Virus record (IMG/VR): IMGVR_UViG_3300009103_000001
Location: 62,001 to 126,000 of that record
Reading direction: 5' to 3' (one strand)
DNA length: 64,000 bases
Shown: positions 1 through 64,000 of the stretch, piece after piece
How positions within the stretch are numbered: the stretch's first letter is position 1
Layout of the letters: the number at the start of each line of letters is the position of its first letter
The notes under the pieces: generated by a model
Seen by the model: only the letters and a program-made list of their open reading frames with translations
What the model was told of the DNA's origin: nothing
Database searches by the model: none
Made by a program: the position numbers and the translations under genes

Positions 1-258
1 AAGTTGTTTTTTAGCTCTAAGAATAGTTAACCTAGATGGCCTTTTATTTATATTTCTTTTCCTAAAACAAGCGAAAGGGTAATTAGATATCCAAATCGTA
101 GTATCACCTAATTTTGCGGTATGTTCACCAATATTACTAAAGGTATATTCATCTAATAACACATTAAATTCATCATCCCAATCTTTATCATATGGGTCAT
201 TCATTAACCAAAAATTAGGTCTGAATATAAATTGTAAGTTTCTAAAAAAATCTTTCAT
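1..258 (-). CDS. Hypothetical phage protein, 3' end runs off the window
   Basis: Manual translation from ATG at 258: MKDFFRNLQFIFRPNFWLMNDPYDKIWDDEF...WISNYPFACF...RPSRLTILRAKKQL, open to position 1; absent from the ORF track because there is no stop in the window. Confidence 0.7.
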   Translation of the reverse strand, partial: MKDFFRNLQFIFRPNFWLMNDPYDKDWDDEFNVLLDEYTFSNIGEHTAKLGDTTIWISNYPFACFRKRNINKRPSRLTILRAKKQL

Positions 259-295
259 AATTATTAATTATAATAAAATATTTTTAAATCGTAAA

Positions 296-305
296 GATAT
301 TTATA
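296..305 (+). promoter_or_regulatory. Putative late promoter element GATATTTATA
   Basis: Conserved ATATTTAT motif just upstream of ATG 313; the same motif precedes about 20 late genes. Confidence 0.6.
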
Positions 306-312
306 TATAACT

Positions 313-861
313 ATGGATATAAGAAAAATCATAAAAGAGGAAATGGAATCTAAAAATATAGGATATGAAGATATTGTATATGAAGATGATAACCTAATAG
401 TTATATATCCAAAAACAAGGGAAGCTTCATGTAATTATGGTGAAGACACAAATTGGTGTACAGCAGCTGAAGGTGGACAATCTTTCCATGAATATAATGA
501 TAAAGGTAACTTATATTATCATATATGGAAATTTAAAATGCCTAATAATAAACAAAACTATCAAAAAATTGCTAGATTCATTGAATATGGTAAAGAATAT
601 GGTGAACTTGGTGATTTTTTCTTATTTGATGATAGTCAAGTGGATAAGTATGAAATATTATTTAATATTTTAAATGGTAAAAAATTAAAGGAGGGTGGTT
701 TTGAGTATCCAGCAGAGTTAAAACCATTAAATGATTCTTGGGAAAAAGCTTTTATTGCTGTTGATACACATTATGCAAAAAATGGTTTACACAAAACACC
801 AACATATACGGAACCCGATATAGAAGATTTATGGGATGACGATTATGAAGAATTTTTCTAG
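313..861 (+). CDS. Leader-bearing protein (MDIRKIIKEE) with YG-x-x-T-x-WC domain, paralog of 1391 and 52418
   Basis: VYEDDNLIVIYPKTREASCNYGEDTNWCT motif shared with two other ORFs. Confidence 0.8.
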   Translation: MDIRKIIKEEMESKNIGYEDIVYEDDNLIVIYPKTREASCNYGEDTNWCTAAEGGQSFHEYNDKGNLYYHIWKFKMPNNKQNYQKIARFIEYGKEYGELGDFFLFDDSQVDKYEILFNILNGKKLKEGGFEYPAELKPLNDSWEKAFIAVDTHYAKNGLHKTPTYTEPDIEDLWDDDYEEFF

Positions 862-950
862 TGTAAATTGACTTTTATAGTCAATAACTTATATTTATAT
901 AGTAGACCAACCAATTAGGTACACACCTTAATCAATAATTAAAAATTATT

Positions 951-1070
951 ATGAGAAATTACGACCCAAACGATAAACCTTGCTTTGATGGTGATATTTA
1001 TGAAGATTTTATAGATGAAATCCCAGAAGAAGATATTTATTATAATATAGATGATTCTTTTGAATATTAA
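951..1070 (+). CDS. Small acidic hypothetical protein (39 aa)
   Basis: MRNYDPNDKPCFDGDIYEDFIDEIPEEDIYYNIDDSFEY*, A-rich upstream context; below the ORF-track size cutoff. Confidence 0.45.
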   Translation: MRNYDPNDKPCFDGDIYEDFIDEIPEEDIYYNIDDSFEY

Positions 1071-1390
1071 AAAAACATAATCATAAGAGATATAAGACCA
1101 TATACTGATACTAAAGACCTAGAGGTAGGTAAAAGATATATTGCCTATGATATAGGTAATGATGAACTTCATGGTGAACCTTTTATTGTTTTAAAAAAAA
1201 ATGAAAGTATAGATAATATACAAATTCACATCAAATGGCTTAATATGAATAGAGGTACTATCATAACAGAAAAATCTATAGGAAATTGGGAACCAATATT
1301 TAGACCTAGTATGGAGTGGATGTGGTTCTATAGATAATTTAATTCACACAACTTTATTGGATATTTATTATTAATAATATATTTATTGAT

Positions 1391-2839
1391 ATGGATATTA
1401 AATTATTATTAGAAAGAATTATACTTACTGAAGGTAGGGTTGAGAATGCTAGAAAAAAATATCCTAATATACCAGATAAAATTTTTGATTATTACGTAGA
1501 TAATGACCCATCTGGTAATCAAAAGTACCTTAATTGGGTTTTAAAAACTATAACAGCTGATTGGGGTATTACACAAACATCACATTTTAGACAAAATCAT
1601 TCTGAGTTATTAGATAGTTTAACATTCTTCCATGAAAATAACCAAGCGTTTAATAAAAAAGATATAAATCATTATAAAAATTTAACTATGTTTTTCCAAA
1701 CCATTGCTGAGGTTAGGGAAAAGGTGAGACAAAAAAAGGAAGAAAAAAAGGCTAAAAAACAAAGAAACCTTGTTTATCAAGATAAGGATTGGGTTGTAAT
1801 ATCACCTAAATCACATTTAGCTTCTTGTGTTTATGGTTCTGGTACAAAATGGTGTGTTACAATGAAAGATTATTCACATCATTGGGATAGATATTCTAAA
1901 AACGCAACATTCTTTTTTATAATAGATAAAAATAAAGATGATTCGGATAACCTATATAAAGTCGCTTTTAGAAAAATAGGTAGAAGTGGTAAGGTTGAAT
2001 TATGGGACGCTAAAGATTACGAGTTTAGTGAAAATAAAACAGGTTTAGATTATTTAGAAAAGCTACCAAAAAAGATGTTAGAACTAATTGAAAAACATCA
2101 TAGAATATATTTCCCTGAGTCTGAAGGCCCACCAGAATGGATAGAAGATAAACCAAGAGCACAAGCTTTGTATAATCATACTGATGATGAAGATTTGATG
2201 GATACAGGGGATTTCAGATACGGAATACCAATATATGAAACTTCGGAAAATTATTATCAAGTTGCGAATGAACAAGAATTAGATGATGCTTTATGGGAGT
2301 ATTATGATGAATATGATGATTGGGATTTATTGGAGTATTATGATGAAGATGGTTATTACTTATCTTTAAGTGATGAAGAAGAGTTTATTAATGAAATGGT
2401 AGAAAGTCGTGTGGATAATATGGGTGATACAGAAATTCTTGAATATTCGGACAAATTGGACCAATATGAAGACGTTGAAGATGAATTAATAAAATTACAA
2501 GATAGTGAAGATTTTAGTGAAGAAGAAGAACAAAATCTCATAGATAAACAGGTAGAAATATTAGAATTAGCTAAAGAAAATGTTATTTTTGTGGAAACTG
2601 AACATTGGTTTGATTGTCTTGCTGATGGTGTTGTTGAATGTTTAGTAAACGACCATGGCCTTTATAGAAATGCATATGAGTTACATGATAGTGGTGTTAC
2701 AGATTTTGATAGAAGTGGTTTAATAGAAAATAGAGTTTATAATTCTTATGATTGGGATGAAGTTACTGGTGGTTATGGTTATGAAACGGCTGAGGATTTT
2801 AATGGTGAAACTTGGTATGTATATGAGATAGACTATTAA
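1391..2839 (+). CDS. Leader-bearing protein (MDIKLLLERIILTE) with DPS..KYL module, YG-x-x-T-x-WC domain and very acidic C-terminal half
   Basis: 482-aa ORF; ATATTTAT at 1361 and 1379; VYQDKDWVVISPKSHLASCVYGSGTKWCVT. Confidence 0.85.
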   Translation: MDIKLLLERIILTEGRVENARKKYPNIPDKIFDYYVDNDPSGNQKYLNWVLKTITADWGITQTSHFRQNHSELLDSLTFFHENNQAFNKKDINHYKNLTMFFQTIAEVREKVRQKKEEKKAKKQRNLVYQDKDWVVISPKSHLASCVYGSGTKWCVTMKDYSHHWDRYSKNATFFFIIDKNKDDSDNLYKVAFRKIGRSGKVELWDAKDYEFSENKTGLDYLEKLPKKMLELIEKHHRIYFPESEGPPEWIEDKPRAQALYNHTDDEDLMDTGDFRYGIPIYETSENYYQVANEQELDDALWEYYDEYDDWDLLEYYDEDGYYLSLSDEEEFINEMVESRVDNMGDTEILEYSDKLDQYEDVEDELIKLQDSEDFSEEEEQNLIDKQVEILELAKENVIFVETEHWFDCLADGVVECLVNDHGLYRNAYELHDSGVTDFDRSGLIENRVYNSYDWDEVTGGYGYETAEDFNGETWYVYEIDY

Positions 2840-2970
2840 CCCATATTTTTAAGTTTATTTTCTAATTCAGTAATTTTTTCTAAATACCATTCTATAATTG
2901 TTTCATTATGGTGTAAACATACTTCTTTTTTATAATATTTAATATGTTCTATTATTTCTTCTTTTTCCAT
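2836..2970 (-). CDS. Small hypothetical protein (44 aa)
   Basis: MEKEEIIEHIKYYKKEVCLHHNETIIEWYLEKITELENKLKNMG*, fills the intergenic gap. Confidence 0.45.
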   Translation of the reverse strand: MEKEEIIEHIKYYKKEVCLHHNETIIEWYLEKITELENKLKNMG

Positions 2971-3026
2971 TTAAAAAAAATATAAAAGATAATTTAATTT
3001 GTAAATACTTTTATTATTATTATAAA

Positions 3027-3191
3027 ATGAAGACAATAGGTAAACATACCATAAAAGAGTTACAACCACATATTAAAGAAATTAGTGAACAATTTAATTT
3101 AAAACCATATAATGTTAAAGATTTTAAATTAATAAGAAAATTATTAGTACAACGGTATTATTCAATACCAATAATGGAGACTTATAATTAA
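3027..3191 (+). CDS. Small hypothetical protein (54 aa)
   Basis: MKTIGKHTIKELQPHIKEISEQFNLKPY...; its stop overlaps the SET gene start (TAATG), suggesting translational coupling. Confidence 0.6.
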   Translation: MKTIGKHTIKELQPHIKEISEQFNLKPYNVKDFKLIRKLLVQRYYSIPIMETYN

Positions 3192-3595
3192 TGAAACTTA
3201 TAAAACACAATGGTTTAAGAGTTAGTAAATCAAATGTACATGGTTTTGGTGTTTTCACTGATGTAGAGATAAAAAGTGGTGATTTGGTGGAACAATGTCC
3301 AACACACATATTATATGACACAAAAGTAGACTTAATACACCCTTCATTAAAAAGTTATGTGTATCAATTTACAATAGATGATAAACTAACACCAATAGTG
3401 CTTTTAGGGTGGGGTGGTATATATAACCATAGTGATGACCATAATTTAAATTATAAAGGAGAATATTTAATAGTCCAAGACGAAAATAAATTGGTTTTTA
3501 GTTTTTGGGCTAATAGAGATATTGAGGCCGGAGAAGAGTTATTTATTAATTATGGTAAAGAATATTTTAAGTATTTTAATATTAATAAAATTTAA
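3191..3595 (+). CDS. SET-domain protein (putative lysine methyltransferase)
   Basis: SET motifs HGFGVF, IYNHS and RDIEAGEELFINYG. Confidence 0.85.
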   Translation: MKLIKHNGLRVSKSNVHGFGVFTDVEIKSGDLVEQCPTHILYDTKVDLIHPSLKSYVYQFTIDDKLTPIVLLGWGGIYNHSDDHNLNYKGEYLIVQDENKLVFSFWANRDIEAGEELFINYGKEYFKYFNINKI

Positions 3596-3726
3596 AAGCT
3601 TATTTGCTTTTAGCTAGCTTGCTTTTGCTGCTGCAGCGCTTAAATATATATAATATAATAAAAAGCATAATAAATATATTTTTTTTTAATCCTACCTTAT
3701 ATGAATCCCAAATATTTATAATAAGA

Positions 3727-4728
3727 ATGAGAAATATTATAAAAAAAATATTAAAAGAAAGTTCAGATTTTGATTGGGTTAGGGATATTGAAGTTGAGAC
3801 TGATTTAACACCGTCACAAATTGTTCATAGATATGATTCTTTACCAAGTGAGATTGTTGGCCCAATGATTAGTAATGGTTTTTTTGATGTATACTATGAA
3901 GACGCTGCCGGAAAATATATTTTAAAAACTGATAGTTGGTGTGACTTTATACCATTATTTAAAAATATTGATAGTCGTTATGGGTATATGGGTAGAGGTT
4001 TAGCTGAAAGAATATTTTGTGATGATGAGGATTATTGGGAACCATATGATTCACATGATTTAGTTTATGATTGGATAAACCAAGTTTGGGATTTTGTTAC
4101 GCGAGATAAAACTTTATACAAATATATAGTAGAATGGATTAATGATAATCTTATTGGTGATGAAATGCATTTTGAGAGAAAAGAAACAACTTTAACAAAA
4201 GAAGATGTTCTTGATTGGTCTGCTGATTCTGATGTTTTGGGTGAAATGATTGATGAATTAGATGTTTTTGAAGATTTAAAACTTGAATTAACTTGGGCCT
4301 ATGGTTCAGCATATAATGTTGCGGCTAGAGATGGAATATATAACTCAGCTGTTGGAGCTGTAATGGATTTCTTTGGTAAAGGTGAGTGGGTACCCAAAGA
4401 AAAGACAGCGAAGTATACATTAAATTTTGACATCACAGATTTAATACAAGATGTTTTAGTGGAGGGAATAGAAAATTGTTGGGACCAATGTAGTAAATAT
4501 TGGAACCCAAAAAACAGAGATTTGGGGGACCAAACAGAAGAAGAAGCTTTTGAAGAGTGGTGTGAAGAATGTTGGGATTTCCCTTTTAGTGAGTTCGGTA
4601 ATTTTATTGATTTTTTTGAATTTTACTTGGATGATAGGGATGAATTATTAACTCCAAGGTTTGATGAATACCCAGATGATAGTAAGATATATCCTTATTT
4701 TGTAGAAGATGTGTATGATAGAATATGA
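3727..4728 (+). CDS. Leader-bearing acidic protein (MRNIIKKILKESSDFDW)
   Basis: Start moved from TTG 3604 to ATG 3727, which follows ATATTTAT at 3712 and begins the shared leader. Confidence 0.8.
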   Translation: MRNIIKKILKESSDFDWVRDIEVETDLTPSQIVHRYDSLPSEIVGPMISNGFFDVYYEDAAGKYILKTDSWCDFIPLFKNIDSRYGYMGRGLAERIFCDDEDYWEPYDSHDLVYDWINQVWDFVTRDKTLYKYIVEWINDNLIGDEMHFERKETTLTKEDVLDWSADSDVLGEMIDELDVFEDLKLELTWAYGSAYNVAARDGIYNSAVGAVMDFFGKGEWVPKEKTAKYTLNFDITDLIQDVLVEGIENCWDQCSKYWNPKNRDLGDQTEEEAFEEWCEECWDFPFSEFGNFIDFFEFYLDDRDELLTPRFDEYPDDSKIYPYFVEDVYDRI

Positions 4729-6785
4729 GTAAAACTAAAATAAATAATAATGATTTTGAATGGGCCAAAGACATCCCATTAATTATGGATACTTGTGAAG
4801 CGTATGGTATATTAAAACCAGGTGATGAAATTATTATTGATGCGATAGATAATTGGGAGGATAACCCAAATCAATGGAATGATACTGATGAGATACAAAC
4901 CTTTTATAGTGTTAAAGCAAAGGTATTAGCTTTAGATGAGTGTAACAATATACATAGAAATAATGAAAGTAATGCTAATACAATTCTAGTATCAATAGAA
5001 GAGGATGGTTATTATGGGTTTGATGATTTATGGGTTGAAGATTTTGTTGGGACATTACCATCACAGTGTCAAAAAGATAATTGTATGTTTTTAATTTGTG
5101 ACACAAATGAGGAAGAATACCAAATAAAATTAATTGAACCATCGTTAAATGAGTCTGATGATTTTAAATGGGTTGATGGGATACCTAAAGATTATTACCC
5201 ACCAGACTTAGAGTCTGGACTTAAAGGTTTAGAAAAATGGGTGGGACAAGCTTATCAAATAGATGATGAGATAGGCCTTTCTGTTCAGGATGTAAAAGAA
5301 AATCCGAACAAAGAGAATATTCAAGATTTAATAAATGTTCTTAAACATTGGAAACCATATCATGATGGTGATGAAGTTTATTGGGCCGTGGAAGACCTTA
5401 TTTCTTCAATAAACCCATTTAGGTTTCAAGACTTAAATAATATGGGATTATTTGAATCTGATTTGGATTGGGTTAATAATACATCAAATAAGATACAGAA
5501 CACTGGTATTGGTCACGATGGACATATAATTTCTTTACAAGAAGTTTATTTCGATTTTTTAAGAACAATAGCTAAGGTTGAGGGTAATTATAACCCACGA
5601 CTTGAATCACACGCTACATTAGACACCAAATATACTAGAAAAGTAAGGGATTATTTAAATTTGAACAGTAGAGACTATCAAGGATTAGCACGTGAATTAC
5701 TTCGTATAGGTTTGGATGAAGCTTTTAAAATGTATTTTGATAATAAGCCACAATTAAGTGAATCTGATGAATTAAATTGGGTTAAGAGCACTGGTTTAGG
5801 TAAAGTAGATTTAAGAGATTGTAAACCTGGTGATATTTTAATCACTAGAAGTGGTAAAACTGTTGAGTATGTTGGCCCAACGGAAAAAGGTAATTATTAC
5901 GACCACGTAGTAAAATATAATGATGGCCATAGTTATGGTAGTAGGACACACGATGGTTATGTGTTTAGGAAAAATAGGCGAGATGATGATGAAGATATCA
6001 TTCATGTGTTAAAAGAATATAAAAAAACAATAACTGAGGCAGCAGGGATTTCATTTGAAGTGAGAAAATGGGGTGAAATTATCTATAATGAGATAATGAA
6101 TAACCCTGATGAGAAAAAAAGGTTAATCATTGATGGTTATGACCACCCTGAAGCGTTCAACGGATTCCCAATAGACTATGTTGTGATAGATTTTTACGAT
6201 AAATTAACGGGATATGGTCAAGAACATTCAGGATATGATAAAGATGGTAACTATGTTGTATTATTATACATACAACCGCAACTAATAAATAATGAATATA
6301 GAGGATATGATTTAAAATCGGCATTAAATCATGAAATGAAACATGCTTGGGAGGACTATCAAAGAGTATCAAAAGGTTATACTAATATTGAACAAACTAA
6401 AGAATCACAAGAGTTATATAATAAAGATTTCATACATTTAATGAGTGATGAAAATATTAAAGGGCCCATTAAAACAGTGTTAAAATATTTTTATTATTTA
6501 ACCAATTTAGAAAAAGGTCCTTATATGGAGAATGTTTATGATAGAAATCCGGCGTATGAAAATATGATTAGAAAAATTATATCTAAAGATTTTGAACAGT
6601 TTAAAGACCGTTTTGATTTAGATGTTAATTGGCATTTAGTAAATACAGCTTATGATATACCATTTGTAAAAAAATTTAAAACTCCATTAGATTTTATTGA
6701 CTATAGTTCTTCAGAACTTAAAAAAAGAGCAATTAAAGTTTTAAAAAAAATTAATAAAATGAAATACATACATGGAATGTTGTAA
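4725..6785 (+). CDS. Putative multi-module polyprotein with C-terminal HExxH metallopeptidase-like domain
   Basis: Internal linkers LNESDDFKW, LFESDLDW, LSESDELNW and ITE; HEMKH at ~6330. Confidence 0.8.
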   Translation: MSKTKINNNDFEWAKDIPLIMDTCEAYGILKPGDEIIIDAIDNWEDNPNQWNDTDEIQTFYSVKAKVLALDECNNIHRNNESNANTILVSIEEDGYYGFDDLWVEDFVGTLPSQCQKDNCMFLICDTNEEEYQIKLIEPSLNESDDFKWVDGIPKDYYPPDLESGLKGLEKWVGQAYQIDDEIGLSVQDVKENPNKENIQDLINVLKHWKPYHDGDEVYWAVEDLISSINPFRFQDLNNMGLFESDLDWVNNTSNKIQNTGIGHDGHIISLQEVYFDFLRTIAKVEGNYNPRLESHATLDTKYTRKVRDYLNLNSRDYQGLARELLRIGLDEAFKMYFDNKPQLSESDELNWVKSTGLGKVDLRDCKPGDILITRSGKTVEYVGPTEKGNYYDHVVKYNDGHSYGSRTHDGYVFRKNRRDDDEDIIHVLKEYKKTITEAAGISFEVRKWGEIIYNEIMNNPDEKKRLIIDGYDHPEAFNGFPIDYVVIDFYDKLTGYGQEHSGYDKDGNYVVLLYIQPQLINNEYRGYDLKSALNHEMKHAWEDYQRVSKGYTNIEQTKESQELYNKDFIHLMSDENIKGPIKTVLKYFYYLTNLEKGPYMENVYDRNPAYENMIRKIISKDFEQFKDRFDLDVNWHLVNTAYDIPFVKKFKTPLDFIDYSSSELKKRAIKVLKKINKMKYIHGML

Positions 6786-6810
6786 TTGTAATATATTTTT
6801 ATTATATTTG
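6780..6810 (+). promoter_or_regulatory. Bacteroidota sigma-A-type promoter (TTG-N20-TATATTTG)
   Basis: Matches the -33/-7 consensus TTG...TAnnTTTG upstream of ATG 6816. Confidence 0.55.
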
Positions 6811-6815
6811 TAGTT

Positions 6816-7373
6816 ATGAAAAAAATACTTACAACAATATTAATTTTAATTAGTCTATTATCTATAGGACAAGATAAAGAGTTATTTGAATATGTGAATC
6901 AATACCGAATAGGTAATAATTTAAAACCATTAGAGTGGTCTGATAAATTAGTTAAAATATCTATAGGACAAAATAATAAGAATATTAAAGATAAATCTTT
7001 ATCACATAGTGTACATAATTCTTATGAAAATTGTTTATTAGGTTATACTATAGCCCCAACCAAAACTGAACATAAAGATTTCATTAAATTTGTTAAAAAA
7101 TATTTTAATTACAAATATAATGTAGACAAAGATATGTCAAATGAAGAATTAAATAGTTTAACTAGGATGTACATGATTTATATTTGGCATAATTCACCAA
7201 AACATAAGGAAAATATGTTAAAAAAAGATGTTAAACATTGTTCATCTGAAAGTTATATTGGTGATTTCGAAATTTTTAATGGTAAATTAAATGTTAATGG
7301 TAAAAGTTATACATATAAACAATTATCTACACACTATAAAGTAGAGTATTACGCCACAATGAATTTACAATGA
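6816..7373 (+). CDS. CAP (SCP-like) domain protein with signal peptide
   Basis: N-terminal signal peptide; VNQYR...LKPLEWSDKL, LSHS, EN and WHNSPKHKENML motifs. Confidence 0.8.
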   Translation: MKKILTTILILISLLSIGQDKELFEYVNQYRIGNNLKPLEWSDKLVKISIGQNNKNIKDKSLSHSVHNSYENCLLGYTIAPTKTEHKDFIKFVKKYFNYKYNVDKDMSNEELNSLTRMYMIYIWHNSPKHKENMLKKDVKHCSSESYIGDFEIFNGKLNVNGKSYTYKQLSTHYKVEYYATMNLQ

Positions 7374-8390
7374 TGGTTCAAAAAAACAAGGTAGTTCCTT
7401 ACCCTTAACTTTCACTTTTTTACATTTAGGTTTTTTATGTGTTTTTTTAGTGAAAATACTTTTTCTATATTTATTATATTTTTTAGGTTTAAATGTTTGT
7501 TTTAGTTTAACCATTTCAACCTCATAGTTATACAACATAGAACCAGCTTCCATTTTTGTCTCAGCTGTAACTTCTAATAAAACACTTATTTTAACATACC
7601 TATATTCTTTAGTTTGTTCACGAGCCTCACTTTTTTCATTTCTCGACATATTTGGTCCATATATATTTGGCCCTTGGTTTGGTTTTGTAATCACATCAAC
7701 ATCATCTACATCAAAACTATCAACAATATTAACAACACTTTCAGCTCTAAGTTTAGCTAGTTCTTCATTACCCATACTTATAGGTTCTTTATCTGTAGAA
7801 GATTCAATAACAACTTTAGTTATTTCACCTTCTTCACTAAGTACATTGAAAATATCATTAATTTTACTTTTTGCGTATTCAGATAACTCATACCCACCCG
7901 TTTCAAAAATATTGTCAGTATCTAATTCAATAGAGTCCTCTAATACTATAATTGAATTTTTAGGTAAAAGTGTATCTTTAGTAACTTTTATGTCAGAAAC
8001 AGTGAAACCTTGTCTTTGTTTAGAAATTATACTATGGTCACTTTTAGTTTTATATGTTTCTATTTTTGCGTTTTCAAAATCTTTTTTACTAACAGATTTT
8101 AATTTTTCTAAATTTTCCCTATTCAACTCAATTTGAGCATCACTAAATAACTGATATAAATCCTCATCACCAGATTCTAATTTATTTTGTATTAACTCAG
8201 CCGCTTTTATATGTGACGAATCTATTGGTTGGGTTTGTGCTTTTATATCGGTCATTGAAGCTAAAGCTATTAATCCGGCTAAAGCCCATTCTTTAAACTC
8301 TTCCTCTAATATTTCTTCTTTTAATATTTCGTCACTTCTGTAGTTTATTACAGATTTAAGTTGACTCTCTTTTAGAATAATTCTTTTCAT
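7365..8390 (-). CDS. Leader-bearing OmpA-like (peptidoglycan-binding) domain protein
   Basis: MKRIILKESQLK leader; FETGGYEL, ESSTDKEP, NEELAKLRAESV and RYVKI resemble the OmpA C-terminal domain; ATATTTAT upstream on the minus strand (8396-8403). Confidence 0.7.
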   Translation of the reverse strand: MKRIILKESQLKSVINYRSDEILKEEILEEEFKEWALAGLIALASMTDIKAQTQPIDSSHIKAAELIQNKLESGDEDLYQLFSDAQIELNRENLEKLKSVSKKDFENAKIETYKTKSDHSIISKQRQGFTVSDIKVTKDTLLPKNSIIVLEDSIELDTDNIFETGGYELSEYAKSKINDIFNVLSEEGEITKVVIESSTDKEPISMGNEELAKLRAESVVNIVDSFDVDDVDVITKPNQGPNIYGPNMSRNEKSEAREQTKEYRYVKISVLLEVTAETKMEAGSMLYNYEVEMVKLKQTFKPKKYNKYRKSIFTKKTHKKPKCKKVKVKGKELPCFFEPSL

Positions 8391-8559
8391 ATAATATAAA
8401 TATTTATATTATACTAAAAAAATGTGGTATTACATTCTTTTGTGCATTTAGTACAATATACACCACCGACATCTCTTTGTGATGGTGGAATACAATGTAC
8501 TTTTGCGTGACAACAAGAACTAACTACTTTAGATGTTTTTTTTCTTTTAATTCTTTTTC

Positions 8560-8847
8560 TCATTTCCTTTTTTTTAGGTAAGATAATTCGTTTTTTAGTT
8601 TCCAATAATTTTTTATTATTAATTCATTATTTTTATTTACAACATGATTAATATGTATCATAGTAATGGTTAATGAAATACTTAGTGAACACATACCACC
8701 AATAACCATAGTTTCAATATCAGATATATTAAAACCTAAATTATATAGTAATAAAAATATTATTGGGGTTATTACTTTTAAATATATAGAAAATCTAATT
8801 AAGATATTTTCTTTTATTTTTCTTATTATTTTTTTTATGAGTTTCAT
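8560..8847 (-). CDS. Hypothetical membrane protein
   Basis: 95 aa, two hydrophobic segments, part of a minus-strand gene run. Confidence 0.55.
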   Translation of the reverse strand: MKLIKKIIRKIKENILIRFSIYLKVITPIIFLLLYNLGFNISDIETMVIGGMCSLSISLTITMIHINHVVNKNNELIIKNYWKLKNELSYLKKRK

Positions 8848-8848
8848 T

Positions 8849-9079
8849 TTAAAAATTATGTTTATTTATTTTAAATTTTGTATTAAATGCTTTACTGTCT
8901 ATTAATTTATGAAAATCTTTTGTTGGGACTTCGACATTAACACCATTAATTAAACAAATAACAAAATTAGCACCAGGTAAGGACATTTCTAATGTGACAT
9001 CCCATTTCAATGCCTCACTTAAAAAAGCCTCACTATACCATAAATCATTTTGATATCTATACTTTATTATGTTATCCAT
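8849..9079 (-). CDS. Hypothetical protein
   Basis: 76-aa ORF tightly packed in the minus-strand run. Confidence 0.6.
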   Translation of the reverse strand: MDNIIKYRYQNDLWYSEAFLSEALKWDVTLEMSLPGANFVICLINGVNVEVPTKDFHKLIDSKAFNTKFKINKHNF

Positions 9080-9091
9080 AAGTTATGTCTG

Positions 9092-9454
9092 TTAACCACC
9101 ACCAATAGTAATGACTATACCCGAAACAAATATAATTGTACCTGAAACAATACACGCGTTTTTACCACTAAAATGTATACCTTTACCATTAAATGTTGAT
9201 GACCTAGTTAGTAGTCCAGCGGAAATAAATGTGGCACCACCAAGTAATAAAGCTGGACCAGTTTTTAAACCTGTATTATAATCTCTATAATATAATGGTT
9301 TAACTTTTGTTAATTTTAATTCTGGTTTGTAATATGTTGTATTAGTATTTAAACTAGCAAACAATAACCCACCATTATCTAATTCTATAGTAGTTTGTGA
9401 TTTTGTTATTAAAGCATTAATTATTAAAAATACTATTAATATAGTTTTTTTCAT
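9092..9454 (-). CDS. Hypothetical secreted/membrane protein
   Basis: Bacteroidota-style signal peptide (MKKTILIVFLIINALITKSQ) plus two C-terminal hydrophobic segments. Confidence 0.7.
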   Translation of the reverse strand: MKKTILIVFLIINALITKSQTTIELDNGGLLFASLNTNTTYYKPELKLTKVKPLYYRDYNTGLKTGPALLLGGATFISAGLLTRSSTFNGKGIHFSGKNACIVSGTIIFVSGIVITIGGG

Positions 9455-9540
9455 ATTCTTAATGATAAGATTTTTTTATTGTATAATCAATAGTTACTAT
9501 TTTATAAATATATATTATTATTATATAAAGATTTAATTTT

Positions 9541-9846
9541 ATGGATATAATAAAAAATGGGTATTCAACAGAAGAGAAAATAGAATTTTTAAAAGGTATT
9601 TTTAAATTTTATCAACCAACTTTACACATAGTGGAACAAATAGCTTTATTAACTGTTTGGGAAGAGAGATGTGTAGAAGAGGAAGAGTATGAAATGGCTA
9701 AATTTGTTAAGGATATGATGAATTATATTCAAAAAAACCCAAATAAAGTACCACAAAGATTAACTGGATTAGAAAAAATCCCAATAAAGCTAACAATATT
9801 TGGTAAAATTAAAAAATGGTTTAAAAAGTTATTTAAAATTAAGTAA
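9541..9846 (+). CDS. Hypothetical protein with UVR-like motif
   Basis: CVEEEEYEMAKFVKD resembles the UvrB/C (UVR) coiled-coil motif. Confidence 0.6.
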   Translation: MDIIKNGYSTEEKIEFLKGIFKFYQPTLHIVEQIALLTVWEERCVEEEEYEMAKFVKDMMNYIQKNPNKVPQRLTGLEKIPIKLTIFGKIKKWFKKLFKIK

Positions 9847-9875
9847 TTTTAATATTTGTGTGATATTTATATAAT

Positions 9876-10298
9876 ATGAAAATAAAGAAAATAAATAAAA
9901 ATCTTATAAGGGAATACGTTAAAGACCAAGTCGGTGATGTTGAAGAAAGTAGAATAGATAAAGCTATACGTGAATATTTAATCGAAAGAGAAGAAGAGGT
10001 TTATAATGATATGGTTGAAGAAACTTTTTCTAAAAAAACTAAAGAAGCTTTAAGAGATATGTGGGATGCTTTAGAAGAAATGATTGGTGACTTAAATATT
10101 ATTACATTAAAAGAAGGTGACGTAACAATACCTAACCTTGATATAGATGGTATTGGGGGTGAGAACGGTGTTAAGGAATATATAAATGATAATATAATAA
10201 ACCCCTTAGAAAAAATCCAAGACGAGTTAATGTTTTTAAGTGATGACCCAGAAGACTCTATGGATAATCTGGAAGATTCTATAGATATTAGAGATTAA
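9876..10298 (+). CDS. Acidic late protein with leader-like N-terminus (NLIREY, AIREYLIE)
   Basis: GATATTTATA at 9862; 140 aa. Confidence 0.75.
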   Translation: MKIKKINKNLIREYVKDQVGDVEESRIDKAIREYLIEREEEVYNDMVEETFSKKTKEALRDMWDALEEMIGDLNIITLKEGDVTIPNLDIDGIGGENGVKEYINDNIINPLEKIQDELMFLSDDPEDSMDNLEDSIDIRD

Positions 10299-10336
10299 CT
10301 CTATAATTACTATATTAACTAATATTTATAGGTAAT

Positions 10337-11524
10337 ATGGCAATTTTATCCAAAATCAGAAGAACAGTTGTAAAAGAAAATGATAATATTATATTATCTA
10401 AGAAACTACTAAAAGAGGTAGATGAAAGATATTATGATGTCGAAGAACATAGATTAAAATTAAATAATTTATGTGAAAGAGATATACAGTTAGGTAATAC
10501 TGAAAGTGTTTATTGTAGACTTTGGCAATTAACACAAAATCTCCCTAGTTCAATGGCTAATAGATTGGGGTCGGATTTAGATAGTATATATACTTTTTTA
10601 AGAAGTAATCTACAATTAGACAATAGAAGAAAATTTCATGGATTAATATCTAAAATATTAGACCATACCAATCCGGCCAACTCAATTAATATTGTTTCTG
10701 AATATCTTAAAAATACAGATGATTTGGATGAAATAAGAAGAAGTTTAGATTTATTTAGAGTTTCAGATGTAAATGAAGATGAGTTAGATGAATTTTTAAA
10801 AAAGGCTAAATTTAGTAGTTATACAAAATATGAAAAAAGTTTTGAAGGACAACATTTTAAAAGAGACCCAAAGTTTGTTAGGTTAAAATATAAAACTGAG
10901 GAAGATGATAAAAAAATACAAGACAGAATTTTAGATGTTTTAATGGGTAGACGAGAAATTAATGGTGTTGTTATAGAATTATACCAAAACATAATTAAAA
11001 ACTACACACCTGAAGAGATGTTAAAAGGTGACTTAACTTGTATTAAACCATTATATGATGATGCGGGTAATATAATTATAGGCATTAATGATATTGTTGA
11101 GGTTAAAAAGTTAGATTATCAAGGAGATAGTTATTTATCGGAATTTTTTGCTATATATAAAAATAAATTACCAAAAATAGCTTTTAGAAAAGAATATCAA
11201 TTGGTATATAATAAAATTATTGATGGTCTCTATTTATTATTCAAAAAAAAGGGTAGTAATATATTAGAAGATATTAAAAATAATTTTTCTGGTGTAATAT
11301 ATGACAATAATTTATTTATACCATCGAAAGATATTACTTTATATTGGAGTAATAGAGGTAGAAATGTTTGTAATAAAGACCATAGACTATCTATAAGATA
11401 TAAGATAGATGGTAAAAATTTTGTAGATGGATATGTTTATAATAAAAATAAAGATGTTTTAATTAATGAAAAACTTAAATTAACTATAAATGAAGACTTT
11501 ATAACTTGTGATATAGTAACATAA
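10337..11524 (+). CDS. Leader-bearing protein, possible PD-(D/E)xK-like nuclease
   Basis: ATATTTAT at 10322; VVKE and KLLKE in the N-terminus; KGD...DIVEVK is a weak nuclease-like motif. Confidence 0.7.
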   Translation: MAILSKIRRTVVKENDNIILSKKLLKEVDERYYDVEEHRLKLNNLCERDIQLGNTESVYCRLWQLTQNLPSSMANRLGSDLDSIYTFLRSNLQLDNRRKFHGLISKILDHTNPANSINIVSEYLKNTDDLDEIRRSLDLFRVSDVNEDELDEFLKKAKFSSYTKYEKSFEGQHFKRDPKFVRLKYKTEEDDKKIQDRILDVLMGRREINGVVIELYQNIIKNYTPEEMLKGDLTCIKPLYDDAGNIIIGINDIVEVKKLDYQGDSYLSEFFAIYKNKLPKIAFRKEYQLVYNKIIDGLYLLFKKKGSNILEDIKNNFSGVIYDNNLFIPSKDITLYWSNRGRNVCNKDHRLSIRYKIDGKNFVDGYVYNKNKDVLINEKLKLTINEDFITCDIVT

Positions 11525-11560
11525 TATTTACATTATATAATAAAATACCATCATTAATAA

Positions 11561-12373
11561 ATGAAAGTATTTTTCCAATCATCACTTCCTAGAGCTGGTT
11601 CAACCTTACTACAAAATATTATAGGCCAAAATCCAGATTTTTATGTCACACCCACATCTGGTGTTTTAGAATTACTTTATGCCGCTAGAAAAAATTATTC
11701 AGAATCACCAGAATTTAAAGCACAGGATTCTGAGATAATGAAAAGGGGTTGGTTATCTTTTTGTGAAAAGGGGTTATTGGGATTTTACGAAGGTATTACA
11801 GATAAACCTTACATTATAGATAAAAGTCGTGGGTGGGGTATTCATTATAATTTTTTGAATTCATTTCACCCAAACCCAAAAATTATCTGTATGGTTAGAG
11901 ATTTAAGAGATGTATTTACTTCAATGGAAAAAAATTTTAGAAAAAATCAACACTTAGATTATAAAATGACTAATCATAGTAAATTAGAAGGAACTACTAC
12001 AGAAAAACGAGCTGATATATGGGCCACAACACCACCAATAGGTTTATCAATTGAAAGAATTTATCAAATAATAAGAGAAGGTATAGATAAAAATATACTT
12101 TTTATAAGATATGAGGATTTAACAAGTACACCACAAAAGGAATTAAATAAAATATACGATTTTTTAGAAACACCAAGATTTGAACACGATTTTAATAATG
12201 TTAAACAAATAACAGTAGAAGATGATTCTGTTTATGGTGTTTTTGGTGACCATACAATAAAACAAAAAGTAGAACCGATACCAAGTCAGTCAAATATTAT
12301 TTTAGGTGAAAGATTATCAGAAAATATTAAAAATAATTATAAGTGGTTTTACGATTATTTTAATTACAGTTAA
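11561..12373 (+). CDS. Sulfotransferase family protein
   Basis: PAPS-binding SLPRAGSTLL, DKSR, MVRDLRDVFTS and IRYEDL motifs. Confidence 0.9.
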   Translation: MKVFFQSSLPRAGSTLLQNIIGQNPDFYVTPTSGVLELLYAARKNYSESPEFKAQDSEIMKRGWLSFCEKGLLGFYEGITDKPYIIDKSRGWGIHYNFLNSFHPNPKIICMVRDLRDVFTSMEKNFRKNQHLDYKMTNHSKLEGTTTEKRADIWATTPPIGLSIERIYQIIREGIDKNILFIRYEDLTSTPQKELNKIYDFLETPRFEHDFNNVKQITVEDDSVYGVFGDHTIKQKVEPIPSQSNIILGERLSENIKNNYKWFYDYFNYS

Positions 12374-12415
12374 ATTCTTTTCCATTCAAGAATATTTATA
12401 TAAAAAAACTTTTAT

Positions 12416-15406
12416 ATGAGTATTTCGTGTCCATTAACATTAAGGTTAGTAAAAGGTAGTAAATTAACATTTGCTGAGTTAGATAATAATTTTATCTCAC
12501 TAAGAGATTGTATATATAGTATTGATAATTTAGACACATTTGTTACCGGAGGAACTTTTAACCCAACAACAAACACTATTATTTTTAGTGGTAATACAGG
12601 TTTCCCTTCTTTTAGTGTTGATGTTTCGGCTTTAAACGATGGTTATTGGACTGCGGGTACTGGTACAAGTGCGGTAAAACTTATTAATAGTAGTAGTAGT
12701 GCTGGAGGTAATTATAGTGTTGCGGAAGGATTCCAAACATCGGCAAACGCTCATTATTCACACGCTGAAGGTATTGGTACGGCGGCTGGTGGTGAAGCTT
12801 CACATGCTGAAGGTAGAAATACAACGGCAAGTGGTTTATATTCTCACGCAGAAAATAATACTACACAAGCTATAGGTAATAATTCACATGCTGAAGGTTA
12901 TTTAACAATTGCTAGTGGTATTCGCTCACATGCAGAAGGTGCAGAAACTGTCGCTAGTGGTAACACTTCACACGCAGAAGGTAGGTTAACAATAGCGGGT
13001 GGTGACTATTCACACGCTGAAGGTGCTGGTTCACTTGCTATACCTAATAGAGCAAGTGGTTTTGCTTCTCATGCAGAAGGTTCAGAAACAACAGCTAGTG
13101 GATATTATTCACACGCAGAAGGTAGTAGTACTGTTAGTAGTTATTACGGTTCACATGCAGAAGGTGGTTTTACCACGGCTAGTGGATTATACGCACACGC
13201 AGAGGGACATGGAAATGTTGCTAGTGGTGAGGCTTCACATGCAGAAGGTGGTAAAGGACCAAGTCTTGGGACTGGTAATATAGCTAGTGGAAACGCTTCA
13301 CACGTAGAAGGCGGATATGTCCAAGGTGGTAGACCAACAGCAGAACAAGCGACATCAGCAACTACTTGGTCATCCCATGCAGAAGGTGTTGGAACTTTAT
13401 CTAGTGGTAGAGGTTCTCACGCTGAAGGTGGTGGAACAACAGCTAGTGGAGATTATTCACACGCAGAAGGTGATGGTACAATGGCTATTGGGGATGAGTC
13501 TCATGCGGAAGGACAAGGAACTACCGCTAGTGGTCTACAATCACACGCAGAAGGTGCTGGTACAAGTGCGACTAAAGCACAAGCACACGCAGAAGGTTCT
13601 ACTACTACGGCTAGTGGTATTGCTTCACATTCAGAAGGTAGGTTAACAACAGCTAGTGGATATTATTCACACGCAGAGGGTTGGGAAACTAAAGCTACGG
13701 CTTTTGCCGCTCATGCAGAAGGTAGGGGTAGTATAGCTGATGGTATATGTGCTCACGCAGAAGGTGGTGCATATACTGGTAAATACTTAGCAACATCAGC
13801 AACCACTTGGTCCGCACACGCAGAGGGTTATGGTACGTTAGCTTCAGGTGGTTTGTCACACGCAGAAGGTCATCAAACAAAGGCTAGTGGGGAATTTTCT
13901 CACGCTGAAGGTGATGGTACACTAGCTAGTAATAAAGCCTCACACGCTGAAGGTCATAACACCACAGCCAGTGGATATTATGACCACGCGGAAGGTGATG
14001 GTACTACTGCAAGTGGTTTTTATGGTTCTCACGCAGAAGGTTATTTAACAACCTCAAGTGGTGGTTATGGTTCACATTCTGAAGGAAATAGTACCTTAGC
14101 GAGTGGTGAAGCTGCTCACGCGGAGGGTAACAATACGGTCGCTAGTGGAAGTCCTTCTCACGCGGAAGGTAGTAATACCAGAGCGACTGGTCAAGAATCA
14201 CACGCGGAAGGTTATGGTAATACAGCAAGTGGTAGAGCTTCACACGCTGAGGGGGGTGTATGGTTTAATGGTAAAACAGAAGTTGTCGCCGGAACTTCAG
14301 CAACAACATATTCAGCACATGCTGAAGGTTATAATACTTTAGCTAGTGGTATTGCGTCACATACTGAAGGTTATGGTACAATTGCTAGTGGTAATTACTC
14401 TCACGCTGAAGGAGCAAATACAATAGCGAGTGGTTTATATTCTCACGCTGAAGGCGGTACCCTATTGGGTGACATTAATAGAGCAATTGGTGTTTCTTCA
14501 CATGTAGAAGGTGGTAGTATTGGTGGAAGTGGTGATGCCACATCCGCAACAACATTTTCAGCACACGCAGAAGGAGTAGGAACTTTAGCCAGCGGAATGG
14601 GTTCTCACGCACAAAATCGTAATACAACTGCTAGTGGTGATTATTCTCACGCAGAAGGATTTAGTACAACTGCTAGTGGTATTAATGCTCACGCTGAGGG
14701 TAGTGTAACTATAGCTGAAGGAAGTCATTCTCACGCAGAAGGATTTAATACAAAGTCTATTGGGTTGGCCTCACATGCTGGAGGACAAACCTCAATAGCT
14801 TCAGGTTCAACTTCTTTTGTTCATTCAATAAATTCAGTAGTAGTTGGTGATTATTCTGCAATTCTTGGTGGTTCTGGTAATACAATAAGTAATAATGTAT
14901 TGAGAAGTGTTATATTAGGTGGTTCAAACATCACAGGAACAACAAATGATACAGTTTATTTACCAAATGTAGATTTATGTAAGTTTGGTGGAACATTATA
15001 CACCTCATCAATATCTGGGTGTTCACCGGTTACAATAAGTGATGTAGAGTTAAGTGGTAATTTAACATATTCTAATAATACTAAAGTAAGTACTACAGGA
15101 AATACCGTACCAAATATTGTAGGTAAATCCATATGGACAATAGCTATAACATCAGCGGACGATGAAACAATATTGGCCAATGGTAGTGATGGACAAAGAT
15201 TAGTCATATATACAATAAGTACAGTAGAAAGTGGGGCAATAGTAGTTACACCAACAACGCCTAATGGTTTTGTTACTTTTACCTTAAGTGCTAGTTATAT
15301 CCCACTTGAACAAGTAGGTTCAGCATCTATAGAGTTAATCTATGATAGTAATTATGGTTGGTCTGTACTGGGTGGTCACGGATATACATTAACTACAACA
15401 CTTTAA
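12416..15406 (+). CDS. Fibre/adhesin protein with about 45 SHAEG (YadA head-like) 14-aa repeats
   Basis: N-terminal LRLVKGSKLTFAELDNNF typical of phage fibres; repeat SHAEGxxTxASGxx; ATATTTAT at 12392. Confidence 0.85.
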   Translation: MSISCPLTLRLVKGSKLTFAELDNNFISLRDCIYSIDNLDTFVTGGTFNPTTNTIIFSGNTGFPSFSVDVSALNDGYWTAGTGTSAVKLINSSSSAGGNYSVAEGFQTSANAHYSHAEGIGTAAGGEASHAEGRNTTASGLYSHAENNTTQAIGNNSHAEGYLTIASGIRSHAEGAETVASGNTSHAEGRLTIAGGDYSHAEGAGSLAIPNRASGFASHAEGSETTASGYYSHAEGSSTVSSYYGSHAEGGFTTASGLYAHAEGHGNVASGEASHAEGGKGPSLGTGNIASGNASHVEGGYVQGGRPTAEQATSATTWSSHAEGVGTLSSGRGSHAEGGGTTASGDYSHAEGDGTMAIGDESHAEGQGTTASGLQSHAEGAGTSATKAQAHAEGSTTTASGIASHSEGRLTTASGYYSHAEGWETKATAFAAHAEGRGSIADGICAHAEGGAYTGKYLATSATTWSAHAEGYGTLASGGLSHAEGHQTKASGEFSHAEGDGTLASNKASHAEGHNTTASGYYDHAEGDGTTASGFYGSHAEGYLTTSSGGYGSHSEGNSTLASGEAAHAEGNNTVASGSPSHAEGSNTRATGQESHAEGYGNTASGRASHAEGGVWFNGKTEVVAGTSATTYSAHAEGYNTLASGIASHTEGYGTIASGNYSHAEGANTIASGLYSHAEGGTLLGDINRAIGVSSHVEGGSIGGSGDATSATTFSAHAEGVGTLASGMGSHAQNRNTTASGDYSHAEGFSTTASGINAHAEGSVTIAEGSHSHAEGFNTKSIGLASHAGGQTSIASGSTSFVHSINSVVVGDYSAILGGSGNTISNNVLRSVILGGSNITGTTNDTVYLPNVDLCKFGGTLYTSSISGCSPVTISDVELSGNLTYSNNTKVSTTGNTVPNIVGKSIWTIAITSADDETILANGSDGQRLVIYTISTVESGAIVVTPTTPNGFVTFTLSASYIPLEQVGSASIELIYDSNYGWSVLGGHGYTLTTTL

Positions 15407-15488
15407 CATCACACCAACTAATTAATATTTAATATATCATAATTAAACATTTAATAGTATCTTAGATATTTATTAATAAAACAATATT

Positions 15489-16634
15489 ATGTCTTTAGTT
15501 ATAACAGATGCAGAAAAAGAAAAATTATTTAGACAAGTAAAACATAGGTTAGGTGCACCTATTAGAAAAGTTGAATTAGAAGATGAAATGTTTTGTACTT
15601 TATTGGAGATTTCAATAGAAGACCATTCAGCTTTTATTAATGAATGGTTAATCGAAGCTCAGTGGACATCAATATATGGGACTGATATTACAACAACAGA
15701 TTTAGCACAGGCTTTAACGGTTAGAGGTATGGAATATGAGGATTCATTTACATACGCATATTCAAAAATTGTTGGGTTACAAGCTCGTGGACCTTGGGAA
15801 CTTAAAAAAGATTATGTAACAGTACAAAAAGGACAACAAGTTTATGAAATACCAGCAGGTAGAGAGATAAATGAAGTATTATGGATTTCACCACCTACTA
15901 TAGATAATGCTTTATTTTCTACATATGGTTTTGGTGATTATGGTTACGGTGGTGGCTATGGACAAGTACCTTTCGGTGGTGGAGGTGGAGGTTATGGTTA
16001 TGGTGGTTTTTATTTATCACCCGCTTACGATATATTATCAAGAGACGCAGATTATGACTTAAAACAGAGAATAATATCTAGTGATTTAGTTTATAAAATA
16101 ACAGCAGGACCTAATGGTACAAAATTATTACATTTAATACCACCACCAGGTTCTAGAATTAGTTTTGGTTTAGCTGGTCTAACAACTGGTATTGATGTAA
16201 CTGGTAGTAAGGTTTGGTACCATTATTATGAAACAACATCTGAAGAAGAAAGACAAAGATGTCTTAATGAAAATAAAGATATTATTAAATTACCTAGTGA
16301 TGTTCCAGTTGATATTGTTAATTTTAGTGAATTAAATAACCCATCTAAACAATGGGTAAGAGATTATTTTACAGCTATGTGTAAAGAAACTTTAGGTAGA
16401 GTTAGGGGTAAATTTGGTGGTAGTTTAGGTATTACAGACGCAGAAGTAACAATGGATTATGATTCATTATTATCTGAAGCTAAAGAAGATAAAACAGCTC
16501 TGTGGGAAAGACTTAAAGAGAGATTAGAAAGGTTGATGCCAGATAAGATGTTAGAAAGAAAAGCTCTTGAGGCTGAAAATCTTAATAAGTCATTACAATA
16601 TCGACCACTTGGTCATCATTGGAATGTTATATAA
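15489..16634 (+). CDS. Neck protein (T4 gp13-like)
   Basis: RLGAPIRKVEL N-terminus and WVRDY..AMCKETLGRVRGKF C-terminus; late motif at 15465. Confidence 0.75.
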   Translation: MSLVITDAEKEKLFRQVKHRLGAPIRKVELEDEMFCTLLEISIEDHSAFINEWLIEAQWTSIYGTDITTTDLAQALTVRGMEYEDSFTYAYSKIVGLQARGPWELKKDYVTVQKGQQVYEIPAGREINEVLWISPPTIDNALFSTYGFGDYGYGGGYGQVPFGGGGGGYGYGGFYLSPAYDILSRDADYDLKQRIISSDLVYKITAGPNGTKLLHLIPPPGSRISFGLAGLTTGIDVTGSKVWYHYYETTSEEERQRCLNENKDIIKLPSDVPVDIVNFSELNNPSKQWVRDYFTAMCKETLGRVRGKFGGSLGITDAEVTMDYDSLLSEAKEDKTALWERLKERLERLMPDKMLERKALEAENLNKSLQYRPLGHHWNVI

Positions 16635-16649
16635 AAAAATTATTAATAG

Positions 16650-19469
16650 ATGTCATTTTTTCAGGCTAGACCTCAATTTGAAGACAGACAAATAGTACAA
16701 TATAGTAATCAAAGTATAACACTTTCAGGTACTAGTATAATTAATTCTACTGTATTAGATTTTACTGGAACAACTACTGCTGAAACATCAGTAAATATTG
16801 CCGGACTTCAAGGTTATTTAAATGGTACTAGATTATCTGGTCTAAAAATTAAACCACCATTTCTAAGGATGAGTGCCTCTACTGGTACAACAACGGTTGA
16901 TGTTACAGGTTATGTATTAAAATCTATAACACCAGATGGTTCAGTAGAATGGTCACCAATTAGTGGGGTTAGTTGGTCGGTATCGGCTTGTACATCACCA
17001 TTATATGTTACTAATATAGTTGCGTGTCCAACATCGGCGGGGACAATAACAATTACCGCGGGTGAACTACATGTTGATGGTGGTATAAAAATAACTGATG
17101 GTACAGAACAATCTGGTTATGTGTTAACAACAGACTCTAGTGGTAACGCTACTTGGCAATATAATGCAACAGGATTTTCAGGTAATACATCTGCTACATG
17201 TATTTCGGATTTATGGGTGACAAATGTTCATGGTTGTTCACCAATAACGGTACACGATAGTGTACAATCTTTAGGCTCTGAAGCAACAGGAACAACTTCA
17301 TTTGCTTTTGGTAGTTCAGTTAAAGCACACGGTAATTATTCACACGCAGAGGGTATAGGTGGCTTAGCTAGTGGTGATTATTCACATATTCAAAATGCTG
17401 GAGCATTAGCTAGTGGTGATTTTTCACACGCAGAAGGATTTGAAACAGAAGCTACAGCACATGCGGCACACGCTGAGGGTAGTGCAACTCAAGCTAATGG
17501 ATTTGCTTCACACGCTGAAGGTTCTTCTAATGCGGCCACAGGTAACACCGCACATGTTGAGGGTACTAATAATCAGGCATTTGGGGATTATTCACATGCA
17601 GAGGGTAGGGAAAATAAAGCATATGGTGACACATCACATGTTGAAGGTAGACTTAATTTAGCTAGTGGTGATTATTCACACGCAGGAGGAGCAGTAAATA
17701 CAGCTAGTGGTAATTATTCACACGTAATTGGTGTTGGTAATATAACTAGTGGTCTAGTGGCATACGCAGAAGGTAGACTAAATAGAGCGACTGGAGATTA
17801 TTCCCACGCTGAAGGTTATGGTAATACAGCAAGTGGAAATTATTCACACGTAAGTGGTGGACATAATGGAATAAAATTTGGGGGTGTTTCTGCTACTACA
17901 TTTTCATCTAGAGCATATGGTTATAGTACATTAGCTTCAGGTATATTATCTTACGCTAGTGGTTGGCAAACTATAGCCTCAGGTGAGGTGTCTTTCGTAC
18001 ATTCAAGTGCTTCTACATTGTCTGGTAATAATAGTGCTATTTTAGGTGGTAGTGGTATTGTCGGTAGTACATCCGACACTGTGTATGTACCAAATTTAAA
18101 TGTTAGAAACGATTATATTTTACATTCCGATAGTGTATTAGAAATGTCAGAAATATCTAATATATCTCCAGCTTTTAAAGGTTCTTATACGGAATTTGAT
18201 TGGACTGGGATTACAACAAATATAATATCAAATAATAATCCAGGTGGTAGTTCTGGAATATTAATAGGGGAATTTAGTGATTACCCAACAACAAAAAATC
18301 ACGGATTTTTAACTTATTATGGTAGTGGATACACAAGAAGTGGTTCACCAACAACTGGAACAGATTTTTACAGAAATAAATTTGTATTAAAAGGCTCAGA
18401 TAGTATTGACGGAATGGTCATCAACCCAATTAACAATAATAATTCAGCAAAATTATGGTGGGAAATTGATGATAATTCTGTTATGATGTTAATGGGTGAT
18501 GGAGCCACAAAAGGTAATCTTGGAATAGCATTAAATCCAAATGGTGATGAAGAACCAACCGCTAATTTTCAAATCGGTGGTACGGGTACAACAGGTGACT
18601 TTAAATATATTGACGGAAATCAACAAAGTGGTTATGTTTTAACCTCAGATGCTGATGGATTAGCTAGTTGGCAACCATCTTCTGGTGGTTTTTCTGGTAA
18701 TACATCGGCAACATGTATAAGTGATATATATGTAACAAATGTACATTCTTGTTCACCTTTAAATATAAACCCATTAGATGAGGGTAATGTTTATTTTGGT
18801 AGTACAAGTGGTGTTACAGTAGATATTACAAATACAAGATTAGGTGTAGGAACCAATTCACCACAAAATAAATTACATATTAAAGGAACGGGTATATCAT
18901 CATACCCATCGATTGATAGTAATAGTGTCGCAATATTTGAAAATAACCCTGAAACAACAATAACTCTTTTATCAGATAATGCTAGAAATTCTAAAATTGA
19001 ATTTGGTGATGAGCTAAGTGTTAAAGGTAGGATTATTTATGACAACTTGAATAACCAAATGATTTTTGTTACAAGTGGTAAAACAGGTGATAATGCAATA
19101 ACTATATCACAGGACAATGATGTTTCAATAGGTGGTTCATTAATAACATCGGGTAGTATTATAAGAAACACTAGGGATTTAAGTATAACCATCCCTACGG
19201 CTTTTCTACTTACATCATCTGATGATATAATATTTTTAACCACTTCTAGTGGGGGTGATATAGTTTTACCAGAAGCGGGCAGTTTAAATAATGGTAGGGT
19301 CATTGAAATAATAAGAGTAAGTGGTACAAACGCTATAAGAGTTGGTGATAATACAGCGAACGTGAACGGTACAGCGTCTCCAGGTATATCGCTATCATCT
19401 ACACTATATTCTAAAAATACTTTTACTTGTGATGGTAGTAATTGGTTCTATCAAACATCATCACCTTAA
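16650..19469 (+). CDS. Fibre/adhesin protein with SHAEG repeats and C-x11-C modules
   Basis: About 15 SHAEG-type repeats; GYVLTxDxxGxAxWQ twice; RLGVGTNSPQNKLHI fibre motif. Confidence 0.85.
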   Translation: MSFFQARPQFEDRQIVQYSNQSITLSGTSIINSTVLDFTGTTTAETSVNIAGLQGYLNGTRLSGLKIKPPFLRMSASTGTTTVDVTGYVLKSITPDGSVEWSPISGVSWSVSACTSPLYVTNIVACPTSAGTITITAGELHVDGGIKITDGTEQSGYVLTTDSSGNATWQYNATGFSGNTSATCISDLWVTNVHGCSPITVHDSVQSLGSEATGTTSFAFGSSVKAHGNYSHAEGIGGLASGDYSHIQNAGALASGDFSHAEGFETEATAHAAHAEGSATQANGFASHAEGSSNAATGNTAHVEGTNNQAFGDYSHAEGRENKAYGDTSHVEGRLNLASGDYSHAGGAVNTASGNYSHVIGVGNITSGLVAYAEGRLNRATGDYSHAEGYGNTASGNYSHVSGGHNGIKFGGVSATTFSSRAYGYSTLASGILSYASGWQTIASGEVSFVHSSASTLSGNNSAILGGSGIVGSTSDTVYVPNLNVRNDYILHSDSVLEMSEISNISPAFKGSYTEFDWTGITTNIISNNNPGGSSGILIGEFSDYPTTKNHGFLTYYGSGYTRSGSPTTGTDFYRNKFVLKGSDSIDGMVINPINNNNSAKLWWEIDDNSVMMLMGDGATKGNLGIALNPNGDEEPTANFQIGGTGTTGDFKYIDGNQQSGYVLTSDADGLASWQPSSGGFSGNTSATCISDIYVTNVHSCSPLNINPLDEGNVYFGSTSGVTVDITNTRLGVGTNSPQNKLHIKGTGISSYPSIDSNSVAIFENNPETTITLLSDNARNSKIEFGDELSVKGRIIYDNLNNQMIFVTSGKTGDNAITISQDNDVSIGGSLITSGSIIRNTRDLSITIPTAFLLTSSDDIIFLTTSSGGDIVLPEAGSLNNGRVIEIIRVSGTNAIRVGDNTANVNGTASPGISLSSTLYSKNTFTCDGSNWFYQTSSP

Positions 19470-19480
19470 TAATATTAACC

Positions 19481-21229
19481 ATGGGAATTAGCAATTATTA
19501 TTTTAACAATATCGATGGTTCTTTGATTAATGATGATTATTGGGACTTCCATATAACCTCAGATGACCAAGGACAATGTTTATTCTATGCTTCTTCGTGT
19601 CAAGACACATCTTGTGATTATTCAATAGTGACAGATGATTTGGTTTTATGGTTTGATATTAACCAAAGTGGTACAACAACTGATGGTACATCATTAACAT
19701 CTTTAACAGAGTGGGATGGTACAACAATTAAACCTTCTTCTGGTTTTACATTATGTGATTTTGGTTTAACAGGTGTTGATAATGGAAGGTATGATAGATT
19801 ATCAGGTCTTACCGTTACAATAACGTCAGCTGATACCAAAGTTGTATTATATCCAGTAACGGGATATACAATAAATTCTGCAACTGCGACTGCCGCAACA
19901 AAGGGTATATATGATTATCCATGGGATTATATAACTGGTACCACCACTACAAGTAGAGAATGTGTTGTTGGTGATACAGTATGTTTAAATGGGGGGTTCT
20001 ATCAAGGATATTTTAAATTAGATTTCTTGGAACCAAACCCTATAGAAGAAACTATAACCGCAACTACAAACAATAATTGTAGTACATCAAGTAGTAGCGT
20101 AACAAAAGAATTGGTTCCCGGTGATTCAAATGCAATGATATATGATTTAATGCCAACAGAGTATGAAAATGGTTGGTCAATGGAGACTTGGATTAAATGG
20201 GATAATTCAACTTGTTCTGGTGATACTGGTACAACATTAAACGATGTTTATACCGGTAATACTGGGTTTTTCTTTTATATAGGAACAAGAGCTGAAAATA
20301 AATTTAGAAATGTATTTTCTGGTGAAACAGGTTTATATACTTGTAATGGAAAAGTACCATTATCACCAGACAAACAAGTAGATGTAAACACAGGTGGACA
20401 AACTTGGTTTACTACTAGTAGTTATAGATTTGCGTGTGATAACAGTAGTTGTGTTTGTCCCACAACTGGTAGTACAAATACTGGTACAACAGTATTAGAA
20501 TATTGTGACCAACTATCTGAAAACGCTTTAGGATTCAGAATTAAACCTGATGGTAAAATAGGTTATAGAAAAATGTCTGTAACTGGAGCTTGTTTTAATA
20601 ATGAATTTAGAATGACCGGTACAACAATGGAGGAAGGATATTCGGATAATTCTGTTATACTTTCAGGTGATTCTTGGATGCATATTGTAGTTACTTATAC
20701 CCAAGGTGATGGGTATAGAAATAGTTTACCCGCAGGAACATTAAAATTTTGGGTTAATGGTAGGGTCATATATAGAGTTAAGAATTTTATAGGATTACAG
20801 TTAAGAGCATTAAATGAATGGAGTTCAAAACAATTAGGTGTACCATTTAATATAACGTGGGGTGGTGGAACACAAGGATTGGTTGAATCACAAACATTTG
20901 GTGGACCAGACCCAGCAGATAGAGGGTTACAACTTGAGAAGTATTTTGCTGGTTCATTTTTAGGAGAACTATCACAATTAAGATTTTATGAAAAACCACT
21001 TAATCTATTAGAAATAAGAAATAATTTCTTTGTTGATTGTAACCGTTATTGTATAAGAGAAACGTTTGGTGGGGCACAAATTATACAACCAACATCAAAT
21101 TTATGTGGTGATTGTAAATCTGGGACACCTGCAACATATTTATTATATGATAATGATTGTTTTATCGTAACAGAAAAAGGCGATAAAATAACAACAGAAC
21201 ATTTTAGACCATGTCCACCAGCATGTTAA
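19481..21229 (+). CDS. Cys/Thr-rich virion protein with LamG/concanavalin-like domain
   Basis: WSMETWIK, WMHIVVTY, LKFWVNG and FLGELSQLRFYEKPL are LamG hallmarks; start moved to ATG 19481. Confidence 0.75.
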   Translation: MGISNYYFNNIDGSLINDDYWDFHITSDDQGQCLFYASSCQDTSCDYSIVTDDLVLWFDINQSGTTTDGTSLTSLTEWDGTTIKPSSGFTLCDFGLTGVDNGRYDRLSGLTVTITSADTKVVLYPVTGYTINSATATAATKGIYDYPWDYITGTTTTSRECVVGDTVCLNGGFYQGYFKLDFLEPNPIEETITATTNNNCSTSSSSVTKELVPGDSNAMIYDLMPTEYENGWSMETWIKWDNSTCSGDTGTTLNDVYTGNTGFFFYIGTRAENKFRNVFSGETGLYTCNGKVPLSPDKQVDVNTGGQTWFTTSSYRFACDNSSCVCPTTGSTNTGTTVLEYCDQLSENALGFRIKPDGKIGYRKMSVTGACFNNEFRMTGTTMEEGYSDNSVILSGDSWMHIVVTYTQGDGYRNSLPAGTLKFWVNGRVIYRVKNFIGLQLRALNEWSSKQLGVPFNITWGGGTQGLVESQTFGGPDPADRGLQLEKYFAGSFLGELSQLRFYEKPLNLLEIRNNFFVDCNRYCIRETFGGAQIIQPTSNLCGDCKSGTPATYLLYDNDCFIVTEKGDKITTEHFRPCPPAC

Positions 21230-21245
21230 ATAAAATAATATAACT

Positions 21246-22109
21246 ATGGCGAATAAAAGAATAGACCAATTACCAAAAAATACTAACGCGTTAAAAGACT
21301 CGGATTTAATACCTATATGGGATGTTGTTAATAGTAAAACTGAAAGTGTATCTTTAGGTTCTTTATCTAGTTTTATAGATACGGCAACATTTACTGGTAA
21401 TACAGAAGCTACTTGTATATCTAATTTATATGTTAGTAATCTTTTCCCTTGTTCACCATTAACAATTTACGGTAATGTTGTTATACCTTCAGGTATAACG
21501 GTAGGTGGTACCATTACATGGTCTGGTGGTAGTGGACATAGTGGTCACGGAGTGACCATTACACCACAAGGTATTACCATAACTGGTAGTACAAGTGGTG
21601 GTACAGGTACAACAAGTACTACAATAACAAGTAGTGGTATTAATACACCTGGTTTAACTACACCTAATATATCTACGTCAGGTATAACAGTAGGTGGTAC
21701 CATTACATGGTCTGGTGGTAGTGGACATAGTGGTCACGGAGTGACCATTACACCACAAGGTATGTCAATAACTAGTAGTGGTAGCACTATAATAATTTCT
21801 AACTCAGGTATATTAAATAATACTAGATTTTTAGGTAATACTGGTGGTACTATAACTATAAATGATTATTTTATAATAATTAACGGAAATGGTAGTCCAA
21901 CATGGACACTACCTAATTCACCTAATAATGGTAAAGAATTTTTATTTCGTAGAAACGATACAAATATAGGTACTTGCACTATTCAAACTTCTGGTAGTGA
22001 TGAAATTTTAGAATTAAATACTGGTACAGTTAGTACATCTATAACATTAATAAATGGTGAATCAAAAAAAGTTATTTACCATGATGCCATATGGTATGAA
22101 GTAATATAA
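21246..22109 (+). CDS. Fibre-like virion protein with internal duplication
   Basis: MANKRIDQLP N-terminus; C-x11-CSP module; duplicated 28-aa segment; C-terminal TLPNSPNNGKEFLF fibre-type domain. Confidence 0.8.
   Translation: MANKRIDQLPKNTNALKDSDLIPIWDVVNSKTESVSLGSLSSFIDTATFTGNTEATCISNLYVSNLFPCSPLTIYGNVVIPSGITVGGTITWSGGSGHSGHGVTITPQGITITGSTSGGTGTTSTTITSSGINTPGLTTPNISTSGITVGGTITWSGGSGHSGHGVTITPQGMSITSSGSTIIISNSGILNNTRFLGNTGGTITINDYFIIINGNGSPTWTLPNSPNNGKEFLFRRNDTNIGTCTIQTSGSDEILELNTGTVSTSITLINGESKKVIYHDAIWYEVI
21489..21763 (+). repeat. Two 86-bp direct repeats (21489-21574, 21678-21763) with one mismatch
   Basis: tcaggtataac(g/a)gtaggtggtaccattacatggtctggtggtagtggacatagtggtcacggagtgaccattacaccacaaggtat. 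Confidence 0.9.
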
Positions 22110-22118
22110 TTAAATAAT

Positions 22119-22511
22119 ATGGGACAAAACTTTTTTATACGTAAAAATTCAGAATTACCAATATTAAAAATGAAAGTTATTAATGATGGTAGAAGTGATT
22201 ATAAAAAGATTTTTGATAATCTAGAGAATGCTGCAGTGACATTTTCAATGGTCGATTCTGAAACAGGTAAACCAAAAGTATTTAATAAACAAGCTTTTAT
22301 AATACCAGTAATAAAAGATATATGTAAAGAAGATGAAGAATACTATATTGGGTATAAATTTAGTGAAAGAGAAGTTAATAGAGTGGGAACATATAAAGCT
22401 GAATTTAAAATAGATTTTTTAGATGATGGGTGTTCATTAATTGTACCAATAAGAGAAGATTTATTTGTTAATGTAACAGATAGTTTCACTAACTCAAAAA
22501 TAGTTTGTTAA
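22119..22511 (+). CDS. Putative virion structural protein (BppU-like/Ig-like)
   Basis: FFIRKNSELPIL...AAVTFSM...GTYKAEFKIDF pattern; structural gene context. Confidence 0.6.
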   Translation: MGQNFFIRKNSELPILKMKVINDGRSDYKKIFDNLENAAVTFSMVDSETGKPKVFNKQAFIIPVIKDICKEDEEYYIGYKFSEREVNRVGTYKAEFKIDFLDDGCSLIVPIREDLFVNVTDSFTNSKIVC

Positions 22512-23050
22512 TGGAAAAATTAATTAAAAAAATATTAAAAGAAGAATTATTAAAAGAAAACTTAAGGTTTGATGATATCTATAGTGAGTTATGGGATAAG
22601 ATGTTATATAGTGTTTGTATGAAGTACACTAATGATATTAATGTAGCACAGGATTATTGTCAAAATGGTTTTATGAAAGTATATAATAATCTTCATACAT
22701 ATAAAAATACTGGTTCTTTAGAAGGTTGGGTTAGAAGAATTATTAATAACTCAATGATAGATGATTTTAGAAAAAAGAAAAATCAACCAACTGCACAAAC
22801 AATAGATGAACCGGATTGGGGACGTATAGATTCAGGGTATGATGATGAAGAATACAGTGAAGATGATAGGATGCACTATGTTAAACAAGCTATAACAAAT
22901 CTAAGCCCATCAAACAGAGAAGCTTTTGAATTATACTTGGATGGTTATAAACATGAAGAAATCGCTGATATGTTGGGCATTAGTGTTGTGGCCTCTAAAT
23001 CAAGGGTTTTTAAAGCTAAAAGAGAAATTAGGAAATTAATTAATCTCTAA
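22511..23050 (+). CDS. ECF-type sigma-70 factor carrying the shared leader (MEKLIKKILKEELLKE)
   Basis: Region 2 AQDYCQNGFMKVY...GSLEGWVRRIINNSMIDDFRK; region 4 LSPSNREAFEL...HEEIADMLGIS...SKSRVFKAK. Confidence 0.9.
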   Translation: MEKLIKKILKEELLKENLRFDDIYSELWDKMLYSVCMKYTNDINVAQDYCQNGFMKVYNNLHTYKNTGSLEGWVRRIINNSMIDDFRKKKNQPTAQTIDEPDWGRIDSGYDDEEYSEDDRMHYVKQAITNLSPSNREAFELYLDGYKHEEIADMLGISVVASKSRVFKAKREIRKLINL

Positions 23051-23663
23051 ATGGGTAAGTGACCATTAATTCTGGATATTTTTTTTGTGTTTCAGATAAA
23101 ATTTTATGTATAGAACTATAAGTACCTTCAGCATATACATTTTTTAAATATTTTAAATATTCTTCTCTTGTTTTAATTTTTCTTGTGTAAGAATTTTGCC
23201 ATAAAGCATAATCAATAACACTCATTTCCCAAGAGTTAAAAACAGCGTGATTATGTTGCTCACCCAAATTAGTTGTAGACCTTGAATTAGCAACTTTCAT
23301 ACCAAATAGATTATTATTTTCAATAAAAATTAAACTTTTAAAATTACCCGTTTCATATCTAGCTTGAGAAAACACTATATCGGGAAATTTAACATTTAAT
23401 TTTAATAGGTAATCTACTAATTTTTTTTCAGTAAAAACATTTAATGTATCAATTAGTACTATCTCTTTTTCATAACTAATATCATTTTTAAATATATTAA
23501 CTAAATTATCATTATTACTACCTAAAATATAACCTATTTGTATTAATATAAAAATAATAGATATTGGTAATATTGTTAGGTAACAAAATTGTCTAAATAA
23601 TGTTGTAAATATTGGTACAAACAACATTTCCTCATCATCATATTTATATAATTTTTTAAACAT
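23040..23663 (-). CDS. Glucosaminidase-domain cell-wall hydrolase with N-terminal TM anchor
   Basis: QARYETG...NNNLFGMK...FNSWEMSVIDY; TM segment; start moved to ATG 23663 because the promoter overlaps the TTG. Confidence 0.8.
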   Translation of the reverse strand: MFKKLYKYDDEEMLFVPIFTTLFRQFCYLTILPISIIFILIQIGYILGSNNDNLVNIFKNDISYEKEIVLIDTLNVFTEKKLVDYLLKLNVKFPDIVFSQARYETGNFKSLIFIENNNLFGMKVANSRSTTNLGEQHNHAVFNSWEMSVIDYALWQNSYTRKIKTREEYLKYLKNVYAEGTYSSIHKILSETQKKYPELMVTYPFRD

Positions 23664-23666
23664 ACT

Positions 23667-23698
23667 CAAATATAAAAAAAATCCCCTTTATTATCAAA
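23667..23698 (-). promoter_or_regulatory. Bacteroidota-type promoter TTTG-N20-TATATTTG
   Basis: Consensus match upstream of the glucosaminidase gene. Confidence 0.55.
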
Positions 23699-23709
23699 TA
23701 AAGAGGATT
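23674..23709 (-). terminator. Intrinsic terminator after clpC
   Basis: Minus-strand stem aatcctctttatt/aataaaggggatt followed by a U-tract. Confidence 0.6.
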
Positions 23710-23728
23710 CAAATTAATAGAAAAAACA

Positions 23729-26206
23729 CTATTTTTTTGGTTTTTTAATTGTTACGGAAACTTTATTTTTAGTAAAGCTAACAACAATTGTATCACCTTC
23801 TTTTAATTCACCATCTAACATTTTTTCAGCTATTGGGTCTTCAACATATCGTTGAATAGCTCTATTTAATGGTCTAGCTCCGTATTTCTCATCATAACCT
23901 TTTTCTGTTAAATAGGCTTTCATTTTTGGTGTAACAGTTAGATTGTAACCTAACTCTAACATTCTATCTTTAAGTTCTTTTATAGGTAAATCTACAATTT
24001 TCTTAATTTCTTCTTTATTTAAAGATTTAAAAATTATAATATCATCTAAACGATTTAAAAATTCTGGTGAGAATGTTTTTTTAACAGAGTCTTCAATTAC
24101 CCCATCTCTAATCTCTTCAAGATTATCTATTTTAGCTTTAGTACCAAAACCAACACCAGTACCAAAATCTTGTAATTTTCTAGCTCCAATATTAGATGTC
24201 ATAATTATTAAAGTATTTCTGAAATCAACTTTACGACCTAAACCATCAGTTAAGTGCCCTTCATCAAATACTTGTAATAAAACATTAAATACATCTGTGT
24301 GAGCCTTTTCTATTTCATCTAATAATATTAAAGAATATGGTTTTCTTCTAACTTTTTCAGTTAGTTGGCCACCTTCCTCATAACCAACGTAACCTGGAGG
24401 TGCACCAACTAATTTAGACACAGAATGTTTTTCCATATATTCAGACATATCAACTCTAATAACCGAATCTTCTGAACCATAAACAATTTCAGATAAAACT
24501 TTAGCTAAATGTGTTTTACCAACACCAGTAGGACCTAAAAATATAAAAGAACCAATTGGTTTATCATGGTTTTTAATACCCATTCTATTTCTTCTAATAG
24601 CTTTAGATATTTGTTCCACAGCCCCATCTTGACCTATAACTCTAGATATTATATCACTAGACATATTCTTAAGTTTTTCTAAGTCAGTTTGTGTGACTTT
24701 ATTTACTGGTATACCTGTGACCATAGAAACAACTTTTGCGACATCTTCTTCTGTTATTGTTTTTCTAACAGAATTAAGGTTTTCATTCCATTCTTGTGTG
24801 GCATCATCCAATTCTTTTTTCAACCTTCTTTCTTCATCACGAAGTTTTGCGGCTTCTTCATATCTTTGTGCCCTAACCACATCTTTCTTCTTCTCGTCAA
24901 CCTCATTAATTTTTTCTTCTAAATCAGTAACATTTTTAGGTGGTTGTACGTGTACTTGAGCTCTAGCACCAACCTCATCTAATATATCGATAGATTTGTC
25001 TGGTTGTTCTCTATCTGTAATATATCTATCAGCCATTTTCACACAAGCTTTAATTGATTCATCGTCATAAATAACTTTATGATGGTCTTCATACTTATCT
25101 TTAATATTTTCAAGAATAACCAAAGTATTTTCAGTACTTGGTGGTTCAATCATAACTTGTTGAAATCTACGTGTTAAAGCACCATCCTTTTCAAAGTTTT
25201 CACGAAACTCATCTAATGTAGTTGCCCCAATACATTGTATTTCACCCCTAGCTAAAGCTGGTTTCAATATATTTGAAGCGTCTAAAGAACCAGATGCATT
25301 ACCAGCACCAACCATAGTATGTATTTCATCAACAAAAAGTATAACATCATCAGTTTTACTAAGTTCTTGTAAAATACCTTTTAATCGTTCTTCAAATTGA
25401 CCCCTATATTTGGTACCAGCAACTAATAAAGCCATATCCAAAGTTACAAGTCTCATATCATAAAGAATTCTAGGACATTTTCTTTGGGCGATTTTTAAAG
25501 CCAAACCTTCTGCAATAGCTGTTTTACCAACACCAGGTTCACCAATTAAGATTGGGTTATTCTTTTTACGTCTACTTAGTATTTGAGAAACACGTTCTAT
25601 TTCGTCTTCTCTTCCGACAATTGGGTCTATTGCCCCATTCTCAGCCAATTTAGTAATATCCCTACCAAAATTATCTAATATTGGAGTATTACTATTTGAG
25701 TCATTTTTCTTTAACCCTCCGGTATTTTTTTCTTCTTCCATACCACTAAACATTCTATTCATAATTGTGTCATTTTTAATTTCTATTAATATACTTTTAA
25801 AATTCTTATAAGTCAAACCTTGATTATTTAAAACTTTAGTACCACCAAACTCTCTATATTTTAATATTGACAACATAACATGTTCAGTGCCAACATATTC
25901 ATCATTTAATTTGTCAGACTCCATTTCAGCAACATTTAATACTAATTTAGAGTTTTTACTTAATGGTATTAATTTTTTTTTAATTCTAGGTTTTCTAATT
26001 TTTAACCTCATATAACTATCTAATTTAGAGAATAAATCATCAATATCAAATCCCATAGATAGTATAACCTCAACCACGTTATTATCATAGTCACTAAGCA
26101 AAGCCAATAATATATGTTCGGGGTCAATATCATTACCCCCTAATCTTATGGATTCCTTAAATGACCTTTTTAATATTTCTTTAATTTTTGGGTCTGTTGG
26201 TTTCAC
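23729..26206 (-). CDS. clpC: ATP-dependent Clp protease ATP-binding subunit ClpC
   Basis: Clp-N repeats, two AAA+ modules ([16 protein letters not shown]), UVR motif, [10 protein letters not shown]. Confidence 0.95.
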
Positions 26207-26294
26207 AGTACAAGTATAATTATAAATAATTAATTCGACAAGTTATTTAGTTTTTTTTATTCATTAACTATATTTAATATTAAATTTAATTAAA

Positions 26295-26510
26295 ATGTAT
26301 AAAAAGTTAACAATAGTTTTTAAAAATAACCCAAATTCAGTAGATGAGTTTGATGGTGGCACTTATACTGTTACGTATGAAAATACTAGTATTGTTGTTA
26401 GTGGTGATTATTTAGTTTTAACCACACAAGAACAAGATGAAAAGGGTGATGGTTATGTTCAAGGAAAAATACACCATCTTAAAGAGGTTTTAAGTTATAG
26501 AGGTCAATAA
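26295..26510 (+). CDS. Hypothetical protein
   Basis: 71 aa, stop overlaps the next start. Confidence 0.65.
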   Translation: MYKKLTIVFKNNPNSVDEFDGGTYTVTYENTSIVVSGDYLVLTTQEQDEKGDGYVQGKIHHLKEVLSYRGQ

Positions 26511-26812
26511 TGGCAGTAATAGAAAAAACAGAAAGAGATGATGGTGTTATAGAATGTTTAATAGATTCTTCTAACATACTTAAATCTGAGTATAAAGAAT
26601 CTAATAACACATTAATATTAACATTTAAGGCTGGAACTAGATATGAATATAAAGGTATTTTAAATAGAGATTATGTCAGGTTTGAAATGACAGAAAGCCA
26701 AGGTAGTGTTTTCAATAAGACAATGAGGAAGTATGAATATGAGAAATTAGAAAGTACTGACGCTTCATTAATTAAAGAACGTATAGAAGAAATTAAAAAA
26801 GAAAGAAATTAA
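26510..26812 (+). CDS. KTSC-domain protein
   Basis: DSSNILKSEY...LILTFKAGTRYEY...ESQGSVFNK. Confidence 0.85.
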   Translation: MAVIEKTERDDGVIECLIDSSNILKSEYKESNNTLILTFKAGTRYEYKGILNRDYVRFEMTESQGSVFNKTMRKYEYEKLESTDASLIKERIEEIKKERN

Positions 26813-27138
26813 TTTTTACTATAAGAAACAACATCATAAATACTAAGACAAGGTTGTTCACCTTCAAATTCACTTTTAGCTTTAAACACAAAAACAGGAC
26901 CTTCTGTATGTACAATATAAGTTAAGTCATTATTATCACTATAACCTAAGAATTTTATAGTGACATTTTCAAAACCAAAAGATTTTAATTTTTTAATAAC
27001 TAAAGATTTTATAGATTCACCAGTACATTGTATTTCAGATAATATATCAGCAATTTCTACCGCAGTAATTTCATTCATACGATTTTCTAGTAGTTTTTTA
27101 AACTGACCTTCCTTTAATATTATAGTTTTATTTTTCAT
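26809..27138 (-). CDS. Leader-bearing protein (MKNKTIILKEGQFKKLLE)
   Basis: Late motif on the minus strand at 27161-27170; start moved to ATG 27138. Confidence 0.75.
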   Translation of the reverse strand: MKNKTIILKEGQFKKLLENRMNEITAVEIADILSEIQCTGESIKSLVIKKLKSFGFENVTIKFLGYSDNNDLTYIVHTEGPVFVFKAKSEFEGEQPCLSIYDVVSYSKN

Positions 27139-27173
27139 TACCAAACCTAAATTGTTTTTTAATAAATATCTGA

Positions 27174-27764
27174 TTAGTTTTCATAATCTTCGTCATATTC
27201 CCTAGGGTCAAAACCAGATTGTCTTTTTTCGTATTCCTCAGTGTCTAATTCAGCTTCATACGCTCTACCATCCTCAAAACCTTTATTATATATTTTTTCT
27301 AATTTATTTTCTACTTCTTTTTCTTCACAATCCTCATACCCTTTTTCATGGCCAGCGTCATAACCTTCTTCATACCCAATATCCTTAGCTTCATCAATTT
27401 CATCCTCACAATCATATCTTGCATCTCGGCCCCCATCATGAAAACCCTCATTATAACCTTGTTGTTCACCCTCTTCCCAACCTTCTTGTTGTCCTTTTTG
27501 TCTACCATTGTCATAAATCTCTTCAGAAAAATTATATAAAACATTAGTCATTTCATCTAGTTTATCAACATCTAAACCTAAATTATAAATAAAGTCTACA
27601 AGTTTATATGTGCGGTTTTCTGGGTCATGAATATAATAATCCCAATCCTGTAAATCACTTAAGTCATTAGCAATATCAGTTTTAGAGGCCGGTTCAATAT
27701 CTCCAACCCAATCAAAATCATTATCTTCCTTTAATATTTTCTTAATTAAATCTTTCATTATCAT
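27174..27764 (-). CDS. Leader-bearing acidic protein (KDLIKKILKEDNDFDW) with GxxxG repeats
   Basis: GRQKGQQEGWEEGEQQGYNEGFHDG and GYEEGYDAGHEKGYED repeats, FliH/Yae1-like pattern. Confidence 0.8.
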   Translation of the reverse strand: MIMKDLIKKILKEDNDFDWVGDIEPASKTDIANDLSDLQDWDYYIHDPENRTYKLVDFIYNLGLDVDKLDEMTNVLYNFSEEIYDNGRQKGQQEGWEEGEQQGYNEGFHDGGRDARYDCEDEIDEAKDIGYEEGYDAGHEKGYEDCEEKEVENKLEKIYNKGFEDGRAYEAELDTEEYEKRQSGFDPREYDEDYEN

Positions 27765-27767
27765 TTA

Positions 27768-27787
27768 ATAAATATCAAGATATTTAT
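27768..27787. promoter_or_regulatory. Back-to-back late promoter elements ATAAATATC-AA-GATATTTAT
   Basis: Perfect 9-bp inverted repeat between divergent genes 27764(-) and 27792(+). Confidence 0.65.
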
Positions 27788-27791
27788 GAAT

Positions 27792-28583
27792 ATGGATTTA
27801 AACGAGAAAGAAATTGAACAAGCCAATAGAACTATAGATTTATCTGGCTTTAAAATGCAAGATGACCTTAATCCTAAGATTTGGGACAAGGAACAAAATA
27901 TGAAATCTGATGTTAGAAAAACACTTTTAAAAATCGCTGATGATTATTTTGAATCTTTGGAAATACCTGGTGTTGATATAGAAGATGTTACAATGACAGG
28001 TAGTTTAGCTAATTATAATTGGTCAAAATATTCTGATATAGATTTACATATATTAATAGATTATGAAGAGATGCCAATGGATGAAACTTTAATTGAAGAT
28101 TTTCTTAAATCAAAAAGTTCTAATTGGAATAAAGAACATGATATTAAGGTTTATGGTTTTGATGTCGAATTATATGTACAAGATATCGAAGAAGAACATA
28201 CATCAACAGGCGTTTATTCTATATTAAAAAATGAATGGGTAATTAAACCAGAAAAAAAGAAGATATCAATTAATGATAAAACTATAAAGAATAAAGCTAA
28301 TCGATTAATGGATATGATTGATAGTGTATATGAAGATATGGAAGAAGAGGAAGATTATGATAAAATAGTTAATCTTGCACAAAAAATACAGGATAAAATA
28401 AAAAAAATGCGCCAATGTGGGTTAGAAGAAGGTGGTGAATGGTCTGTAGAAAATATTGTATTTAAAGTATTGAGAAGAAATGGTATGTTAGATAGGTTGG
28501 GTGATATAAAAACTGTGGCTTATGATAAATCTATGACATTGGAATCAATTAATGGGTTTAATGATAAATTTAAACAAATTTAA
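27792..28583 (+). CDS. Nucleotidyltransferase (Pol-beta superfamily)
   Basis: TGSLANYNWSKYSDIDLH (GS...DxD) and DVELYVQD; likely start ATG 27792 (MDLNE). Confidence 0.8.
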   Translation: MDLNEKEIEQANRTIDLSGFKMQDDLNPKIWDKEQNMKSDVRKTLLKIADDYFESLEIPGVDIEDVTMTGSLANYNWSKYSDIDLHILIDYEEMPMDETLIEDFLKSKSSNWNKEHDIKVYGFDVELYVQDIEEEHTSTGVYSILKNEWVIKPEKKKISINDKTIKNKANRLMDMIDSVYEDMEEEEDYDKIVNLAQKIQDKIKKMRQCGLEEGGEWSVENIVFKVLRRNGMLDRLGDIKTVAYDKSMTLESINGFNDKFKQI

Positions 28584-28608
28584 ACATATTTATTAATAAA
28601 AAGAAATT

Positions 28609-28899
28609 ATGGACAGTTATTACATAGTAGATACACCAGCAACAGCTATTTATTCAGCTAACACATACTATTCGATTTATGTTGATGCGGGAGTCACATT
28701 AGTATATAAAGGTGTTACGTTCCCTGGACCCACAAGTGGACCAATAATAGTAAATTTAACAGTAAATGGACCAACTGATATTGCTGGTAGTGACGCTACT
28801 ATAATTCTAATGGGCAAGAAAAAACCACAAGCATTTGCACCAGGACCTCCAGGTCAAGGTGGTATGAATACTGATGGTACTTGGAATATAAAGGGGTAA
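28609..28899 (+). CDS. Small beta-rich late protein
   Basis: CATATTTATT at 28585; 96 aa. Confidence 0.7.
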   Translation: MDSYYIVDTPATAIYSANTYYSIYVDAGVTLVYKGVTFPGPTSGPIIVNLTVNGPTDIAGSDATIILMGKKKPQAFAPGPPGQGGMNTDGTWNIKG

Positions 28900-28914
28900 A
28901 ATAAAAATATTACA

Positions 28915-30720
28915 ATGAGAGATAAAACCTTAAAAAGAATGTTAAAATTGGCTGATATAAAGCCAATTATTAAAGAAAGTAAAAAAGCCCTACTTTCATC
29001 AATGGAAATTGTTAAAGAGGCGGTGGATGGTAATACTTACGCTATTGTCAGAGAAAATAAAAGATATTTTATAAAATCGGCTGAAACTAAAGAAAATTTA
29101 CAAGAATCTGATTTCGATTATATTGGTGGCATACAAAATAAGACTAAAAAATCTTTTAGTTCTTTTAGTGATGCAACAAAACATTTAAACTTAATGTTTG
29201 AAGAAATTAATAATCATTCAGATGTTGATAATATTAATATTTTAGAGTCTGATTTATTGGGTGAAAAAAAATATGTTTTAAAATTACCAAAACCAAAAAT
29301 AGAGGAAGTGCCAGAAACACCAAGTGACGAAGAGTTTGGAACTGAAGAAGGTGGTGAAGAAGACTTTGATTTTGGAACTGAAGAAGGTGGTGAAGAAGAC
29401 TTTGATTTTGGAACTGAAGGTGAAGGAGATTTTGATTTTGACGCTGAAGGTGGTGAAGGAGAAGGAGATTTTGATTTTGACGCTGAAGGTGGTGAAGGAG
29501 AAGGAGATTTTGATTTTGACGCTGAGGGTGAAGAAGAGGTTAGTGATGAGGTAGAAGTGAATGACGAACTTGAGGGTAGTTCTATAAAAGATATACAGAG
29601 TACCACTGGCACATTAGGCCAACAATTAAGAGATACTGAAGATTTATCTTCTGATATACAAAAATGGGTAGCAAAATCTGTTTTATCAGCGTTAGATTTA
29701 GATAATATGGACTCAAAAGATAAAAAAGATATTATAAATACAGTGGAAGCTGGTGGTGATAGTTCTGATGAAGTAGAGGTTGAAAAAACAGAGTTTGATT
29801 TTGACGCTGAATTAGAAGAAAGTTCTGATGAGTTAGGTCTTAATGTTACAACAACTAACGAACCAGATGTACAAACATGGAAAACACCACAAGGAAGTGA
29901 GTCAGGTGGTTTAACAGAGCCTTGGGAATCGGAGGATAAAGGTTATGATGAGGATAACCCTGATATAGGTGGTGATGAGGATGAAGAAATTGCTGAACCA
30001 GGTAAAACGGGGGAAGATTTATTAATATTAGATGATGATGTAATAAATGATGACCCATATGATTTACCTAATGCTGAAGCAGAAGCATTATATGGACCAA
30101 ATACATATCCCGAATATAGTAGAGACCCAGCTTATAGAGCAAAAAAACAAGCAGATAAAGATATAACAACACATTATTATAAATCGGCACCTCCAGGTTT
30201 TGAATTAGACCCATCAGAAGATTGGAGGAAACATAAATTACCTTACGATACAAAATTTTTAGATGAGGATGATGATGTTTGGTATAGTGAAATGGAAGAC
30301 GCTGGAATATTAGCTCCATCAACTTATGAAGATGAGTTAGGTTTACCACCAGCAACAAAAGATTCAGATGAAACAGAATATGATTGGTCAAATGCTGATG
30401 ATAAATTTGTTGGTGAGCCTATTGACAGTGTTGGAGATTTTGACGAAATTTTGGATGAAGAACAAATTGATGAAGATATGGAATTTTATGATGATATAAT
30501 AATGGCACCACAACCACAAAGAGCACCAGAAGAAGAACCGGCACAACCACAAGTTGACCCAGGTGTACCAGAAAAAGAACCACCAAGTAAGAGACCGTCA
30601 AGACAACCATTTACCCCACCCCCACATATTACCCCAGGTGAGGAACCAGGACCTAAAGCTAAATGGGATAAGAGGGATAGGGATATGATGTATAGAGATA
30701 TTGACGTAGAGTTCGAATAA
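28915..30720 (+). CDS. Highly acidic, low-complexity putative head-internal/core protein
   Basis: IIKE, LQE and ILE sites; DFDF repeats; Pro-rich C-terminus. Confidence 0.8.
   Translation: MRDKTLKRMLKLADIKPIIKESKKALLSSMEIVKEAVDGNTYAIVRENKRYFIKSAETKENLQESDFDYIGGIQNKTKKSFSSFSDATKHLNLMFEEINNHSDVDNINILESDLLGEKKYVLKLPKPKIEEVPETPSDEEFGTEEGGEEDFDFGTEEGGEEDFDFGTEGEGDFDFDAEGGEGEGDFDFDAEGGEGEGDFDFDAEGEEEVSDEVEVNDELEGSSIKDIQSTTGTLGQQLRDTEDLSSDIQKWVAKSVLSALDLDNMDSKDKKDIINTVEAGGDSSDEVEVEKTEFDFDAELEESSDELGLNVTTTNEPDVQTWKTPQGSESGGLTEPWESEDKGYDEDNPDIGGDEDEEIAEPGKTGEDLLILDDDVINDDPYDLPNAEAEALYGPNTYPEYSRDPAYRAKKQADKDITTHYYKSAPPGFELDPSEDWRKHKLPYDTKFLDEDDDVWYSEMEDAGILAPSTYEDELGLPPATKDSDETEYDWSNADDKFVGEPIDSVGDFDEILDEEQIDEDMEFYDDIIMAPQPQRAPEEEPAQPQVDPGVPEKEPPSKRPSRQPFTPPPHITPGEEPGPKAKWDKRDRDMMYRDIDVEFE
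29332..29530 (+). repeat. In-frame tandem repeats encoding (FGTEEGGEEDFD)x2 and (GEGDFDFDAEG-GE)x3
   Basis: Near-identical 36-bp and 39-bp units. Confidence 0.85.
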
Positions 30721-30721
30721 A

Positions 30722-31180
30722 ATGAAAACACAAGAAAATAATTATTCACATTTCGGAATAAAAGACGAAGACCAAGTAGCATATGCGGAGGCTATGGGTA
30801 AAGACCCCAATACCTTTAAGGTAGAATCAAGAAAGCAAGCGAAACTAGACGGTTATTATATTGGTGACAGGTTGTTAGAAGGTATAGACTTTATATTCAC
30901 AGTTAACGATGATGGGACTCTATCTGTAGAAACCCCTAAAGAATCACAGAGTTATATGGATAATCTAAACGAAGAAAAGTGGTTGAGAATGGCATTAGAT
31001 TATGCTAAAAGTAGAGACTTTTTCGAAGGGTTGGATGGGTTGGAAGACATAAACCTGGTAATGACTAATGGTGACTATAACTTTGAAGCATTAACACTTC
31101 CTTCCCCAACAGTTCATGGAAAAGTGAATTTAAATGATAAATTAAGGGAAGAAGTTAAAAGATTTAATGATTTAATTTAA
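30722..31180 (+). CDS. Hypothetical protein, C-terminal LREEVKRFNDLI motif
   Basis: 152-aa ORF followed by a terminator. Confidence 0.75.
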   Translation: MKTQENNYSHFGIKDEDQVAYAEAMGKDPNTFKVESRKQAKLDGYYIGDRLLEGIDFIFTVNDDGTLSVETPKESQSYMDNLNEEKWLRMALDYAKSRDFFEGLDGLEDINLVMTNGDYNFEALTLPSPTVHGKVNLNDKLREEVKRFNDLI

Positions 31181-31183
31181 AAT

Positions 31184-31216
31184 AAAAAACACGAAAAGTT
31201 AATTCGTGTTTTTTTT
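31184..31216 (+). terminator. Intrinsic terminator
   Basis: aaaaaacacgaa/ttcgtgtttttt hairpin with T-tract. Confidence 0.75.
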
Positions 31217-31242
31217 ATGCAATAATATTAATATTTATTAAT

Positions 31243-31659
31243 ATGGAAGAATTATATTTAATATATATTAATAAGATTGGTACCACATTTAAAGGTGAAC
31301 ATATGTTTGAATTTTTATTTTCAAACTCCACAACATGGGAATGGGATGAGGGTTGGTATGAATCATCAGTAATTACAGACACAACAGATTTATCACCAGA
31401 CCCATCAGTAGTTAAAATGATAGGTTCATTAAAAACAAACGAATTAGATTTAGATTTAGTGCAAGAATCGGGTGTATTTGATATTTATAACGCAGTTGAG
31501 GATATTATTGCGTTAGGATGGCAGAAATTAAATGAGGATGATGACCCAGATATTGAAAGAATTGTATTTAAATTTGGCGAAAAAAAAGAATTAGTAGAGT
31601 CTAAATTATATATAATGGATTTAGCCTTACAATATAAGGAAAATAAAGTAATTAGATAA
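31243..31659 (+). CDS. Hypothetical late protein
   Basis: ATATTTAT at 31231; 138 aa. Confidence 0.8.
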   Translation: MEELYLIYINKIGTTFKGEHMFEFLFSNSTTWEWDEGWYESSVITDTTDLSPDPSVVKMIGSLKTNELDLDLVQESGVFDIYNAVEDIIALGWQKLNEDDDPDIERIVFKFGEKKELVESKLYIMDLALQYKENKVIR

Positions 31660-33521
31660 TGAAAAGATTAGAAGATAAAAATAAAGACTTGGATTGGGTT
31701 AAAGATACTGAACCACACACAATAGATAAACTTAGTAATAAAATAAAACATGACGGACCAATGACCATTGATGATGTCATATCTTTTTTAAATAAAGAAG
31801 ACCCTATTTTAAAAGATGAACCTTATTATCCTGATGAACAAAATGAATCAGAAAATGGTGATGAAAGATATCTTTTACAAGATGATGAAAATGTTGATGA
31901 GACTATAACGGTAGGGGAAGATGACCCTGACGCTGAAAGAACAGCAAGTGAGATTAAAAAAAGGGATAAAGATAAAACGGTACGATATACCAATAAAGAA
32001 GGTGATGTTGTTACAGTTGAAAATAAAATTATAACATCAGAGTCTTTTAAAAAAATAGTTAAAAATTACGGTAAAATATCATTGTCGGAGTCAGATATTA
32101 TGAGTATACTTGAAGAAACTCAGAATCCAATTATGTCAAAATCTGAGATAGTAGAATCAATACAAAAAAATTTAATATCTGAAGCAAATATGAATGATAA
32201 TGTAAGAAGAAAATTTGAATCTGGTGAACATGATTACTCAGACCACCTAGAAAGAGAGTTAACTAAAAATATATCTGATGATGTGTTTCGTGAAATACAA
32301 CAAAAAATTAGAGAGAAGGTCGGTAACGATAATGTAACACTTGAAGACGCACAAAGATTATTAGGTACATCACTAATTGAGGCGGCTAAAAAAGAATATG
32401 AATATGGGATTGAAAATTTGGAGAGAAAAGCTGTTGAAATGATTAGACAACAATTTAATATGCCAGCAGACGCTGTTGATGTTGACGCAACAATTACTGG
32501 ATTAAATCCACGTATGGTTATTGGTAGAGAAGTATCACCACAAGAAGCTGAACAATTGACTAGACAAACAGGTTTTAAGGTTGGTTCAGTAGATAAGGGA
32601 CAAATTAAACATCAAAGAGGTAATACACCAAAACCACAAAATATCTCAGATGAAGAAGTTAAGGATGAGATAACAAGAAGACGTTTTACTAACGCTCTTA
32701 TGCATGGGGCAGCTCGAAAATCACAAAACCTACACTTTATGGATGATGAATTGTCTCAAAACGTACCAGATTTATCTAGAAATTATGGTAATATTATGGC
32801 CGCAAATGATTTTAACTATTGGATATTAGATGATGAAACAATAAAAAATGAAGGTAGGAGTGGTGTACACGCAGGAAATGTTAGAATTGACCTTTCTGGT
32901 GATAAACCAAAAATAATAGCACAAGGTATTGTATTTCCAATATTATTACATGAATTAGCGAAAGGTGTTATGGAATTAATGTCATTACATTCTTTACCAC
33001 AAGATAGAAATTTAAGACAACATGTTTTAGATAATACAGACCATTTAGAGGCTGAAACAAACGATATACGATTAGGTCAACATATTTGGACTAAGATAGT
33101 TGAAAACATACCAGTGGATAATCAAGAAGTAATATCATTAACATTTAATTATTTACAACAATTACCAACAAATGATTTTAATAGTTTAATAAAAGACTTA
33201 CTTAATAATAGGGAAGAGGCTAAAAATAGAATTGAAAATATGGCTAATGAAGCGTTGGAACAATTAAGGGATGAAGCTTATAAAGATAGCACTAGTGGTT
33301 ATGAGGATAGTCCAATAGAGGATGATGATAGTGATGTTTTAACACCACCTGAACCTGAAGGTAGAGAAGTTACACCAGAACCAGAAATTGAAGATGTACC
33401 GAAAGAACCTGATTATTCTAGTATGAATAAAAGACAATTAGAGTTAGCTATTGACGCGGCTTTAGATGATGGTAATATGGATTTGGTTAGAAAAATTGGT
33501 TCTTATCTTAGTCAAAAATAA
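31659..33521 (+). CDS. Hypothetical late protein with DLDWVKD N-terminal motif and multiple x-x-E sites
   Basis: 620 aa; LSESDI, LISE and LLHELAKG; immediately upstream of the terminase. Confidence 0.8.
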   Translation: MKRLEDKNKDLDWVKDTEPHTIDKLSNKIKHDGPMTIDDVISFLNKEDPILKDEPYYPDEQNESENGDERYLLQDDENVDETITVGEDDPDAERTASEIKKRDKDKTVRYTNKEGDVVTVENKIITSESFKKIVKNYGKISLSESDIMSILEETQNPIMSKSEIVESIQKNLISEANMNDNVRRKFESGEHDYSDHLERELTKNISDDVFREIQQKIREKVGNDNVTLEDAQRLLGTSLIEAAKKEYEYGIENLERKAVEMIRQQFNMPADAVDVDATITGLNPRMVIGREVSPQEAEQLTRQTGFKVGSVDKGQIKHQRGNTPKPQNISDEEVKDEITRRRFTNALMHGAARKSQNLHFMDDELSQNVPDLSRNYGNIMAANDFNYWILDDETIKNEGRSGVHAGNVRIDLSGDKPKIIAQGIVFPILLHELAKGVMELMSLHSLPQDRNLRQHVLDNTDHLEAETNDIRLGQHIWTKIVENIPVDNQEVISLTFNYLQQLPTNDFNSLIKDLLNNREEAKNRIENMANEALEQLRDEAYKDSTSGYEDSPIEDDDSDVLTPPEPEGREVTPEPEIEDVPKEPDYSSMNKRQLELAIDAALDDGNMDLVRKIGSYLSQK

Positions 33522-33540
33522 ATTAATTTTAATAATCTTT

Positions 33541-33565
33541 AAACCCGCTATTGCGGGTTTTTTTA
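33541..33565 (+). terminator. Intrinsic terminator
   Basis: aaacccgc-tatt-gcgggttt plus T-tract. Confidence 0.85.
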
Positions 33566-33594
33566 TGCCTAAAGATATTTATAGATAAAACTCT

Positions 33595-35385
33595 ATGAAT
33601 AAGGCTCAGATGTTATATGAAATAGGTAAATGTATAAAAGACCCAATTTATGCAATAGAAACTTATCTAGAAACAGAAGATAGAACACAAGGTGGTTTTG
33701 TTCCATTTAAACTTTTTCCCAAACAAAAAGAATTAGTTAAATCTTACATAGATAATGACCACAATATAGTTATGAAACCACGACAAGCTGGGATAACAAC
33801 AACCACAGCAGCATATCTAGCTATAGTAACAGCATTATCCTCCAATAAAAGTACACAAAAAATTCTTATTGCAGCTAATAAACAAGAAACAGCAAAAGAA
33901 TTTCTAAAGAAAATAAAAGATTTTACAAAACAATTACCACAGTGGATGGATGTTTATCGTAACACTAACTCTACTGATTGGTTTGATACGGAAAAAAATT
34001 CATCTTCCCACTATAAATTATGGAATGGTAGTGAAGTTAAAGCTGTTGCATCATCTAAAGATGCCTTAAGGGGTTATACACCATCTGTTGTTGTTGTGGA
34101 TGAGGCAGCATTTATTGAGGGTAATAAAGGAGAAGAATTTTATACTGCCGCTCAACCATCATTATCTACAGGAGGTCGTTCAATATTAATTTCAACACCT
34201 AATGGTTATGACCCACTTTATCATAAAGCCTATGCCAACGCTAAATCAGGTGATAATAATTTCAATATAATAGAAATGCGTTGGTATGAAGACCCACGAT
34301 ACAATAAAGGTATGACTTGGGTTAAAAAAGAAAGAAATAAAGATGGTGAAGAAACTATACAAACAAAAGAAGATTTTAATAAAGAAAATTGGGATGATTT
34401 AATCAAAGATAATTGGGAACCAACGTCAGATTGGTTTGAAAATATGTGTGCACAACTTAATCACAATCCAAGGTCAATAGCACAAGAATTACTTTGTTCG
34501 TTTTTAGGTTCTGGTGATAACGTAATAGATGAAAAGTATGTTGAGAGACAAAAAAAGGATAATGTAGTAGACCCAATTAGAAAAGAATGGTTAGATGGTA
34601 ACATGTGGATTTGGGAAGACCCAATAAAAGACCACCAATATATATTAGCGGCCGACCCATCATCAGGTTCTTCAGATGACTTTGCTGGTATTTGTATATG
34701 GGATTACACAACTGGATATCAAGTAGCTGAGTATCATGGTAAAGTTGCTCCAGATGTATTAGGTGAGATATGTAAATATTATGGTGAATCTTATAACGCT
34801 TTTGTTGTAGTAGATATTACTGGTGGTTGGGGAGCTTCAGTAATATTAAAATTAATTGAGTTAGGTTATTCTAAAAAATTATTATATTATGACATTACAG
34901 TTGGTATTGACGCTGTTGAAAATAATAAATCACTACAGAAATTTATGAATAAAGGTAAATTACCTGGACTTAATTTTCAAAAAAATAGAGGACAAATAAC
35001 CACAAAACTAGAAGAATTTATTAGATTAGATTCTTTTAAAGTTAGGTCTATTAGAGCAATAAACGAAATGGACACATTTGTTTTTATAAACGGTAGAGCT
35101 GACCATATGAAAGGTTATCATGATGACTTATTAATGTCAATAGGTATGTGTTGTTTTGTTGGTGAGACATCATTTAAAAATTTAGAAAAATCTAAAGGAC
35201 AAGCTAAAGCAATGGTTAGTAGTTGGGCAATTACAACAACAACAAGTGAGGATATTGGTGTTTTGGATGATGTTATGAATGGTTTTATTGTTAATGAAAT
35301 TAATGAAAATAAACAAACCGTTCAAAATACAAAAGAATATTCTTGGTTATTTGGTGGTTTACCTGGATTTAAAAAAAATAAATAA
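33595..35385 (+). CDS. terL: Terminase large subunit (T4 gp17-like)
   Basis: KPRQAGITT Walker A, VVVDEAAF Walker B, ISTPNG, ADPSSG nuclease acidic residues, HDDLLMS. Confidence 0.95.
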   Translation: MNKAQMLYEIGKCIKDPIYAIETYLETEDRTQGGFVPFKLFPKQKELVKSYIDNDHNIVMKPRQAGITTTTAAYLAIVTALSSNKSTQKILIAANKQETAKEFLKKIKDFTKQLPQWMDVYRNTNSTDWFDTEKNSSSHYKLWNGSEVKAVASSKDALRGYTPSVVVVDEAAFIEGNKGEEFYTAAQPSLSTGGRSILISTPNGYDPLYHKAYANAKSGDNNFNIIEMRWYEDPRYNKGMTWVKKERNKDGEETIQTKEDFNKENWDDLIKDNWEPTSDWFENMCAQLNHNPRSIAQELLCSFLGSGDNVIDEKYVERQKKDNVVDPIRKEWLDGNMWIWEDPIKDHQYILAADPSSGSSDDFAGICIWDYTTGYQVAEYHGKVAPDVLGEICKYYGESYNAFVVVDITGGWGASVILKLIELGYSKKLLYYDITVGIDAVENNKSLQKFMNKGKLPGLNFQKNRGQITTKLEEFIRLDSFKVRSIRAINEMDTFVFINGRADHMKGYHDDLLMSIGMCCFVGETSFKNLEKSKGQAKAMVSSWAITTTTSEDIGVLDDVMNGFIVNEINENKQTVQNTKEYSWLFGGLPGFKKNK

Positions 35386-35624
35386 TGGCAAAAATATACT
35401 CAAATAAAGCTTTTAGACGACAATGTGCTGTTAGGAAAGGTGGGGGACCAACTTATAATAGATTTTGTCCACCTAAAGATAGGGGTAATGATAATTTGGT
35501 CACAAAAAAACCAGAAAAAAATAGTTGTTCTGGCCCTTATGACAATCTAGTTAGTTATGTATTTGAAATAGACTTATCAAATGGTAGTCATTTAGCATAT
35601 GTTGATTGTGATTATGTAGAATAA
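35385..35624 (+). CDS. Small Cys-containing hypothetical protein
   Basis: Coupled to the terL stop (TAATG). Confidence 0.65.
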   Translation: MAKIYSNKAFRRQCAVRKGGGPTYNRFCPPKDRGNDNLVTKKPEKNSCSGPYDNLVSYVFEIDLSNGSHLAYVDCDYVE

Positions 35625-35697
35625 TTATTTTTAATGTTCACATTAAATAAAGATAAGTTATTGTTATTAGTGTAGATATTTATATTAAAATATTTTT

Positions 35698-37575
35698 ATG
35701 GAAGAAAATAAAAATTTAACAGTTTATCAAAAATTATTTTACTTATTTGGACAAGCGGGTGGACCGAAAACGAATGCGGATTATAATAAGTATACTTTAA
35801 ATAATAAGGATTTAATTGTTACTAAATCTAAAGAAGATTTTCAAAAAGAAAAATTACAACTACAACAACAAAAATATTTAGAAGGTCAATGGGCCAGAGT
35901 TGATAGTGAATTATACCAAAAATCAATATTTTATGAAACATCTAGAGTGGCTTCATATATGGATTATGAATCTATGGAGTTTACACCTGAAATATCAGTA
36001 GCTTTAGATATAATGTCTGAAGAAAGTTGTACGTTAAGTGAACAAGGACAAATATTATCTATTTATTCTGATTCTTCTAGAATCAAAAAAGTTTTACAAG
36101 ATTTATTTTATAATGTATTAGATATACACTCTAATTTACCTATGTGGACAAGAAATACTTGTAAATATGGTGATAATTTTGTTTTTCTAAAAATAGATTA
36201 TAAAGATGGTATTATAGGGGCAAGTCAATTAACAAATATAGAAGTTAGTAGAAGTGAAACAGGAACATTCCCATTCCAAGAACCAACGGTACAAGAAGCT
36301 GAAAATGACGTTAAAAAGAAACAAGTTAAATTTTATTGGAAAAATAAAAATATGGAATTTAATCCATGGGAAGTAGCACATTTTAGATTATTAGGTGATG
36401 ATAGAAAATTACCTTATGGTACTTCTGTGTTAGAAAAAGTTAGAAGAATATGGAAACAACTTCTTTTAGCTGAAGATGCTATGTTAGTTTATCGTGTTAC
36501 AAGAGCACCAGAAAGAAGAGTATTTAAAGTTTATGTTGGTAATATAGATGATGATGATGTTGAAGCTTATGTACAAAAAGTAGCGAATAAATTTAAAAGA
36601 GTACAAACAACAGATAATCAAACTGGTCAGGTAGATATTAGATATAATACTTTAGCCGTAGACCAAGATTATTTTGTTCCTGTAAGAGACCCAAATGCGT
36701 CAATGCCTATTGAGACTTTAGCTGGAGCTCAAAACTTAGACCAAATTGCTGATATACAATTTATACAAAGAAAATTAGTTACAGCACTAAGAGTACCTAA
36801 AACTTTTTTAGGTTTTGAAGAACCTGTTGGTGAAGGTAAAAATTTAGCTTTGATGGACATTAGATTCGCTAGAACTATTAATAGAATTCAACAAGCTATG
36901 ATACAAGAATTAAATAAAATAGCTATTATACATCTATATATTTTAGGGTTTCATGATGAATTAAATGATTTTAAATTATCACTTAATAACCCATCAACAC
37001 AGGGTGAGATGTTAAAGGTTGAACAATGGAAAGAAAAAGTTCTTTTATATAAAGATTTAGTTGCCGGAGTTGATGGTGGTATAGCGCCAACATCACACAC
37101 ATGGGCTAAGAAAAATATATTTAATTGGTCTTCAGATGAAATAAAAGAAGATTTAGAACAACAAAGACTAGAGAGAGCGGCTTCAGCGGAATTAGAACAA
37201 ACACCGAACATAATTAAAAATACTGGATTTTTTAAGAAGGTTGATAAACTATATGGAGAATTACCGATGGACCAAGGTGAAGAGACTGAAGAAGGCGAAG
37301 GTACTGAAGAAGGTTTTGGTGGTGGTGATTTAGGTGGAGGCTTTGGAGGTGGAGGCTTCGGAGGCGGTGAAGATTTCGGTGGTGGTGAAGAAGGTGGCTT
37401 TGGTGAAGAAGGTGGCTTTGGTGAAGAAGGTGGCTTTGGTGAAAGTTTTAGGGGAGACGAAAAAACTATAGAGAAGTTACTATTAGAAGGTAAGAAAAAA
37501 AATGAAGATATTTTTATGATGACAGAGGGTATTGAAGACCTTATAAACAAGAATAAAGATACAGAACAAGAATAA
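35698..37575 (+). CDS. Portal protein (T4 gp20-like)
   Basis: EDAMLVYRVTRAPERRVFKVYVGN, DYFVPVR, IETLAG and ALRVPK motifs. Confidence 0.95.
   Translation: MEENKNLTVYQKLFYLFGQAGGPKTNADYNKYTLNNKDLIVTKSKEDFQKEKLQLQQQKYLEGQWARVDSELYQKSIFYETSRVASYMDYESMEFTPEISVALDIMSEESCTLSEQGQILSIYSDSSRIKKVLQDLFYNVLDIHSNLPMWTRNTCKYGDNFVFLKIDYKDGIIGASQLTNIEVSRSETGTFPFQEPTVQEAENDVKKKQVKFYWKNKNMEFNPWEVAHFRLLGDDRKLPYGTSVLEKVRRIWKQLLLAEDAMLVYRVTRAPERRVFKVYVGNIDDDDVEAYVQKVANKFKRVQTTDNQTGQVDIRYNTLAVDQDYFVPVRDPNASMPIETLAGAQNLDQIADIQFIQRKLVTALRVPKTFLGFEEPVGEGKNLALMDIRFARTINRIQQAMIQELNKIAIIHLYILGFHDELNDFKLSLNNPSTQGEMLKVEQWKEKVLLYKDLVAGVDGGIAPTSHTWAKKNIFNWSSDEIKEDLEQQRLERAASAELEQTPNIIKNTGFFKKVDKLYGELPMDQGEETEEGEGTEEGFGGGDLGGGFGGGGFGGGEDFGGGEEGGFGEEGGFGEEGGFGESFRGDEKTIEKLLLEGKKKNEDIFMMTEGIEDLINKNKDTEQE
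37387..37443 (+). repeat. Three tandem 18-bp repeats (GAAGAAGGTGGCTTTGGT) in the portal C-terminal tail
   Basis: Encodes (EEGGFG)x3. Confidence 0.85.
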
Positions 37576-37624
37576 TTATTGAAGCACTTATCATTTTCGG
37601 CATATTTATTTTAAAAATAATATT

Positions 37625-38407
37625 ATGAATTTTGGTACTGTTAAGAATATATTTGTTGAAAAACTTATAGAATCCCATATTTCTGGTGAAAAAACAGGTA
37701 AAAACTTATATAAAAAGTTTTTAAAAACACTTAATGAAAGTGAAACATTAAAGACAGCTTTTGTTGTTTATAAGAATATTGAAAGTAATACAATTAGTGA
37801 TAAATTTGAGGCAAACCATTATTTAAAAGAAAATTTATCGTTAATTAATAATTTTACAGGAAAAAAATCATTAGTAGAAGAAACTAAAAAATTAATAGCA
37901 ATTTTAAAAGAAAATGATATTAATTTAGATGTTAAATCTAATAACTTACACGAATCTTTAGAAATACTTTTAACTAAAACTAGTAGTTTAAAAACCATAA
38001 ACAAATTACACGAATCTAGAATAAATGTTATAGATTGGTTAATTTCTAATAAAGATAGGGAAGAAAAAAGTGATTATGTTAGGGAAAATATAAATCCTAA
38101 GAAATTTTTAGATATAGCAACAAATAAATTTAATGAAAGATATTCAGAATTAACTGAAGAAGAAAAAAATATTTTAAAGGTACTTAAAGAATCTGACGAT
38201 AGTAGTTTAAAAAATATGGTTTTAAAACTAGTTAAAGATAACATTAACATTATAAATGAAAATTTGGATAAGTATTCAAATAATATGGATGTTAAAGGTA
38301 AGTTATTAGAAACTAAAGATAGGGTTTACAGAATGGTTGATAGTGATGATGATTTAGGTAATAAAATTTTAAAATTATATGATTTAAAAAATAGTATTAA
38401 TGGGTAA
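37625..38407 (+). CDS. Hypothetical head-module protein (helical, many LxE sites)
   Basis: CATATTTATT at 37601; directly after the portal. Confidence 0.8.
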   Translation: MNFGTVKNIFVEKLIESHISGEKTGKNLYKKFLKTLNESETLKTAFVVYKNIESNTISDKFEANHYLKENLSLINNFTGKKSLVEETKKLIAILKENDINLDVKSNNLHESLEILLTKTSSLKTINKLHESRINVIDWLISNKDREEKSDYVRENINPKKFLDIATNKFNERYSELTEEEKNILKVLKESDDSSLKNMVLKLVKDNINIINENLDKYSNNMDVKGKLLETKDRVYRMVDSDDDLGNKILKLYDLKNSING

Positions 38408-38915
38408 GATGTTTGGGTTTATTTTGGAGAATTTTGGGTTCAACTGTAAATATGAGTTTATGGGTTCAATGGTACACACACAAGTACTAGCTTTAACATT
38501 ACCTATAGCCGGCATTAGTTCAATAATTGAATCGTACTTTGGTTTACAGGGTTTAACAGTCCTATCTTTTGTGTTACTAATAACACTTGAACTTATATCG
38601 GGTATATGTGCGTCTAAGGTAAATAAAGAAAAAATCTCTTCTAGAAGGTTTAGTAGGTTTGGTTTTAAATTATTTGTATGGGTCACATTATTATTTATTT
38701 TAAATAGTTTAAGATTGGAATATTCCACATACGATACAACAATAGGTAAAACATCTTATTTATTATTTAATTGGTTACATAGTACAGTTTTTATTTATGT
38801 TAATTTAGAATATCTAATATCAGTTTTAGAAAATTTAGGGGTTATATCTGGTAAGAAAAAAGGTACATTAATTTCAGCAATTAAAAATAAACTAAAAAAC
38901 ATTCTTAAAAATTAA
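38400..38915 (+). CDS. Putative holin (phage holin 4-like)
   Basis: Multiple TM segments; ELISGICAS...ISSRRF...K...EYLISVLENLG. Confidence 0.7.
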   Translation: MGKMFGFILENFGFNCKYEFMGSMVHTQVLALTLPIAGISSIIESYFGLQGLTVLSFVLLITLELISGICASKVNKEKISSRRFSRFGFKLFVWVTLLFILNSLRLEYSTYDTTIGKTSYLLFNWLHSTVFIYVNLEYLISVLENLGVISGKKKGTLISAIKNKLKNILKN

Positions 38916-38945
38916 TGAATAAAAAATAAATCAAATGTTTTTATA

Positions 38946-39239
38946 ATGGGAGTATTTAAAGATATGTTAAAAGAAAGAGGAAAATGGTCACAAGGTAGAA
39001 TATATCTACTAGTATCAGTTATAGTATATTACATCACATTAGCTGTTCTTATGTTTGCTGGTATAAAAACTTCTAAAGAGGGAGAAGGTTTAGATATGGA
39101 TAAATTTGAAATCATTATTGAGGCACTTAAATACGCTATGGTGTTATTTGGTGGTTATGTATTTGGTGGTAAATTTATGGAAGTAATTAAAGTTATTGGG
39201 GGCAAGAAAGAAGAGCCTCCTAAAAAGGAAATATTATAA
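38946..39239 (+). CDS. Small two-TM membrane protein (lysis-associated?)
   Basis: WSQGRI followed by two TM helices; adjacent to the holin. Confidence 0.7.
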   Translation: MGVFKDMLKERGKWSQGRIYLLVSVIVYYITLAVLMFAGIKTSKEGEGLDMDKFEIIIEALKYAMVLFGGYVFGGKFMEVIKVIGGKKEEPPKKEIL

Positions 39240-39245
39240 ATGAAT

Positions 39246-39276
39246 AAAAGCCTCCAAATTTAGGGGGCTTTTTTTT
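39246..39276 (+). terminator. Intrinsic terminator
   Basis: aagcctcc/gggggctt stem plus T-tract. Confidence 0.75.
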
Positions 39277-39329
39277 GTTAATAACATTTAGTATACTTAA
39301 GTAAATAACAATTAATAAAAAAATAATAA

Positions 39330-40460
39330 ATGAAAAAAGTTTTTTTAGAATACGTTTGGTTGGACGGAAATCAACCACAACAATTAAGAAGTAAAACTAA
39401 AGTTGTAAAACCTGAAGATATTAGAAAATATACTGATTCGGGGGTTATAAACCCCGAATATTCGGGATTTATTTGGGATTTACCTAAATGGTCTTTTGAT
39501 GGTAGTTCAACAAAACAGGCTAAAGCTGGAAAGGGGGAAAACACTGATTGTGTTTTAAAACCTGTATTTTCTTGTGATGACCCATTTAGAGGTGATTATC
39601 ATTACATTGTCCTTTGTGAGGTTTTAAATCCAGACGGAACCTTACACCCAACAAATAAAAGAGGTGAGTTAAGGGAGTTTATGGAAAAAAATAAAATAAC
39701 GGACTCTAAAGTTAGTTTAGAAAAAGCCAATTGGTTTGGTTGGGAACAAGAATATACTTTAACCACAAAACCGAATTTTAAAGAAGGTGAAGGATTACCA
39801 CTTGGGTTCAGACCTAATGAAGAACCTAGACCACAAGGAGATTATTATTGTGGTGTTGGAGCAGATAATATCACAGGTAGAAGAATTGTGGAAGAACATT
39901 TAGAAAAATGTGTTGAAGCTGGTTTGGATATCTCAGGTATTAACGCGGAAGTTATGTTAGGGCAATGGGAATACCAAATTGGACCTGTAACATCTCTTGA
40001 AGGGTCGGACCAATTATGGGTTTCTAGATATATTCTACAACGAGTGGCCGAAGAAAATGGTGTTAAAATATCATTTCACCCAAAACCAAAAACTGGTGAT
40101 TGGAATGGTTCAGGATGTCATGTCAATTTCTCAACCCCTGAAATGAGAAAAGAAGACGGTATTAAATTAATTAAAGATACAATGGCTAAATTAACACTTA
40201 CTCATGATGAACATATTAAAGTATATGGTTTATATAATGAAAAACGTATGACAGGTGAACATGAAACTTCTAGTATAAACGATTTTAGTTATGGTTATAG
40301 TACAAGAGATACTAGTATCAGAATTCCAGCACAGTCAATAATTGATGGTAAGGGTTATTTTGAAGACCGAAGACCCGCTTCTAATTGTGACCCATACAGT
40401 GTAGCATTACGTATGTTAAAAACTGTATATAACACTGTGAATGAAACAGTAGAAGTTTAA
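39330..40460 (+). CDS. glnII: Glutamine synthetase type II
   Basis: EYVWLDG, LRSKTK, WSFDGSST, EQEY, NAEVMLGQWEYQIGP, DWNGSGCH, SIRIP and YFEDRRPASNCDPY. Confidence 0.95.
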   Translation: MKKVFLEYVWLDGNQPQQLRSKTKVVKPEDIRKYTDSGVINPEYSGFIWDLPKWSFDGSSTKQAKAGKGENTDCVLKPVFSCDDPFRGDYHYIVLCEVLNPDGTLHPTNKRGELREFMEKNKITDSKVSLEKANWFGWEQEYTLTTKPNFKEGEGLPLGFRPNEEPRPQGDYYCGVGADNITGRRIVEEHLEKCVEAGLDISGINAEVMLGQWEYQIGPVTSLEGSDQLWVSRYILQRVAEENGVKISFHPKPKTGDWNGSGCHVNFSTPEMRKEDGIKLIKDTMAKLTLTHDEHIKVYGLYNEKRMTGEHETSSINDFSYGYSTRDTSIRIPAQSIIDGKGYFEDRRPASNCDPYSVALRMLKTVYNTVNETVEV

Positions 40461-40470
40461 ATTTTTAATA

Positions 40471-40911
40471 ATGAAAAGAGGTAAAGAAGTGAAGATTAAC
40501 ACACCATATCAATATAATATCATTTCTGGAACGGTTGACAATAAAAACCCAAAATCAGTTTATATACAAATATCAGCTTGGGGTAAACCGAAAATTTATA
40601 ATGAATTTTATGATTATGATAATATATTAAAATTTAAATCTAAAAAAGTAAAAAGAAAGTTATTTGAAGTTCTAGACAATGAACATTTCCATAAAAATAA
40701 ATCTATAGTAGATTTTAATATGGCTTCGTCTGGGATTAAAAAAGATAAAAGGAGTTTTATGTCAGTAGAAATGACATTGTTTAAAAAAGAACCTTTATTA
40801 CCTGTAAATTCAAATGAATTACAACCAATATTAGGTATAATATCTGAAAAAATAATAACGGATGTTTTTGAAAAGGATGAAGATTTTAAGTTTTTTAAGA
40901 AAAAAAGCTAA
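40471..40911 (+). CDS. Hypothetical protein
   Basis: 146-aa ORF. Confidence 0.75.
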   Translation: MKRGKEVKINTPYQYNIISGTVDNKNPKSVYIQISAWGKPKIYNEFYDYDNILKFKSKKVKRKLFEVLDNEHFHKNKSIVDFNMASSGIKKDKRSFMSVEMTLFKKEPLLPVNSNELQPILGIISEKIITDVFEKDEDFKFFKKKS

Positions 40912-40979
40912 AAAGATTAGTAAAAAAGAATTTAATAATAAAAAACAATGGTTAGAAGGTGATGGGCCTCAAACAGACT

Positions 40980-41005
40980 AAAAGGGACAATAATGTCCCT
41001 TTTTT
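40980..41005. terminator. Bidirectional intrinsic terminator
   Basis: aaagggaca-ataa-tgtcccttt between convergent genes. Confidence 0.8.
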
Positions 41006-41543
41006 ATTTACCAACAGATACAGTGTAAAATGATTGTTTATATTTCATAAAACACTCACCATTTTCATCACTAACACAAATAACGTATGGACCAAAAGTT
41101 TTAACAGTCCCATTGCCGTAATAAGTGGATAATCTTTCAGTTAAACCAAACACTTGTTCATCGTGTCTTCTAACATAATCATACCCTATAGAACCTCTAG
41201 TAGTAAAAACAGTATAACTTTTATTATCATCACTTCTACCAATATAAACCTTAGCTTTAGTGTATATGTAATTACCTTGTTTATAAGATTCTATTTTTAT
41301 GTCTTTAACATTCCAATTACCAAACATTTGTGAAAGTTGTTTACTAACTCTTTCTTCTAAATCATCAGTTAATCTTTTAGAACCTAATACACCATGAACC
41401 AAATCCCAATCTGTATTATCAGTAGGTTGTTTACCTTCAATAGTAACAACGTAATGGTTTTTTTCAGTATATGTATGATGTAAGTTTTGTGAGAAAACGA
41501 CACTAACCATAAAGATTAGTATGATTGTTAATATATTTTTCAT
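41004..41543 (-). CDS. Hypothetical secreted protein
   Basis: Signal peptide MKNILTIILIFMVSVVFSQ. Confidence 0.75.
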   Translation of the reverse strand: MKNILTIILIFMVSVVFSQNLHHTYTEKNHYVVTIEGKQPTDNTDWDLVHGVLGSKRLTDDLEERVSKQLSQMFGNWNVKDIKIESYKQGNYIYTKAKVYIGRSDDNKSYTVFTTRGSIGYDYVRRHDEQVFGLTERLSTYYGNGTVKTFGPYVICVSDENGECFMKYKQSFYTVSVGK

Positions 41544-42172
41544 TTTACTTGTGGATTTTTAAGTTGTACAGTTGGTTGAATTTCTTCTAATAGGAGTTCA
41601 TAAGAAACATCCATATCATTAGCTAATTTATAAAGTTGGTCGATGGTACCTTTTTTAATTGAATATTTAGCTATTGCTTCAATTAGGTTTTCTTTATCAT
41701 CAGCAGAAATATCTTCACAATTTTCAATTAAACCCGCGATTGTTTCTTGATTTCTTTCCAAAACATTGACGTTGAATTTATATTCGACCTCTTCATTTAC
41801 AATATCTTCACCGTAGGTTTTTATTAGATATTCAGCTCTTTCAGCATCTATCTTTTTATAAGAATCTTGTACAATAACCATCACTCTACCACCTTGGTCA
41901 GAAGTTAAGTTAAAAGATGATTCTCTTTTACCCGTTTTTTCTAATATAGCAATAAATTCTTCAACACCAATTTCTTTTATGGTTGATTCAGCTGAAGCTA
42001 ATTCTGACTTAATTGTTGCCATTTCCTTTTTTAATGTAGCTAGTTTAGCCAATTTTAAATGAAACAGAGCCATTTCTTCTTCTTTTAGTTTTGGTGTTAC
42101 CATCTGTTTTTCAACAGTTTTTGATTTAGTTGTTTTGGCTTTTGATTTAGCCTTTGAGAACATATTTGCCAT
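41540..42172 (-). CDS. Hypothetical early protein with coiled coil
   Basis: 210 aa; host-type promoter upstream. Confidence 0.8.
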   Translation of the reverse strand: MANMFSKAKSKAKTTKSKTVEKQMVTPKLKEEEMALFHLKLAKLATLKKEMATIKSELASAESTIKEIGVEEFIAILEKTGKRESSFNLTSDQGGRVMVIVQDSYKKIDAERAEYLIKTYGEDIVNEEVEYKFNVNVLERNQETIAGLIENCEDISADDKENLIEAIAKYSIKKGTIDQLYKLANDMDVSYELLLEEIQPTVQLKNPQVK

Positions 42173-42213
42173 AGTAATAAATGTTTTAAGTGATTTTTAA
42201 ATAATTAATTGAA

Positions 42214-42243
42214 CAAATATAATAATATTATTTTTATTGGCAA
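42214..42243 (-). promoter_or_regulatory. Bacteroidota-type promoter TTG-N19-TATATTTG
   Basis: Consensus match upstream of 42172. Confidence 0.6.
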
Positions 42244-42289
42244 TGGAATAAGTGAATTTATTGCATATTTATTAAGAAAAGTATTAAAT

Positions 42290-43018
42290 ATGAAAATATT
42301 AAAACCAGGAGATGAGGGATATGGTTATATCATTGAGTATGATGCCGGATTTATTTCACCATCATTAACATGTAAAGACGGTGTGTGTTCTAATTCTAAT
42401 TTGATTAAAGAATTTAAATCTGGTTTAAATTTCGGATTAGATGGGGAGTTACCAGATAAAATAGAATTATACGCTGTTCTTCAAAAATGGGGTGTGGAGA
42501 ATAAAAATGGTAGAGTATATACAGAAGAAATTTTAAAAAGAGAGGCAAAAAGATACCAAGAATTTATAGATATGGGTACATCACTCGGTGAATTGAATCA
42601 CCCAGAATCATCAATTATTGATGCTGACCGTGTATCACATAGAGTTACAGAAATATGGTGGGAAGGTAGAACATTAATGGGCAAAATCGAATTAGACACA
42701 ACACCAGGTTATTTAAGTGGTGGTGTGATTAGTTCTGTTGGTGATAAAGTTCTTAATATGATTAGAAAGGGATGGACTGTTGGCATATCTTCTAGAGGTG
42801 TCGGTTCGTTAAAACAAGAAGGTGGTAAAAATGTTGTTCAAGACGATTTCGAATTAATATGTTGGGATATTGTAACATCACCATCTACACCAGGTTCTTG
42901 GATATCGATAAGTCAACAAGATTTGACACCATATACAGAATCAGTTAAAAAAAATAATAATTTATTATCCGAAGAAGAACATACATTATTGAATAATTTA
43001 AATAAATTTTTATTATGA
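42290..43018 (+). CDS. Prohead core protein protease (T4 gp21-like)
   Basis: NKNGRVY, LGELNHP, VSH, GISSRGVGS and DIVTSPSTPGS; start moved to ATG 42290 after CATATTTATT at 42264. Confidence 0.92.
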   Translation: MKILKPGDEGYGYIIEYDAGFISPSLTCKDGVCSNSNLIKEFKSGLNFGLDGELPDKIELYAVLQKWGVENKNGRVYTEEILKREAKRYQEFIDMGTSLGELNHPESSIIDADRVSHRVTEIWWEGRTLMGKIELDTTPGYLSGGVISSVGDKVLNMIRKGWTVGISSRGVGSLKQEGGKNVVQDDFELICWDIVTSPSTPGSWISISQQDLTPYTESVKKNNNLLSEEEHTLLNNLNKFLL

Positions 43019-43296
43019 AAAAAATAATTAAATTAAACGAAAACGATATAGGGAACTTGGTTAAGAAAATAATCAAGGAAGATAGAACTGATTTTGAAAA
43101 AGTTTATATAATAGTTAATAGAGAAATACACGGTTATGAGGCGGTAGAGAATGTATATAAGACGTTGGAAGATGCGGTAAAAGATGATGTATTTGACAGA
43201 TACGAACAAACGCCAGAAATACTAAACGACCCAAATGATGGGGGGTTATATGGTATGAGTGAAACATTTTATATATTACCTTATAAAGTAAATTAA
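43015..43296 (+). CDS. Leader-A cargo protein (MKKIIKLNENDIGNLVKKIIKE)
   Basis: Leader shared with six other ORFs. Confidence 0.8.
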   Translation: MKKIIKLNENDIGNLVKKIIKEDRTDFEKVYIIVNREIHGYEAVENVYKTLEDAVKDDVFDRYEQTPEILNDPNDGGLYGMSETFYILPYKVN

Positions 43297-43313
43297 AAAT
43301 AATTTTTATTATA

Positions 43314-43634
43314 ATGAAAAGAATTGAAAAACAAAAGAGACGGTTAATTGAAGAAGCTAATAAAAGGGTTCTAAAGGAATCCGCTGAATTGACTGAATTA
43401 CACGATGATGTATTATACTTAACACCTGAATACCGTTTGACTGGTAATAGGGGTGAGGGTGTTCGTGTTTATGAAGAAATAATGGATACTGTTAATTCAT
43501 ATGGTATAGAACCATCTGATGAGGCTAAAGCTTTAATTAAAAGACTTGAATACGACCTTAGTGCTTTAGAGGGTTTCGATGAAAGAGTGGTAAAATTATA
43601 TGAATCTTTAAGTGGAATAAATATTAATGAATAA
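43314..43634 (+). CDS. Leader-C cargo protein (MKRIEKQKRRLIEEANKRVLKE)
   Basis: Leader related to those of 54431 and 54613. Confidence 0.8.
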   Translation: MKRIEKQKRRLIEEANKRVLKESAELTELHDDVLYLTPEYRLTGNRGEGVRVYEEIMDTVNSYGIEPSDEAKALIKRLEYDLSALEGFDERVVKLYESLSGININE

Positions 43635-43641
43635 AATAATT

Positions 43642-43980
43642 ATGAAAAAAATAATTAAATTAAACGAAAACGATATAGAAAATTTGGTTAAGAAAATAAT
43701 CAAGGAAGAGGGTGAAGAGTATAGAAGTAAAGACCCAGACCAATTGGATATGTTTGATGGCACAGTTAAAGATAGGGAATTAGAACAAGAATATAAAGAA
43801 TGGGAAGAAGAGGATGATAAAATGACAGATATATATAATGATATTTATGACACACTTGAACCGGTATTGAATAATATTCTTGATAAGTATGGAGAAGATT
43901 TTGATTTAATCGCCAATGATGACATGATTCAAAACATAGTAGAGGATTGGATGTATCCAGATGGAGGTGATGAAGATTAA
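43642..43980 (+). CDS. Leader-A acidic cargo protein
   Basis: Start moved to ATG 43642 at the leader. Confidence 0.8.
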   Translation: MKKIIKLNENDIENLVKKIIKEEGEEYRSKDPDQLDMFDGTVKDRELEQEYKEWEEEDDKMTDIYNDIYDTLEPVLNNILDKYGEDFDLIANDDMIQNIVEDWMYPDGGDED

Positions 43981-44010
43981 AAGGATAATAATATTTATAA
44001 TAAAATAATC

Positions 44011-45156
44011 ATGAAAAAAATAATTAAATTAAACGAAAACGATATAGAGAATTTAGTTAAAAAAATAATCAAGGAAGATAGGTTACAAGAATTAGATAAA
44101 TTAACTTATGATAGTGCAGCTGAAAAAGCTTCAGAAAGAGGTATACCCGCTTTATCTGATAGATTTAGAAAACATGGACAAGAACATGGTCTAGGAAAGG
44201 AAAAAGAACAATTCACTTTAGTGATTGACCATAGCAGTCTTGGAGAAAGGGAATATACTTATAAAGTTGAGTCTGTGGAGGAAATGGAAGATGGTAAAAC
44301 TTTAAAAATAAAATTAGTTGACATAGATAACCCACAAAATGTTCATACATATACAGGAAGTATTCGACTCACCAACCCAAACAAAAACAGTAGGTCACTT
44401 AAACGTGGGGATTATAAACTAATTTTATATTTTAGAGATAATTATTATACTTTAGCTAAAACAAGAAAAGATGCTAAAAATTTATTAAATATGTTAATTA
44501 AAAATATGGGTGGTAAACACATGTTCCACCCACTAAAAAATATAGACCCTAGAACTTTAACTCTTGGGTATTCAAATTTTGGTGAAAATATTAAAAGAAG
44601 AAAAACACTTAGTGAAGATAGAACTGATTATGAGATGAGTGGTGCTAGAAGTCGTAAAGACTATGTCTCTAATCCAAGAGAAAGAGATATTACTGGAATG
44701 TTCGGTAAATATTCTGAAGATGTACCACCAATGGTAATTAGATACATGAGAAAAAATCCTGAAGCTATTGTAAAAAGATTATATAAAATATATGGTGATA
44801 AAATATATGATTATATACCACAACAAGTAGATATGGATTTAGTTAGAAATAACCCGAATGATGCCGATTTAGGGGCACAAGTTAGAAGTCGTTTTAATTC
44901 TGAAAATATTAATGAATGTGGTGAAGGGGGTTATATGACAGAAGATGGTTGTGTTGATTATGTCGAGGAAAATAGAAGACCTAGAAGAATATCTGAATCA
45001 AACGGTAAAGGTTGTGCTGATACAGAAAAAGGTTGTATTAGAAAAAGAAAAAGTGGTTGGGTAATATTAAATAATAAAAAAGGTGGTGTTTGGAGAAAAT
45101 GTTCTAGTAGAAAAAACTGTGAAGAACAATTAGATGCATATCACGCAAATCAATAA
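44011..45156 (+). CDS. Leader-A multi-module protein
   Basis: ATATTTAT at 43991; internal LQE, LSE, INE and ISE sites separate modules. Confidence 0.85.
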   Translation: MKKIIKLNENDIENLVKKIIKEDRLQELDKLTYDSAAEKASERGIPALSDRFRKHGQEHGLGKEKEQFTLVIDHSSLGEREYTYKVESVEEMEDGKTLKIKLVDIDNPQNVHTYTGSIRLTNPNKNSRSLKRGDYKLILYFRDNYYTLAKTRKDAKNLLNMLIKNMGGKHMFHPLKNIDPRTLTLGYSNFGENIKRRKTLSEDRTDYEMSGARSRKDYVSNPRERDITGMFGKYSEDVPPMVIRYMRKNPEAIVKRLYKIYGDKIYDYIPQQVDMDLVRNNPNDADLGAQVRSRFNSENINECGEGGYMTEDGCVDYVEENRRPRRISESNGKGCADTEKGCIRKRKSGWVILNNKKGGVWRKCSSRKNCEEQLDAYHANQ

Positions 45157-45158
45157 TC

Positions 45159-45464
45159 ATGAAAGTTAAAAATATGTTATACGCGGGTCTTGGTATGGGT
45201 ACAATGGTATCTAAGAAGACTTATGAAGCTTATGAAAATTTTGTAAAAAGTGGTAAGGAGTTGGACCCAACAGTAAGTTCTACTATTGATGATTTTTTTA
45301 GTGATTTGGAAAATCAAAAAAAAGAAGTTAGAAATAGAGTTGAGGAAATTTTTAGTTTAACAGCGGATAAATTAGGGTACATCAAATTAAATGAGTATGA
45401 AAATTTATTAAAAAGAATAAAAACTTTAGAAGCTGAGTTAGCACAAGAAAAAAATAAAAAATGA
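45159..45464 (+). CDS. Phasin-like coiled-coil protein
   Basis: LYAGLGMG...FVKSGK...LLKRIKTLE resembles PhaF/PhaI-like phasin family proteins. Confidence 0.55.
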   Translation: MKVKNMLYAGLGMGTMVSKKTYEAYENFVKSGKELDPTVSSTIDDFFSDLENQKKEVRNRVEEIFSLTADKLGYIKLNEYENLLKRIKTLEAELAQEKNKK

Positions 45465-45805
45465 AAAAAAGAATTGTAAAACTAAACGAAAACGATATTG
45501 AAAGACTCGTTAATAGAATTATAAAAGAAGATGAAAAAGTATCATCTTCACAACTTAAACAAAAAATGAAACAAACTAGTATGGATACTGGTAGTTTAGG
45601 TTTAACACCAAAAGAAAGAGAAGTCTTTAGTACAGCAATAGATATGTTAAAAGATTTTTTCGCACAACAAGGAAATCAGGCAACAGGTAAAGCTTTAAGT
45701 TTATTTAATAGATTTAAGGATAGTTTAAAAGATGTTAAAGCTGAACCAATTAAATCACCAGAAGAGGAACAAAATACTGGTACAGATGAATTCGCGGACC
45801 AATAA
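45461..45805 (+). CDS. Leader-A cargo protein (MKKRIVKLNENDIERLVNRIIKE)
   Basis: Shared leader. Confidence 0.8.
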   Translation: MKKRIVKLNENDIERLVNRIIKEDEKVSSSQLKQKMKQTSMDTGSLGLTPKEREVFSTAIDMLKDFFAQQGNQATGKALSLFNRFKDSLKDVKAEPIKSPEEEQNTGTDEFADQ

Positions 45806-46296
45806 TGGGATTAATTCGTAAAATAATAAAAGAAGAACTTCTTAAGGAAGTTGGGGGATATGATGACCCAACTATAATGGCTCAACATTCTGGTGCAACA
45901 TTACGTTCACTAATAGAAGTATTGTCTGGTATGTTAGAGGCTATTAAAAGATTAGCTCAAAAAATATCAAAAGGCGGGTTAGATAAATTTAAAGGTAGAG
46001 ACGTATTATTTAATTTATCTGACATAATAAATGAAGGATTAAGATTAACAGGTTTATTAATAAAAGATTTCACAGAAGATGATATTATATTTGAAGGTAA
46101 AAAGTTTATTGAAAAAATGAATGAGTTTAAAAGAAAGATTAGACTTTTATCTAATCTTGGTTCAAGTTATACAGAAAAAGACTATAATGAGAAAATATTA
46201 GAATTGATATTTAAATTGGAACCGACAATAAACAGTTATGGTAATAGTTTAAATGATGTTAATAAAAGATTCATGGATAGGTTCGATATGATATAA
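45805..46296 (+). CDS. Leader-B cargo protein (MGLIRKIIKEELLKE), helical
   Basis: Leader nearly the same as that of the sigma factor at 22511. Confidence 0.8.
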   Translation: MGLIRKIIKEELLKEVGGYDDPTIMAQHSGATLRSLIEVLSGMLEAIKRLAQKISKGGLDKFKGRDVLFNLSDIINEGLRLTGLLIKDFTEDDIIFEGKKFIEKMNEFKRKIRLLSNLGSSYTEKDYNEKILELIFKLEPTINSYGNSLNDVNKRFMDRFDMI

Positions 46297-46376
46297 TAAT
46301 TTTAATTAACTATTCACAAATAAACATATATTAAATAAAATTGTATTAATAATTAATCAAAAAAAAGTTTTAAAAA

Positions 46377-46610
46377 ATGAGTGATATAATAGTAAAATAT
46401 TTTTTAGTAAAAGTAGAATTTGATTCTATAAATGAGAACACGGGAAAACCAAAGAAAATAAAAACACAATATCTTGTTGATGCAATGACTTGTACAGAAG
46501 CTGAAGCAAGAACAAACATTTATTTAAAAGAATCTGTGTTAGACTATGAGATTGTATCGGCAGTTAAAAGTCCAATAGAAGACGTTATAAGAGTAGCGGT
46601 TCCGGCTTAG
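46377..46610 (+). CDS. DUF4494-like protein
   Basis: YLVDAMTCTEAEAR motif, a family typical of Bacteroidota. Confidence 0.7.
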   Translation: MSDIIVKYFLVKVEFDSINENTGKPKKIKTQYLVDAMTCTEAEARTNIYLKESVLDYEIVSAVKSPIEDVIRVAVPA

Positions 46611-46634
46611 ATAAAAAAACAAAAATACTACTTT

Positions 46635-46670
46635 AACACGAAATGTCTAATTGATGTTTCGTGTTTTTTT
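46635..46670 (+). terminator. Intrinsic terminator
   Basis: aacacgaaatgtc/gatgtttcgtgtt stem plus T-tract. Confidence 0.75.
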
Positions 46671-46823
46671 ATGCTTAAAAATTTTATTCTATAAAAAAAA
46701 TATAATTAAAATAAACTAAAATAAAGTTTTTTTAACTTTTTCCACATTTAATACATATTTATTAGAAAACTCTAAGTGCTTTAGGGTTTTTTAATAATAT
46801 TATATAATAAAAAATAAAAAAAA

Positions 46824-48029
46824 ATGGCAGAGAACAGAAAGTCTATCATCGATGAGGCTCTCTTAGAAAGCGAACAAATTGAAAAAGCTTTCGAAGCTAA
46901 TGCAAAAGAAATACTGACTCAAACTATGAGTTCAGAAATTGAAGAAATGGTAAAGGAATCTTTAGAAGGTTCAAGTAGCTTAACAGAAGACGAAGATGAA
47001 GAAATGTTAGATTTACCTGATATGGGTGATGATGACGAAGATGCCGTCGCTGTTGCTGGTGACGTAGAAGACCTAGAAGACATGGGAATGGAACTAGGCG
47101 ACCTTGAAGGTCTAGAAGACCTTGAAGGGGATGATAACGAAGGACTTGATATCGAAATGATTGATTTGACAGACGCTGACGACACTGAAGTTGTTAGAGT
47201 TTTCAAAAAAATGGGACCAGACGATGAAATCGAAGTGGTTCAAGATGGTGGAAATATTGATATTAAGGATAATGAAACTGGCGCAGAATATAGAGTAGAA
47301 CTTGGTGGTGAAGGTGAAGACCTTGAAGACCTTGAAGGTGATGAAATTGAAATGGAAGACTTAGAAGACGTAGACGTTGAAGGTGATGAAATTGAAATGG
47401 AAGACCTAGAAGGTGATGACACTGAAGGTGAAGAAATTATTTATCAAGTAGAACTTGATGATGAAGATGACACCGTTGAAGAAGCTAGCAGAACATTAGG
47501 TAAGGGAAGTAAAAACTACCCTAAACGTAAAGGTTTACCAAAACCTATAGCTAGTGGAGCTAAGAATGAGTCAATAAAACCAAAGTTCTTAAAAATGATG
47601 AATGAAAATAAAGTTCTAAAAACTGATATCGAAAAAGTTGAATCTGAAAATAAAGAGTTAAAAGAAGACTATAATAAAATGGTTGACGCTCTTAAACAGT
47701 TCAGACAAAAACTTAATGAGGTTGCTGTGTTTAACAGTAACTTAACTTATACAGTTAGATTATTTACCGAACACTCAACTACTAAAGATGAGAAAGTTGA
47801 TGTAATCAAGAGATTTGATGAAGCTAAAACTCTTAAAGAATCTAAAGCTACTTATAAAAATTTAGTTAAAGAAATATCTAAGACAAAGGCTCCAATTAAA
47901 GAATCTATTGAGGAAAAAATTAACGAAACAAAATCTAGTGGTTCAGCACAGGTAACTGAATCTAAAGTTTATGTACACCCAGAGTTAGAAAAAATGAAAA
48001 ACTTATGGGAATATGAGTACAAAAACTAA
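46824..48029 (+). CDS. Prohead scaffolding/core protein (T4 gp22 position)
   Basis: Acidic low-complexity middle, C-terminal coiled coil, many LxE sites; immediately upstream of the major capsid gene. Confidence 0.8.
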   Translation: MAENRKSIIDEALLESEQIEKAFEANAKEILTQTMSSEIEEMVKESLEGSSSLTEDEDEEMLDLPDMGDDDEDAVAVAGDVEDLEDMGMELGDLEGLEDLEGDDNEGLDIEMIDLTDADDTEVVRVFKKMGPDDEIEVVQDGGNIDIKDNETGAEYRVELGGEGEDLEDLEGDEIEMEDLEDVDVEGDEIEMEDLEGDDTEGEEIIYQVELDDEDDTVEEASRTLGKGSKNYPKRKGLPKPIASGAKNESIKPKFLKMMNENKVLKTDIEKVESENKELKEDYNKMVDALKQFRQKLNEVAVFNSNLTYTVRLFTEHSTTKDEKVDVIKRFDEAKTLKESKATYKNLVKEISKTKAPIKESIEEKINETKSSGSAQVTESKVYVHPELEKMKNLWEYEYKN

Positions 48030-48064
48030 TAATAATAAAATTAAATTAAAAAACCAAAATTAAA

Positions 48065-49888
48065 ATGGGATATTTATTAAAATCTGGTGAGGTTGGAAAT
48101 ATCGGACTTAAGCATCAAAAAGCTATCCGTGAAGCAACCGTAAACAAGTGGAATGACCTAGGATTTCTTGAAGGTTTAGATGGGCATGTTAAAGAAAACA
48201 TCGCTCTTCTTTACGAGAACCAAGCGTCAACACTTATTAATGAGACAACAGATACGGCTGGTGGAGCATCAACTGGTTCTTTTGAAACAGTAGTTTTTCC
48301 AATCGTAAGGCGTGTTTTCTCAAAATTGTTAGCAAACGACATCGTTTCTGTTCAAGCATTAAATTTACCAATAGGTAAACTTTTCTATTTCGTACCAAAA
48401 GTATCGGATAGAGTTGAGAGTACATCTCCATCTTTTGCTGGTGGAGCATCTGGTGCTACTGCATCACATGGAGCACCAATAATCTGTCACTGTAACACAA
48501 CAGACTGTAATCCTACGACTTACTCTGAATGTGCTAAAAATATGTATGATAGATTTTATGATGACGGAATGTGGGACCAATCAAAAGGTCAAATAATGTT
48601 ACACGTTGATAACGGTACTATGGTAGTGTTTACTGCTTGTACTGACGCAACACTTGGTGTTCCTCATGAATTCATTGGTGGTGTTACTGCACAAGCTGGT
48701 GACGGTTCTGTTAGAAGTCAAATTGTACAAATTTGTAACTTTAGTACAGCTGGAGCTGGTAGACTTTTAGGTCCTGATGGAAATGAAATGGATACTGAAT
48801 CTTTCTTAGCATCAATTGCTGTTACACCTACTGGTACTTTAGTTGATAAAGATGGTTTAACAATTGCTGAGGCTGGTGACCAATTACCAGTTAGAGTTGT
48901 TACACAAAAATATGGTAGAGGTATCGTTTCTTATGGTGATATTTGTGACGCTGAAGGATGTATATTCTTAGAAGTTGATTTAACTCACCCAGTATGTGTA
49001 GAATGTGGTGATGGTACTTTCGATGGTTATATCGGAGCAGCATCTGGAACAACAGCTATTGTATCTGGTGTAGGTTCTAGTGACTTAGGAGGTGTAAACC
49101 TAGCAGTTACTTGGAGGTCTTACCAAGACCTTGAAGAAGAGTGTGAAATGGGAGAAGTATCTTTCGAACTTGATTCTGTTACAGTATCGGTTACTGAAAG
49201 AAAATTAAGAGCTACTTGGACTCCTGAATTAGCACAAGATGTGTCAGCGTTCCATAACATTGATGCAGAAGCTGAATTAACAGCATTACTTTCTGAACAA
49301 GTTGCAGCAGAAATCGACAGGGAAATCCTTAGAGATTTAAGAACTGGGGCGGCTTGGACATTAAGATGGGATTATAACGGATGGAAAAGGTTACCAAATA
49401 ACAACGGTTACACTCAAAAAGATTGGAACCAAACGTTGATTACAGCGGTTAACCAAATTTCAGCTCAAATCCATAAGTCTACTCTTAGGGGTGGTGCTAA
49501 CTTCGTAGTTGTATCTTCTGAGGTATCAGCCATTATGGATGACCTTGAATACTTCCACGTATCTAACGCAGCTCCAGAACAAGACCAATACAATATGGGT
49601 ATTGAAAGAGCTGGTTCTCTTGGTGGACGTTACACTGTATACCGTGACCCTTACGCTCCAGCACACTCGGTGTTAGTTGGACACAAAGGTAAATCACTAT
49701 TGGATACTGGGTATATTTACGCTCCGTATGTACCATTACAGTTAACTCCAACAATGTACAATCCATTTAACTTTGTACCTATCAAAGGTATAATGACGCG
49801 TTACGCGAAAAAGATGGTTAATAACAGGTTCTACGGACATATCCGTGTGGACGGTTTACGTACATTTGATGTTAGAGAATTGAGATAA
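48065..49888 (+). CDS. Major capsid protein (T4 gp23-like) with Cys-rich insertion
   Basis: PIVRRVF..LLANDIVSVQ, RKLRATWTPELAQD, EIDREI, YAPYVPLQ and GIMTRY. Confidence 0.95.
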   Translation: MGYLLKSGEVGNIGLKHQKAIREATVNKWNDLGFLEGLDGHVKENIALLYENQASTLINETTDTAGGASTGSFETVVFPIVRRVFSKLLANDIVSVQALNLPIGKLFYFVPKVSDRVESTSPSFAGGASGATASHGAPIICHCNTTDCNPTTYSECAKNMYDRFYDDGMWDQSKGQIMLHVDNGTMVVFTACTDATLGVPHEFIGGVTAQAGDGSVRSQIVQICNFSTAGAGRLLGPDGNEMDTESFLASIAVTPTGTLVDKDGLTIAEAGDQLPVRVVTQKYGRGIVSYGDICDAEGCIFLEVDLTHPVCVECGDGTFDGYIGAASGTTAIVSGVGSSDLGGVNLAVTWRSYQDLEEECEMGEVSFELDSVTVSVTERKLRATWTPELAQDVSAFHNIDAEAELTALLSEQVAAEIDREILRDLRTGAAWTLRWDYNGWKRLPNNNGYTQKDWNQTLITAVNQISAQIHKSTLRGGANFVVVSSEVSAIMDDLEYFHVSNAAPEQDQYNMGIERAGSLGGRYTVYRDPYAPAHSVLVGHKGKSLLDTGYIYAPYVPLQLTPTMYNPFNFVPIKGIMTRYAKKMVNNRFYGHIRVDGLRTFDVRELR

Positions 49889-49910
49889 GAATCTTAATAT
49901 ATAACAAACT

Positions 49911-49940
49911 AAAGGAGGAACATATGTTCCTCCTTTTTTT
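49911..49940 (+). terminator. Intrinsic terminator after the capsid gene
   Basis: aaaggaggaaca/tgttcctccttt stem plus T-tract. Confidence 0.85.
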
Positions 49941-49972
49941 ATGCACTAAACTATTTATAATAAAACAATAAA

Positions 49973-50140
49973 ATGCCGTATAAAGTAAAAGGTAAATGTG
50001 TTTATAATGCCAATACTGATGAGAAAGTAGGTTGTACTAAGGGTTCAGTCAAAAAATATCTTGCCGCATTAAATGCTAATGTGGATGAAAATATTATTAA
50101 AAAAGTTGTACAGGAAACCTTTAAAAGGGTTGGCATTTAA
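49973..50140 (+). CDS. Small basic Cys-containing late protein (55 aa)
   Basis: MPYKVKGKCVYNANTDEKVGCTKGSVKKYLAALNANVDENIIKKVVQETFKRVGI*; TATTTATA at 49952; missed by the ORF track. Confidence 0.7.
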   Translation: MPYKVKGKCVYNANTDEKVGCTKGSVKKYLAALNANVDENIIKKVVQETFKRVGI

Positions 50141-50368
50141 TTTTATAAAAATAAAATACGTGAAACAGTTTTTTTTATTTTTTTCTTGATACGTATTCTT
50201 CTTATACGTGAAACTCTATTTTCAATTTCGAATAACTTACTTATGTTATCGTTAATTTCTATTATTTCTTTTCTTTTTTTCATAATGCATTAAGTATTAA
50301 ATATCAAATAATTCTCAAAAGTATCAAAAATTTAATAATAAAACAAGATATTTATAAAAAAGATTTTA

Positions 50369-50803
50369 ATGAAAATTAAAAAAATCATAAAAACTATTTT
50401 GGAATCAGAATTTGACTGGGTTAAAGATTCTGTTTTACATTTTTGGGATATGAATAAAAAATATGTTGTGGATGTTTCAAAGTTAGAAAGATACCCACCA
50501 ATGAGTCTTTCACCAACTTCTGATAGGTATACAGATATATTTATATCAGATATTATAGATTATGGTAAAGAAATAGGGTATGATATAACGGATTTAGGTA
50601 GTACAGCTGATATACAACAACGAGTGCAAGGTTCTTATACCGTTCCTCATGATGTATGTTATATATATTTTAATCCAAACAAATTTGTAGAGTGGGATAT
50701 GTGTGGTATAGACGACCCAACTTGGGATGGTGAATATGAGTTAATGGATGCGGAGAGTTTTATTTATTATATGGAGAATAATTTTATTAAGAATGAACAT
50801 TAA
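50369..50803 (+). CDS. Leader-B cargo protein (MKIKKIIKTILESEFDW)
   Basis: GATATTTATA at 50347. Confidence 0.8.
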   Translation: MKIKKIIKTILESEFDWVKDSVLHFWDMNKKYVVDVSKLERYPPMSLSPTSDRYTDIFISDIIDYGKEIGYDITDLGSTADIQQRVQGSYTVPHDVCYIYFNPNKFVEWDMCGIDDPTWDGEYELMDAESFIYYMENNFIKNEH

Positions 50804-51842
50804 AAAAATTATAAGAGAAGAGTTGGACGATTTTGATTGGGCTAGGGATGATATCTACTTTTCAATAGACTATATTCTAGGTAAACAGATGTATTTTAGG
50901 CATAGTAATATAAATGAACTTGAAAGAGAATATAAAGCTTATAACAATGACAGAATACAACAAATACCAAAAAATAAAATAGTCTTAGGTAATATTAAGT
51001 GGACTAGTATGTTTACGGCAAATTATGTTAAAAATAATATAGCACACATCTATTTACAAGACAGCACTAGTTTACAATATTCAGTGGATATGGTTGAATT
51101 TTATGTAAATAGTGGTATATGGGCTTTAGAGGATGATAATGGTAATATTATTAATGATTTCTCTGGCCAATATTTAAAAGAATCAGAGTTGGATTGGATT
51201 CAAAAATCTGAACCAGATAGAAAAGATATTAGAAGTTTCAATAAAGAAAGGTATAAAACCACTCTTAATTATAATAATGCTGAAATAGGGGATAAATTTA
51301 TCCCACCTGGTAGTCATATGGTATGGACCGTTGATGATAAAGAATTTTGGCGTGGCAAATGGGGTAATGACGAAAATGGAGACCCTGAATATTATAGATA
51401 TTTTATTATATGGATAAAAAATGAGAGGGGTGACCTCAAAAGAAAGTATTATAATAAAACGAATAAATTATTTCCAGGTACTTATAGACCTTGGAGAAAA
51501 ATAGTTGACTCTAATATTAATGAATCGAAAGAGTTTGATTGGGCAAAAGAAATTAAACCTGAAATGACTGCTGAAGCTGTACCACTATATTATAATAAAC
51601 CTCTTTTTTGGTATCATCGGGGTGAACCTAGGCAATGTTGGGGGATGCCTACCATTTATTGGTTATCAAAAAGTTATGTCACTGAAAGGGGTGAAAATAT
51701 ATCTTTATTATGTTATGATGACGGATGTGATGTAGAATCAAAAATTGAATGTAGTGCATTTTATGACTATACAATTGCTAATATGTTTAATGAGGGGACA
51801 CTTAGATTTCAATCACAGTTAAGTGATATTGAACCAACTTAA
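50793..51842 (+). CDS. Putative three-module polyprotein (MNIKKIIREELDDFDW; LKESELDW; INESKEFDW)
   Basis: Start moved to ATG 50793; internal linkers at 51174 and 51516. Confidence 0.8.
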   Translation: MNIKKIIREELDDFDWARDDIYFSIDYILGKQMYFRHSNINELEREYKAYNNDRIQQIPKNKIVLGNIKWTSMFTANYVKNNIAHIYLQDSTSLQYSVDMVEFYVNSGIWALEDDNGNIINDFSGQYLKESELDWIQKSEPDRKDIRSFNKERYKTTLNYNNAEIGDKFIPPGSHMVWTVDDKEFWRGKWGNDENGDPEYYRYFIIWIKNERGDLKRKYYNKTNKLFPGTYRPWRKIVDSNINESKEFDWAKEIKPEMTAEAVPLYYNKPLFWYHRGEPRQCWGMPTIYWLSKSYVTERGENISLLCYDDGCDVESKIECSAFYDYTIANMFNEGTLRFQSQLSDIEPT

Positions 51843-52205
51843 AAAACGTTTCCAGAGTGGTTTAGTTTTACCATATGATGTTTCGTATAAGGGAACCCAT
51901 TGTTCACCATTCCATGTAACTAAATGACCACTATCTTCATCAAATTTAACTCTGCCTTGATAATTAGGTAATTCAGCACTACCGGTTACAGTTAAATTAG
52001 ATATAGTAGTTTGTAGGTCATTTACTGTAATAGCCATACCACCATCGTTACCATTAATAAAAAGAGTGTTAGTTTGGTTAGGTTCCTCGAAGGGAATTTG
52101 AATTTGGCCGTTTTCAATAAAACCTCTTTGTCTAAGTGAAGTACCTATCACAACTTTAGCTTTACCACTTTTAAAATCGTGTTTTGCTATTATTTTTTTA
52201 AACAT
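51819..52205 (-). CDS. Hypothetical protein
   Basis: 128-aa ORF. Confidence 0.7.
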   Translation of the reverse strand: MFKKIIAKHDFKSGKAKVVIGTSLRQRGFIENGQIQIPFEEPNQTNTLFINGNDGGMAITVNDLQTTISNLTVTGSAELPNYQGRVKFDEDSGHLVTWNGEQWVPLYETSYGKTKPLWKRFLSWFNIT

Positions 52206-52225
52206 ATATTAATTATAATGATAGC

Positions 52226-52256
52226 AAAAAAAAAGGGAAGATTACTTCCCTTTTTT
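52226..52256. terminator. Intrinsic terminator (bidirectional type)
   Basis: aaaaaagggaag-atta-cttcccttttt. Confidence 0.75.
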
Positions 52257-52421
52257 ATAAACATCTAAATAAGATACCCCATATTTTCTGAGTTTCTCAC
52301 CCAAAGTGGCGTCATGAGGGTTTTCCTTGATTTCTTTAATAAAATGTTCTATAACATCCGAATAAAGTAAAACCAGTTCGTCTATATTAGATGTCGACCT
52401 TATTTTTTCTTTAAACGTCAT
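52242..52421 (-). CDS. Small protein with P-x-D-x-x-L-G-x-x-x-R motif (59 aa)
   Basis: MTFKEKIRSTSNIDELVLLYSDVIEHFIKEIKENPHDATLGEKLRKYGVSYLDVYKKGK*; ATGA-coupled to 52418. Confidence 0.65.
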   Translation of the reverse strand: MTFKEKIRSTSNIDELVLLYSDVIEHFIKEIKENPHDATLGEKLRKYGVSYLDVYKKGK

Positions 52422-53158
52422 TCTCTTATGCCTTTATTTTTAGCTACAACCATATTAGGTTCACCTTTTTCCATTTTTTCAGTTATGATATCCATAATTT
52501 CTGGTTTTACCATTCTATATACTTTTAGGGTATCAGTAACATTGAATTGTTTATCTTGAACATCCCAAATAGTCATACCATCTTTCTTATTTTTATCATT
52601 GTGGAAAGCCATTTTTGAGAAAACATTAGTTCTACAATCTTTATCTTTAACGGTTTTGTCTATTAAGAAAACTAAAACACCATTTTCAGTATATTGTTTG
52701 AAATAACGCCCATAGTTGTGGTCCTCACTTGATACACACCATTTTGTAGCTTTACCATACATGTTTGAACTACGTGTGGTAAGTGGTAAAATAACGACCC
52801 ATCTATCATCTTCATAAAGAACTTCTGTTTCCTTATTTTTAACTTCAGAACGAGTAATTTTTTCTTTGGCGAATTTAACAGCCTCTATAATGTCTTGGTT
52901 TGACTCATAAGAATATATGTCTTTATTTTCCAAAAGATTTCTTTCAGATAAATCTTCAAAATCTTTTATAACTTCAAACATTTCTTTAAAGGTTTCATTA
53001 TTAAGCTCATTATGAATCCAATCAACCCAATCCTTAGTTTGTTTAATCATGAAAGGTAAATATTTATTAGACTTTGTAGGGTCATTTTCAGATAAAACTT
53101 CTATTACATCAATAGAGTAAGTTGGGTGTTGTGCTTTAAGGTCTCTTTTTTTCGCCAT
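52418..53158 (-). CDS. Leaderless paralog of the YG-x-x-T-x-WC family
   Basis: NDPTKSNKYL, KDIYSY and LYEDDRWVVILPLTTRSSNMYGKATKWCVS. Confidence 0.85.
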   Translation of the reverse strand: MAKKRDLKAQHPTYSIDVIEVLSENDPTKSNKYLPFMIKQTKDWVDWIHNELNNETFKEMFEVIKDFEDLSERNLLENKDIYSYESNQDIIEAVKFAKEKITRSEVKNKETEVLYEDDRWVVILPLTTRSSNMYGKATKWCVSSEDHNYGRYFKQYTENGVLVFLIDKTVKDKDCRTNVFSKMAFHNDKNKKDGMTIWDVQDKQFNVTDTLKVYRMVKPEIMDIITEKMEKGEPNMVVAKNKGIRE

Positions 53159-53191
53159 TTGTATTATTTTTTTTTAGGTTTAAAACTTTAA

Positions 53192-53222
53192 CAAAGATAA
53201 TAATTTTTTTTAAACTATCAAA
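53192..53222 (-). promoter_or_regulatory. Bacteroidota-type promoter TTTG-N19-TATCTTTG
   Basis: Consensus match upstream of 53158. Confidence 0.6.
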
Positions 53223-53359
53223 CTATTTTATATTTTTTTTCGATTTTTCTCTAATTATTTTCCATATTGCTTAAGACAATATGGTTAATTACTTTATTCT
53301 TCAAATATAGACCAATTTTTTTAATTTAACAAGATATTTATTAAAAAAGATAATTTAAC

Positions 53360-53764
53360 ATGAAAAAGAAAGTAATTAAATTAAACGAAAACGATATAGA
53401 AAATTTGGTTAAGAAAATAATCAAAGAAGAAGATAAGGAAAAAGTGACAACTTTAACCAGACATCCAGCTTATCCAATTATAGATGAATTGGAAATGACT
53501 TTGGATGAGTTAAAAACAAAATTTAAAAGAGATATCGCAAATAGTGTTTCTGGAGCAGATGGATATCATAGTGAGATAGATACATTCGTGTCAAATTTTA
53601 ATAAATTTATTGGGAAAGTTTCTGATTTGAAAAGTAAGATAAATGACCATCAAATAGCGTCAAAAAAGAAACAAGAGTCAAACGCTCAAATGCAAGAAAG
53701 AAAAAGAGCTCATTGGGATAGAAAAGAAAAAGCTAGAAATGAGGGTAGTAAATACTCATATTAA
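53360..53764 (+). CDS. Leader-A cargo protein
   Basis: MKKKVIKLNENDIENLVKKIIKEE; GATATTTATT at 53333. Confidence 0.85.
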   Translation: MKKKVIKLNENDIENLVKKIIKEEDKEKVTTLTRHPAYPIIDELEMTLDELKTKFKRDIANSVSGADGYHSEIDTFVSNFNKFIGKVSDLKSKINDHQIASKKKQESNAQMQERKRAHWDRKEKARNEGSKYSY

Positions 53765-53777
53765 AGACGTTAAATCT

Positions 53778-54113
53778 GTGAAAAAGAAAATAATCAAATT
53801 AAACGAAAGTGATATTCAACGTATTGTTAAAAGAATAATAAGTGAAAATAGTGGAATGGATTTTTACTTAGAAGAACTTGGGGAGTTTGCCAATAACTTA
53901 GAATGGAATGATATATATGATGATGATGAGGACCTTAGAGATTATGATGTACATCAAGTAGAGGAAATAATACAACAAGCCAATGATGACGAATCCCTAA
54001 GTGATAATGAGTGGGATATCATTAGTGAATTTGGGCAAGCTATAATTAATAAGTTAACTGGCGAAAGTGGTGAAGAGGATTATCCGACAGACCAGAGAGA
54101 GTATTGGTCATAA
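53778..54113 (+). CDS. Leader-A acidic cargo protein
   Basis: GTG start at 53778: KKKIIKLNESDIQRIVKRIISE. Confidence 0.75.
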   Translation: MKKKIIKLNESDIQRIVKRIISENSGMDFYLEELGEFANNLEWNDIYDDDEDLRDYDVHQVEEIIQQANDDESLSDNEWDIISEFGQAIINKLTGESGEEDYPTDQREYWS

Positions 54114-54134
54114 CCTTTATATATATAAACACAT

Positions 54135-54431
54135 ATGAAAAAGAAAATAATCAAATTAAACGAAAAGGATATCGAAAGATTGGTAGAAAAAATCATTAAA
54201 GAAGAAAATGATATGTTAATGGGTGAAGACTCAGAAGGTGAAGAAACCTATAATTATGACCAAGATTTACATCATGATTCTGAAGAATTACATGATTTAG
54301 AACATAAACATGGTAGTAAAAGACATATCCGTAATTTAAAAAAGGATATGGATTATGATGAAAAAAGAGGTGTAGGTAAAAATGATAAGTGGAGAAGAGA
54401 AAGAGGTACCCACTTTAATAGAAGAAGTTAG
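54135..54431 (+). CDS. Leader-A cargo protein, His/charge-rich
   Basis: MKKKIIKLNEKDIERLVEKIIKEE. Confidence 0.8.
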   Translation: MKKKIIKLNEKDIERLVEKIIKEENDMLMGEDSEGEETYNYDQDLHHDSEELHDLEHKHGSKRHIRNLKKDMDYDEKRGVGKNDKWRRERGTHFNRRS

Positions 54432-54616
54432 TGAATAGACAAGATAAAATACAAAACATACTTAAAGCCAATAAAAGGTTATTAAAAGAAGACCATGAAA
54501 GTACCGATAAAGGTAAGATTGATTATATAAAAGGTGCTTTAGAAAATTTATCATCTGAGGATTTGGATAAGATTTATTTGTCAGTTGAAGAGTATGACCC
54601 AGAATATGAAAAATGA
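54431..54616 (+). CDS. Leader-C small cargo protein
   Basis: MNRQDKIQNILKANKRLLKE. Confidence 0.75.
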   Translation: MNRQDKIQNILKANKRLLKEDHESTDKGKIDYIKGALENLSSEDLDKIYLSVEEYDPEYEK

Positions 54617-55800
54617 GAAGGTTTGATAAAAATAAAAATATATTAGAAGCCAACTTAAGATTAGAAAGAGAATTTATTACCAGTAAATCTCTTTTATTAA
54701 GCACTACAACAAGTAATACATTTATTGAATCTTGTTTAAATAGCCAATATTTTAACGAAGATGAAAAATCTTTTATACTAGAAACAGTATTACCAAATCA
54801 AAAATTAATACAAGAAGGTGGTTGGGATTGGATTAAAGATAATATAATAGAACCCACAAAAAATGCCATAAAAAAAGGTGTAGATAAAGCAAAATCTTTT
54901 TACACTAAAATAAAAGAACTTATTTCTAATATTGGTAAATTTTTAAAAGAAATATGGTCATATATTATAAAGTTTGGTGAATGGTTGTGGGATAAGGTTT
55001 TTGGTATAGTTAAAAATAAAATTAATAAAAATAAAGCTAAGATTGAAAAAAAGTTAGAGGAATTTAAAAATTTACCACCACAAGAAAGAGACACAGAAAT
55101 AGAACAGTTAATCCAAACTGGAGAATTTTGGAAGGATAAGTCTGGTATTAGCACTATTTTAGGTACTTTTAATAGTGATGTTGAGGGCTCAATAAATAAA
55201 ATGAATTCTGGTAGTGAAGCTATAATGGAATATTGGTCACCTGAAGTTATAGACTTTTTTGGTAAAAGTAAAAAAATTCTAAAAGAAGGTAGTAGTAAAG
55301 CAATGAAAGTAGTGGAGTGGGTTGTTCAGGCTGTTAGTTGGGTTATAAAAATACCTCAAAAAGCTTTAGAATGGATTTTTAGTAAAGCGGCCCAAGGTAT
55401 ATTAATACTTTCTAGTATTGCAACTGAAAAGTTTGGTGGTCCTGGTCCATTCAAATTCCCAAATTTAAGTCATCTTATTGGAGCAACTTTACTTACTATA
55501 GCTGAGTCAATAGTTTTTTCACACACAGTTTTTCATACACATTTTAAAGGTAATTTTATTACAGATGTGATTGTAGGTTGGGAACATATCATGGAAGAGG
55601 TTTTAGGAAAAATCGCTGGTAGTTTTGTTAAACCACTTGTTGCAATCATATCGGGTATTGGTATTGTTTTAGGTATAATGGAGATGATTTTTGCTATTCA
55701 ACACATAAGAAAAGAAAAAGACTTATCACAATACGATAAAAAAGATTTAAATCAAGATGGTAAGGGTGATAGTTTCGATGAAAAATTAGCTACTAGTTAA
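54613..55800 (+). CDS. Leader-C protein with amphipathic and hydrophobic C-terminal helices
   Basis: MRRFDKNKNILEANLRLE; internal LIQEGGWDW and ILKE; TM-like segments. Confidence 0.8.
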   Translation: MRRFDKNKNILEANLRLEREFITSKSLLLSTTTSNTFIESCLNSQYFNEDEKSFILETVLPNQKLIQEGGWDWIKDNIIEPTKNAIKKGVDKAKSFYTKIKELISNIGKFLKEIWSYIIKFGEWLWDKVFGIVKNKINKNKAKIEKKLEEFKNLPPQERDTEIEQLIQTGEFWKDKSGISTILGTFNSDVEGSINKMNSGSEAIMEYWSPEVIDFFGKSKKILKEGSSKAMKVVEWVVQAVSWVIKIPQKALEWIFSKAAQGILILSSIATEKFGGPGPFKFPNLSHLIGATLLTIAESIVFSHTVFHTHFKGNFITDVIVGWEHIMEEVLGKIAGSFVKPLVAIISGIGIVLGIMEMIFAIQHIRKEKDLSQYDKKDLNQDGKGDSFDEKLATS

Positions 55801-57303
55801 TTAACACCAATCTTTTTCAGAAACAATTTCAAATTGTATAATATCGTGATAAGTTCTAATCTGACTACCAGATTCTAATTTAAATTCAATATAATAATCA
55901 TTAGGTATAAACCACGAAGTATCAATTAAGAAATAATTACTATCTTCAGTTCTATTAACTTCTTTCCAATCAATATATTCTATTTGAGTCTCACCCTCTT
56001 TAATATAAATTCTATAATATATTTTATCTATTAGTTGATAGTGTGTTGTATATGGTATAAAAGCTTGTATACCAACTCTTCTTGTATCACCACGTTTTAT
56101 TTTTTCTTTACGTTTAATACCGTCAAAAGAAAAATGGTAGTCATATATTGATATGTTATGGTCATTACCAACGCCTTGGCCACTTTTATCGGCAGAACCT
56201 ATATTATAATAAGAATCACTATCTTTAACAATAAATTCTAATTCAACATCACCTAAATCTTTACCGTTAATAATAACATTATTCCAAACATCTCTAAACA
56301 TTATATTACCACAATACCCACTAATAGGGTTATCACTTACATTTAAATTAATATAGTAAACACCAGTTGTTGTTTGGTTTATTTCAGAAGAAGTAAATGT
56401 TTGATAGGTATTATCATTTTGGTCATATACTGTAACACCCGAAATAATTGCATTAACACGTTCTCCACCCGCATTAACGTATAAGTAGAGTCTGTTATCC
56501 TTATCCAGGTAGAACTCACACCTATCGTCTTTAATTAGGTCATTATAGACAGTTTCCATATATGGTTCATATACTGTTTGTGTGTCTCTTGTAAAAAACC
56601 CAACATAACACATATCATCTTGTAAAGCAGTTTCTAAACTATAACTAAAAGCTATACCCATATTACAGTTTGTAACACCACTACTAATTAACCCATTAAC
56701 ATAATCAGAAACATCAACACAAAAATTTTCATCCCCATGGTCAAAATGTTGGGTGCCTTTAATAAGATTTATTGTAGTACCAGTATACCCAGTTGTAGAA
56801 CCAGAGTACCACATTGATGGGTTAGTGTATACACCATTTTGTGACCAATTAACATTACTTTGTCTTTCTTCCCAATTAGCCGGACCTTCACAATATGCTT
56901 GGTCACCTAACTGACAAGTTAATGCTTTAACCTCAACATAATCATAACCATCACCTTCGTCCCAAACTTCTGGAACTTCAAATAATATTAAGTCAAAACC
57001 AGTAGCTCTTTTAATTTCACCACAAGAACTACTTACTTTTTTACAATATGTTTCTTTATCAAAACAAGAAGTATTAGTTATGTTTATTTTATGGGTCATA
57101 CCAGTTAAACTATATTCTTTAGTATCAACCCTATCAATTAACTCTGTTAAATCTAGATTAAATATATATCTAGAATATTTTAAATCATCTAATTTTGTAG
57201 AACCCCCATGGAAAATTTCGGCAATTGGGTTCCTACCTGTATTTACACAAGAGTTTCTAACTAATACAGTATCTTTATTAAAATATGTTCTGAGTATACT
57301 CAT
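55801..57303 (-). CDS. Putative virion structural protein (Cys-rich, beta-rich)
   Basis: 500 aa; late motif on the minus strand at 57319-57327. Confidence 0.75.
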   Translation of the reverse strand: MSILRTYFNKDTVLVRNSCVNTGRNPIAEIFHGGSTKLDDLKYSRYIFNLDLTELIDRVDTKEYSLTGMTHKINITNTSCFDKETYCKKVSSSCGEIKRATGFDLILFEVPEVWDEGDGYDYVEVKALTCQLGDQAYCEGPANWEERQSNVNWSQNGVYTNPSMWYSGSTTGYTGTTINLIKGTQHFDHGDENFCVDVSDYVNGLISSGVTNCNMGIAFSYSLETALQDDMCYVGFFTRDTQTVYEPYMETVYNDLIKDDRCEFYLDKDNRLYLYVNAGGERVNAIISGVTVYDQNDNTYQTFTSSEINQTTTGVYYINLNVSDNPISGYCGNIMFRDVWNNVIINGKDLGDVELEFIVKDSDSYYNIGSADKSGQGVGNDHNISIYDYHFSFDGIKRKEKIKRGDTRRVGIQAFIPYTTHYQLIDKIYYRIYIKEGETQIEYIDWKEVNRTEDSNYFLIDTSWFIPNDYYIEFKLESGSQIRTYHDIIQFEIVSEKDWC

Positions 57304-57346
57304 TAAAATTGTTTATTAATAAATATCTTAAAATATTGTAATATAA

Positions 57347-58699
57347 TTAAAACTCAGGAATTTCATTTAATGTTGGTATTTTAACAAATTGGTATTGCTG
57401 TATTTTATTCTCGTTAATAAAATTTAAAAAATTATTCATTAATACACCGTACGCCCCAACTAAGTTATTATCCGTACCTTTAAGTTCAGTAACTAAAGAG
57501 GCGTCTATAATATTTTCTATCATAAAAGAAACTTCAGATATTCCATTATTAGATAATTTTTTAGCTTTAATATTATAAAACGGTTGTTTTAATTCATCAC
57601 CCCTAACTATTGCTGGGTCATTAGTAATTATATTTTTATCAATTTTAGATAATATATTTGATGAGTTATTTAATATATCACCACCAGCAAAAATATTACT
57701 ACTATTTAACTTAGGTAATTCAGTTAACATCCAATTCTGTAATTCTATGTATGATGGTATTGCAGGATTTTGTTGTACATTATGATATGGGTGTGTATGT
57801 GTTTTAACCCAGTTAAATAATTTATTTATAAAATCTTTTAGTATGTCACCATATACTAGTGGGTGTAAAGATTGTTCTAAATTAACTTGTTCTTCTTCAG
57901 ATATTTCTGGTTTAACAATACTTGAATTATCATCTCTACCTATTAAAAATATTTTATTAGCGACAGCATTTATATCTGTTCTAGTTTCTTTAGAGTTATT
58001 AATAGACTCTTGGTTAAAAAATGATAAGTTAGAAAAATTAGGTACTGTTTTAACATCACCTAAACTACTTGGGTTTATAGTTCTTAATTGTAAATAAGCT
58101 GGATTTTTTTTATTTTTAACATCTGGTTTATCTGGAGAAAATTTAGCTACTCTAATTAAAATTTCAGAATTTTTAAATATTATATCTGAGTTATTTCTAC
58201 CTTGAATAGCTATTTCATCTTTTTTTGGGTATACAGGCATAATACTGTCTTGTAACCCAGGTATTTTATCTATAGATTTTTTAAATGGTAAACCTGGGCC
58301 AGGTGGAAATAACCCACTTGGATATAAACTACCATCTTTTAAATCTTGTTTTTGTGCTATTATTGGACCTATATATTCTCTATCAATACCGTTAGTATCG
58401 TCTAAATTAAAAAATATAACTTTAACTTGTTCTTGGGGTTTGGGTACAATATTTAAATGTAATGGTAAAAATGGTTTACATATAAATAAGTCTTTTTTTT
58501 GTACTTTTTTACCACTTTCACCCAAATATTTATCAGTACTTTCAATTAAAACTTTTATTCTACCCGCGCCATTTGGGTCATCCCAATCTTGAACAGTTCC
58601 TATATGTATTATTTTAGAACCTAATTGAGCATCTTTAGGAGAATTACCTGAACCACCTTTAGAACCAAATGGACCTAATGAATAATTTCTTGTTGCCAT
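57347..58699 (-). CDS. Baseplate central spike (gp5/gpV-like)
   Basis: OB-fold signature DDPNGAGRIKV...VPKPQEQVKVIF...YIG; THTHPYH spike-tip motif. Confidence 0.75.
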   Translation of the reverse strand: MATRNYSLGPFGSKGGSGNSPKDAQLGSKIIHIGTVQDWDDPNGAGRIKVLIESTDKYLGESGKKVQKKDLFICKPFLPLHLNIVPKPQEQVKVIFFNLDDTNGIDREYIGPIIAQKQDLKDGSLYPSGLFPPGPGLPFKKSIDKIPGLQDSIMPVYPKKDEIAIQGRNNSDIIFKNSEILIRVAKFSPDKPDVKNKKNPAYLQLRTINPSSLGDVKTVPNFSNLSFFNQESINNSKETRTDINAVANKIFLIGRDDNSSIVKPEISEEEQVNLEQSLHPLVYGDILKDFINKLFNWVKTHTHPYHNVQQNPAIPSYIELQNWMLTELPKLNSSNIFAGGDILNNSSNILSKIDKNIITNDPAIVRGDELKQPFYNIKAKKLSNNGISEVSFMIENIIDASLVTELKGTDNNLVGAYGVLMNNFLNFINENKIQQYQFVKIPTLNEIPEF

Positions 58700-58703
58700 A
58701 TTA

Positions 58704-58886
58704 CTATATTTCTATACCTCTATCTTTTAATTCTTTAATAACTATACTATAGTTTTCTTTTATATTACTCCAATGGTTAGATTTTTTTAATAATTCTAAT
58801 CTAACAAATTCATAATCTTCTCTTAGTTTTACTTTAAGTTCTAAAAGTTCCTTATTACTTTTTTTATTTATATCTTTAATTTTCAT
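58704..58886 (-). CDS. Small coiled-coil hypothetical protein
   Basis: 60 aa, coupled within the operon. Confidence 0.65.
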   Translation of the reverse strand: MKIKDINKKSNKELLELKVKLREDYEFVRLELLKKSNHWSNIKENYSIVIKELKDRGIEI

Positions 58887-59329
58887 TAATATATTTGTCC
58901 TTGTCCCGCTGGAATACCTAATATTGTACCGAAAACTTGTATTGGGCCTCCCGCATTACCACCTGTAGCTTGAATTTGTGAACCAGGTCTTATACCAACA
59001 TCAATTCTAGCTTCTGTTGTTAAGGCTTTTACTATTTCTTCCATCCTTATCTTTTCCATAATTTCGTCTGGAGCAACATCTCCACCAACTAAGGGGCCAA
59101 CAGGTAGTCCAGCCTCACTTTTTCTTTGTATTATTCTAGCTGCTATTTTATCTGGTGATAAACCTGGTTTATTTTTTCCAGTAAAAGCTATAATTTGTGG
59201 GGGTACTGATTGGTTTGGTATATTTGGTAATCTAAATAAATTTAATAATTCATTTAATATTGATTTTGAACTTTTAAAGTTAACCTTACCAAACTCTTCT
59301 GATTGTTTACATTTTACTTTATTACTCAT
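58886..59329 (-). CDS. Hypothetical baseplate-region protein
   Basis: 147 aa, Gly/Pro-rich C-terminus. Confidence 0.75.
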   Translation of the reverse strand: MSNKVKCKQSEEFGKVNFKSSKSILNELLNLFRLPNIPNQSVPPQIIAFTGKNKPGLSPDKIAARIIQRKSEAGLPVGPLVGGDVAPDEIMEKIRMEEIVKALTTEARIDVGIRPGSQIQATGGNAGGPIQVFGTILGIPAGQGQIY

Positions 59330-59344
59330 CTTATTATTTTTTTT

Positions 59345-60907
59345 TTAAACGTTATTAGTTACTTTTGGTGCTGGTAATTTTTCCATTGTACCATCTTTAA
59401 CTCCAGCTTTTTTTATAGTATAACTAACTATGATTTCTTTAATTTTTTTAATAGCTTTAGCAATTATTATTAAAGCTTGTTTTTGTATTAATTTAATTAT
59501 TTCTCTTTTTAATATTTTAAAAACAATTTCTGTTAAAGCGGCTAAAGCCTCTCTACCAATATATTCAAAAAATATAGGATTAGATTTTATAAATTCTGAA
59601 CTTTTTGTTGGTAAATTATTTAAACTACTAGCTCCATTAACCATAGAATTTGATAATTGATAGAAACACATAACTTTTGGTGTTAATATTGTCATATTCA
59701 TTATAGTTTTTGGTATTGAGGTTATTAAATCCTCCATTATTTTTTTCTGAGCTGATTCACTATTTTCAGGACCAACTTCTGTAGCTATTTGTGTACCAAC
59801 ACTTTTAAGTATATTATCTATGTTTTTTGTAATTTCTATATCATTACTCAAGTCAGTTAAAACTAAACCATTGATTGTTGTGTTAGTAGTACTCACTATC
59901 CCACACCCAACATCTAAATCATTAATACCATTTTTTCTTTGTCTTGCAGCATTTTCTATTTCAAAAATTTCATCATTTGAGAAAGAGAAAAAACTATTAT
60001 CAAAAACAATATCGTCTTCACACGGGTCAGTATTAAGAATATTATCTAACATTTTATTAGATAATTGTTCATCGGTTAATTCATCTAAACTTTTACCTAA
60101 TTCAGCGTCTAAATTACCAAAGACAGTATTAAGCATATTAGCCATAAAATTTTTTTTATCAAAAATTTCTAAACTATCAACAAAATCTCTAGAAAATTCA
60201 TTATATGTTTTATTATTATAATTACTGTTTATTTGTAGATTGATTTGGGCTGGTGCAATGAATTGTAAATCTAAGAGGTCACCATTAGGTCCAGACCAAG
60301 TTTCTACATTACCAGGGGTTTGTATAGTATTATATAAAAACCTATTAAAATCTTTAGATGGTTCACCATACATAAATGACGATAATGACGAATCTGGGTC
60401 ACTTTTCAACATACTACTAAAATCTACAGTTTGTAAATCTAAAAAAATGCTATTATTTTGTGGTAAAGTAAAATTTGACCCACATACAATAGATTCTTTT
60501 GTCCCAACCAGAATAGCGTCTTTAACAATATTAATTAATCTTGGATAAAATGTGGTTAAAACTTCTTTTAAGATGTCAGGCATCCCACTATTATTTATAG
60601 TTCTAGGGACTGCTGATTTTAAGTTACCTATATTTGGTTTTTTAGGTAGATTAAAGTTACCTTTATCAACCTTACTTAATGATTTTTTCTTTTTTTTTAT
60701 TTTTTTACCCTTTTCATTACTTTCATTATTTTCTTCTTTAGTCATACCTAAAGTTTCTAATAAAAAAGGTAATATATTTTTTTTCTTATCTTTTACACTA
60801 TCAATAGAGGATGTTTTTCCACCTGGAGGTAATTTAGGTAAATCAATAATAGTTTTATTTATACCGAGTTCAGCAATTATATTTTCCTTGTCTTGTATAA
60901 AACCCAT
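59345..60907 (-). CDS. Hypothetical late protein (520 aa)
   Basis: Long ORF in the late minus-strand operon. Confidence 0.8.
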   Translation of the reverse strand: MGFIQDKENIIAELGINKTIIDLPKLPPGGKTSSIDSVKDKKKNILPFLLETLGMTKEENNESNEKGKKIKKKKKSLSKVDKGNFNLPKKPNIGNLKSAVPRTINNSGMPDILKEVLTTFYPRLINIVKDAILVGTKESIVCGSNFTLPQNNSIFLDLQTVDFSSMLKSDPDSSLSSFMYGEPSKDFNRFLYNTIQTPGNVETWSGPNGDLLDLQFIAPAQINLQINSNYNNKTYNEFSRDFVDSLEIFDKKNFMANMLNTVFGNLDAELGKSLDELTDEQLSNKMLDNILNTDPCEDDIVFDNSFFSFSNDEIFEIENAARQRKNGINDLDVGCGIVSTTNTTINGLVLTDLSNDIEITKNIDNILKSVGTQIATEVGPENSESAQKKIMEDLITSIPKTIMNMTILTPKVMCFYQLSNSMVNGASSLNNLPTKSSEFIKSNPIFFEYIGREALAALTEIVFKILKREIIKLIQKQALIIIAKAIKKIKEIIVSYTIKKAGVKDGTMEKLPAPKVTNNV

Positions 60908-61260
60908 TATTTATCATCTTTTTTATCAAATAATTCTCTTAATAGGTCCATGTCTTCTGGATTTAAACTATCATTGTTGATATCATTAATCACATCACCT
61001 TTAAACACTAACTGACTCATTAGTTTTATTAATGATAATTTTTTATCTATAGTACTATCAATTAATTTTAATAAATCTGTATTAGCTTTATTTAAGTTAA
61101 CTAGGTCATGCATATCTTCTATGTCAACCTTTTTTTTATTTTCGTTAACTTGTCTAATAGCGGTACTTCTTTGTTCCACTAACTCATTATAAGCTTCTTG
61201 AGCCATACCCAAAAAACTATCTGTAGTGATTTTAACTTGTTTTTTTCTTGGTCGTGCCAT
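60907..61260 (-). CDS. Hypothetical coiled-coil late protein
   Basis: Late motif on the minus strand at 61275-61283. Confidence 0.75.
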   Translation of the reverse strand: MARPRKKQVKITTDSFLGMAQEAYNELVEQRSTAIRQVNENKKKVDIEDMHDLVNLNKANTDLLKLIDSTIDKKLSLIKLMSQLVFKGDVINDINNDSLNPEDMDLLRELFDKKDDK

Positions 61261-61296
61261 AATCTTTTTTATAAATAAATATCTATTATGACGATT

Positions 61297-62079
61297 TTAA
61301 AAAGTTTCTTCTTTAAGTATTGTATATATTATTTTATATCTTTTCATGGCATTTCTAATGTCTTTTGTTGATAATGCCGTTAATTCTCGCATATAATATA
61401 ATATAAGGTTTTTATTAAACTTATTTTTACCAGGGACATTATCATCGTCAAATAAATTTTCCCAACCATCTAGTATAGATACAAGCGCTTTACCTACTTT
61501 CTTTTCATTTTCATTTAAAACTTTTTCAGACATTTCGTCTTTAATGGAATTAGATATTTTTCCAATAAACTCATTTAAATTAATGTTACCATCATCTATT
61601 GTATATTGTAAATCATCTATTTTTTCGACATCGGGTATTACGTCATCAAAATTATAATTTTGTTTAAGTCTTTTATCTTCTTTTATTAATTTACCTAAAA
61701 GATAATGTTTAACTACTGTACCATAATAAGAATAAGATTTTTTGTTTTTATCTGGTTTAAATTTATGAAATTTTACATGTAAAAAACTAAGAGTATCAGC
61801 ATGTAAATCTTCATACTCCATAGTTTTAGAATATAGTTTATACCTCCTTATTATACTTTCAACCATTTTATTTAATGGTGCTCTAAGTTTTTTAGAATAT
61901 AATTTATTTCTAAGTAAATCATCCTCTGTAGTTCCAGTCCATCTATACCCATCTTGTGTATTTGGGTCTTCTACTAATCCTCCAAGCTTTAAATATTTTT
62001 GTACAGCTTCTTCCTCTTCAGGACCAAAGTAAGGTTTTTTAGTTGGTTTTCTCCCCCTTCTCTTTGGTTTTTGTTCCAT
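61297..62079 (-). CDS. Phage sigma-like factor (T4 gp55-like late sigma candidate)
   Basis: EDLHADTLSFL...KFKPDKNKKSYSYYGTVVKHYL resembles sigma region 2 of gp55-type factors. Confidence 0.65.
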   Translation of the reverse strand: MEQKPKRRGRKPTKKPYFGPEEEEAVQKYLKLGGLVEDPNTQDGYRWTGTTEDDLLRNKLYSKKLRAPLNKMVESIIRRYKLYSKTMEYEDLHADTLSFLHVKFHKFKPDKNKKSYSYYGTVVKHYLLGKLIKEDKRLKQNYNFDDVIPDVEKIDDLQYTIDDGNINLNEFIGKISNSIKDEMSEKVLNENEKKVGKALVSILDGWENLFDDDNVPGKNKFNKNLILYYMRELTALSTKDIRNAMKRYKIIYTILKEETF

Positions 62080-62892
62080 TTATACGTTTTCTTCTTGCAT
62101 ATATTTTATTCCCCTATCTTGTTTAAAATAACATTCTTTTTTAGCCGTATTAAACCAAAATCTAGCCTCTAAGGGGTCGATTTTTTCTTCACCATTATAA
62201 TAATTAAAAAATAATGAATTTGGTCTCATATTTATTTTTTTATAACCAATCTTAGGTATGGTCATAATTTTTTTATCATAATATGTCATCCTTAAAAAGA
62301 ATTCATAAATGAATTGTAGTTTAATACTAGGTTTCAAACCACTAATAGATTCAAAAGCTTCTTTTTTGTATATACCACCAGAAAATTGGAAGTTTGGAAA
62401 ATTTAGTAATGAATCATTATCTAAGAAACCATGTCTATCTGAAAAATCTTTAGCCCAAACAGGTTCGTTTGTAAAATGTAAAAACTTACCTTCAACATTA
62501 GCGTCTAACACTATAGGTAAAAATACATCTACATCATCATAGTGTTCAACATATTTATTAAAACTATCAAACCATATTTTAGAATATTCATCATCAACTT
62601 CTAAAACAGAAAACCATTCTGTTTCGATTTTTGTTACACCGAAATTAATTTGTGAACAAAAATCAGTTTCACCATCATTTTCTACTATATCTAAAATATT
62701 TTTTATTTTTTCATCAAAATCAAATTCATTGATTATATTTTTAGCATCACCATCTTTTGGTACAACTAATAAAAGTTTTTTAGGTAATACTTTTTGTTCC
62801 CTAATACTACCAATAGCTTTAGCGAAATAATCTTTTTCATCTTCGTTTATTCTGTGTATTGGTATTATAACTGTTAAATCGTTTTTACTCAT
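62080..62892 (-). CDS. Glycosyltransferase family 2-like
   Basis: LTVIIP, AIGSIREQ, INFG and LEVDDEY (DxD-like) motifs. Confidence 0.8.
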   Translation of the reverse strand: MSKNDLTVIIPIHRINEDEKDYFAKAIGSIREQKVLPKKLLLVVPKDGDAKNIINEFDFDEKIKNILDIVENDGETDFCSQINFGVTKIETEWFSVLEVDDEYSKIWFDSFNKYVEHYDDVDVFLPIVLDANVEGKFLHFTNEPVWAKDFSDRHGFLDNDSLLNFPNFQFSGGIYKKEAFESISGLKPSIKLQFIYEFFLRMTYYDKKIMTIPKIGYKKINMRPNSLFFNYYNGEEKIDPLEARFWFNTAKKECYFKQDRGIKYMQEENV

Positions 62893-62899
62893 TTTATAT

Positions 62900-63979
62900 T
62901 TATTTTTGTTCTATTATTTCAGTTTCATTAAATTTCTCTAAACTAAGAGTAAATTCTTTAATAATTTTATTCCTTAAATTATCATAATATTCTTTAATAT
63001 TATTTTTTTGATTTTCTTCTGTGTAAGGCTCAACTGTTTTTTCCATTTCATCGTAAAGTTCTTTAGGTTCTAAATCTTCTAACCAAGCTTGAAAGTAATT
63101 ACCTAAAATATCTGTTATATTATTAACATTATTGGTCCACATACCATTTTTGTCTTCCATCCATTCTGGTACTAGATTAGGAACTTTACCTATAACTGGG
63201 ACACCACATTTCATTGATTCTAATGGAAATGTACCAAAACCTGATACATCATCAACCCAAATAGAAACACACGATTCAGATAAGTTTTTAGCAAATTTTT
63301 CTCTTGGCATTCCTCTTAAATCTCTAAAAGTAACCCATTTTAGGTGTGGGTATCTTATATAAAAACTTTTAAATATTTTAACAGTATCTCTTTGGTCTCT
63401 AGTAAAAATAGTTACGATAGGTTTTTTTGGTTTTTCATCCTTTTTAAAATATTCTGGTATAGATAATTTTACTATACCAACCTCCATATTAGGATTACCA
63501 AATAAACTTTCTACATATTCTTTTTGTTTATCAGAAGTTGTAATAACATCTCTAACATTATAATCAGCCCAAGTTTTACCTGGTTCTAACATTTCTAATA
63601 TATAATCATATGATTGTGACATAATCATTTTTCTACAAGGTAATTGTTTAATTTGTTCTAATATATTAGCAAAAATTTCTGGTACTATAACAACGTCAGA
63701 ACCACTAACTTTTAGTTGTTGTGATTCAATGGATAGGTGTGGTAGATTTGAATATTCTTCACCTAACCAAGTTACAACACTTGTATAATCATTTTTTTCA
63801 TGTAAAACATATGCTTTATATCCCAATTCATTTAACACTTTTACGTGTTCATATATGTTAGCCACACCGGCTGTGGGATTACCTTTAGTGTCCATAGTGA
63901 AAAAATATAAACCAAATTCTTTTTTTTCTAATTTAGATATATTTTCTTCAATTCTAGCTTTTATTTCATGTTGTTCCAT
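62900..63979 (-). CDS. Glycosyltransferase, GT-B fold (GT4-like)
   Basis: TAGVANIYEH, VIVPE and SGFGTFPLESMKCGVPVIG. Confidence 0.8.
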   Translation of the reverse strand: MEQHEIKARIEENISKLEKKEFGLYFFTMDTKGNPTAGVANIYEHVKVLNELGYKAYVLHEKNDYTSVVTWLGEEYSNLPHLSIESQQLKVSGSDVVIVPEIFANILEQIKQLPCRKMIMSQSYDYILEMLEPGKTWADYNVRDVITTSDKQKEYVESLFGNPNMEVGIVKLSIPEYFKKDEKPKKPIVTIFTRDQRDTVKIFKSFYIRYPHLKWVTFRDLRGMPREKFAKNLSESCVSIWVDDVSGFGTFPLESMKCGVPVIGKVPNLVPEWMEDKNGMWTNNVNNITDILGNYFQAWLEDLEPKELYDEMEKTVEPYTEENQKNNIKEYYDNLRNKIIKEFTLSLEKFNETEIIEQK

Positions 63980-64000
63980 ATTTATTTTTTTAATATAAGT

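What the first reader, a model, noticed from the sequence alone, without database searches (positions are those of the whole stretch)
43015..44080. Leader-coding DNA is a near-identical ~68-bp cassette, suggesting recombinational cargo swapping
Seen: copies at 43015, 43642, 44011 and 53360 differ by only a few bases, including at synonymous positions, and identity collapses just after the ...AAGGAAGA (KE-D/E) junction. The upstream ATAAAATAAT is also shared by 43642 and 44011. Inference: recent duplication or gene conversion of the leader lets new ORFs be recruited into the virion, and the repeats provide homology for array expansion and contraction.
Basis: partly seen in the sequence, partly recalled or inferred. 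Interest (0 to 1): 0.75.

Follow-up and report, generated by a model that had tools for sequence, protein, structure and literature searches.

The report
Shared capsid-targeting-like leader on swappable phage genes
An uncultured marine T4-like phage puts the same 22-residue N-terminal tag, which looks like a capsid-delivery signal cut off by the head protease, on at least seven unrelated small genes. The DNA for the tag is kept nearly identical in four of them by recombination, and the tag marks the points where relatives gain, lose and exchange these genes.

Summary
The leader MKK(I/V)IKLNENDIENLVKKIIKE occurs seven times, not four. All copies are on the + strand, in two clusters either side of the scaffold and capsid genes.

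- **DNA identity.** Four copies (43015, 43642, 44011, 53360) are 92-98% identical and share rare codons: 100 of 114 codon matches against 70.9 expected, with none of 20,000 simulations reaching 100. The other three are saturated at synonymous sites. Downstream DNA is unrelated.
- **Setting.** The phage is a distant T4 relative with a gp21-family protease, gp20 portal and gp23 capsid protein. The leader ends in I-x-E, the T4 gp21 cleavage motif.
- **Relatives.** In 40 related contigs the protease-to-scaffold interval varies from 1.3 to 4.4 kb. The same cargo families carry different leader types, and leaders are gained, lost or internalised.
- **Strain level.** A close relative lacks about 0.9 kb starting exactly at a leader end.
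- **Spread.** A leader profile finds 4,930 protein clusters in public data.
- **Precedent.** T4 ipII and ipIII show the same pattern, with 30 of 30 identical leader bases.

This is most likely a capsid-targeting propeptide like that of the T4 internal proteins. The recombination and cargo swapping are well supported. Packaging into the head and cleavage are inferred, not shown.

The parts
42209..43018 (+). Prohead maturation protease of the T4 gp21 family. An ATG at 42290 is the start used by public gene calls.
   Evidence: Pfam Peptidase_S77, E 5.4e-25; PHROG 207 head maturation protease, E 1.4e-41. A [LIV]-x-E site about 17 residues from the C-terminus is conserved in most relatives.
43015..43296 (+). 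Leader gene 1 (93 aa). Leader DNA 43015-43080; acidic cargo, pI 4.3.
   Evidence: Orthologues in L116, L117 and P0163 give dN/dS of about 0.13, so this is a real gene.
43314..43634 (+). Gene with the second leader type (type B, ending ..EANKRVLKE; 106 aa).
   Evidence: The same cargo family (c38) carries the type-A leader in L004, L010, L117 and P0106.
43642..43980 (+). Leader gene 2 (112 aa). Leader DNA 43642-43707; very acidic mosaic cargo.
   Evidence: Its C-terminal domain occurs behind a variant type-A leader or a type-B leader in P0002 and P0010. Its linker occurs with a different domain in P0014 and P0016.
44011..45156 (+). Leader gene 3 (381 aa). Leader DNA 44011-44076, then an extra N-terminal domain, then the conserved c14 domain with a Cys-rich tail.
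   Evidence: P0073 (in L116) has the leader joined directly to the c14 domain, with 91% identity over 184 aa. L117 has no N-terminal leader but a complete internal one.
43710..44613 (+). Segment of about 0.9 kb that is present here but absent from close relative L116 and from a variant in cold-seep metagenome X7. Its left edge is the end of the 43642 leader.
   Evidence: The blastn block with L116 ends at 43709 and resumes at 44601. A Logan contig joins 43077 to 44614 with a 16-nt overlap, and X7 has zero depth at 44170-44366 and 0.7 at 44367-44563. The 16-mer lies at 43078-43093 and 44614-44629.
45461..45805 (+). Leader gene 4 (114 aa). Leader DNA 45461-45529; a diverged copy.
   Evidence: The orthologue in L116 has a roughly 50-nt patch that replaces the type-A core with a type-B core.
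45805..46296 (+). Conserved core gene c0 (163 aa) with a short leader, MGLIRKIIKEELLKE, before VGGYDDP.
   Evidence: Present in 33 of the 41 loci compared (40 relatives plus the window). Orthologues in L015 and L023 carry the full type-A leader joined at the same point.
46377..46610 (+). Conserved DUF4494 gene with no leader.
   Evidence: Pfam PF14902, E 1.2e-11. Present in 38 loci.
46824..48029 (+). Acidic scaffold (prohead core) protein, the presumed docking partner of the leader.
   Evidence: Position between protease and capsid gene; 119 acidic residues; 13 [LIM]-x-E sites. Collinear in 35 loci.
48065..49888 (+). Major capsid protein, gp23 family.
   Evidence: Pfam Gp23, E 4.6e-71. The N-terminal region has conserved I-R-E and I-N-E sites about 24 residues before the VRRVF block.
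53360..53764 (+). Leader gene 5 (134 aa; family c15, basic, pI 9.1). Leader DNA 53360-53428.
   Evidence: Orthologues in 14 related loci. The leader differs at 1 of 51 bases from the 43642 copy but is synonymously saturated against its orthologues. The AF2 model gives a leader helix at 10-24, a disordered linker, then a helical hairpin.
53778..54113 (+). Leader gene 6 (111 aa, GTG start). Leader DNA 53778-53846, ending ISE; acidic cargo.
54135..54431 (+). Leader gene 7 (98 aa). Leader DNA 54135-54203; a diverged copy.
54431..55800 (+). Two further type-B leader genes: 54431-54616 (61 aa) and 54613-55800 (395 aa, with hydrophobic C-terminal segments).
50793..51842 (+). Gene with the short third leader type (MNIKKIIREE, then DDFDW).
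   Evidence: This is one of 15 such ORFs in the 210-kb record.

Best explanation
The 22-23-residue leader is an N-terminal capsid-targeting propeptide, the functional counterpart of the T4 internal-protein CTS.

**Proposed mechanism (inferred).**
- The leader is an amphipathic helix that docks newly made cargo proteins onto the acidic scaffold core while the prohead assembles.
- The gp21-family protease encoded immediately upstream then cuts after the invariant Glu of the terminal (I/L/M)-x-E, and probably also after the invariant L-x-E at residues 7-9.
- This frees small, mostly acidic proteins of unknown function inside the head. They would then be retained, degraded or ejected with the DNA.

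**DNA level (shown).**
- The leader-coding DNA is a short portable homology.
- Four copies in this genome have been homogenised by recent gene conversion.
- In the phage population, exchanges that begin or end at the leader move, replace, fuse and delete cargo genes and swap leader types.
For: **Shown**
- Seven N-terminal copies on unrelated cargos flank the scaffold and capsid genes.
- The protease, portal and capsid protein are T4-type.
- In 56 distinct leaders, E9 is invariant and L7, D11, E13, L15, V16, I19 and E22 are at least 90% conserved. Position 21 (the x) varies freely. This matches the L/I-x-E specificity of gp21 (PMC9026906).
- The same motif is conserved in the capsid protein's N-terminal region and near the protease C-terminus in most relatives.
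- The leader is amphipathic: hydrophobic moment 0.54 against 0.23 in shuffles, P=0.009. AF2 predicts a helix followed by a disordered linker.
- Cargo families switch leader type at the predicted cleavage point, for example ..IITE|VGGYDDP against ..LLKE|VGGYDDP.
- Paralogous leaders are near-identical while orthologous leaders are synonymously saturated.
- The interval varies in length and content among 40 relatives.
- Breakpoints against L116 and L117 lie at leaders. A metagenomic contig shows the shorter form.
- 4,930 protein clusters match the leader profile. In 142 of the best 150 the match starts within the first 5 residues.
- One such protein lies between the S77 protease and the scaffold of another phage.
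- T4 ipII and ipIII have 30 of 30 identical CTS bases, then 19 of 60.

**Inferred**
- Binding to the scaffold, cleavage, packaging and ejection.
Against: - There are no virion proteomics, no cultured relative carrying this leader and no cleavage data.
- The leader has no sequence similarity to the T4 CTS and is twice as long.
- Most cargos are acidic, whereas T4 internal proteins are described as basic (PMC9026906).
- No recombinase was found in the 64%-complete record.
- The right-hand ends of some rearrangements lie in microhomology of 5-16 nt rather than in a leader. Not every event is therefore plain homologous exchange between leaders.
- The metagenomic junction comes from assembled contigs, not reads.
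Confidence: 0.68

Rival explanations
1. The leader is a shared N-terminal interaction or oligomerisation helix of a family of scaffold-like prohead core proteins, comparable to T4 gp67, gp68 and gp22. These proteins would help build the core and be degraded. They would not be delivered as cargo, and the leader would not be a sufficient targeting signal.
For: - The cargos are small, acidic and helical, like scaffold fragments.
- The genes sit between the protease and the scaffold, and c0 and c15 are conserved.
- Several [LIM]-x-E sites lie inside the cargos.
Against: - About 4,930 unrelated cargo clusters, with rapid turnover among close strains, are hard to reconcile with essential core building blocks.
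- Some cargos are 300-400 aa, basic or Cys-rich.
Confidence: 0.17
2. The near-identity of the four copies reflects selection on the nucleotide sequence itself, such as an mRNA structure, a translation-initiation region or a protein-binding DNA site, rather than recombination.
For: - The element sits at the 5' end of each mRNA.
- A small hairpin (TTGGTTAA...TAATCAAG) is predicted in three of the four copies.
- The orthologous 43015 leader in L116 has dS 0, against 0.26 in its cargo.
Against: - Predicted folds are weak, with z-scores of -0.1 to -1.9. The hairpin is absent from 44011 and from the diverged copies.
- There is no Rfam match.
- Three copies in the same genome, and orthologues in relatives, keep the peptide while their synonymous sites are saturated. 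Function therefore does not require this DNA sequence.
Confidence: 0.05
3. The leader targets the proteins somewhere other than the prohead, or marks them for regulated degradation. Possible destinations are the membrane, another phage assembly or a compartment.
For: - Fifteen further genes with the short related leader lie far from the head module.
- One type-B cargo has hydrophobic segments.
Against: - The leader has no signal-peptide or transmembrane character.
- Every long-leader gene in the 210-kb record flanks the scaffold and capsid genes, and the long-leader genes found in the related head-module loci and in L123 lie in the same module on the same strand.
- The invariant terminal Glu fits the neighbouring protease.
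Confidence: 0.08
4. The repeat array is an artefact of metagenome assembly, through chimeric joins or collapsed consensus at shared k-mers.
For: - The genome is a metagenomic assembly.
- Logan contigs of the source run break at each leader, and depth rises there.
Against: - A second assembly is collinear and 99.9% identical over 16.7 kb.
- Contigs from other samples (L116, L117) reproduce most of the gene order.
- Exact repeats are at most about 57 nt.
- The copies differ from one another at fixed positions.
Confidence: 0.02

Closest known systems
Capsid targeting sequence (CTS) of the T4 internal proteins IPI, IPII, IPIII and Alt
   Same: - It is an N-terminal propeptide on otherwise unrelated small proteins.
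- It ends in the L/I-x-E site of the gp21 prohead protease, and the phage here encodes a gp21-family protease, a gp20 portal and a gp23 capsid protein.
- Internal proteins are highly variable between related phages, with only the CTS conserved (PMC3012670, PMC9026906).
- T4 ipII and ipIII also share an identical leader DNA block: 30 of 30 bases plus about 16 upstream, then unrelated sequence.
   Different: - The leader here is 22-23 residues against 10, with no sequence similarity.
- The genes sit inside the head module, between protease and scaffold and after the capsid gene, rather than in early or accessory regions.
- The cargos are mostly acidic.
- At least three interchangeable leader types exist.
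- The scale differs: 7 or more genes per genome and about 4,900 cargo clusters, against more than 30 known T-even IP variants (PMC2839356).
- Packaging and cleavage are untested here.
[quoted passage not shown]
   Same: Short repeated sequences flank small variable ORFs and act as recombination points. They account for insertions, deletions and replacements between close relatives (PMC2839356, PMC4122927).
   Different: PeSLs are non-coding promoter and terminator units located between genes. Here the repeat is coding and forms part of each gene product, so an exchange automatically gives the incoming ORF the tag.
Propeptides of head and ejection proteins in giant phages (phiKZ, 201phi2-1, SPN3US), removed by gp21-like proteases
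   Same: Many head-internal proteins are processed after a Glu within a short motif by a diverged gp21 homologue (PMC9026906, PMC5694885).
   Different: In those phages the propeptides are not a single shared, near-identical leader, and the protease motif differs according to PMC9026906. No DNA-level cassette is described in the passages read.

Membership tests
T4-type capsid targeting sequence (CTS) / internal proteins | A short propeptide at the extreme N-terminus of otherwise unrelated proteins | tested here: met
   Seven genes in the window carry it. In 142 of the 150 best database matches the match starts within residues 1-5. It is 22-23 aa long, against 10 in T4.
T4-type capsid targeting sequence (CTS) / internal proteins | The propeptide ends in the gp21 cleavage motif L/I-x-E | tested here: met
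   The terminal E is at least 90% conserved, and P3 is I, L or M in the leaders inspected (I in most). A second L-x-E has an invariant E9. The motif definition is taken from PMC9026906.
T4-type capsid targeting sequence (CTS) / internal proteins | The phage encodes a gp21-family prohead protease and a T4-type scaffold and capsid | tested here: met
   Peptidase_S77, E 5.4e-25; Portal_T4, E 4.8e-74; Gp23, E 4.6e-71.
T4-type capsid targeting sequence (CTS) / internal proteins | Sequence homology to the T4 CTS (MKTYQEFIAE) | tested here: not met
   Comparison by eye with the T4 ipII and ipIII leaders read shows no resemblance beyond the terminal x-E. Any relationship is functional analogy, not demonstrable homology.
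T4-type capsid targeting sequence (CTS) / internal proteins | The leader is necessary and sufficient for incorporation into the prohead core | not testable with these tools
   This needs fusion and packaging experiments in a cultured host-phage pair. No cultured phage with the leader was found.
T4-type capsid targeting sequence (CTS) / internal proteins | The leader is removed in mature virions and the cargo is ejected with the DNA | not testable with these tools
   This needs virion mass spectrometry or N-terminal sequencing.
Recombination-mediated modular shuffling at short repeats (PeSL-like) | Insertions, deletions and replacements between close relatives have end-points in the repeat | tested here: met
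   The collinear block with L116 ends at 43709, the last base of the leader cassette. A roughly 50-nt A-to-B patch is bounded by the leader ends. L117 has lost the N-terminal leader and kept an internal one. Some right-hand ends lie in 5-16-nt microhomology instead.
Recombination-mediated modular shuffling at short repeats (PeSL-like) | Physical recombination products, such as mini-circles or junction reads, are present in a population | tested here: inconclusive
   One Logan contig in X7 carries the short junction. X7 has zero depth at 44170-44366 and 0.7 at 44367-44563. These are contigs rather than reads, and they may represent a separate strain rather than an ongoing event.

The most novel reading that the evidence does not exclude
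The long leader, the type-B leader and the short MNI..IIKEE leader are interchangeable versions of one delivery tag used across a large, abundant clade of marine T4-like and jumbo phages. On this reading a single phage packages some 25 different proteins, and the population carries thousands. That would be a plug-in system in which any ORF recombined behind the tag is injected into the host ahead of gene expression, forming a very large hidden reservoir of first-strike anti-defence or takeover proteins.
Probability: 0.25. Interest if true: 0.85.

Novelty: new variant of a known kind. Interest (0 to 1): 0.6.

Why it matters
If the leader is a capsid-delivery tag, a 30-position profile becomes a way to list the proteins that uncultured marine phages probably carry inside their heads. 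It already picks out about 4,900 unrelated protein clusters. None of the 60 scanned had a Pfam match stronger than E 1.7e-4.

In T4, proteins delivered this way include inhibitors of host defences: IPI acts against GmrSD, and IPIII is needed on strain ECOR17 (PMC3012670, PMC9391042). This set is therefore a plausible place to look for new counter-defence functions.

The case also shows clearly how a coding repeat can act as a recombination handle. The repeat gives each newly acquired gene its address label, and events between near-identical strains can be reconstructed to the base.

Tried and rejected
- **Cultured relatives.** blastn of 42000-46400 against GenBank phages found nothing. tblastn with the 53360 protein found only chance hits. 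The nearest cultured phages (Flavobacterium phage immuto, Microcystis phage Mel-JY01) share about 40% capsid identity, and immuto has no such leader genes.\n- **Cargo function.** Pfam and PHROGs gave nothing beyond DUF4494 and one PHROG of unknown function. Pfam on 60 database cargos gave three weak single hits. ESM Atlas searches for the c14 domain and c0 gave only unnamed viral clusters and generic helical bundles.\n- **RNA explanation.** The folds are weak and there is no Rfam hit.\n- **Degenerate leader DNA pattern in viral contigs.** Only 6 of the 29 hits carried a recognisable leader. The protease-anchored loci were more useful.\n- **Other joints reported by read laying.** 43026 to 46804 has only 21 nt on its shorter side, 43324 to 46291 has 28 nt, and 43709 back to 43648 has unknown content between its two sides. 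I treated all three as repeat or low-complexity artefacts. The 43077 to 44614 joint is best read as the L116-type gene (leader joined directly to DRTDY) aligned to the first leader, not as a 1.5-kb deletion.\n- **Recombinase.** A Pfam RecA search of the record found nothing, but the record is only 64% complete.\n- **Repoila et al. 1994.** The paper (PMC395341) is not held and could not be read.
Full report
**What the window is.** It is bases 62,001-126,000 of a single 210,157-bp contig with 30% GC, assembled from a marine metagenome and judged 64% complete.
- The region holds a T4-type head module on the + strand. In order: large terminase, gp20-type portal (35698-37575), a gp21-family prohead protease (42209-43018; Peptidase_S77, E 5e-25), an acidic scaffold protein (46824-48029) and a gp23-type capsid protein (48065-49888).
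- The nearest cultured phages share only about 40% capsid identity.

**Checking the observation.**
- Over the 51-nt core they are 92-98% identical. Identity ends after ..AAGGAAGA, and the next 150 nt are 27-34% identical, the random level for this composition.
- A 22-nt core pattern matches six times against none in shuffles.
- I used the genome's own codon usage as a null model. The four copies agree at 100 of 114 codon comparisons against 70.9 expected, and none of 20,000 simulations reached 100. They share the rare codons AAC, TTG, AAG and ATC.
- A six-frame scan of the whole contig finds three more copies, at 45461, 53778 (GTG start) and 54135. These keep the peptide but are at the chance level for codon identity: 26 of 42 against 24.3 expected.
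- There are therefore seven leader genes in two clusters: four between protease and scaffold, and three after the capsid gene.
- The shared upstream ATAAAATAAT is not unusual in this AT-rich DNA, with 5 matches against 3.7 expected.
- A second assembly reproduces the array at 99.9% identity.

**The leader as a peptide.** I aligned 56 distinct leaders from this window and from 40 related viral contigs whose proteases are 61-84% identical.
- The consensus is MKKVIKLNExDIExLVKKIIKE. E9 is invariant, and L7, D11, E13, L15, V16, I19 and E22 are at least 90% conserved. The residue before E22 varies freely.
- The leader therefore contains L-x-E at residues 7-9 and ends in (I/L/M)-x-E. This is the specificity reported for T4 gp21, which cuts after Glu in L/I-x-E (PMC9026906).
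- Comparable conserved sites occur in the capsid protein's N-terminal region and, in most relatives, about 17 residues from the protease C-terminus.
- The leader is significantly amphipathic as a helix. In an AlphaFold model of the 53360 protein it forms a helix (10-24), followed by a disordered linker and a helical hairpin.
- RNA-level explanations are weak.

**Other leader types.**
- *Type B.* Three genes (43314, 54431, 54613) begin with a second leader ending ..ANKR(V/L)LKE, again an L-x-E.
- *Short type.* Fifteen ORFs across the contig begin with a leader of about 10 residues, M(N/D)(I/L)(K/R)(K/R)II(K/R)EE, which resembles the last third of the long leader.
- *The types are interchangeable on the same cargo.*
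  - Family c38 has type B here and type A in L004, L010 and L117.
  - Family c15 has type A here and a B-like leader in L005.
  - The conserved VGGYDDP protein has the short leader in most genomes, but the full long leader in L015 and L023, joined at exactly the same residue.
  - The C-terminal domain of the 43642 cargo is found behind variant type-A or type-B leaders in metagenome proteins.
  - Cargos beginning DFDW occur with either the long or the short leader.

**Concerted evolution.** The 53360 gene has orthologues in 14 related loci.
- Against those orthologues its leader is saturated at synonymous sites, as is its cargo. Within this genome it differs at 1 of 51 bases from the 43642 leader, 10 kb away.
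- This is the signature of recent intragenomic or intrapopulation gene conversion, not of a constraint on the DNA sequence.
- Some relatives show milder versions. Both leaders of L028, for example, share RLKE, which no other leader found in these loci has.

**Turnover among relatives.** Portal, protease, scaffold and capsid genes are collinear in the 40 contigs. The protease-to-scaffold interval, however, ranges from 1.27 to 4.4 kb and carries 0-3 leader genes.
- Five of the genes in the window's two clusters have no counterpart in any of the 40 contigs.

**Comparisons with the two closest contigs.**
- *L116 (about 88% identical).*
  - It is collinear up to 43709, the last base of the 43642 leader cassette, and resumes at about 44601. 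It therefore lacks about 0.9 kb.
  - There the leader is fused directly to the c14 domain: P0073 is 91% identical to residues 197-380 of the 44011 protein.
  - A contig with this junction also occurs in a cold-seep metagenome, which has zero or near-zero depth over 44170-44563. The 16-mer shared by both sides lies at 43078-43093 and 44614-44629.
  - In the orthologue of 45461, a roughly 50-nt patch replaces the type-A core with type B. The patch is bounded by the conserved leader ends.
- *L117 (about 79% identical).* The counterpart of 44011 has lost its N-terminal leader but carries a complete leader internally. The window's gene has a 43-residue gap at that position.

**Scale.** A profile of the 30-column leader alignment finds 4,930 cluster representatives (50% identity clusters) at E of 0.001 or better among 1.84 billion.
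- In 142 of the best 150 the match starts within the first five residues, and the downstream sequences are very diverse.
- A few show tandem or partial leader duplications.
- One sampled hit lies between an S77 protease and the scaffold of another phage.
- Sixty of the cargos scanned have essentially no Pfam domains.

**Comparison with what is known.** T4 internal proteins are diverse proteins that share only a capsid targeting sequence. That sequence directs them into the scaffolding core and is removed by gp21 (PMC3012670, PMC9026906).
- The IP loci are highly polymorphic and are flanked by repeats thought to drive shuffling (PMC2839356).
- In T4 itself, ipII and ipIII share 30 of 30 identical CTS bases plus about 16 upstream. 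After that identity drops to 19 of 60.
- The present case works like that system, but it is not demonstrably homologous to it. It differs in leader length and sequence, in genomic location, in having several interchangeable leader types, and in scale.

**Verdict.** The recombination and cargo-swapping inference is well supported. The virion-targeting function is the best explanation but remains untested.

Noticed in passing
window 313-861, 45805-46296, 50793-51842; genome C1 10880-62861: Fifteen ORFs start with a short leader, M(N/D)(I/L)(K/R)(K/R)II(K/R)EE, often followed by DDFDW. Their downstream sequences are mostly unrelated. Most lie outside the head module. Relatives carry the same type immediately after the capsid gene.
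   Followed up: partly
window 43314-43379, 54431-54490, 54613-54672: A second leader type (..EANKRVLKE, ..KANKRLLKE, ..EANLRLERE) also ends in L-x-E. A more distant relative (L043, 14830 and 15216, - strand) has two tandem genes with a related 30-residue leader. L048 and L060 have pairs of genes starting M..LIKKLLRE.
   Followed up: partly
window 54613-55800: This 395-aa type-B leader protein has several hydrophobic segments in its C-terminal half. It could be a membrane-active internal or ejection protein.
   Followed up: no
window 39330-40460: A glutamine-synthetase-like gene (Gln-synt_N and Gln-synt_C) sits inside the head module between portal and protease. It is conserved there in 27 of the related contigs.
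   Followed up: no
window 38400-38915: Precomputed Pfam hits in public gene calls mark this gene as holin family PF05105. It lies between the portal and the protease, an unusual position for a lysis gene.
   Followed up: no
window 35650-35697, 37590-37624, 43985-44010, 50335-50368, 53320-53359: The motif ATATTTAT(A/T) recurs 15-25 nt upstream of several + strand head-module genes. It may be this phage's late-promoter element. The T4 late-promoter sequence TATAAATA is absent from 35-56 kb.
   Followed up: no
window 47040-47440: The scaffold gene contains 15- and 30-nt periodic repeats that encode acidic (D/E)-L-E-G and I-E-M-E-D units. Each unit carries L/I-x-E motifs.
   Followed up: no
window 44590-44613: The stretch ..NFGENIKRRKT.. 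in the 44011 protein marks the spot where L117 has a complete internal leader. It looks like the scar of a fusion between two leader genes.
   Followed up: yes
whole record (G000): CheckV completeness is 64% for 210 kb, so the phage probably has a jumbo-sized genome. No RecA/UvsX-type Pfam match occurs in the part held.
   Followed up: no

What the first reader, a model, noticed from the sequence alone, without database searches (positions are those of the whole stretch)
44011..45156. Mosaic cargo gene with a visible insertion scar and modules resembling standalone genes elsewhere in the window
Seen: GAAGATAGAACTGATT (EDRTD) occurs at the leader junction of 43015 (43078-43093) and inside this gene (44614-44629), while this gene's own junction reads GAAGATAG. 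This looks as if a ~180-aa module was inserted between two EDR sites. Further on, NPNDADLGAQVR (44851) resembles NPHDATLGEKLR in the small gene 52242-52421. The final Cys/Lys module after ISE (..C..K....C.....LDAYHAN) resembles the small gene 49973 (..KC......K.GC.....YLAALNAN). Inference: polyproteins are assembled by accretion of small genes at Glu-site junctions.
Basis: partly seen in the sequence, partly recalled or inferred. Interest (0 to 1): 0.65.

Follow-up and report, generated by a model that had tools for sequence, protein, structure and literature searches.

The report
Modular capsid-targeted phage head polyprotein
This gene of an uncultured T4-like phage probably encodes a protein packed inside the capsid, built from three portable modules behind a shared 22-residue address tag; each joint looks like a cutting site for the phage's head protease, and each module also occurs as a separate small gene in related phages.

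Summary
The sequence facts are correct. The 16-mer GAAGATAGAACTGATT lies only at 43078 and 44614, and GAAGATAG at 44074.

The window comes from a 210-kb T4-like phage. An S77 prohead protease, a scaffold-like gene and a Gp23 capsid gene surround seven genes that share the leader MKKIIKLNENDIENLVKKIIKE.

Gene 44011-45156 reads leader, modA (aa 28-202), modB (203-302), a small Cys hairpin (303-329) and modC (330-381). Every joint follows an [I/L]xE motif, the cut site of T4 gp21-type proteases, and lies in a predicted disordered linker.

Metagenomic relatives carry leader+modA, leader+modB and modC as free-standing genes. Syntenic relatives include alleles with modA deleted in frame, an internal copy of the leader, and a fusion with the neighbouring gene.

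modules joined at Glu-site junctions is supported.
- **EDRTD:** it is the conserved N-terminus of modB, not a scar in this gene. The chimera is gene 43015.
- **Gene 49973:** the resemblance to modC is weak, though the predicted topology is the same.
- **Gene 52242:** the resemblance is borderline.

This is best read as a new variant of the T4 internal-protein and capsid-targeting-sequence system. Packaging and cleavage are inferred, not shown.

The parts
42290..43018 (+). Prohead protease (Peptidase_S77, T4 gp21 type). The ORF opens at TTG 42209, but relatives start at MKILKPG, which is 42290 here.
   Evidence: Pfam PF03420 E 5e-25. PHROG 207, head maturation protease, E 1e-41. Starts of the relatives are seen.
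43015..43296 (+). Leader gene 1: the 22-aa leader, then DRTDFE (the first six residues of a modB-type module), then unrelated 65-aa cargo. Probably a chimera.
   Evidence: DRTDFE is identical to the modB start of P0007-P0012. No similarity to modB beyond that point.
43078..43093 (+). Copy 1 of the 16-mer GAAGATAGAACTGATT, encoding E|DRTD at the leader junction of 43015.
43639..43980 (+). Leader gene 2: leader plus acidic cargo.
44011..44076 (+). Leader of the focal gene (aa 1-22, MKKIIKLNENDIENLVKKIIKE). Predicted amphipathic helix ending in IKE. Proposed capsid-targeting propeptide.
   Evidence: 52-55 of 57 nt identical to the leaders at 43015, 43639 and 53360, falling to about 11 of 30 right after the Glu codon. 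Helix at residues 9-22. The same leader heads diverse cargo in 21 viral contigs.
44074..44081 (+). GAAGATAG at the focal gene's own leader junction (E22-D23-R24). It ends a 20-nt tract identical to 43066-43085.
44077..44091 (+). Pentapeptide DRLQE between two candidate cut sites (IKE| and LQE|). LQE lines up with the last three leader residues of the free-standing modA genes.
   Evidence: LD[K/R]xTYDSAA is preceded directly by [I/L]xE in 19 of 19 distinct N-terminal contexts.
44092..44616 (+). modA (aa 28-202). Mixed alpha/beta domain, pI 9.5, about 20 kDa, ending in the linker GENIKRRKTLSE.
   Evidence: Alignment A2. Free-standing leader+modA genes P0048-P0065. pLDDT mostly 70-92 (block means, dipping to 56 at residues 121-130), with the linker 188-209 below 50. 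Only 40-49% identical to relatives.
44614..44629 (+). Copy 2 of the 16-mer: E202 of LSE, then DRTD, the start of modB.
44617..44916 (+). modB (aa 203-302). The conserved helical core is aa 203-272 (DRTDYEMSGAR...YGDKIYDYIPQQ). It ends at INE.
   Evidence: 83-91% identical to P0002-P0012. Found directly behind leaders and behind other modules.
44833..44904 (+). Stretch of about 24 aa specific to the window (MDLVRNNPNDADLGAQVRSRFNSE), replaced by IEE in P0002 and L001. It contains the motif compared with ORF 52242.
   Evidence: Low model confidence: block means about 50-59, with residues 274-279 and 294-304 below 50.
44917..44997 (+). Small Cys hairpin segment (aa 303-329, CGEGGYMTEDGC...), lying between INE| and ISE|.
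   Evidence: Conserved in P0002 and L001. Strands at 308-315, and linker 318-334 with pLDDT below 50.
44998..45156 (+). modC (aa 330-381, plus the stop codon). Basic (pI 9.6) beta-beta-beta-alpha mini-domain with four Cys, ending in LDAYHANQ.
   Evidence: pLDDT 72-92 by 10-residue blocks. Found at the C-terminus of many unrelated proteins. 50 clusters of free-standing genes of 51-104 aa.
45461..45805 (+). Leader gene 4. In relative L098 its cargo is fused in frame behind modB.
   Evidence: P0006 against this protein: 56% identity, E 2e-38. The locus is syntenic.
46824..48029 (+). Acidic scaffold-like protein, in the position of T4 gp22.
   Evidence: Position between protease and capsid gene, and composition. 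Conserved in L001, L076, L098 and L099. No Pfam family above threshold.
48065..49888 (+). Major capsid protein (Gp23 family), with a candidate propeptide site LINE|TTDTAGG.
   Evidence: PF07068 E 5e-71. The site reads INE or LSE at the same position in relatives.
49973..50140 (+). Small gene of the MPYKVKGKC...LAALHANVxE|S family. Possible distant relative of modC.
   Evidence: 62 viral loci. hhalign P about 1e-3. Predicted beta-beta-beta-alpha.
52242..52421 (-). Small ORF carrying NPHDATLGEKLR. Its resemblance to aa 254-292 of the focal protein is borderline.
53360..53764 (+). Leader gene 5.
   Evidence: It shares a 52-nt exact repeat with 43652.
53778..54113 (+). Leader gene 6. The leader begins at VKKKIIKLNE, so the likely start is at 53778 rather than ATG 53739.
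54135..54431 (+). Leader gene 7.

Best explanation
Gene 44011-45156 encodes an internal head protein of a T4-like phage, built as a polyprotein.

**Proposed mechanism (inferred).**
- The 22-residue N-terminal leader acts like a T4 capsid-targeting sequence. It takes the protein into the scaffolding core of the prohead.
- The S77 (gp21-type) prohead protease encoded about 1 kb upstream then cuts after Glu in [I/L]xE motifs.
- Cutting removes the leader (IKE22, LQE27) and separates the cargo at LSE202, INE302 and ISE329.
- The products would be modA (about 20 kDa), modB (about 12 kDa), a small Cys hairpin peptide and basic modC (about 6 kDa).
- These stay in the head with the DNA and are probably ejected into the host.

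**Evolution (shown by comparison).**
- The gene is a mosaic. The leader and each module are portable cassettes that occur alone, in other orders and with other partners in related phages.
- Fusions and deletions happen at the leader and cut-site sequences. The near-identical leader DNA and the look-alike junction codons supply the homology for this.
- EDRTD is the conserved start of modB, just after its cut site.
- Gene 43015 carries leader+DRTDFE because it kept the head of a leader-modB gene in front of new cargo.

**Shown:** module boundaries, standalone forms, deletion and fusion alleles, and synteny with the protease, scaffold and capsid genes.

**Inferred:** packaging, cleavage, ejection and what each module does.
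For: **Context.**
- Peptidase_S77 at 42209-43018 and Gp23 at 48065-49888.
- Seven leader genes, all in this head-gene region and nowhere else in the 210-kb genome.
- T4 gp21 cuts after L/I-x-E, and T4 internal proteins carry 10-19-aa capsid-targeting propeptides on otherwise unrelated cargo (PMC9026906; PMC3012670).
- The capsid protein's candidate propeptide site is INE|TT in the window and L076, and LSE|TT in L001, L098 and L099.

**Junctions.**
- modA is preceded directly by [I/L]xE in 19 of 19 distinct contexts.
- modB follows [I/L/M]xE in 21 of 21.
- modC lies 1-3 residues after [I/L/V]xE in 12 of 18.

**Structure model.**
- Residues with pLDDT below 50 fall in four stretches: 188-209, 274-279, 294-304 and 318-334. 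Three of them hold LSE202, INE302 and ISE329.
- The modules themselves are modelled with moderate to high confidence.

**Standalone forms.**
- leader+modA genes of 164-175 aa.
- leader+modB genes P0007, P0010, P0013, P0020 and P0039.
- modC genes of 51-104 aa in 50 clusters. One (P0104) is on 112 contigs.

**Alleles at the syntenic locus.**
- L076/P0003: leader-modA-modB with a different tail.
- L099/P0002: modA, then a full internal leader, then modB-modC, found on 8 contigs.
- L001: the same gene with a 417-nt in-frame deletion in modA and 5 nt of microhomology at the joint.
- L098/P0006: modA lost between the look-alike junctions MKKK-LQE and KRKT-INE. modB is fused to the cargo of the next leader gene, keeping only ..IKE of that leader.

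**Leader DNA.**
- 52-55 of 57 nt are identical among four copies, with the same codon choices.
- Identity drops to background immediately after the Glu codon.

**Leader swapping.**
- In L074 a different shared leader (MKRIIKTFYNFINE|S) heads five tandem genes, including a modA gene that still keeps the tail of the other leader type.
Against: - There is no experimental or proteomic evidence here that the leader targets anything, or that any of these sites is cut.
- The leader has no detectable sequence similarity to T4 capsid-targeting sequences. No Pfam or PHROG family matches the protein.
- [I/L]xE is a short motif. Seven are seen where about 4 are expected in 381 aa, so the case rests on position and conservation, not on count.
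- Six of 18 modC contexts have KME| rather than [I/L/V]xE|.
- The fold searches gave no functional lead for any module: Foldseek best E 0.07, VIA Z at most 5.3.
- No cultured phage carries modB, modC or the 49973 family, so no virion data can be borrowed.
Confidence: 0.7

Rival explanations
1. An ancestral leader-E|DRTD...modB gene received a roughly 180-aa insert (44077-44613) between two EDR sites, and the duplicated GAAGATAG is the scar of that insertion.
For: - Leader-to-modB direct joins are the commonest architecture among relatives.
- 43015 still shows leader-E|DRTDFE.
- GAAGATAG flanks modA, at 44074 and 44614. Only 4 copies lie on the + strand of the window.
- Recombination between the two copies would recreate exactly a P0007-like gene.
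- Natural deletions of modA between look-alike junctions exist (L098).
Against: - LQE|LDK and LSE|DRTD are old junctions. They are shared with P0003-P0005, whose leader junction reads EEK, not EDR.
- 'DR' is only two residues. It lies at the end of a 20-nt tract identical to 43015, so copying of the leader tract between paralogues explains it equally well.
- In the P0002 and P0005 lineage, modA sits upstream of the leader. That fits fusion of neighbouring genes better than insertion.
- modA is 40-49% identical to relatives while modB is 83-91%. This does not indicate a recent insertion from any sampled donor.
Confidence: 0.3
2. The mosaic is real, but the leader is not a capsid address and the junction motifs are not cut. 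The leader would be a shared oligomerisation or regulatory helix, or a conserved translation-start region. The [I/L]xE residues would be structural caps of the modules.
For: - No direct evidence of cleavage or packaging exists.
- There is no similarity to known capsid-targeting sequences.
- The complex prediction of the leader with the scaffold-like protein gave no verdict.
Against: - All seven leader genes lie among the protease, scaffold and capsid genes.
- Every leader ends in I-[K/S]-E, matching the known gp21 specificity.
- The motif is kept at joints whose flanking sequences are unrelated, and at the capsid protein's propeptide site with different residues.
- The leader is conserved at the protein level across contigs that use different codons and carry different cargo. 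This argues against a purely nucleotide-level element.
Confidence: 0.15
3. The resemblances are chance, and the gene is an ordinary single-origin protein.
For: - About 5 exact repeats of 16 nt or more are expected by chance per window.
- The matches to 52242 and 49973 are weak.
Against: - Each module has separate homologues at E values from 1e-17 to 1e-109, in different architectures.
- Deletion and fusion alleles exist in 95-99% identical syntenic DNA.
Confidence: 0.02

Closest known systems
T4 internal proteins IPI, IPII, IPIII and Alt, with their capsid-targeting sequences (CTS)
   Same: - A short N-terminal propeptide is shared by otherwise unrelated, non-conserved proteins of one phage.
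- It ends in an L/I-x-E site for the gp21-type prohead protease.
- The genes are variable between relatives.
- The products are packed in the head and injected (T4 facts from PMC9026906 and PMC3012670).
   Different: - The leader here is 22 aa, against 10-19 aa for the T4 internal proteins. It shows no sequence similarity to T4 CTSs.
- The genes sit inside the head-morphogenesis cluster, next to the protease.
- The cargo is multi-modular with internal candidate cut sites, whereas T4 internal proteins lose only the propeptide.
- Some relatives carry the leader internally (P0002, P0005).
Hypervariable internal-protein loci of T-even phages (Repoila et al. 1994 and Comeau et al. 2007, as cited in PMC2839356)
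   Same: Many cargo variants (more than 30 in T-evens) are exchanged at loci flanked by conserved sequence. Conserved flanks are thought to drive modular swapping.
   Different: - In T-evens the conserved elements described are promoter-like sequences between genes.
- Here the recombining homology is the coding leader and the cut-site codons themselves.
- Swapping also happens within one ORF, giving polyproteins.
T4 core proteins gp22, gp67 and gp68, and the ejection or inner-body proteins of giant phages phiKZ and SPN3US
   Same: They are cut at several Glu sites by a gp21-related protease during head maturation (PMC9026906; PMC5694885).
   Different: - T4 core fragments are mostly expelled as peptides.
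- SPN3US, a phiKZ-related giant phage, has long propeptides of more than 100 aa, and those phages use their own short cleavage motif.
- No homology to any of these proteins was found here.
DUF2188 / DUF6316-like mini-domains (for modC only)
   Same: Atlas structure neighbours of modC include clusters carrying PF09954 and PF19837, with TM by query of 0.57-0.65.
   Different: No Pfam hit for the protein at E up to 0.1. This is a lead only. modC has a Cys-rich N-terminal extension (GKGC-x6-GC).

Membership tests
T4-type internal proteins with a capsid-targeting sequence | Encoded by a phage that has a gp21-type (Peptidase_S77) prohead protease and a Gp23-type capsid protein | tested here: met
   PF03420 E 5e-25 and PF07068 E 5e-71. 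PHROG 207 and 138.
T4-type internal proteins with a capsid-targeting sequence | Short N-terminal propeptide ending in an L/I-x-E cleavage motif | tested here: met
   A 22-aa leader ending in IKE (ISE in one copy) in all seven genes. Motif definition from PMC9026906.
T4-type internal proteins with a capsid-targeting sequence | The same propeptide on otherwise unrelated cargo proteins | tested here: met
   Seven genes in the window. 21 further viral loci with diverse cargo.
T4-type internal proteins with a capsid-targeting sequence | Sequence homology to T4 IPI, IPII, IPIII or Alt, or to their CTS | tested here: not met
   No Pfam or PHROG family matched the 381-aa protein or 43015 at E up to 0.1.
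T4-type internal proteins with a capsid-targeting sequence | Incorporation into the prohead core, removal of the propeptide by the protease, and presence in the virion | not testable with these tools
   Needs virion proteomics or expression experiments. The complex prediction of leader with scaffold gave no verdict.
Protease-processed viral polyprotein | Several independently folding units in one ORF, each also viable as a separate gene product | tested here: met
   Domain and linker pattern of the AF2 model. Free-standing modA, modB and modC genes.
Protease-processed viral polyprotein | Cognate protease sites at every unit boundary | tested here: met
   [I/L]xE at aa 22, 27, 202, 302 and 329, conserved across architectures. 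This is motif presence only; cutting was not tested.
DUF2188-like fold (modC) | Significant match to PF09954 or a solved member | tested here: inconclusive
   No Pfam hit. An Atlas structure row with DUF2188 has TM 0.65 by query and 0.30 by row. PDB searches gave Z at most 4.5 for this part.
49973-type small proteins (MPYK...LAALHAN family), as kin of modC | Significant profile-profile similarity | tested here: inconclusive
   hhalign score 19, P about 1e-3, probability 20-22%. 2 of 200 and 1 of 300 column shuffles reach that score. Same predicted beta-beta-beta-alpha order.

The most novel reading that the evidence does not exclude
Uncultured marine-type T4-like phages may run a combinatorial cargo-cassette system.
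- A portable address tag and minimal protease sites would let them string together, split and swap small injected proteins.
- One tag could load several cargoes that are cut apart inside the prohead, and the tag could even work from an internal position.
- The fast-evolving modules, such as modA, would be a large unexplored pool of injected host-takeover or anti-defence proteins.
Probability: 0.4. Interest if true: 0.7.

Novelty: new variant of a known kind. Interest (0 to 1): 0.55.

Why it matters
- **Evolution of injected proteins.** If the leader is a capsid address and the joints are cut, this shows how phages evolve what they inject with their DNA. They would shuffle small cassettes at the very sequences the head protease recognises, and load several cargoes under one tag.
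- **A way to find candidates.** Searching for leader plus [I/L]xE junctions gives a simple sequence rule for finding injected proteins in metagenomes. These are prime candidates for anti-defence and host-takeover functions.
- **Phage engineering.** The natural variants (long tag, internal tag, multi-cargo) are of interest for T4-style protein packaging.
- **What is already shown.** The evolutionary part (mosaic, standalone forms, deletion and fusion alleles) is established here. The cell-biological part is a clear, testable prediction.

Tried and rejected
- **Family scans.** Pfam and PHROG scans of the 381-aa protein, 43015, 49973 and 52242 gave no usable family.
- **Fold searches.** Foldseek of the AF2 model against the PDB gave a best E of 0.07. 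VIA-align of the whole model and of the 49973 model against 48,161 chains gave Z of at most 5.3 and 3.4, below the noise level the tool states. No function is assigned to modA, modB or modC.
- **Complex prediction.** Leader (aa 1-45) with the scaffold-like protein gave no verdict, score 0.00. It counts neither for nor against binding.
- **Relatives of 52242.** One call failed. The repeat found none in viral contigs, so no profile test of that resemblance was possible.
- **Cultured phages.** tblastn of modB, modC and 49973 against 50,697 GenBank phage records found no match. DNA search of the region found only a 99-nt capsid-gene match to Flavobacterium phages.
- **Paralogues in this genome.** None were found for modA, modB or modC beyond the weak 52242 hit.
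- **Not run.** The large all-protein HMMER search was not used, because no claim here rests on absence of relatives.
- **Rejected readings.**
  - A signal-peptide reading of the leader: it is charged and amphipathic, not hydrophobic.
  - An assembly-chimera explanation: architectures recur on independent contigs, for example P0002 on 8 contigs.
Full report
**1. What the window is.**

The window is bases 62001-126000 of a single 210,157-bp contig with about 30% G+C. Around the finding lies a T4-type head-assembly cluster:
- a Peptidase_S77 prohead protease at 42209-43018 (Pfam E 5e-25; PHROG 'head maturation protease' E 1e-41);
- an acidic scaffold-like protein at 46824-48029;
- a Gp23-family major capsid protein at 48065-49888 (E 5e-71).

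The closest cultured relatives are distant. The best capsid-protein matches are 40-42% identical over about 55% of the protein, to Microcystis phage Mel-JY01, Flavobacterium 'immuto' phages and uncultured huge phages. Several metagenomic contigs are syntenic: L001, L076, L098 and L099.

**2. Checking the observation.**

- GAAGATAGAACTGATT occurs only at 43078 and 44614 in the window, and only twice in the whole genome.
- GAAGATAG is at 44074. Only 4 copies lie on the window's + strand, and 3 of them are at these junctions.
- NPNDADLGAQVR starts at 44851, and NPHDATLGEKLR is in the - strand ORF 52242-52421.
- A 16-nt exact repeat is not rare by itself. About 5 repeats of 16 nt or more are expected in a window of this composition. 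The weight comes from position and from protein-level conservation (sections 4 and 5).

**3. The leader.**

Seven ORFs share MKK(I/V)(I/V)KLNExDIExLVKKIIKE. All seven are in this region, and there are none elsewhere in the genome.
- Four copies are 52-55 of 57 nt identical, with the same codon choices. Identity falls to about 11 of 30 immediately after the Glu codon. One pair shares 52 identical bases in a row.
- The leader is predicted to be a helix, at residues 9-22.
- The same leader heads very different cargo in 21 viral contigs, always ending in [I/L]xE.
- T4 gp21 cuts after L/I-x-E. T4 internal proteins carry 10-19-residue capsid-targeting propeptides on otherwise unrelated proteins (PMC9026906; PMC3012670).
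- The capsid protein here has INE|TTDTAGG at its candidate propeptide site. Relatives have LSE|TTAAAGG at the same place. The motif, not the exact residues, is what is kept.

**4. Anatomy of the focal protein (381 aa).**

| Part | Residues | Ends with |
|---|---|---|
| Leader | 1-22 | ...IKE |
| Pentapeptide DRLQE | 23-27 | LQE |
| modA | 28-202 | ...KRRKTLSE |
| modB (core 203-272) | 203-302 | ...NINE |
| Cys hairpin | 303-329 | ...RRISE |
| modC | 330-381 | C-terminus |

In the AlphaFold model (46-sequence alignment, mean pLDDT 71), the residues with pLDDT below 50 fall in four stretches: 188-209, 274-279, 294-304 and 318-334. Three of these contain LSE202, INE302 and ISE329, and the modules between them are modelled with moderate to high confidence. 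The protein has seven [I/L]xE motifs where about 4 are expected. Only one of them, LGE79, lies inside a folded part.

**5. The modules are separate evolutionary units bounded by Glu sites.**

A word-indexed search found 47 relatives, and mapping them onto the query shows three independent blocks.

- **modA.**
  - It is present in P0002-P0005.
  - A profile of modA finds 164-175-aa free-standing genes that consist of a leader plus modA, for example MKRIIRLTESDLTRLVKKTIME|LDRSTYDSAA....
  - It also occurs behind other N-terminal modules (P0066) and in front of other tails (P0067-P0071).
- **modB.**
  - It occurs directly behind leaders (P0007, P0010, P0013, P0020, P0025-27, P0039).
  - It also occurs behind unrelated N-terminal modules (P0008, P0009, P0012, P0021, P0024, P0028, P0035).
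- **modC.**
  - It ends many unrelated proteins (P0015-P0019, P0022, P0023, P0029-P0031, P0041-P0047).
  - It lies mid-protein in P0016, P0032 and P0033.
  - It also exists as 50 clusters of free-standing small genes of 51-104 aa. Some have a short leader (MKITxSQLRxIIKE|..LxE|) and some are bare. P0104, at 54 aa, is on 112 contigs.

Across all these architectures:
- LD[K/R]xTYDSAA is preceded directly by [I/L]xE in 19 of 19 distinct contexts;
- the modB start follows [I/L/M]xE in 21 of 21;
- GKGC of modC lies 1-3 residues after [I/L/V]xE in 12 of 18. The other six read KME|.

So EDRTD inside the gene is the conserved start of modB after its junction site, not a scar.

**6. Alleles at the same locus.**

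- L076 (P0003) has leader-modA-modB with a different C-terminal module, right after the protease and one other leader gene.
- L099 (P0002, on 8 contigs) has MKKK-LQE|modA, then a complete internal leader, then modB-hairpin-modC in one 380-aa ORF starting at the protease stop. P0005 has the same layout up to modB but a different C-terminal tail.
- L001 is 95-99% identical in DNA to L099 but lacks 417 nt of modA in frame, with 5 nt of microhomology at the joint.
- L098 (P0006) differs in two ways.
  - It has lost modA between the two look-alike junction sequences, MKKK-LQE and KRKT-INE.
  - Its modB is fused in frame to the cargo of the next leader gene, the 45461 type (56% identity, E 2e-38). 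Only '..T-IKE' of that second leader is kept.

P0006 is a direct example of two small leader genes merged at a Glu site.

An inference from the series is that internal leaders decay towards a bare cut site after fusion. The series runs from a full internal leader (P0002), through a leader-tail-like linker (P0067..SNVIKKVIKE|; perhaps GENIKRRKTLSE| here), to a minimal remnant (P0006).

**7. Gene 43015 and the 'scar'.**

43015 reads leader-E|DRTDFE and then cargo with no similarity to modB. DRTDFE is identical to the modB start of P0007-P0012 (INE|DRTDFEMSGAR). The five codons E-D-R-T-D are identical in DNA to 44614-44628. The simplest reading is that 43015 kept the head of a leader-modB gene in front of new cargo.

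The focal gene's own 'EDR' is the end of a 20-nt tract identical to 43015. Two routes fit equally well:
- the leader tract was copied between paralogues.

Both need one illegitimate joint after GAAGATAG. Recombination between the two GAAGATAG copies would give exactly a P0007-type gene.

The modules differ sharply in conservation against the same relatives: modA 40-49%, modB 83-91%, modC 88%. This means either fast evolution of modA or a separate history for it.

**8. The two look-alikes inside the window.**

- **52242.**
  - BLASTP gives E = 1e-4 for the single pair, but 0.042 against all ORFs of the genome. DNA identity over the motif is 24/36.
  - The motif lies in a stretch of about 24 aa (275-298) that P0002 and L001 lack, so a small insertion is plausible.
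  - No relatives of 52242 were found, and the link remains unproven.
- **49973.**
  - BLASTP finds no match to modC. Its best match to the focal protein is, oddly, between its tail (..LNANVDENIIKKVVQE) and the leader (E 0.002 pairwise, 0.13 genome-wide).
  - 49973 belongs to a family found in 62 viral loci: MPYKxKGKCVYKKDTGKKVGCTKGSVKKYLAALHANVxE|S.
  - Profile-profile comparison with the modC family gives score 19, P about 1e-3 and probability 20-22%. 2 of 200 and 1 of 300 column shuffles reach that score.
  - Both are predicted as three strands plus a helix with similar spacing. Both give their weak PDB matches to the same regions of 1pzx_B and 6lvb_B.
  - I rate homology as possible, about even odds, not shown.

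**9. Function.**

No module has a known family or fold.
- modC is basic (pI 9.6) and modA is mildly basic (pI 9.5).
- The Atlas neighbours of modC are small viral hypothetical proteins. DUF2188 and DUF6316 appear among its structural neighbours, which is a lead only.
- By analogy with T4 internal proteins, I propose packaging by the leader, cutting at the Glu sites, residence with the DNA, and ejection into the host.
- All of this is inferred. The complex prediction of the leader with the scaffold-like protein returned no verdict and is not used.

**10. Comparison with what is known.**

The system works like the T4 internal-protein and capsid-targeting-sequence system, and like the variable internal-protein loci of T-even phages. 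It differs in four ways:
- a longer, unrelated leader;
- a location inside the head-gene cluster;
- multi-module cargo with internal junction sites, each module also being a free-standing gene elsewhere;
- relatives with an internal leader.

Multi-site cutting is known for T4 core proteins and for phiKZ and SPN3US head proteins, but no homology to those was found. No cultured phage carries modB, modC or the 49973 family.

**Verdict.**
- A real feature, and a new variant of a known kind.
The details about the 'scar' and the in-window look-alikes are only partly supported.

Noticed in passing
window 49973-50140; loci L050, L062, L064, L066 (ORFs starting near base 3001): The roughly 40-aa 49973-type module (MPYK...LAALHANVxE|S) heads proteins of 45 to 1042 aa in 62 viral loci. 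The longest are polyproteins of 100-150-aa units separated by repeated (I/L)xE|SE(E/D)xF(D/E)W junctions. This is a second, larger case of Glu-site polyproteins.
   Followed up: partly
window 50369-50803 and 50748-51842: These genes carry short leaders (MKIKKIIKTILE|SEFDWVKD; MNIKKIIRE|ELDDFDWARD) and internal LKE|SELDW and INE|SKEFDW junctions, like the polyproteins above. BLASTP found no direct similarity to those polyproteins at 1e-3.
   Followed up: partly
window 39330-40460: A 376-aa ORF whose syntenic counterparts in L076, L098 and L099 are glutamine-synthetase-like (Gln-synt_N and Gln-synt_C). It sits inside the head-gene cluster, between the portal side and the protease. The window ORF itself was not scanned.
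   Followed up: no
L074 5001-9324: Another phage lineage uses a different shared leader (MKRIIKTFYNFINE|S) on five tandem genes. Its modA gene keeps the tail of the other leader type (..SDRQSIME|LDRSTYDSAA), which shows leader replacement.
   Followed up: partly
L099 3001-4143 (P0002); P0005: A complete leader lies in the middle of the ORF, between modA and modB, and the N-terminus is only MKKK-LQE|. If the leader is a capsid address, it would have to work from an internal position here.
   Followed up: partly
window 45159-45464: A 101-aa ORF without a leader lies between the focal gene and leader gene 45461. L001 and L099 have no gene at that place.
   Followed up: no
window 43314-43634: This ORF has a different leader-like start (MKRIEKQKRRLIEEANKRVLKE|). 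Its cargo matches the cargo carried by the standard leader in L001 (5995-6354) and L076 (4617-4982).
   Followed up: no
window 12755-17840; 21501-21763; 29335-29810; 37383-37443: Several repeat families: many copies of a motif encoding ..YSHAEG.. over about 5 kb, a 74-nt exact repeat pair, and short tandem repeats encoding acidic/Gly-rich stretches.
   Followed up: no
window 42209-43018: The protease ORF opens at TTG 42209, but all relatives start at MKILKPG (42290 here). The true start is probably 42290. The C-terminus has LSE|EEHTLL, a possible self-processing site.
   Followed up: no
window 46377-46610: A 77-aa gene is conserved between the leader genes and the scaffold-like gene in all the syntenic relatives. 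It is marked DUF4494 in L076, L098 and L099.
   Followed up: no

What the first reader, a model, noticed from the sequence alone, without database searches (positions are those of the whole stretch)
50793..51842. Second polyprotein candidate with three E-S-x-x-D-W-delimited modules
Seen: the leader IKKIIREELDDFDWARD is followed by LKESELDWIQK (51174) and INESKEFDWAKE (51516), giving three unrelated ~110-125-aa segments. The neighbouring gene 50369 has the same junction once. This independently repeats the architecture of 4725-6785.
Basis: partly seen in the sequence, partly recalled or inferred. Interest (0 to 1): 0.75.

Follow-up and report, generated by a model that had tools for sequence, protein, structure and literature searches.

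The report
Shuffled phage modules joined by conserved linkers
One gene of a T4-like marine phage strings together three unrelated small protein domains, each preceded by the same short flexible peptide that recurs about 40 times in the genome. Related phages add, drop and re-join whole domains exactly at that peptide, so it probably marks where a phage protease cuts and sorts the pieces, although no cutting has been shown.

Summary
ORF 50793-51842 (349 aa) holds three copies of the motif [LIV]-x-E-[SE]-x(1-3)-[DE]-[FL]-x-W-[IVA]-[KR]-[DE].

- The window holds 11 copies. The 210-kb genome holds 27 strict copies against 0.2 expected.
- Conservation is at the protein level, not the DNA level.
- AlphaFold2 gives three confident domains. 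Exactly the three motif segments are disordered.
- The three domain families are unrelated, even by profile comparison.
- In relatives each domain occurs alone, first, internal or last in proteins carrying 1-8 motifs.
- The closest relative lacks module 1, and the crossover lies in the D-W codons of the motif.

The host genome is T4-like, with a Gp23 capsid protein and an S77 prohead protease. A related N-terminal tag (KKIIKEE) heads about 34 proteins, including a cluster between the protease and scaffold genes. The operon shares a promoter-like element with the terminase and portal genes.

Best reading (about 0.45): the motif is a T4-CTS-like targeting and processing signal cut after the conserved Glu, so the ORF is a polyprotein of about 12-14-kDa head-packaged accessory proteins. 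Cleavage is inferred, not shown.

Rivals: uncleaved beads-on-a-string with a docking peptide, or cleavage by an HExxH module found in the same family.

Verdict: a new variant of known kinds (T4 internal proteins, polyvalent proteins).

The parts
50346..50355 (+). Promoter-like element AGATATTTAT, 13 nt upstream of the ATG of the two-gene leader operon
   Evidence: The window holds 11 copies against 1.08 expected. The same element sits 12-14 nt upstream of the large terminase (33595) and portal (35698) genes.
50369..50803 (+). Neighbour gene: N-terminal leader (MKIKKIIKTILESEFDWVKD) plus a single 124-aa module
   Evidence: No Pfam or PHROG hit.
50793..51842 (+). Focal ORF, 349 aa: leader-D1-linker-D2-linker-D3
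   Evidence: The full-length homolog P0001 is 64% identical.
50793..50849 (+). N-terminal leader, aa 1-19 (MNIKKIIREE + LDDFDWARD). Candidate cut after I-R-E (E9, codon 50817-50819).
   Evidence: pLDDT below 50. The same leader heads about 17 genes in the genome.
50850..51170 (+). Module 1 (aa 20-126), alpha/beta domain, pI 4.9
   Evidence: pLDDT 80-92. Occurs as a stand-alone gene in P0025, P0028, P0030 and P0041, and at other positions in 14 or more relatives.
51171..51215 (+). Linker 2 (aa 127-141, YLKESELDWIQKSEP). Candidate cut after L-K-E (E130, codon 51180-51182).
   Evidence: pLDDT below 50. The recombination joint with relative L089 lies in the D134-W135 codons.
51216..51515 (+). Module 2 (aa 142-241), beta-rich domain, pI 9.5
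   Evidence: Stand-alone in P0031, internal in P0014 and P0029, first in P0002-4.
51516..51554 (+). Linker 3 (aa 242-254, INESKEFDWAKEI). Candidate cut after I-N-E (E244, codon 51522-51524).
   Evidence: pLDDT below 50. Matches the internal-motif consensus N-[LI]-N-E-S-x-[DE]-[FL]-[DE]-W.
51555..51839 (+). Module 3 (aa 255-349), alpha/beta domain, pI 4.6
   Evidence: Stand-alone in P0018. Follows M1 directly in P0005, P0013 and P0016. Precedes a TM-lysozyme segment in L082.
42209..43018 (+). T4 gp21-type prohead protease homolog (candidate processing enzyme)
   Evidence: PF03420 Peptidase_S77, 88.8 bits, above the curated cut-off.
48065..49888 (+). Major capsid protein (T4 Gp23 family), directly upstream of the leader operon. 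Its N-terminal propeptide region holds L-Y-E (49-51) and I-N-E (58-60).
   Evidence: PF07068, 240 bits. Alignment to mature T4 gp23*. Terminator-like hairpin at 49911-49936.
43015..45805 (+). Head-cluster genes with a second shared leader, MKKIIKLNENDIENLVKKIIKE[DE]: 43015-43296, 43627-43980, 44011-45156, 45461-45805. A fifth copy lies at 53360-53764.
   Evidence: They lie between the protease and the acidic scaffold-like 401-aa gene (46824-48029). This expansion is absent from more distant relatives.
45805..46296 (+). Conserved head-cluster protein starting MGLIRKIIKEE (the DFDW-type leader without DFDW)
   Evidence: Orthologs in L082 and L086 start MNIRKIIKEE.
4725..6785 (+). Sister multi-module ORF with four motif copies. 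Its last module (6000-6782) has an invariant HExxH.
   Evidence: P0029 joins this terminal module with an M2 homolog in a single ORF.

Best explanation
Shown:
- ORF 50793-51842 encodes three independently folding, mutually unrelated domains of about 100 aa.
- Each domain is preceded by a conserved, disordered peptide of about 15 aa: [LIV]-x-E-[SE]-x(1-3)-[DE]-[FL]-x-W-[IVA]-[KR]-[DE].
- The first copy carries the extra N-terminal tag MNIKKII.
- The peptide is a protein-level motif present on about 40 modules of this 210-kb T4-like phage genome, and in over 100 metagenomic relatives.
- It is the exact point at which modules are gained, lost and re-joined in frame.

Inferred:
- The peptide is a targeting and processing signal comparable to the capsid-targeting sequence (CTS) of the T4 internal proteins.
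- The N-terminal tag brings the precursor into the prohead core.
- The T4 gp21-type prohead protease encoded at 42209-43018 cuts C-terminal to the conserved Glu of each [LIV]-x-E (after E9, E130 and E244).
- This would release three proteins of about 12-14 kDa that stay in the head and enter the host with the DNA as fast-evolving accessory factors. An anti-host or anti-defence role is a guess.
- Because every module starts with the same peptide, recombination between any two copies yields a new in-frame, still processable combination. That would explain why stand-alone genes and fused polyproteins are interchangeable.
For: Motif:
- It is real and is selected at the protein level. There are 27 copies against 0.2 expected. 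Information sits in codon positions 1 and 2, not 3.
- The linkers are disordered and the domains are independent.
- The modules are unrelated to one another.

Module mobility:
- M1, M2 and M3 each occur as a single-module gene and at different positions in proteins of up to 987 aa.
- Four relatives carry different module sets in the same MCP-downstream locus.
- L089 is 91.7% identical in M2-M3 DNA but lacks M1. Its crossover lies in the GAT-TGG (D-W) codons: 35/45 nt match the window leader before W, and 26/27 nt match linker 2 after W.

Protease logic:
- [LIVM]-x-E lies within 12 aa upstream of W in 56/59 N-terminal and 88/102 internal copies. The figure for random windows is 18%.
- T4 gp21 cuts after Glu in short motifs such as ITE-6 and LTE-619 of Alt (PMC5694885).
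- The T4 CTS is a 10-19-aa N-terminal propeptide on otherwise unrelated internal proteins, with processing determinants at residues 8 and 10 (PMC9026906).
- The window encodes an S77 protease and a Gp23 capsid protein.

Link to the head:
- The heptad [KR][KR]II[KR]E[ED] occurs 34 times, almost always within the first 25 residues.
- It heads five unrelated small proteins between the protease and scaffold genes, plus a conserved head-cluster protein.
- Relatives whose MCP is at most 66% identical lack both tags.
- The leader operon lies directly after the MCP gene in five relatives. It begins with the AGATATTTAT element shared with terL and portal.

Module size: about 109 aa (IQR 95-122), which is in the range of the 8-20-kDa T4 internal proteins (PMC9026906).
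Against: - No cleavage product, virion proteome or cultured relative is available. tblastn against 50,697 phage records found nothing.
- The conserved part downstream of the Glu (D-F-D-W-I-K-D) has no counterpart in what is known of gp21 specificity or of the T4 CTS.
- [LIV]-x-E is a weak three-residue rule.
- The modules are mostly acidic (median pI 5.0), whereas the T4 internal proteins are basic.
- The KKIIKEE tag also heads an ECF-type sigma factor, an HExxH protein and, in L082, a TM-lysozyme fusion. These are not obvious capsid cargo, so the tag may have a more general role.
- Forty or more different cargo modules is a large number.
- The position of the MCP propeptide cut could not be fixed; either L-Y-E or I-N-E fits.
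Confidence: 0.45

Rival explanations
1. Uncleaved beads-on-a-string proteins. The ORF is a stable three-domain protein. The conserved peptide is a short linear docking motif that ties every module, fused or free, to one common partner, such as a phage or host hub protein, chaperone or membrane site. Fusion only co-delivers the modules.
For: - The motif is long (about 12 conserved positions), acidic-aromatic and disordered, as binding motifs are.
- It is kept on the first module, where no separation from an upstream domain is needed.
- The tag sits on proteins that are unlikely capsid cargo, a sigma factor and a lysozyme fusion.
- There is no direct evidence of cleavage.
Against: - It does not explain why [LIV]-x-E is as conserved as the Trp in internal copies whose upstream sequence is otherwise free.
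- It does not explain why stand-alone and internal versions of the same module are freely interchangeable.
- It does not explain the association with the head gene cluster and with a late-type element.
Confidence: 0.27
2. The polyprotein is processed by a dedicated HExxH metallopeptidase rather than by the prohead protease. The family includes a 250-aa module with invariant HExxH: window 6000-6782, a paralog at genome positions 19.5-20.9 kb, and P0029. It would recognise the extended linker and cut it in cis or in trans, as proposed for the MPTase domain of polyvalent proteins.
For: - HExxH, a downstream E-N-x-Y-D and other residues are invariant in 25 homologs.
- The AF2 model is confident and places HExxH in a long helix.
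- Sub-threshold Pfam hits and the named AFDB hits are dominated by zinc peptidase families: M48, M76, HtpX, ImmA/IrrE, DUF2268, SprT.
- The module is the C-terminal unit of the sister polyprotein 4725-6785. In P0029 it follows an M2 homolog.
- An extended recognition site would explain conservation over 12 residues.
- Precedent: PMC5512222.
Against: - No significant fold or family match.
- The family also occurs in a relative (G004) without the leader or DFDW motifs, so it is older than, and not tied to, the linker system.
- The focal ORF has no such module, so cleavage would have to be in trans.
Confidence: 0.15
3. The motif is kept mainly as a DNA-level element, either a recombination hot spot or a regulatory sequence. 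The peptide would be a passenger.
For: Crossovers fall inside the motif. The class-A leaders are about 94% identical in DNA between some copies.
Against: For the DFDW motif, information is concentrated in codon positions 1 and 2 and third positions vary freely, for example GAT/GAC, TTT/TTA/TTG/ATG, ATT/GTT/GCT. Amino-acid class is conserved where codons differ. Internal copies have no start codon or promoter role.
Confidence: 0.05

Closest known systems
T4 internal proteins IPI/IPII/IPIII and Alt, with their capsid-targeting sequence, processed by prohead protease gp21
   Same: - A short conserved N-terminal peptide on otherwise unrelated small proteins of a phage with a T4-type head module.
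- The peptide contains an I/L-x-E of the kind gp21 cuts after.
- The loci are hypervariable between relatives.
- Product size is about 8-20 kDa.
(PMC9026906, PMC3012670, PMC5694885)
   Different: - Here the conserved peptide extends about 10 residues beyond the putative cut (DFDW-IKD).
- It recurs inside ORFs as an inter-domain linker.
- It marks about 40 modules.
- The modules are mostly acidic.
- By eye there is no sequence similarity to the T4 CTS.
- Packaging is untested.
Polyvalent proteins of phages and conjugative elements (Iyer, Burroughs, Anand, de Souza, Aravind 2017; PMC5512222)
   Same: Multi-domain, highly variable architectures in phage late regions. They are proposed to be delivered with the DNA and processed into separate units. 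A candidate HExxH peptidase module is part of the family here.
   Different: - The modules here are small, with no known conflict-related Pfam domains.
- They are delimited by one repeated conserved linker peptide, which is not a described feature of polyvalent proteins.
- No recognised MPTase is present.
Processed head and ejection proteins of giant phages phiKZ, 201phi2-1 and SPN3US
   Same: A T4-related prohead protease cuts after Glu in a three-residue motif. Many different head-internal proteins exist. Diverged paralogs share identical N-terminal propeptides, for example SPN3US gp53/gp54 (PMC5694885).
   Different: Their motif is S/A/G-x-E, on propeptides rather than between concatenated modules. 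There is no repeated linker and no documented module shuffling.
Conserved pre-toxin junction motifs of polymorphic toxins (VENN in CdiA, DPxGL in Rhs). This comes from my own knowledge and was not checked here.
   Same: A short conserved peptide marks the boundary of exchangeable modules. It serves as the in-frame recombination joint and, in Rhs, as a cleavage site.
   Different: Those are bacterial secreted toxins with one variable C-terminal module. There is no homology. Here there are several modules per ORF, in a phage.

Membership tests
T4-type CTS-bearing internal head proteins | Encoded by a phage with the T4 head module (Gp23 MCP, gp21-type protease, gp20-type portal) | tested here: met
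   PF07068 240 bits; PF03420 88.8 bits; portal phrog_213 at 5.7e-60.
T4-type CTS-bearing internal head proteins | Short N-terminal propeptide shared by otherwise unrelated proteins | tested here: met
   About 17 DFDW-type and 5 class-A leaders in front of unrelated bodies.
T4-type CTS-bearing internal head proteins | Propeptide ends in an L/I-x-E site that gp21 cuts | tested here: inconclusive
   The sequence rule is met in 56/59 N-terminal and 88/102 internal copies. Cleavage itself could not be tested.
T4-type CTS-bearing internal head proteins | Physically packaged in the prohead core and ejected with the DNA | not testable with these tools
   No isolate or virion proteome is available.
T4-type CTS-bearing internal head proteins | Basic, DNA-associated mature proteins | tested here: not met
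   Median module pI is 5.0 and only 3 of 28 modules are basic. In the focal ORF, D1 has pI 4.9, D2 9.5 and D3 4.6.
Polyvalent proteins (Iyer et al. 2017) | Two to 15 distinct domains in one polypeptide, with variable architectures across elements | tested here: met
   One to 8 modules per protein, with shuffled orders.
Polyvalent proteins (Iyer et al. 2017) | Presence of the recognised conflict domains or LPD domains | tested here: not met
   No Pfam hit in the focal ORF, its sister ORFs or 140 relatives. Atlas leads to LPD11 and MPTase-PolyVal clusters score 0.57 or less, or TM 0.38.
Polyvalent proteins (Iyer et al. 2017) | Embedded processing peptidase (MPTase) | tested here: inconclusive
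   An invariant HExxH module exists in the sister ORF and in P0029, but it has no significant family or fold match.
Viral polyprotein in the strict sense | One ORF with several independently folding units separated by accessible linkers | tested here: met
   AF2 gives three domains at pLDDT 80-92, linkers below 50, pTM 0.40.
Viral polyprotein in the strict sense | Demonstrated proteolytic release of mature products | not testable with these tools
   Needs expression, N-terminomics or virion mass spectrometry.

The most novel reading that the evidence does not exclude
One peptide of about 15 aa would serve two roles at once. It would be a capsid-targeting and prohead-protease processing signal, and also the universal in-frame recombination joint. 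That would give a lineage of T4-like marine phages a 'cassette polyprotein' system that builds, packages and continually reshuffles 40 or more injected effectors of about 12 kDa. The cargo may extend to a sigma factor and a lysozyme.
Probability: 0.3. Interest if true: 0.85.

Novelty: new variant of a known kind. Interest (0 to 1): 0.68.

Why it matters
If the linkers are processing and targeting signals, this would be the first case I know of in which a tailed phage encodes true multi-cargo polyproteins with a universal junction. That would extend the T4 CTS idea from single proteins to concatenated, recombining cassettes.

It would also give a sequence rule for listing the candidate injected proteins of an uncultured phage clade. 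These are likely to be a rich source of unknown anti-host or anti-defence factors.

It would offer a natural modular tag for loading foreign proteins into T4-like capsids.

Even if the proteins are uncleaved, the system is a clear natural example of domain shuffling mediated by a conserved disordered linker. One recombination joint has been resolved to two codons.

Tried and rejected
- DNA-level repeat or regulatory element: rejected. Third codon positions vary.
- Tandem paralogous domains: rejected. BLASTP and hhalign find no relation between M1, M2 and M3.
- The motif as a buried structural element of a single domain: rejected by AF2.
- Function of the modules: no result.
  - No Pfam or PHROG hits.
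  - No significant PDB fold match for the focal model; the best is E 4.5e-3 to Tudor-like Spindlin, TM 0.14-0.22.
  - BFVD hits only to uncharacterised phage proteins, at low TM.
  - ESM Atlas scores of 0.62 or less.
- Cultured relative with the family: none in 50,697 phage records. Flavobacterium phage immuto has neither motif.
- Fixing the protease specificity from the MCP propeptide: ambiguous. Both L-Y-E51 and I-N-E60 fit the alignment to mature T4 gp23*.
- HExxH module as a proven peptidase: not achieved. Foldseek on PDB and AFDB and VIA-align wide gave no significant match.
- First MAFFT alignment for AF2 (A1): it mis-placed the M1 fragments on M3. It was replaced by A2, anchored with collinear M1-M2 relatives.
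- Literature search for the motif string: nothing relevant found.
Full report
**Context**

The window is positions 62001-126000 of a 210,157-bp viral record with 30% G+C. It is a distant T4-like phage.
- ORF 48065-49888 is a Gp23-family major capsid protein (PF07068, 240 bits).
- ORF 42209-43018 is a gp21-type prohead protease (PF03420, 88.8 bits).
- The large terminase and portal genes lie at 33595 and 35698.
- The nearest cultured relative by DNA is Flavobacterium phage immuto, and only within the capsid gene. Its MCP is 41% identical over the 259-residue C-terminal segment that aligns.

**The observation**

ORF 50793-51842 (349 aa) carries three motif copies:
- the leader MNIKKIIREELDDFDWARD (W16);
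- LKESELDWIQKSEP (W135, from nt 51174);
- INESKEFDWAKE (W250, from nt 51516).

ATG 50793 is the likely start, for two reasons. Homologs begin MNI/LKKII, and the upstream gene ends at 50803. That upstream gene (50369-50803) has the motif at its N-terminus. ORF 4725-6785 has it four times. The window holds 11 copies.

In the whole genome a strict pattern finds 27 copies, against 0.2 expected from residue shuffles. Looser scans give about 40 copies. There are two flavours:
- an N-terminal form, M-N-I-K-K-I-I-R-E-E-x-D-D-F-D-W-[IVA]-x-D;
- an internal form, N-[LI]-N-E-S-x-[DE]-[FL]-[DE]-W-[IV]-K-D-[IV]-x-P.

The part they share is [LIV]-x-E-[SE]-x(1-3)-[DE]-[FL]-x-W-[IVA]-[KR]-[DE].

Information content sits in codon positions 1 and 2, and third positions vary. 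Selection therefore acts on the peptide, not on the DNA.

**Anatomy of the product**

AlphaFold2 was run on an alignment of 48 sequences. It gives three well-predicted domains: aa 20-126, 142-241 and 255-349, with pLDDT 80-92. pLDDT is below 50 for exactly aa 1-19, 127-141 and 242-254, which are the three motif segments. pTM is 0.40, so there is no fixed inter-domain packing.

The three domains are unrelated to each other and to every other module in the genome by BLASTP. Profile-profile comparison of the three motif-trimmed family alignments gives 0.2% probability for each pair.

None of the three has a Pfam, PHROG, PDB-fold or Atlas match of any weight.

**Module mobility**

The two searches with the focal ORF returned 49 distinct relatives. 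Mapping the three modules on them shows the following.
- P0001 is M1-M2-M3.
- P0002-4 are leader-M2-M3.
- P0005, P0013 and P0016 have M1 followed directly by M3.
- P0006-8 carry M2 between other modules.
- M1 alone forms P0025, P0028, P0030 and P0041. M2 alone forms P0031. M3 alone forms P0018.
- M1 is the sixth module of P0038 (709 aa). It is internal in P0034 (987 aa).

In 147 relatives the motif occurs 1-8 times per protein. W-to-W spacing has a median of 109 aa and an IQR of 95-122.

The locus between the capsid gene and a conserved 246-aa minus-strand gene is hypervariable:
- window: 55-aa ORF, leader-A, leader-M1-M2-M3;
- L002: HNH endonuclease, leader-B, leader-C-M1;
- L008: an HNH fusion only;
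- L082: leader-D-M2-E, then leader-M1-M3-(degenerate linker)-TM-lysozyme;
- L086: F-M1-M3;
- L087: leader-G-H-M1;
- L089: leader-Z, leader-M2-M3.

L089 is the closest relative, at 91.7% DNA identity over M2-M3. Its gene matches the window's leader in 35 of 45 nt up to the Trp codon. It matches the window's linker-2 flank in 26 of 27 nt after it. M1 was therefore gained or lost by a crossover inside the GAT-TGG codons of two motif copies.

**What the peptide is likely to do**

Several observations connect it with head assembly.

1. [LIVM]-x-E lies just upstream of the Trp in 56/59 N-terminal and 88/102 internal copies, against 18% of random windows. In internal copies it is the only conserved feature upstream. 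T4 gp21 cuts after Glu in such short motifs, for example ITE-6 and LTE-619 of Alt (PMC5694885).

2. The T4 internal proteins are unrelated small proteins that share a 10-19-residue N-terminal capsid-targeting propeptide. Its processing determinants are at residues 8 and 10. Reviewers have suggested it is a general way for T4-like phages to load diverse proteins (PMC9026906, PMC3012670). The present leader, MNIKKIIREE, has the same length and the same I-x-E ending.

3. The heptad [KR][KR]II[KR]E[ED] occurs 34 times in the genome, where I estimate about one is expected. Almost all copies lie in the first 25 residues of an ORF.
   - It closes a second, 24-aa leader (MKKIIKLNENDIENLVKKIIKE) on five unrelated small proteins. 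Four lie between the protease and the acidic scaffold-like gene, and one lies at 53360.
   - It opens a conserved head-cluster protein at 45805.
   - Relatives with MCP identity of 66% or less have neither this expansion nor the DFDW family. Relatives at 76-90% identity have both.

4. The leader operon starts with AGATATTTAT (11 copies in the window against 1.08 expected). The same element precedes the terminase and portal genes at the same distance.

My best reading, with about 0.45 confidence, has three parts:
- the N-terminal tag takes the precursor into the prohead core;
- the prohead protease cuts after E9, E130 and E244;
- three proteins of about 12-14 kDa remain in the head as ejected accessory factors.

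Shown: the motif, the disorder, the independence of the domains, the shuffling, the joint, and the genomic associations.

Inferred: targeting, cleavage, the enzyme, and the fate of the products.

**Evidence that does not fit well**

- The strongly conserved D-F-D-W-I-K-D lies downstream of the putative cut and has no T4 counterpart.
- Most modules are acidic.
- The KKIIKEE tag also heads an ECF-type sigma factor (22505-23050) and an HExxH protein family. In L082 the DFDW leader heads a polyprotein that ends in a transmembrane segment and a lysozyme domain.
- The MCP propeptide cut cannot be placed unambiguously.

**A second candidate enzyme**

P0029 (761 aa) joins three things in one ORF:
- a homolog of the window's 55-aa ORF 49973-50140;
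- an M2 homolog;
- the terminal module of ORF 4725-6785.

It thereby links the two 'polyprotein candidates' of the window.

That terminal module (window 6000-6782) has 57 homologs. In an alignment of 25 homologs, H111-E112-x-x-H115 and a downstream E-N-x-Y-D are invariant. Its AF2 model is confident, at pLDDT 90.8. Only sub-threshold hits were found, and these are dominated by zinc-peptidase families. No fold match is significant.

The module could be a linker-specific peptidase, like the MPTase proposed for polyvalent proteins (PMC5512222). However, the family also occurs without leaders in a relative that lacks the motif. I rate this rival at 0.15.

I rate an uncleaved multidomain protein with a docking peptide at about 0.27, and a DNA-level explanation at 0.05.

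**Comparison and novelty**

The system works most like the T4 CTS/internal-protein system and like polyvalent proteins. It fails or leaves open defining features of both: the proteins are not basic, known domains are absent, and packaging and cleavage are untested.

The distinctive feature is a single conserved disordered peptide that is both an N-terminal leader and a repeated inter-module linker, and that serves as the recombination joint. I found no description of this.

I classify it as a new variant of a known kind, with interest 0.68.

Noticed in passing
window 43015-43296, 43627-43980, 44011-45156, 45461-45805, 53360-53764: Five otherwise unrelated proteins share a near-identical 24-aa N-terminal leader, MKKIIKLNENDIENLVKKIIKE[DE]. 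DNA identity reaches 94% between copies and drops to background right after the leader. Four of them lie between the prohead protease and scaffold-like genes. They are probably prohead-core or internal proteins with a CTS-like propeptide. The expansion is absent from relatives with MCP identity of 66% or less.
   Followed up: partly
window 6000-6782 (last module of ORF 4725-6785); paralog at genome 19.5-20.9 kb: A conserved 250-aa module with invariant HExxH and a downstream E-N-x-Y-D. It has 57 homologs, many of them stand-alone 258-aa genes starting IKKILRES-AGISFEVREW. The AF2 model is confident, but no significant fold or family match was found. It is a candidate new zinc peptidase family.
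   Followed up: partly
window 22505-23050: An ECF-type sigma factor (Sigma70_r2 and r4_2, both above cut-off) carries the KKILKEE N-terminal tag ahead of region 2.
   Followed up: no
window 295, 1031, 15464, 27171(-), 27778, 33573, 35674, 50346, 53332, 57328(-), 61284(-): AGATATTTAT occurs 11 times against 1.08 expected, nearly always 3-22 nt upstream of a start codon (terminase, portal, adaptor-like and leader genes). It is probably a phage promoter, perhaps a late one, giving very short 5' leaders.
   Followed up: partly
window 49973-50140: [quoted passage not shown] There it runs straight into an INES...W linker. In the window, its C-terminus (NIIKKVVQE) looks like a decayed leader.
   Followed up: partly
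L002 7899-8591; L008 5138-6553; L087 820-2541: HNH-type homing-endonuclease-like genes (in L087 a long unidentified ORF) occupy the same MCP-downstream hypervariable locus in relatives. This recalls segD next to T4 gene 23.
   Followed up: no
L082 10906-12432: A relative fuses leader-M1-M3 through a degenerate linker (LINEDGRKPDMEW) to a predicted transmembrane segment and a Phage_lysozyme domain.
   Followed up: partly
window 39330-40460 and 38400-38915: A glutamine-synthetase-like gene (Gln-synt_C 66.5 bits, above its cut-off; Gln-synt_N 32.8 bits, just below its 33.4-bit cut-off) lies upstream of the prohead protease gene, and is conserved there in L082 and L086. A holin-family gene (PF05105) lies next to the portal region.
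   Followed up: no
window 46824-48029: A 401-aa, extremely acidic protein with repetitive D/E-rich stretches sits directly upstream of the MCP, in the gp22 scaffold position. It contains L-N-E and I-N-E tripeptides near its C-terminus.
   Followed up: no
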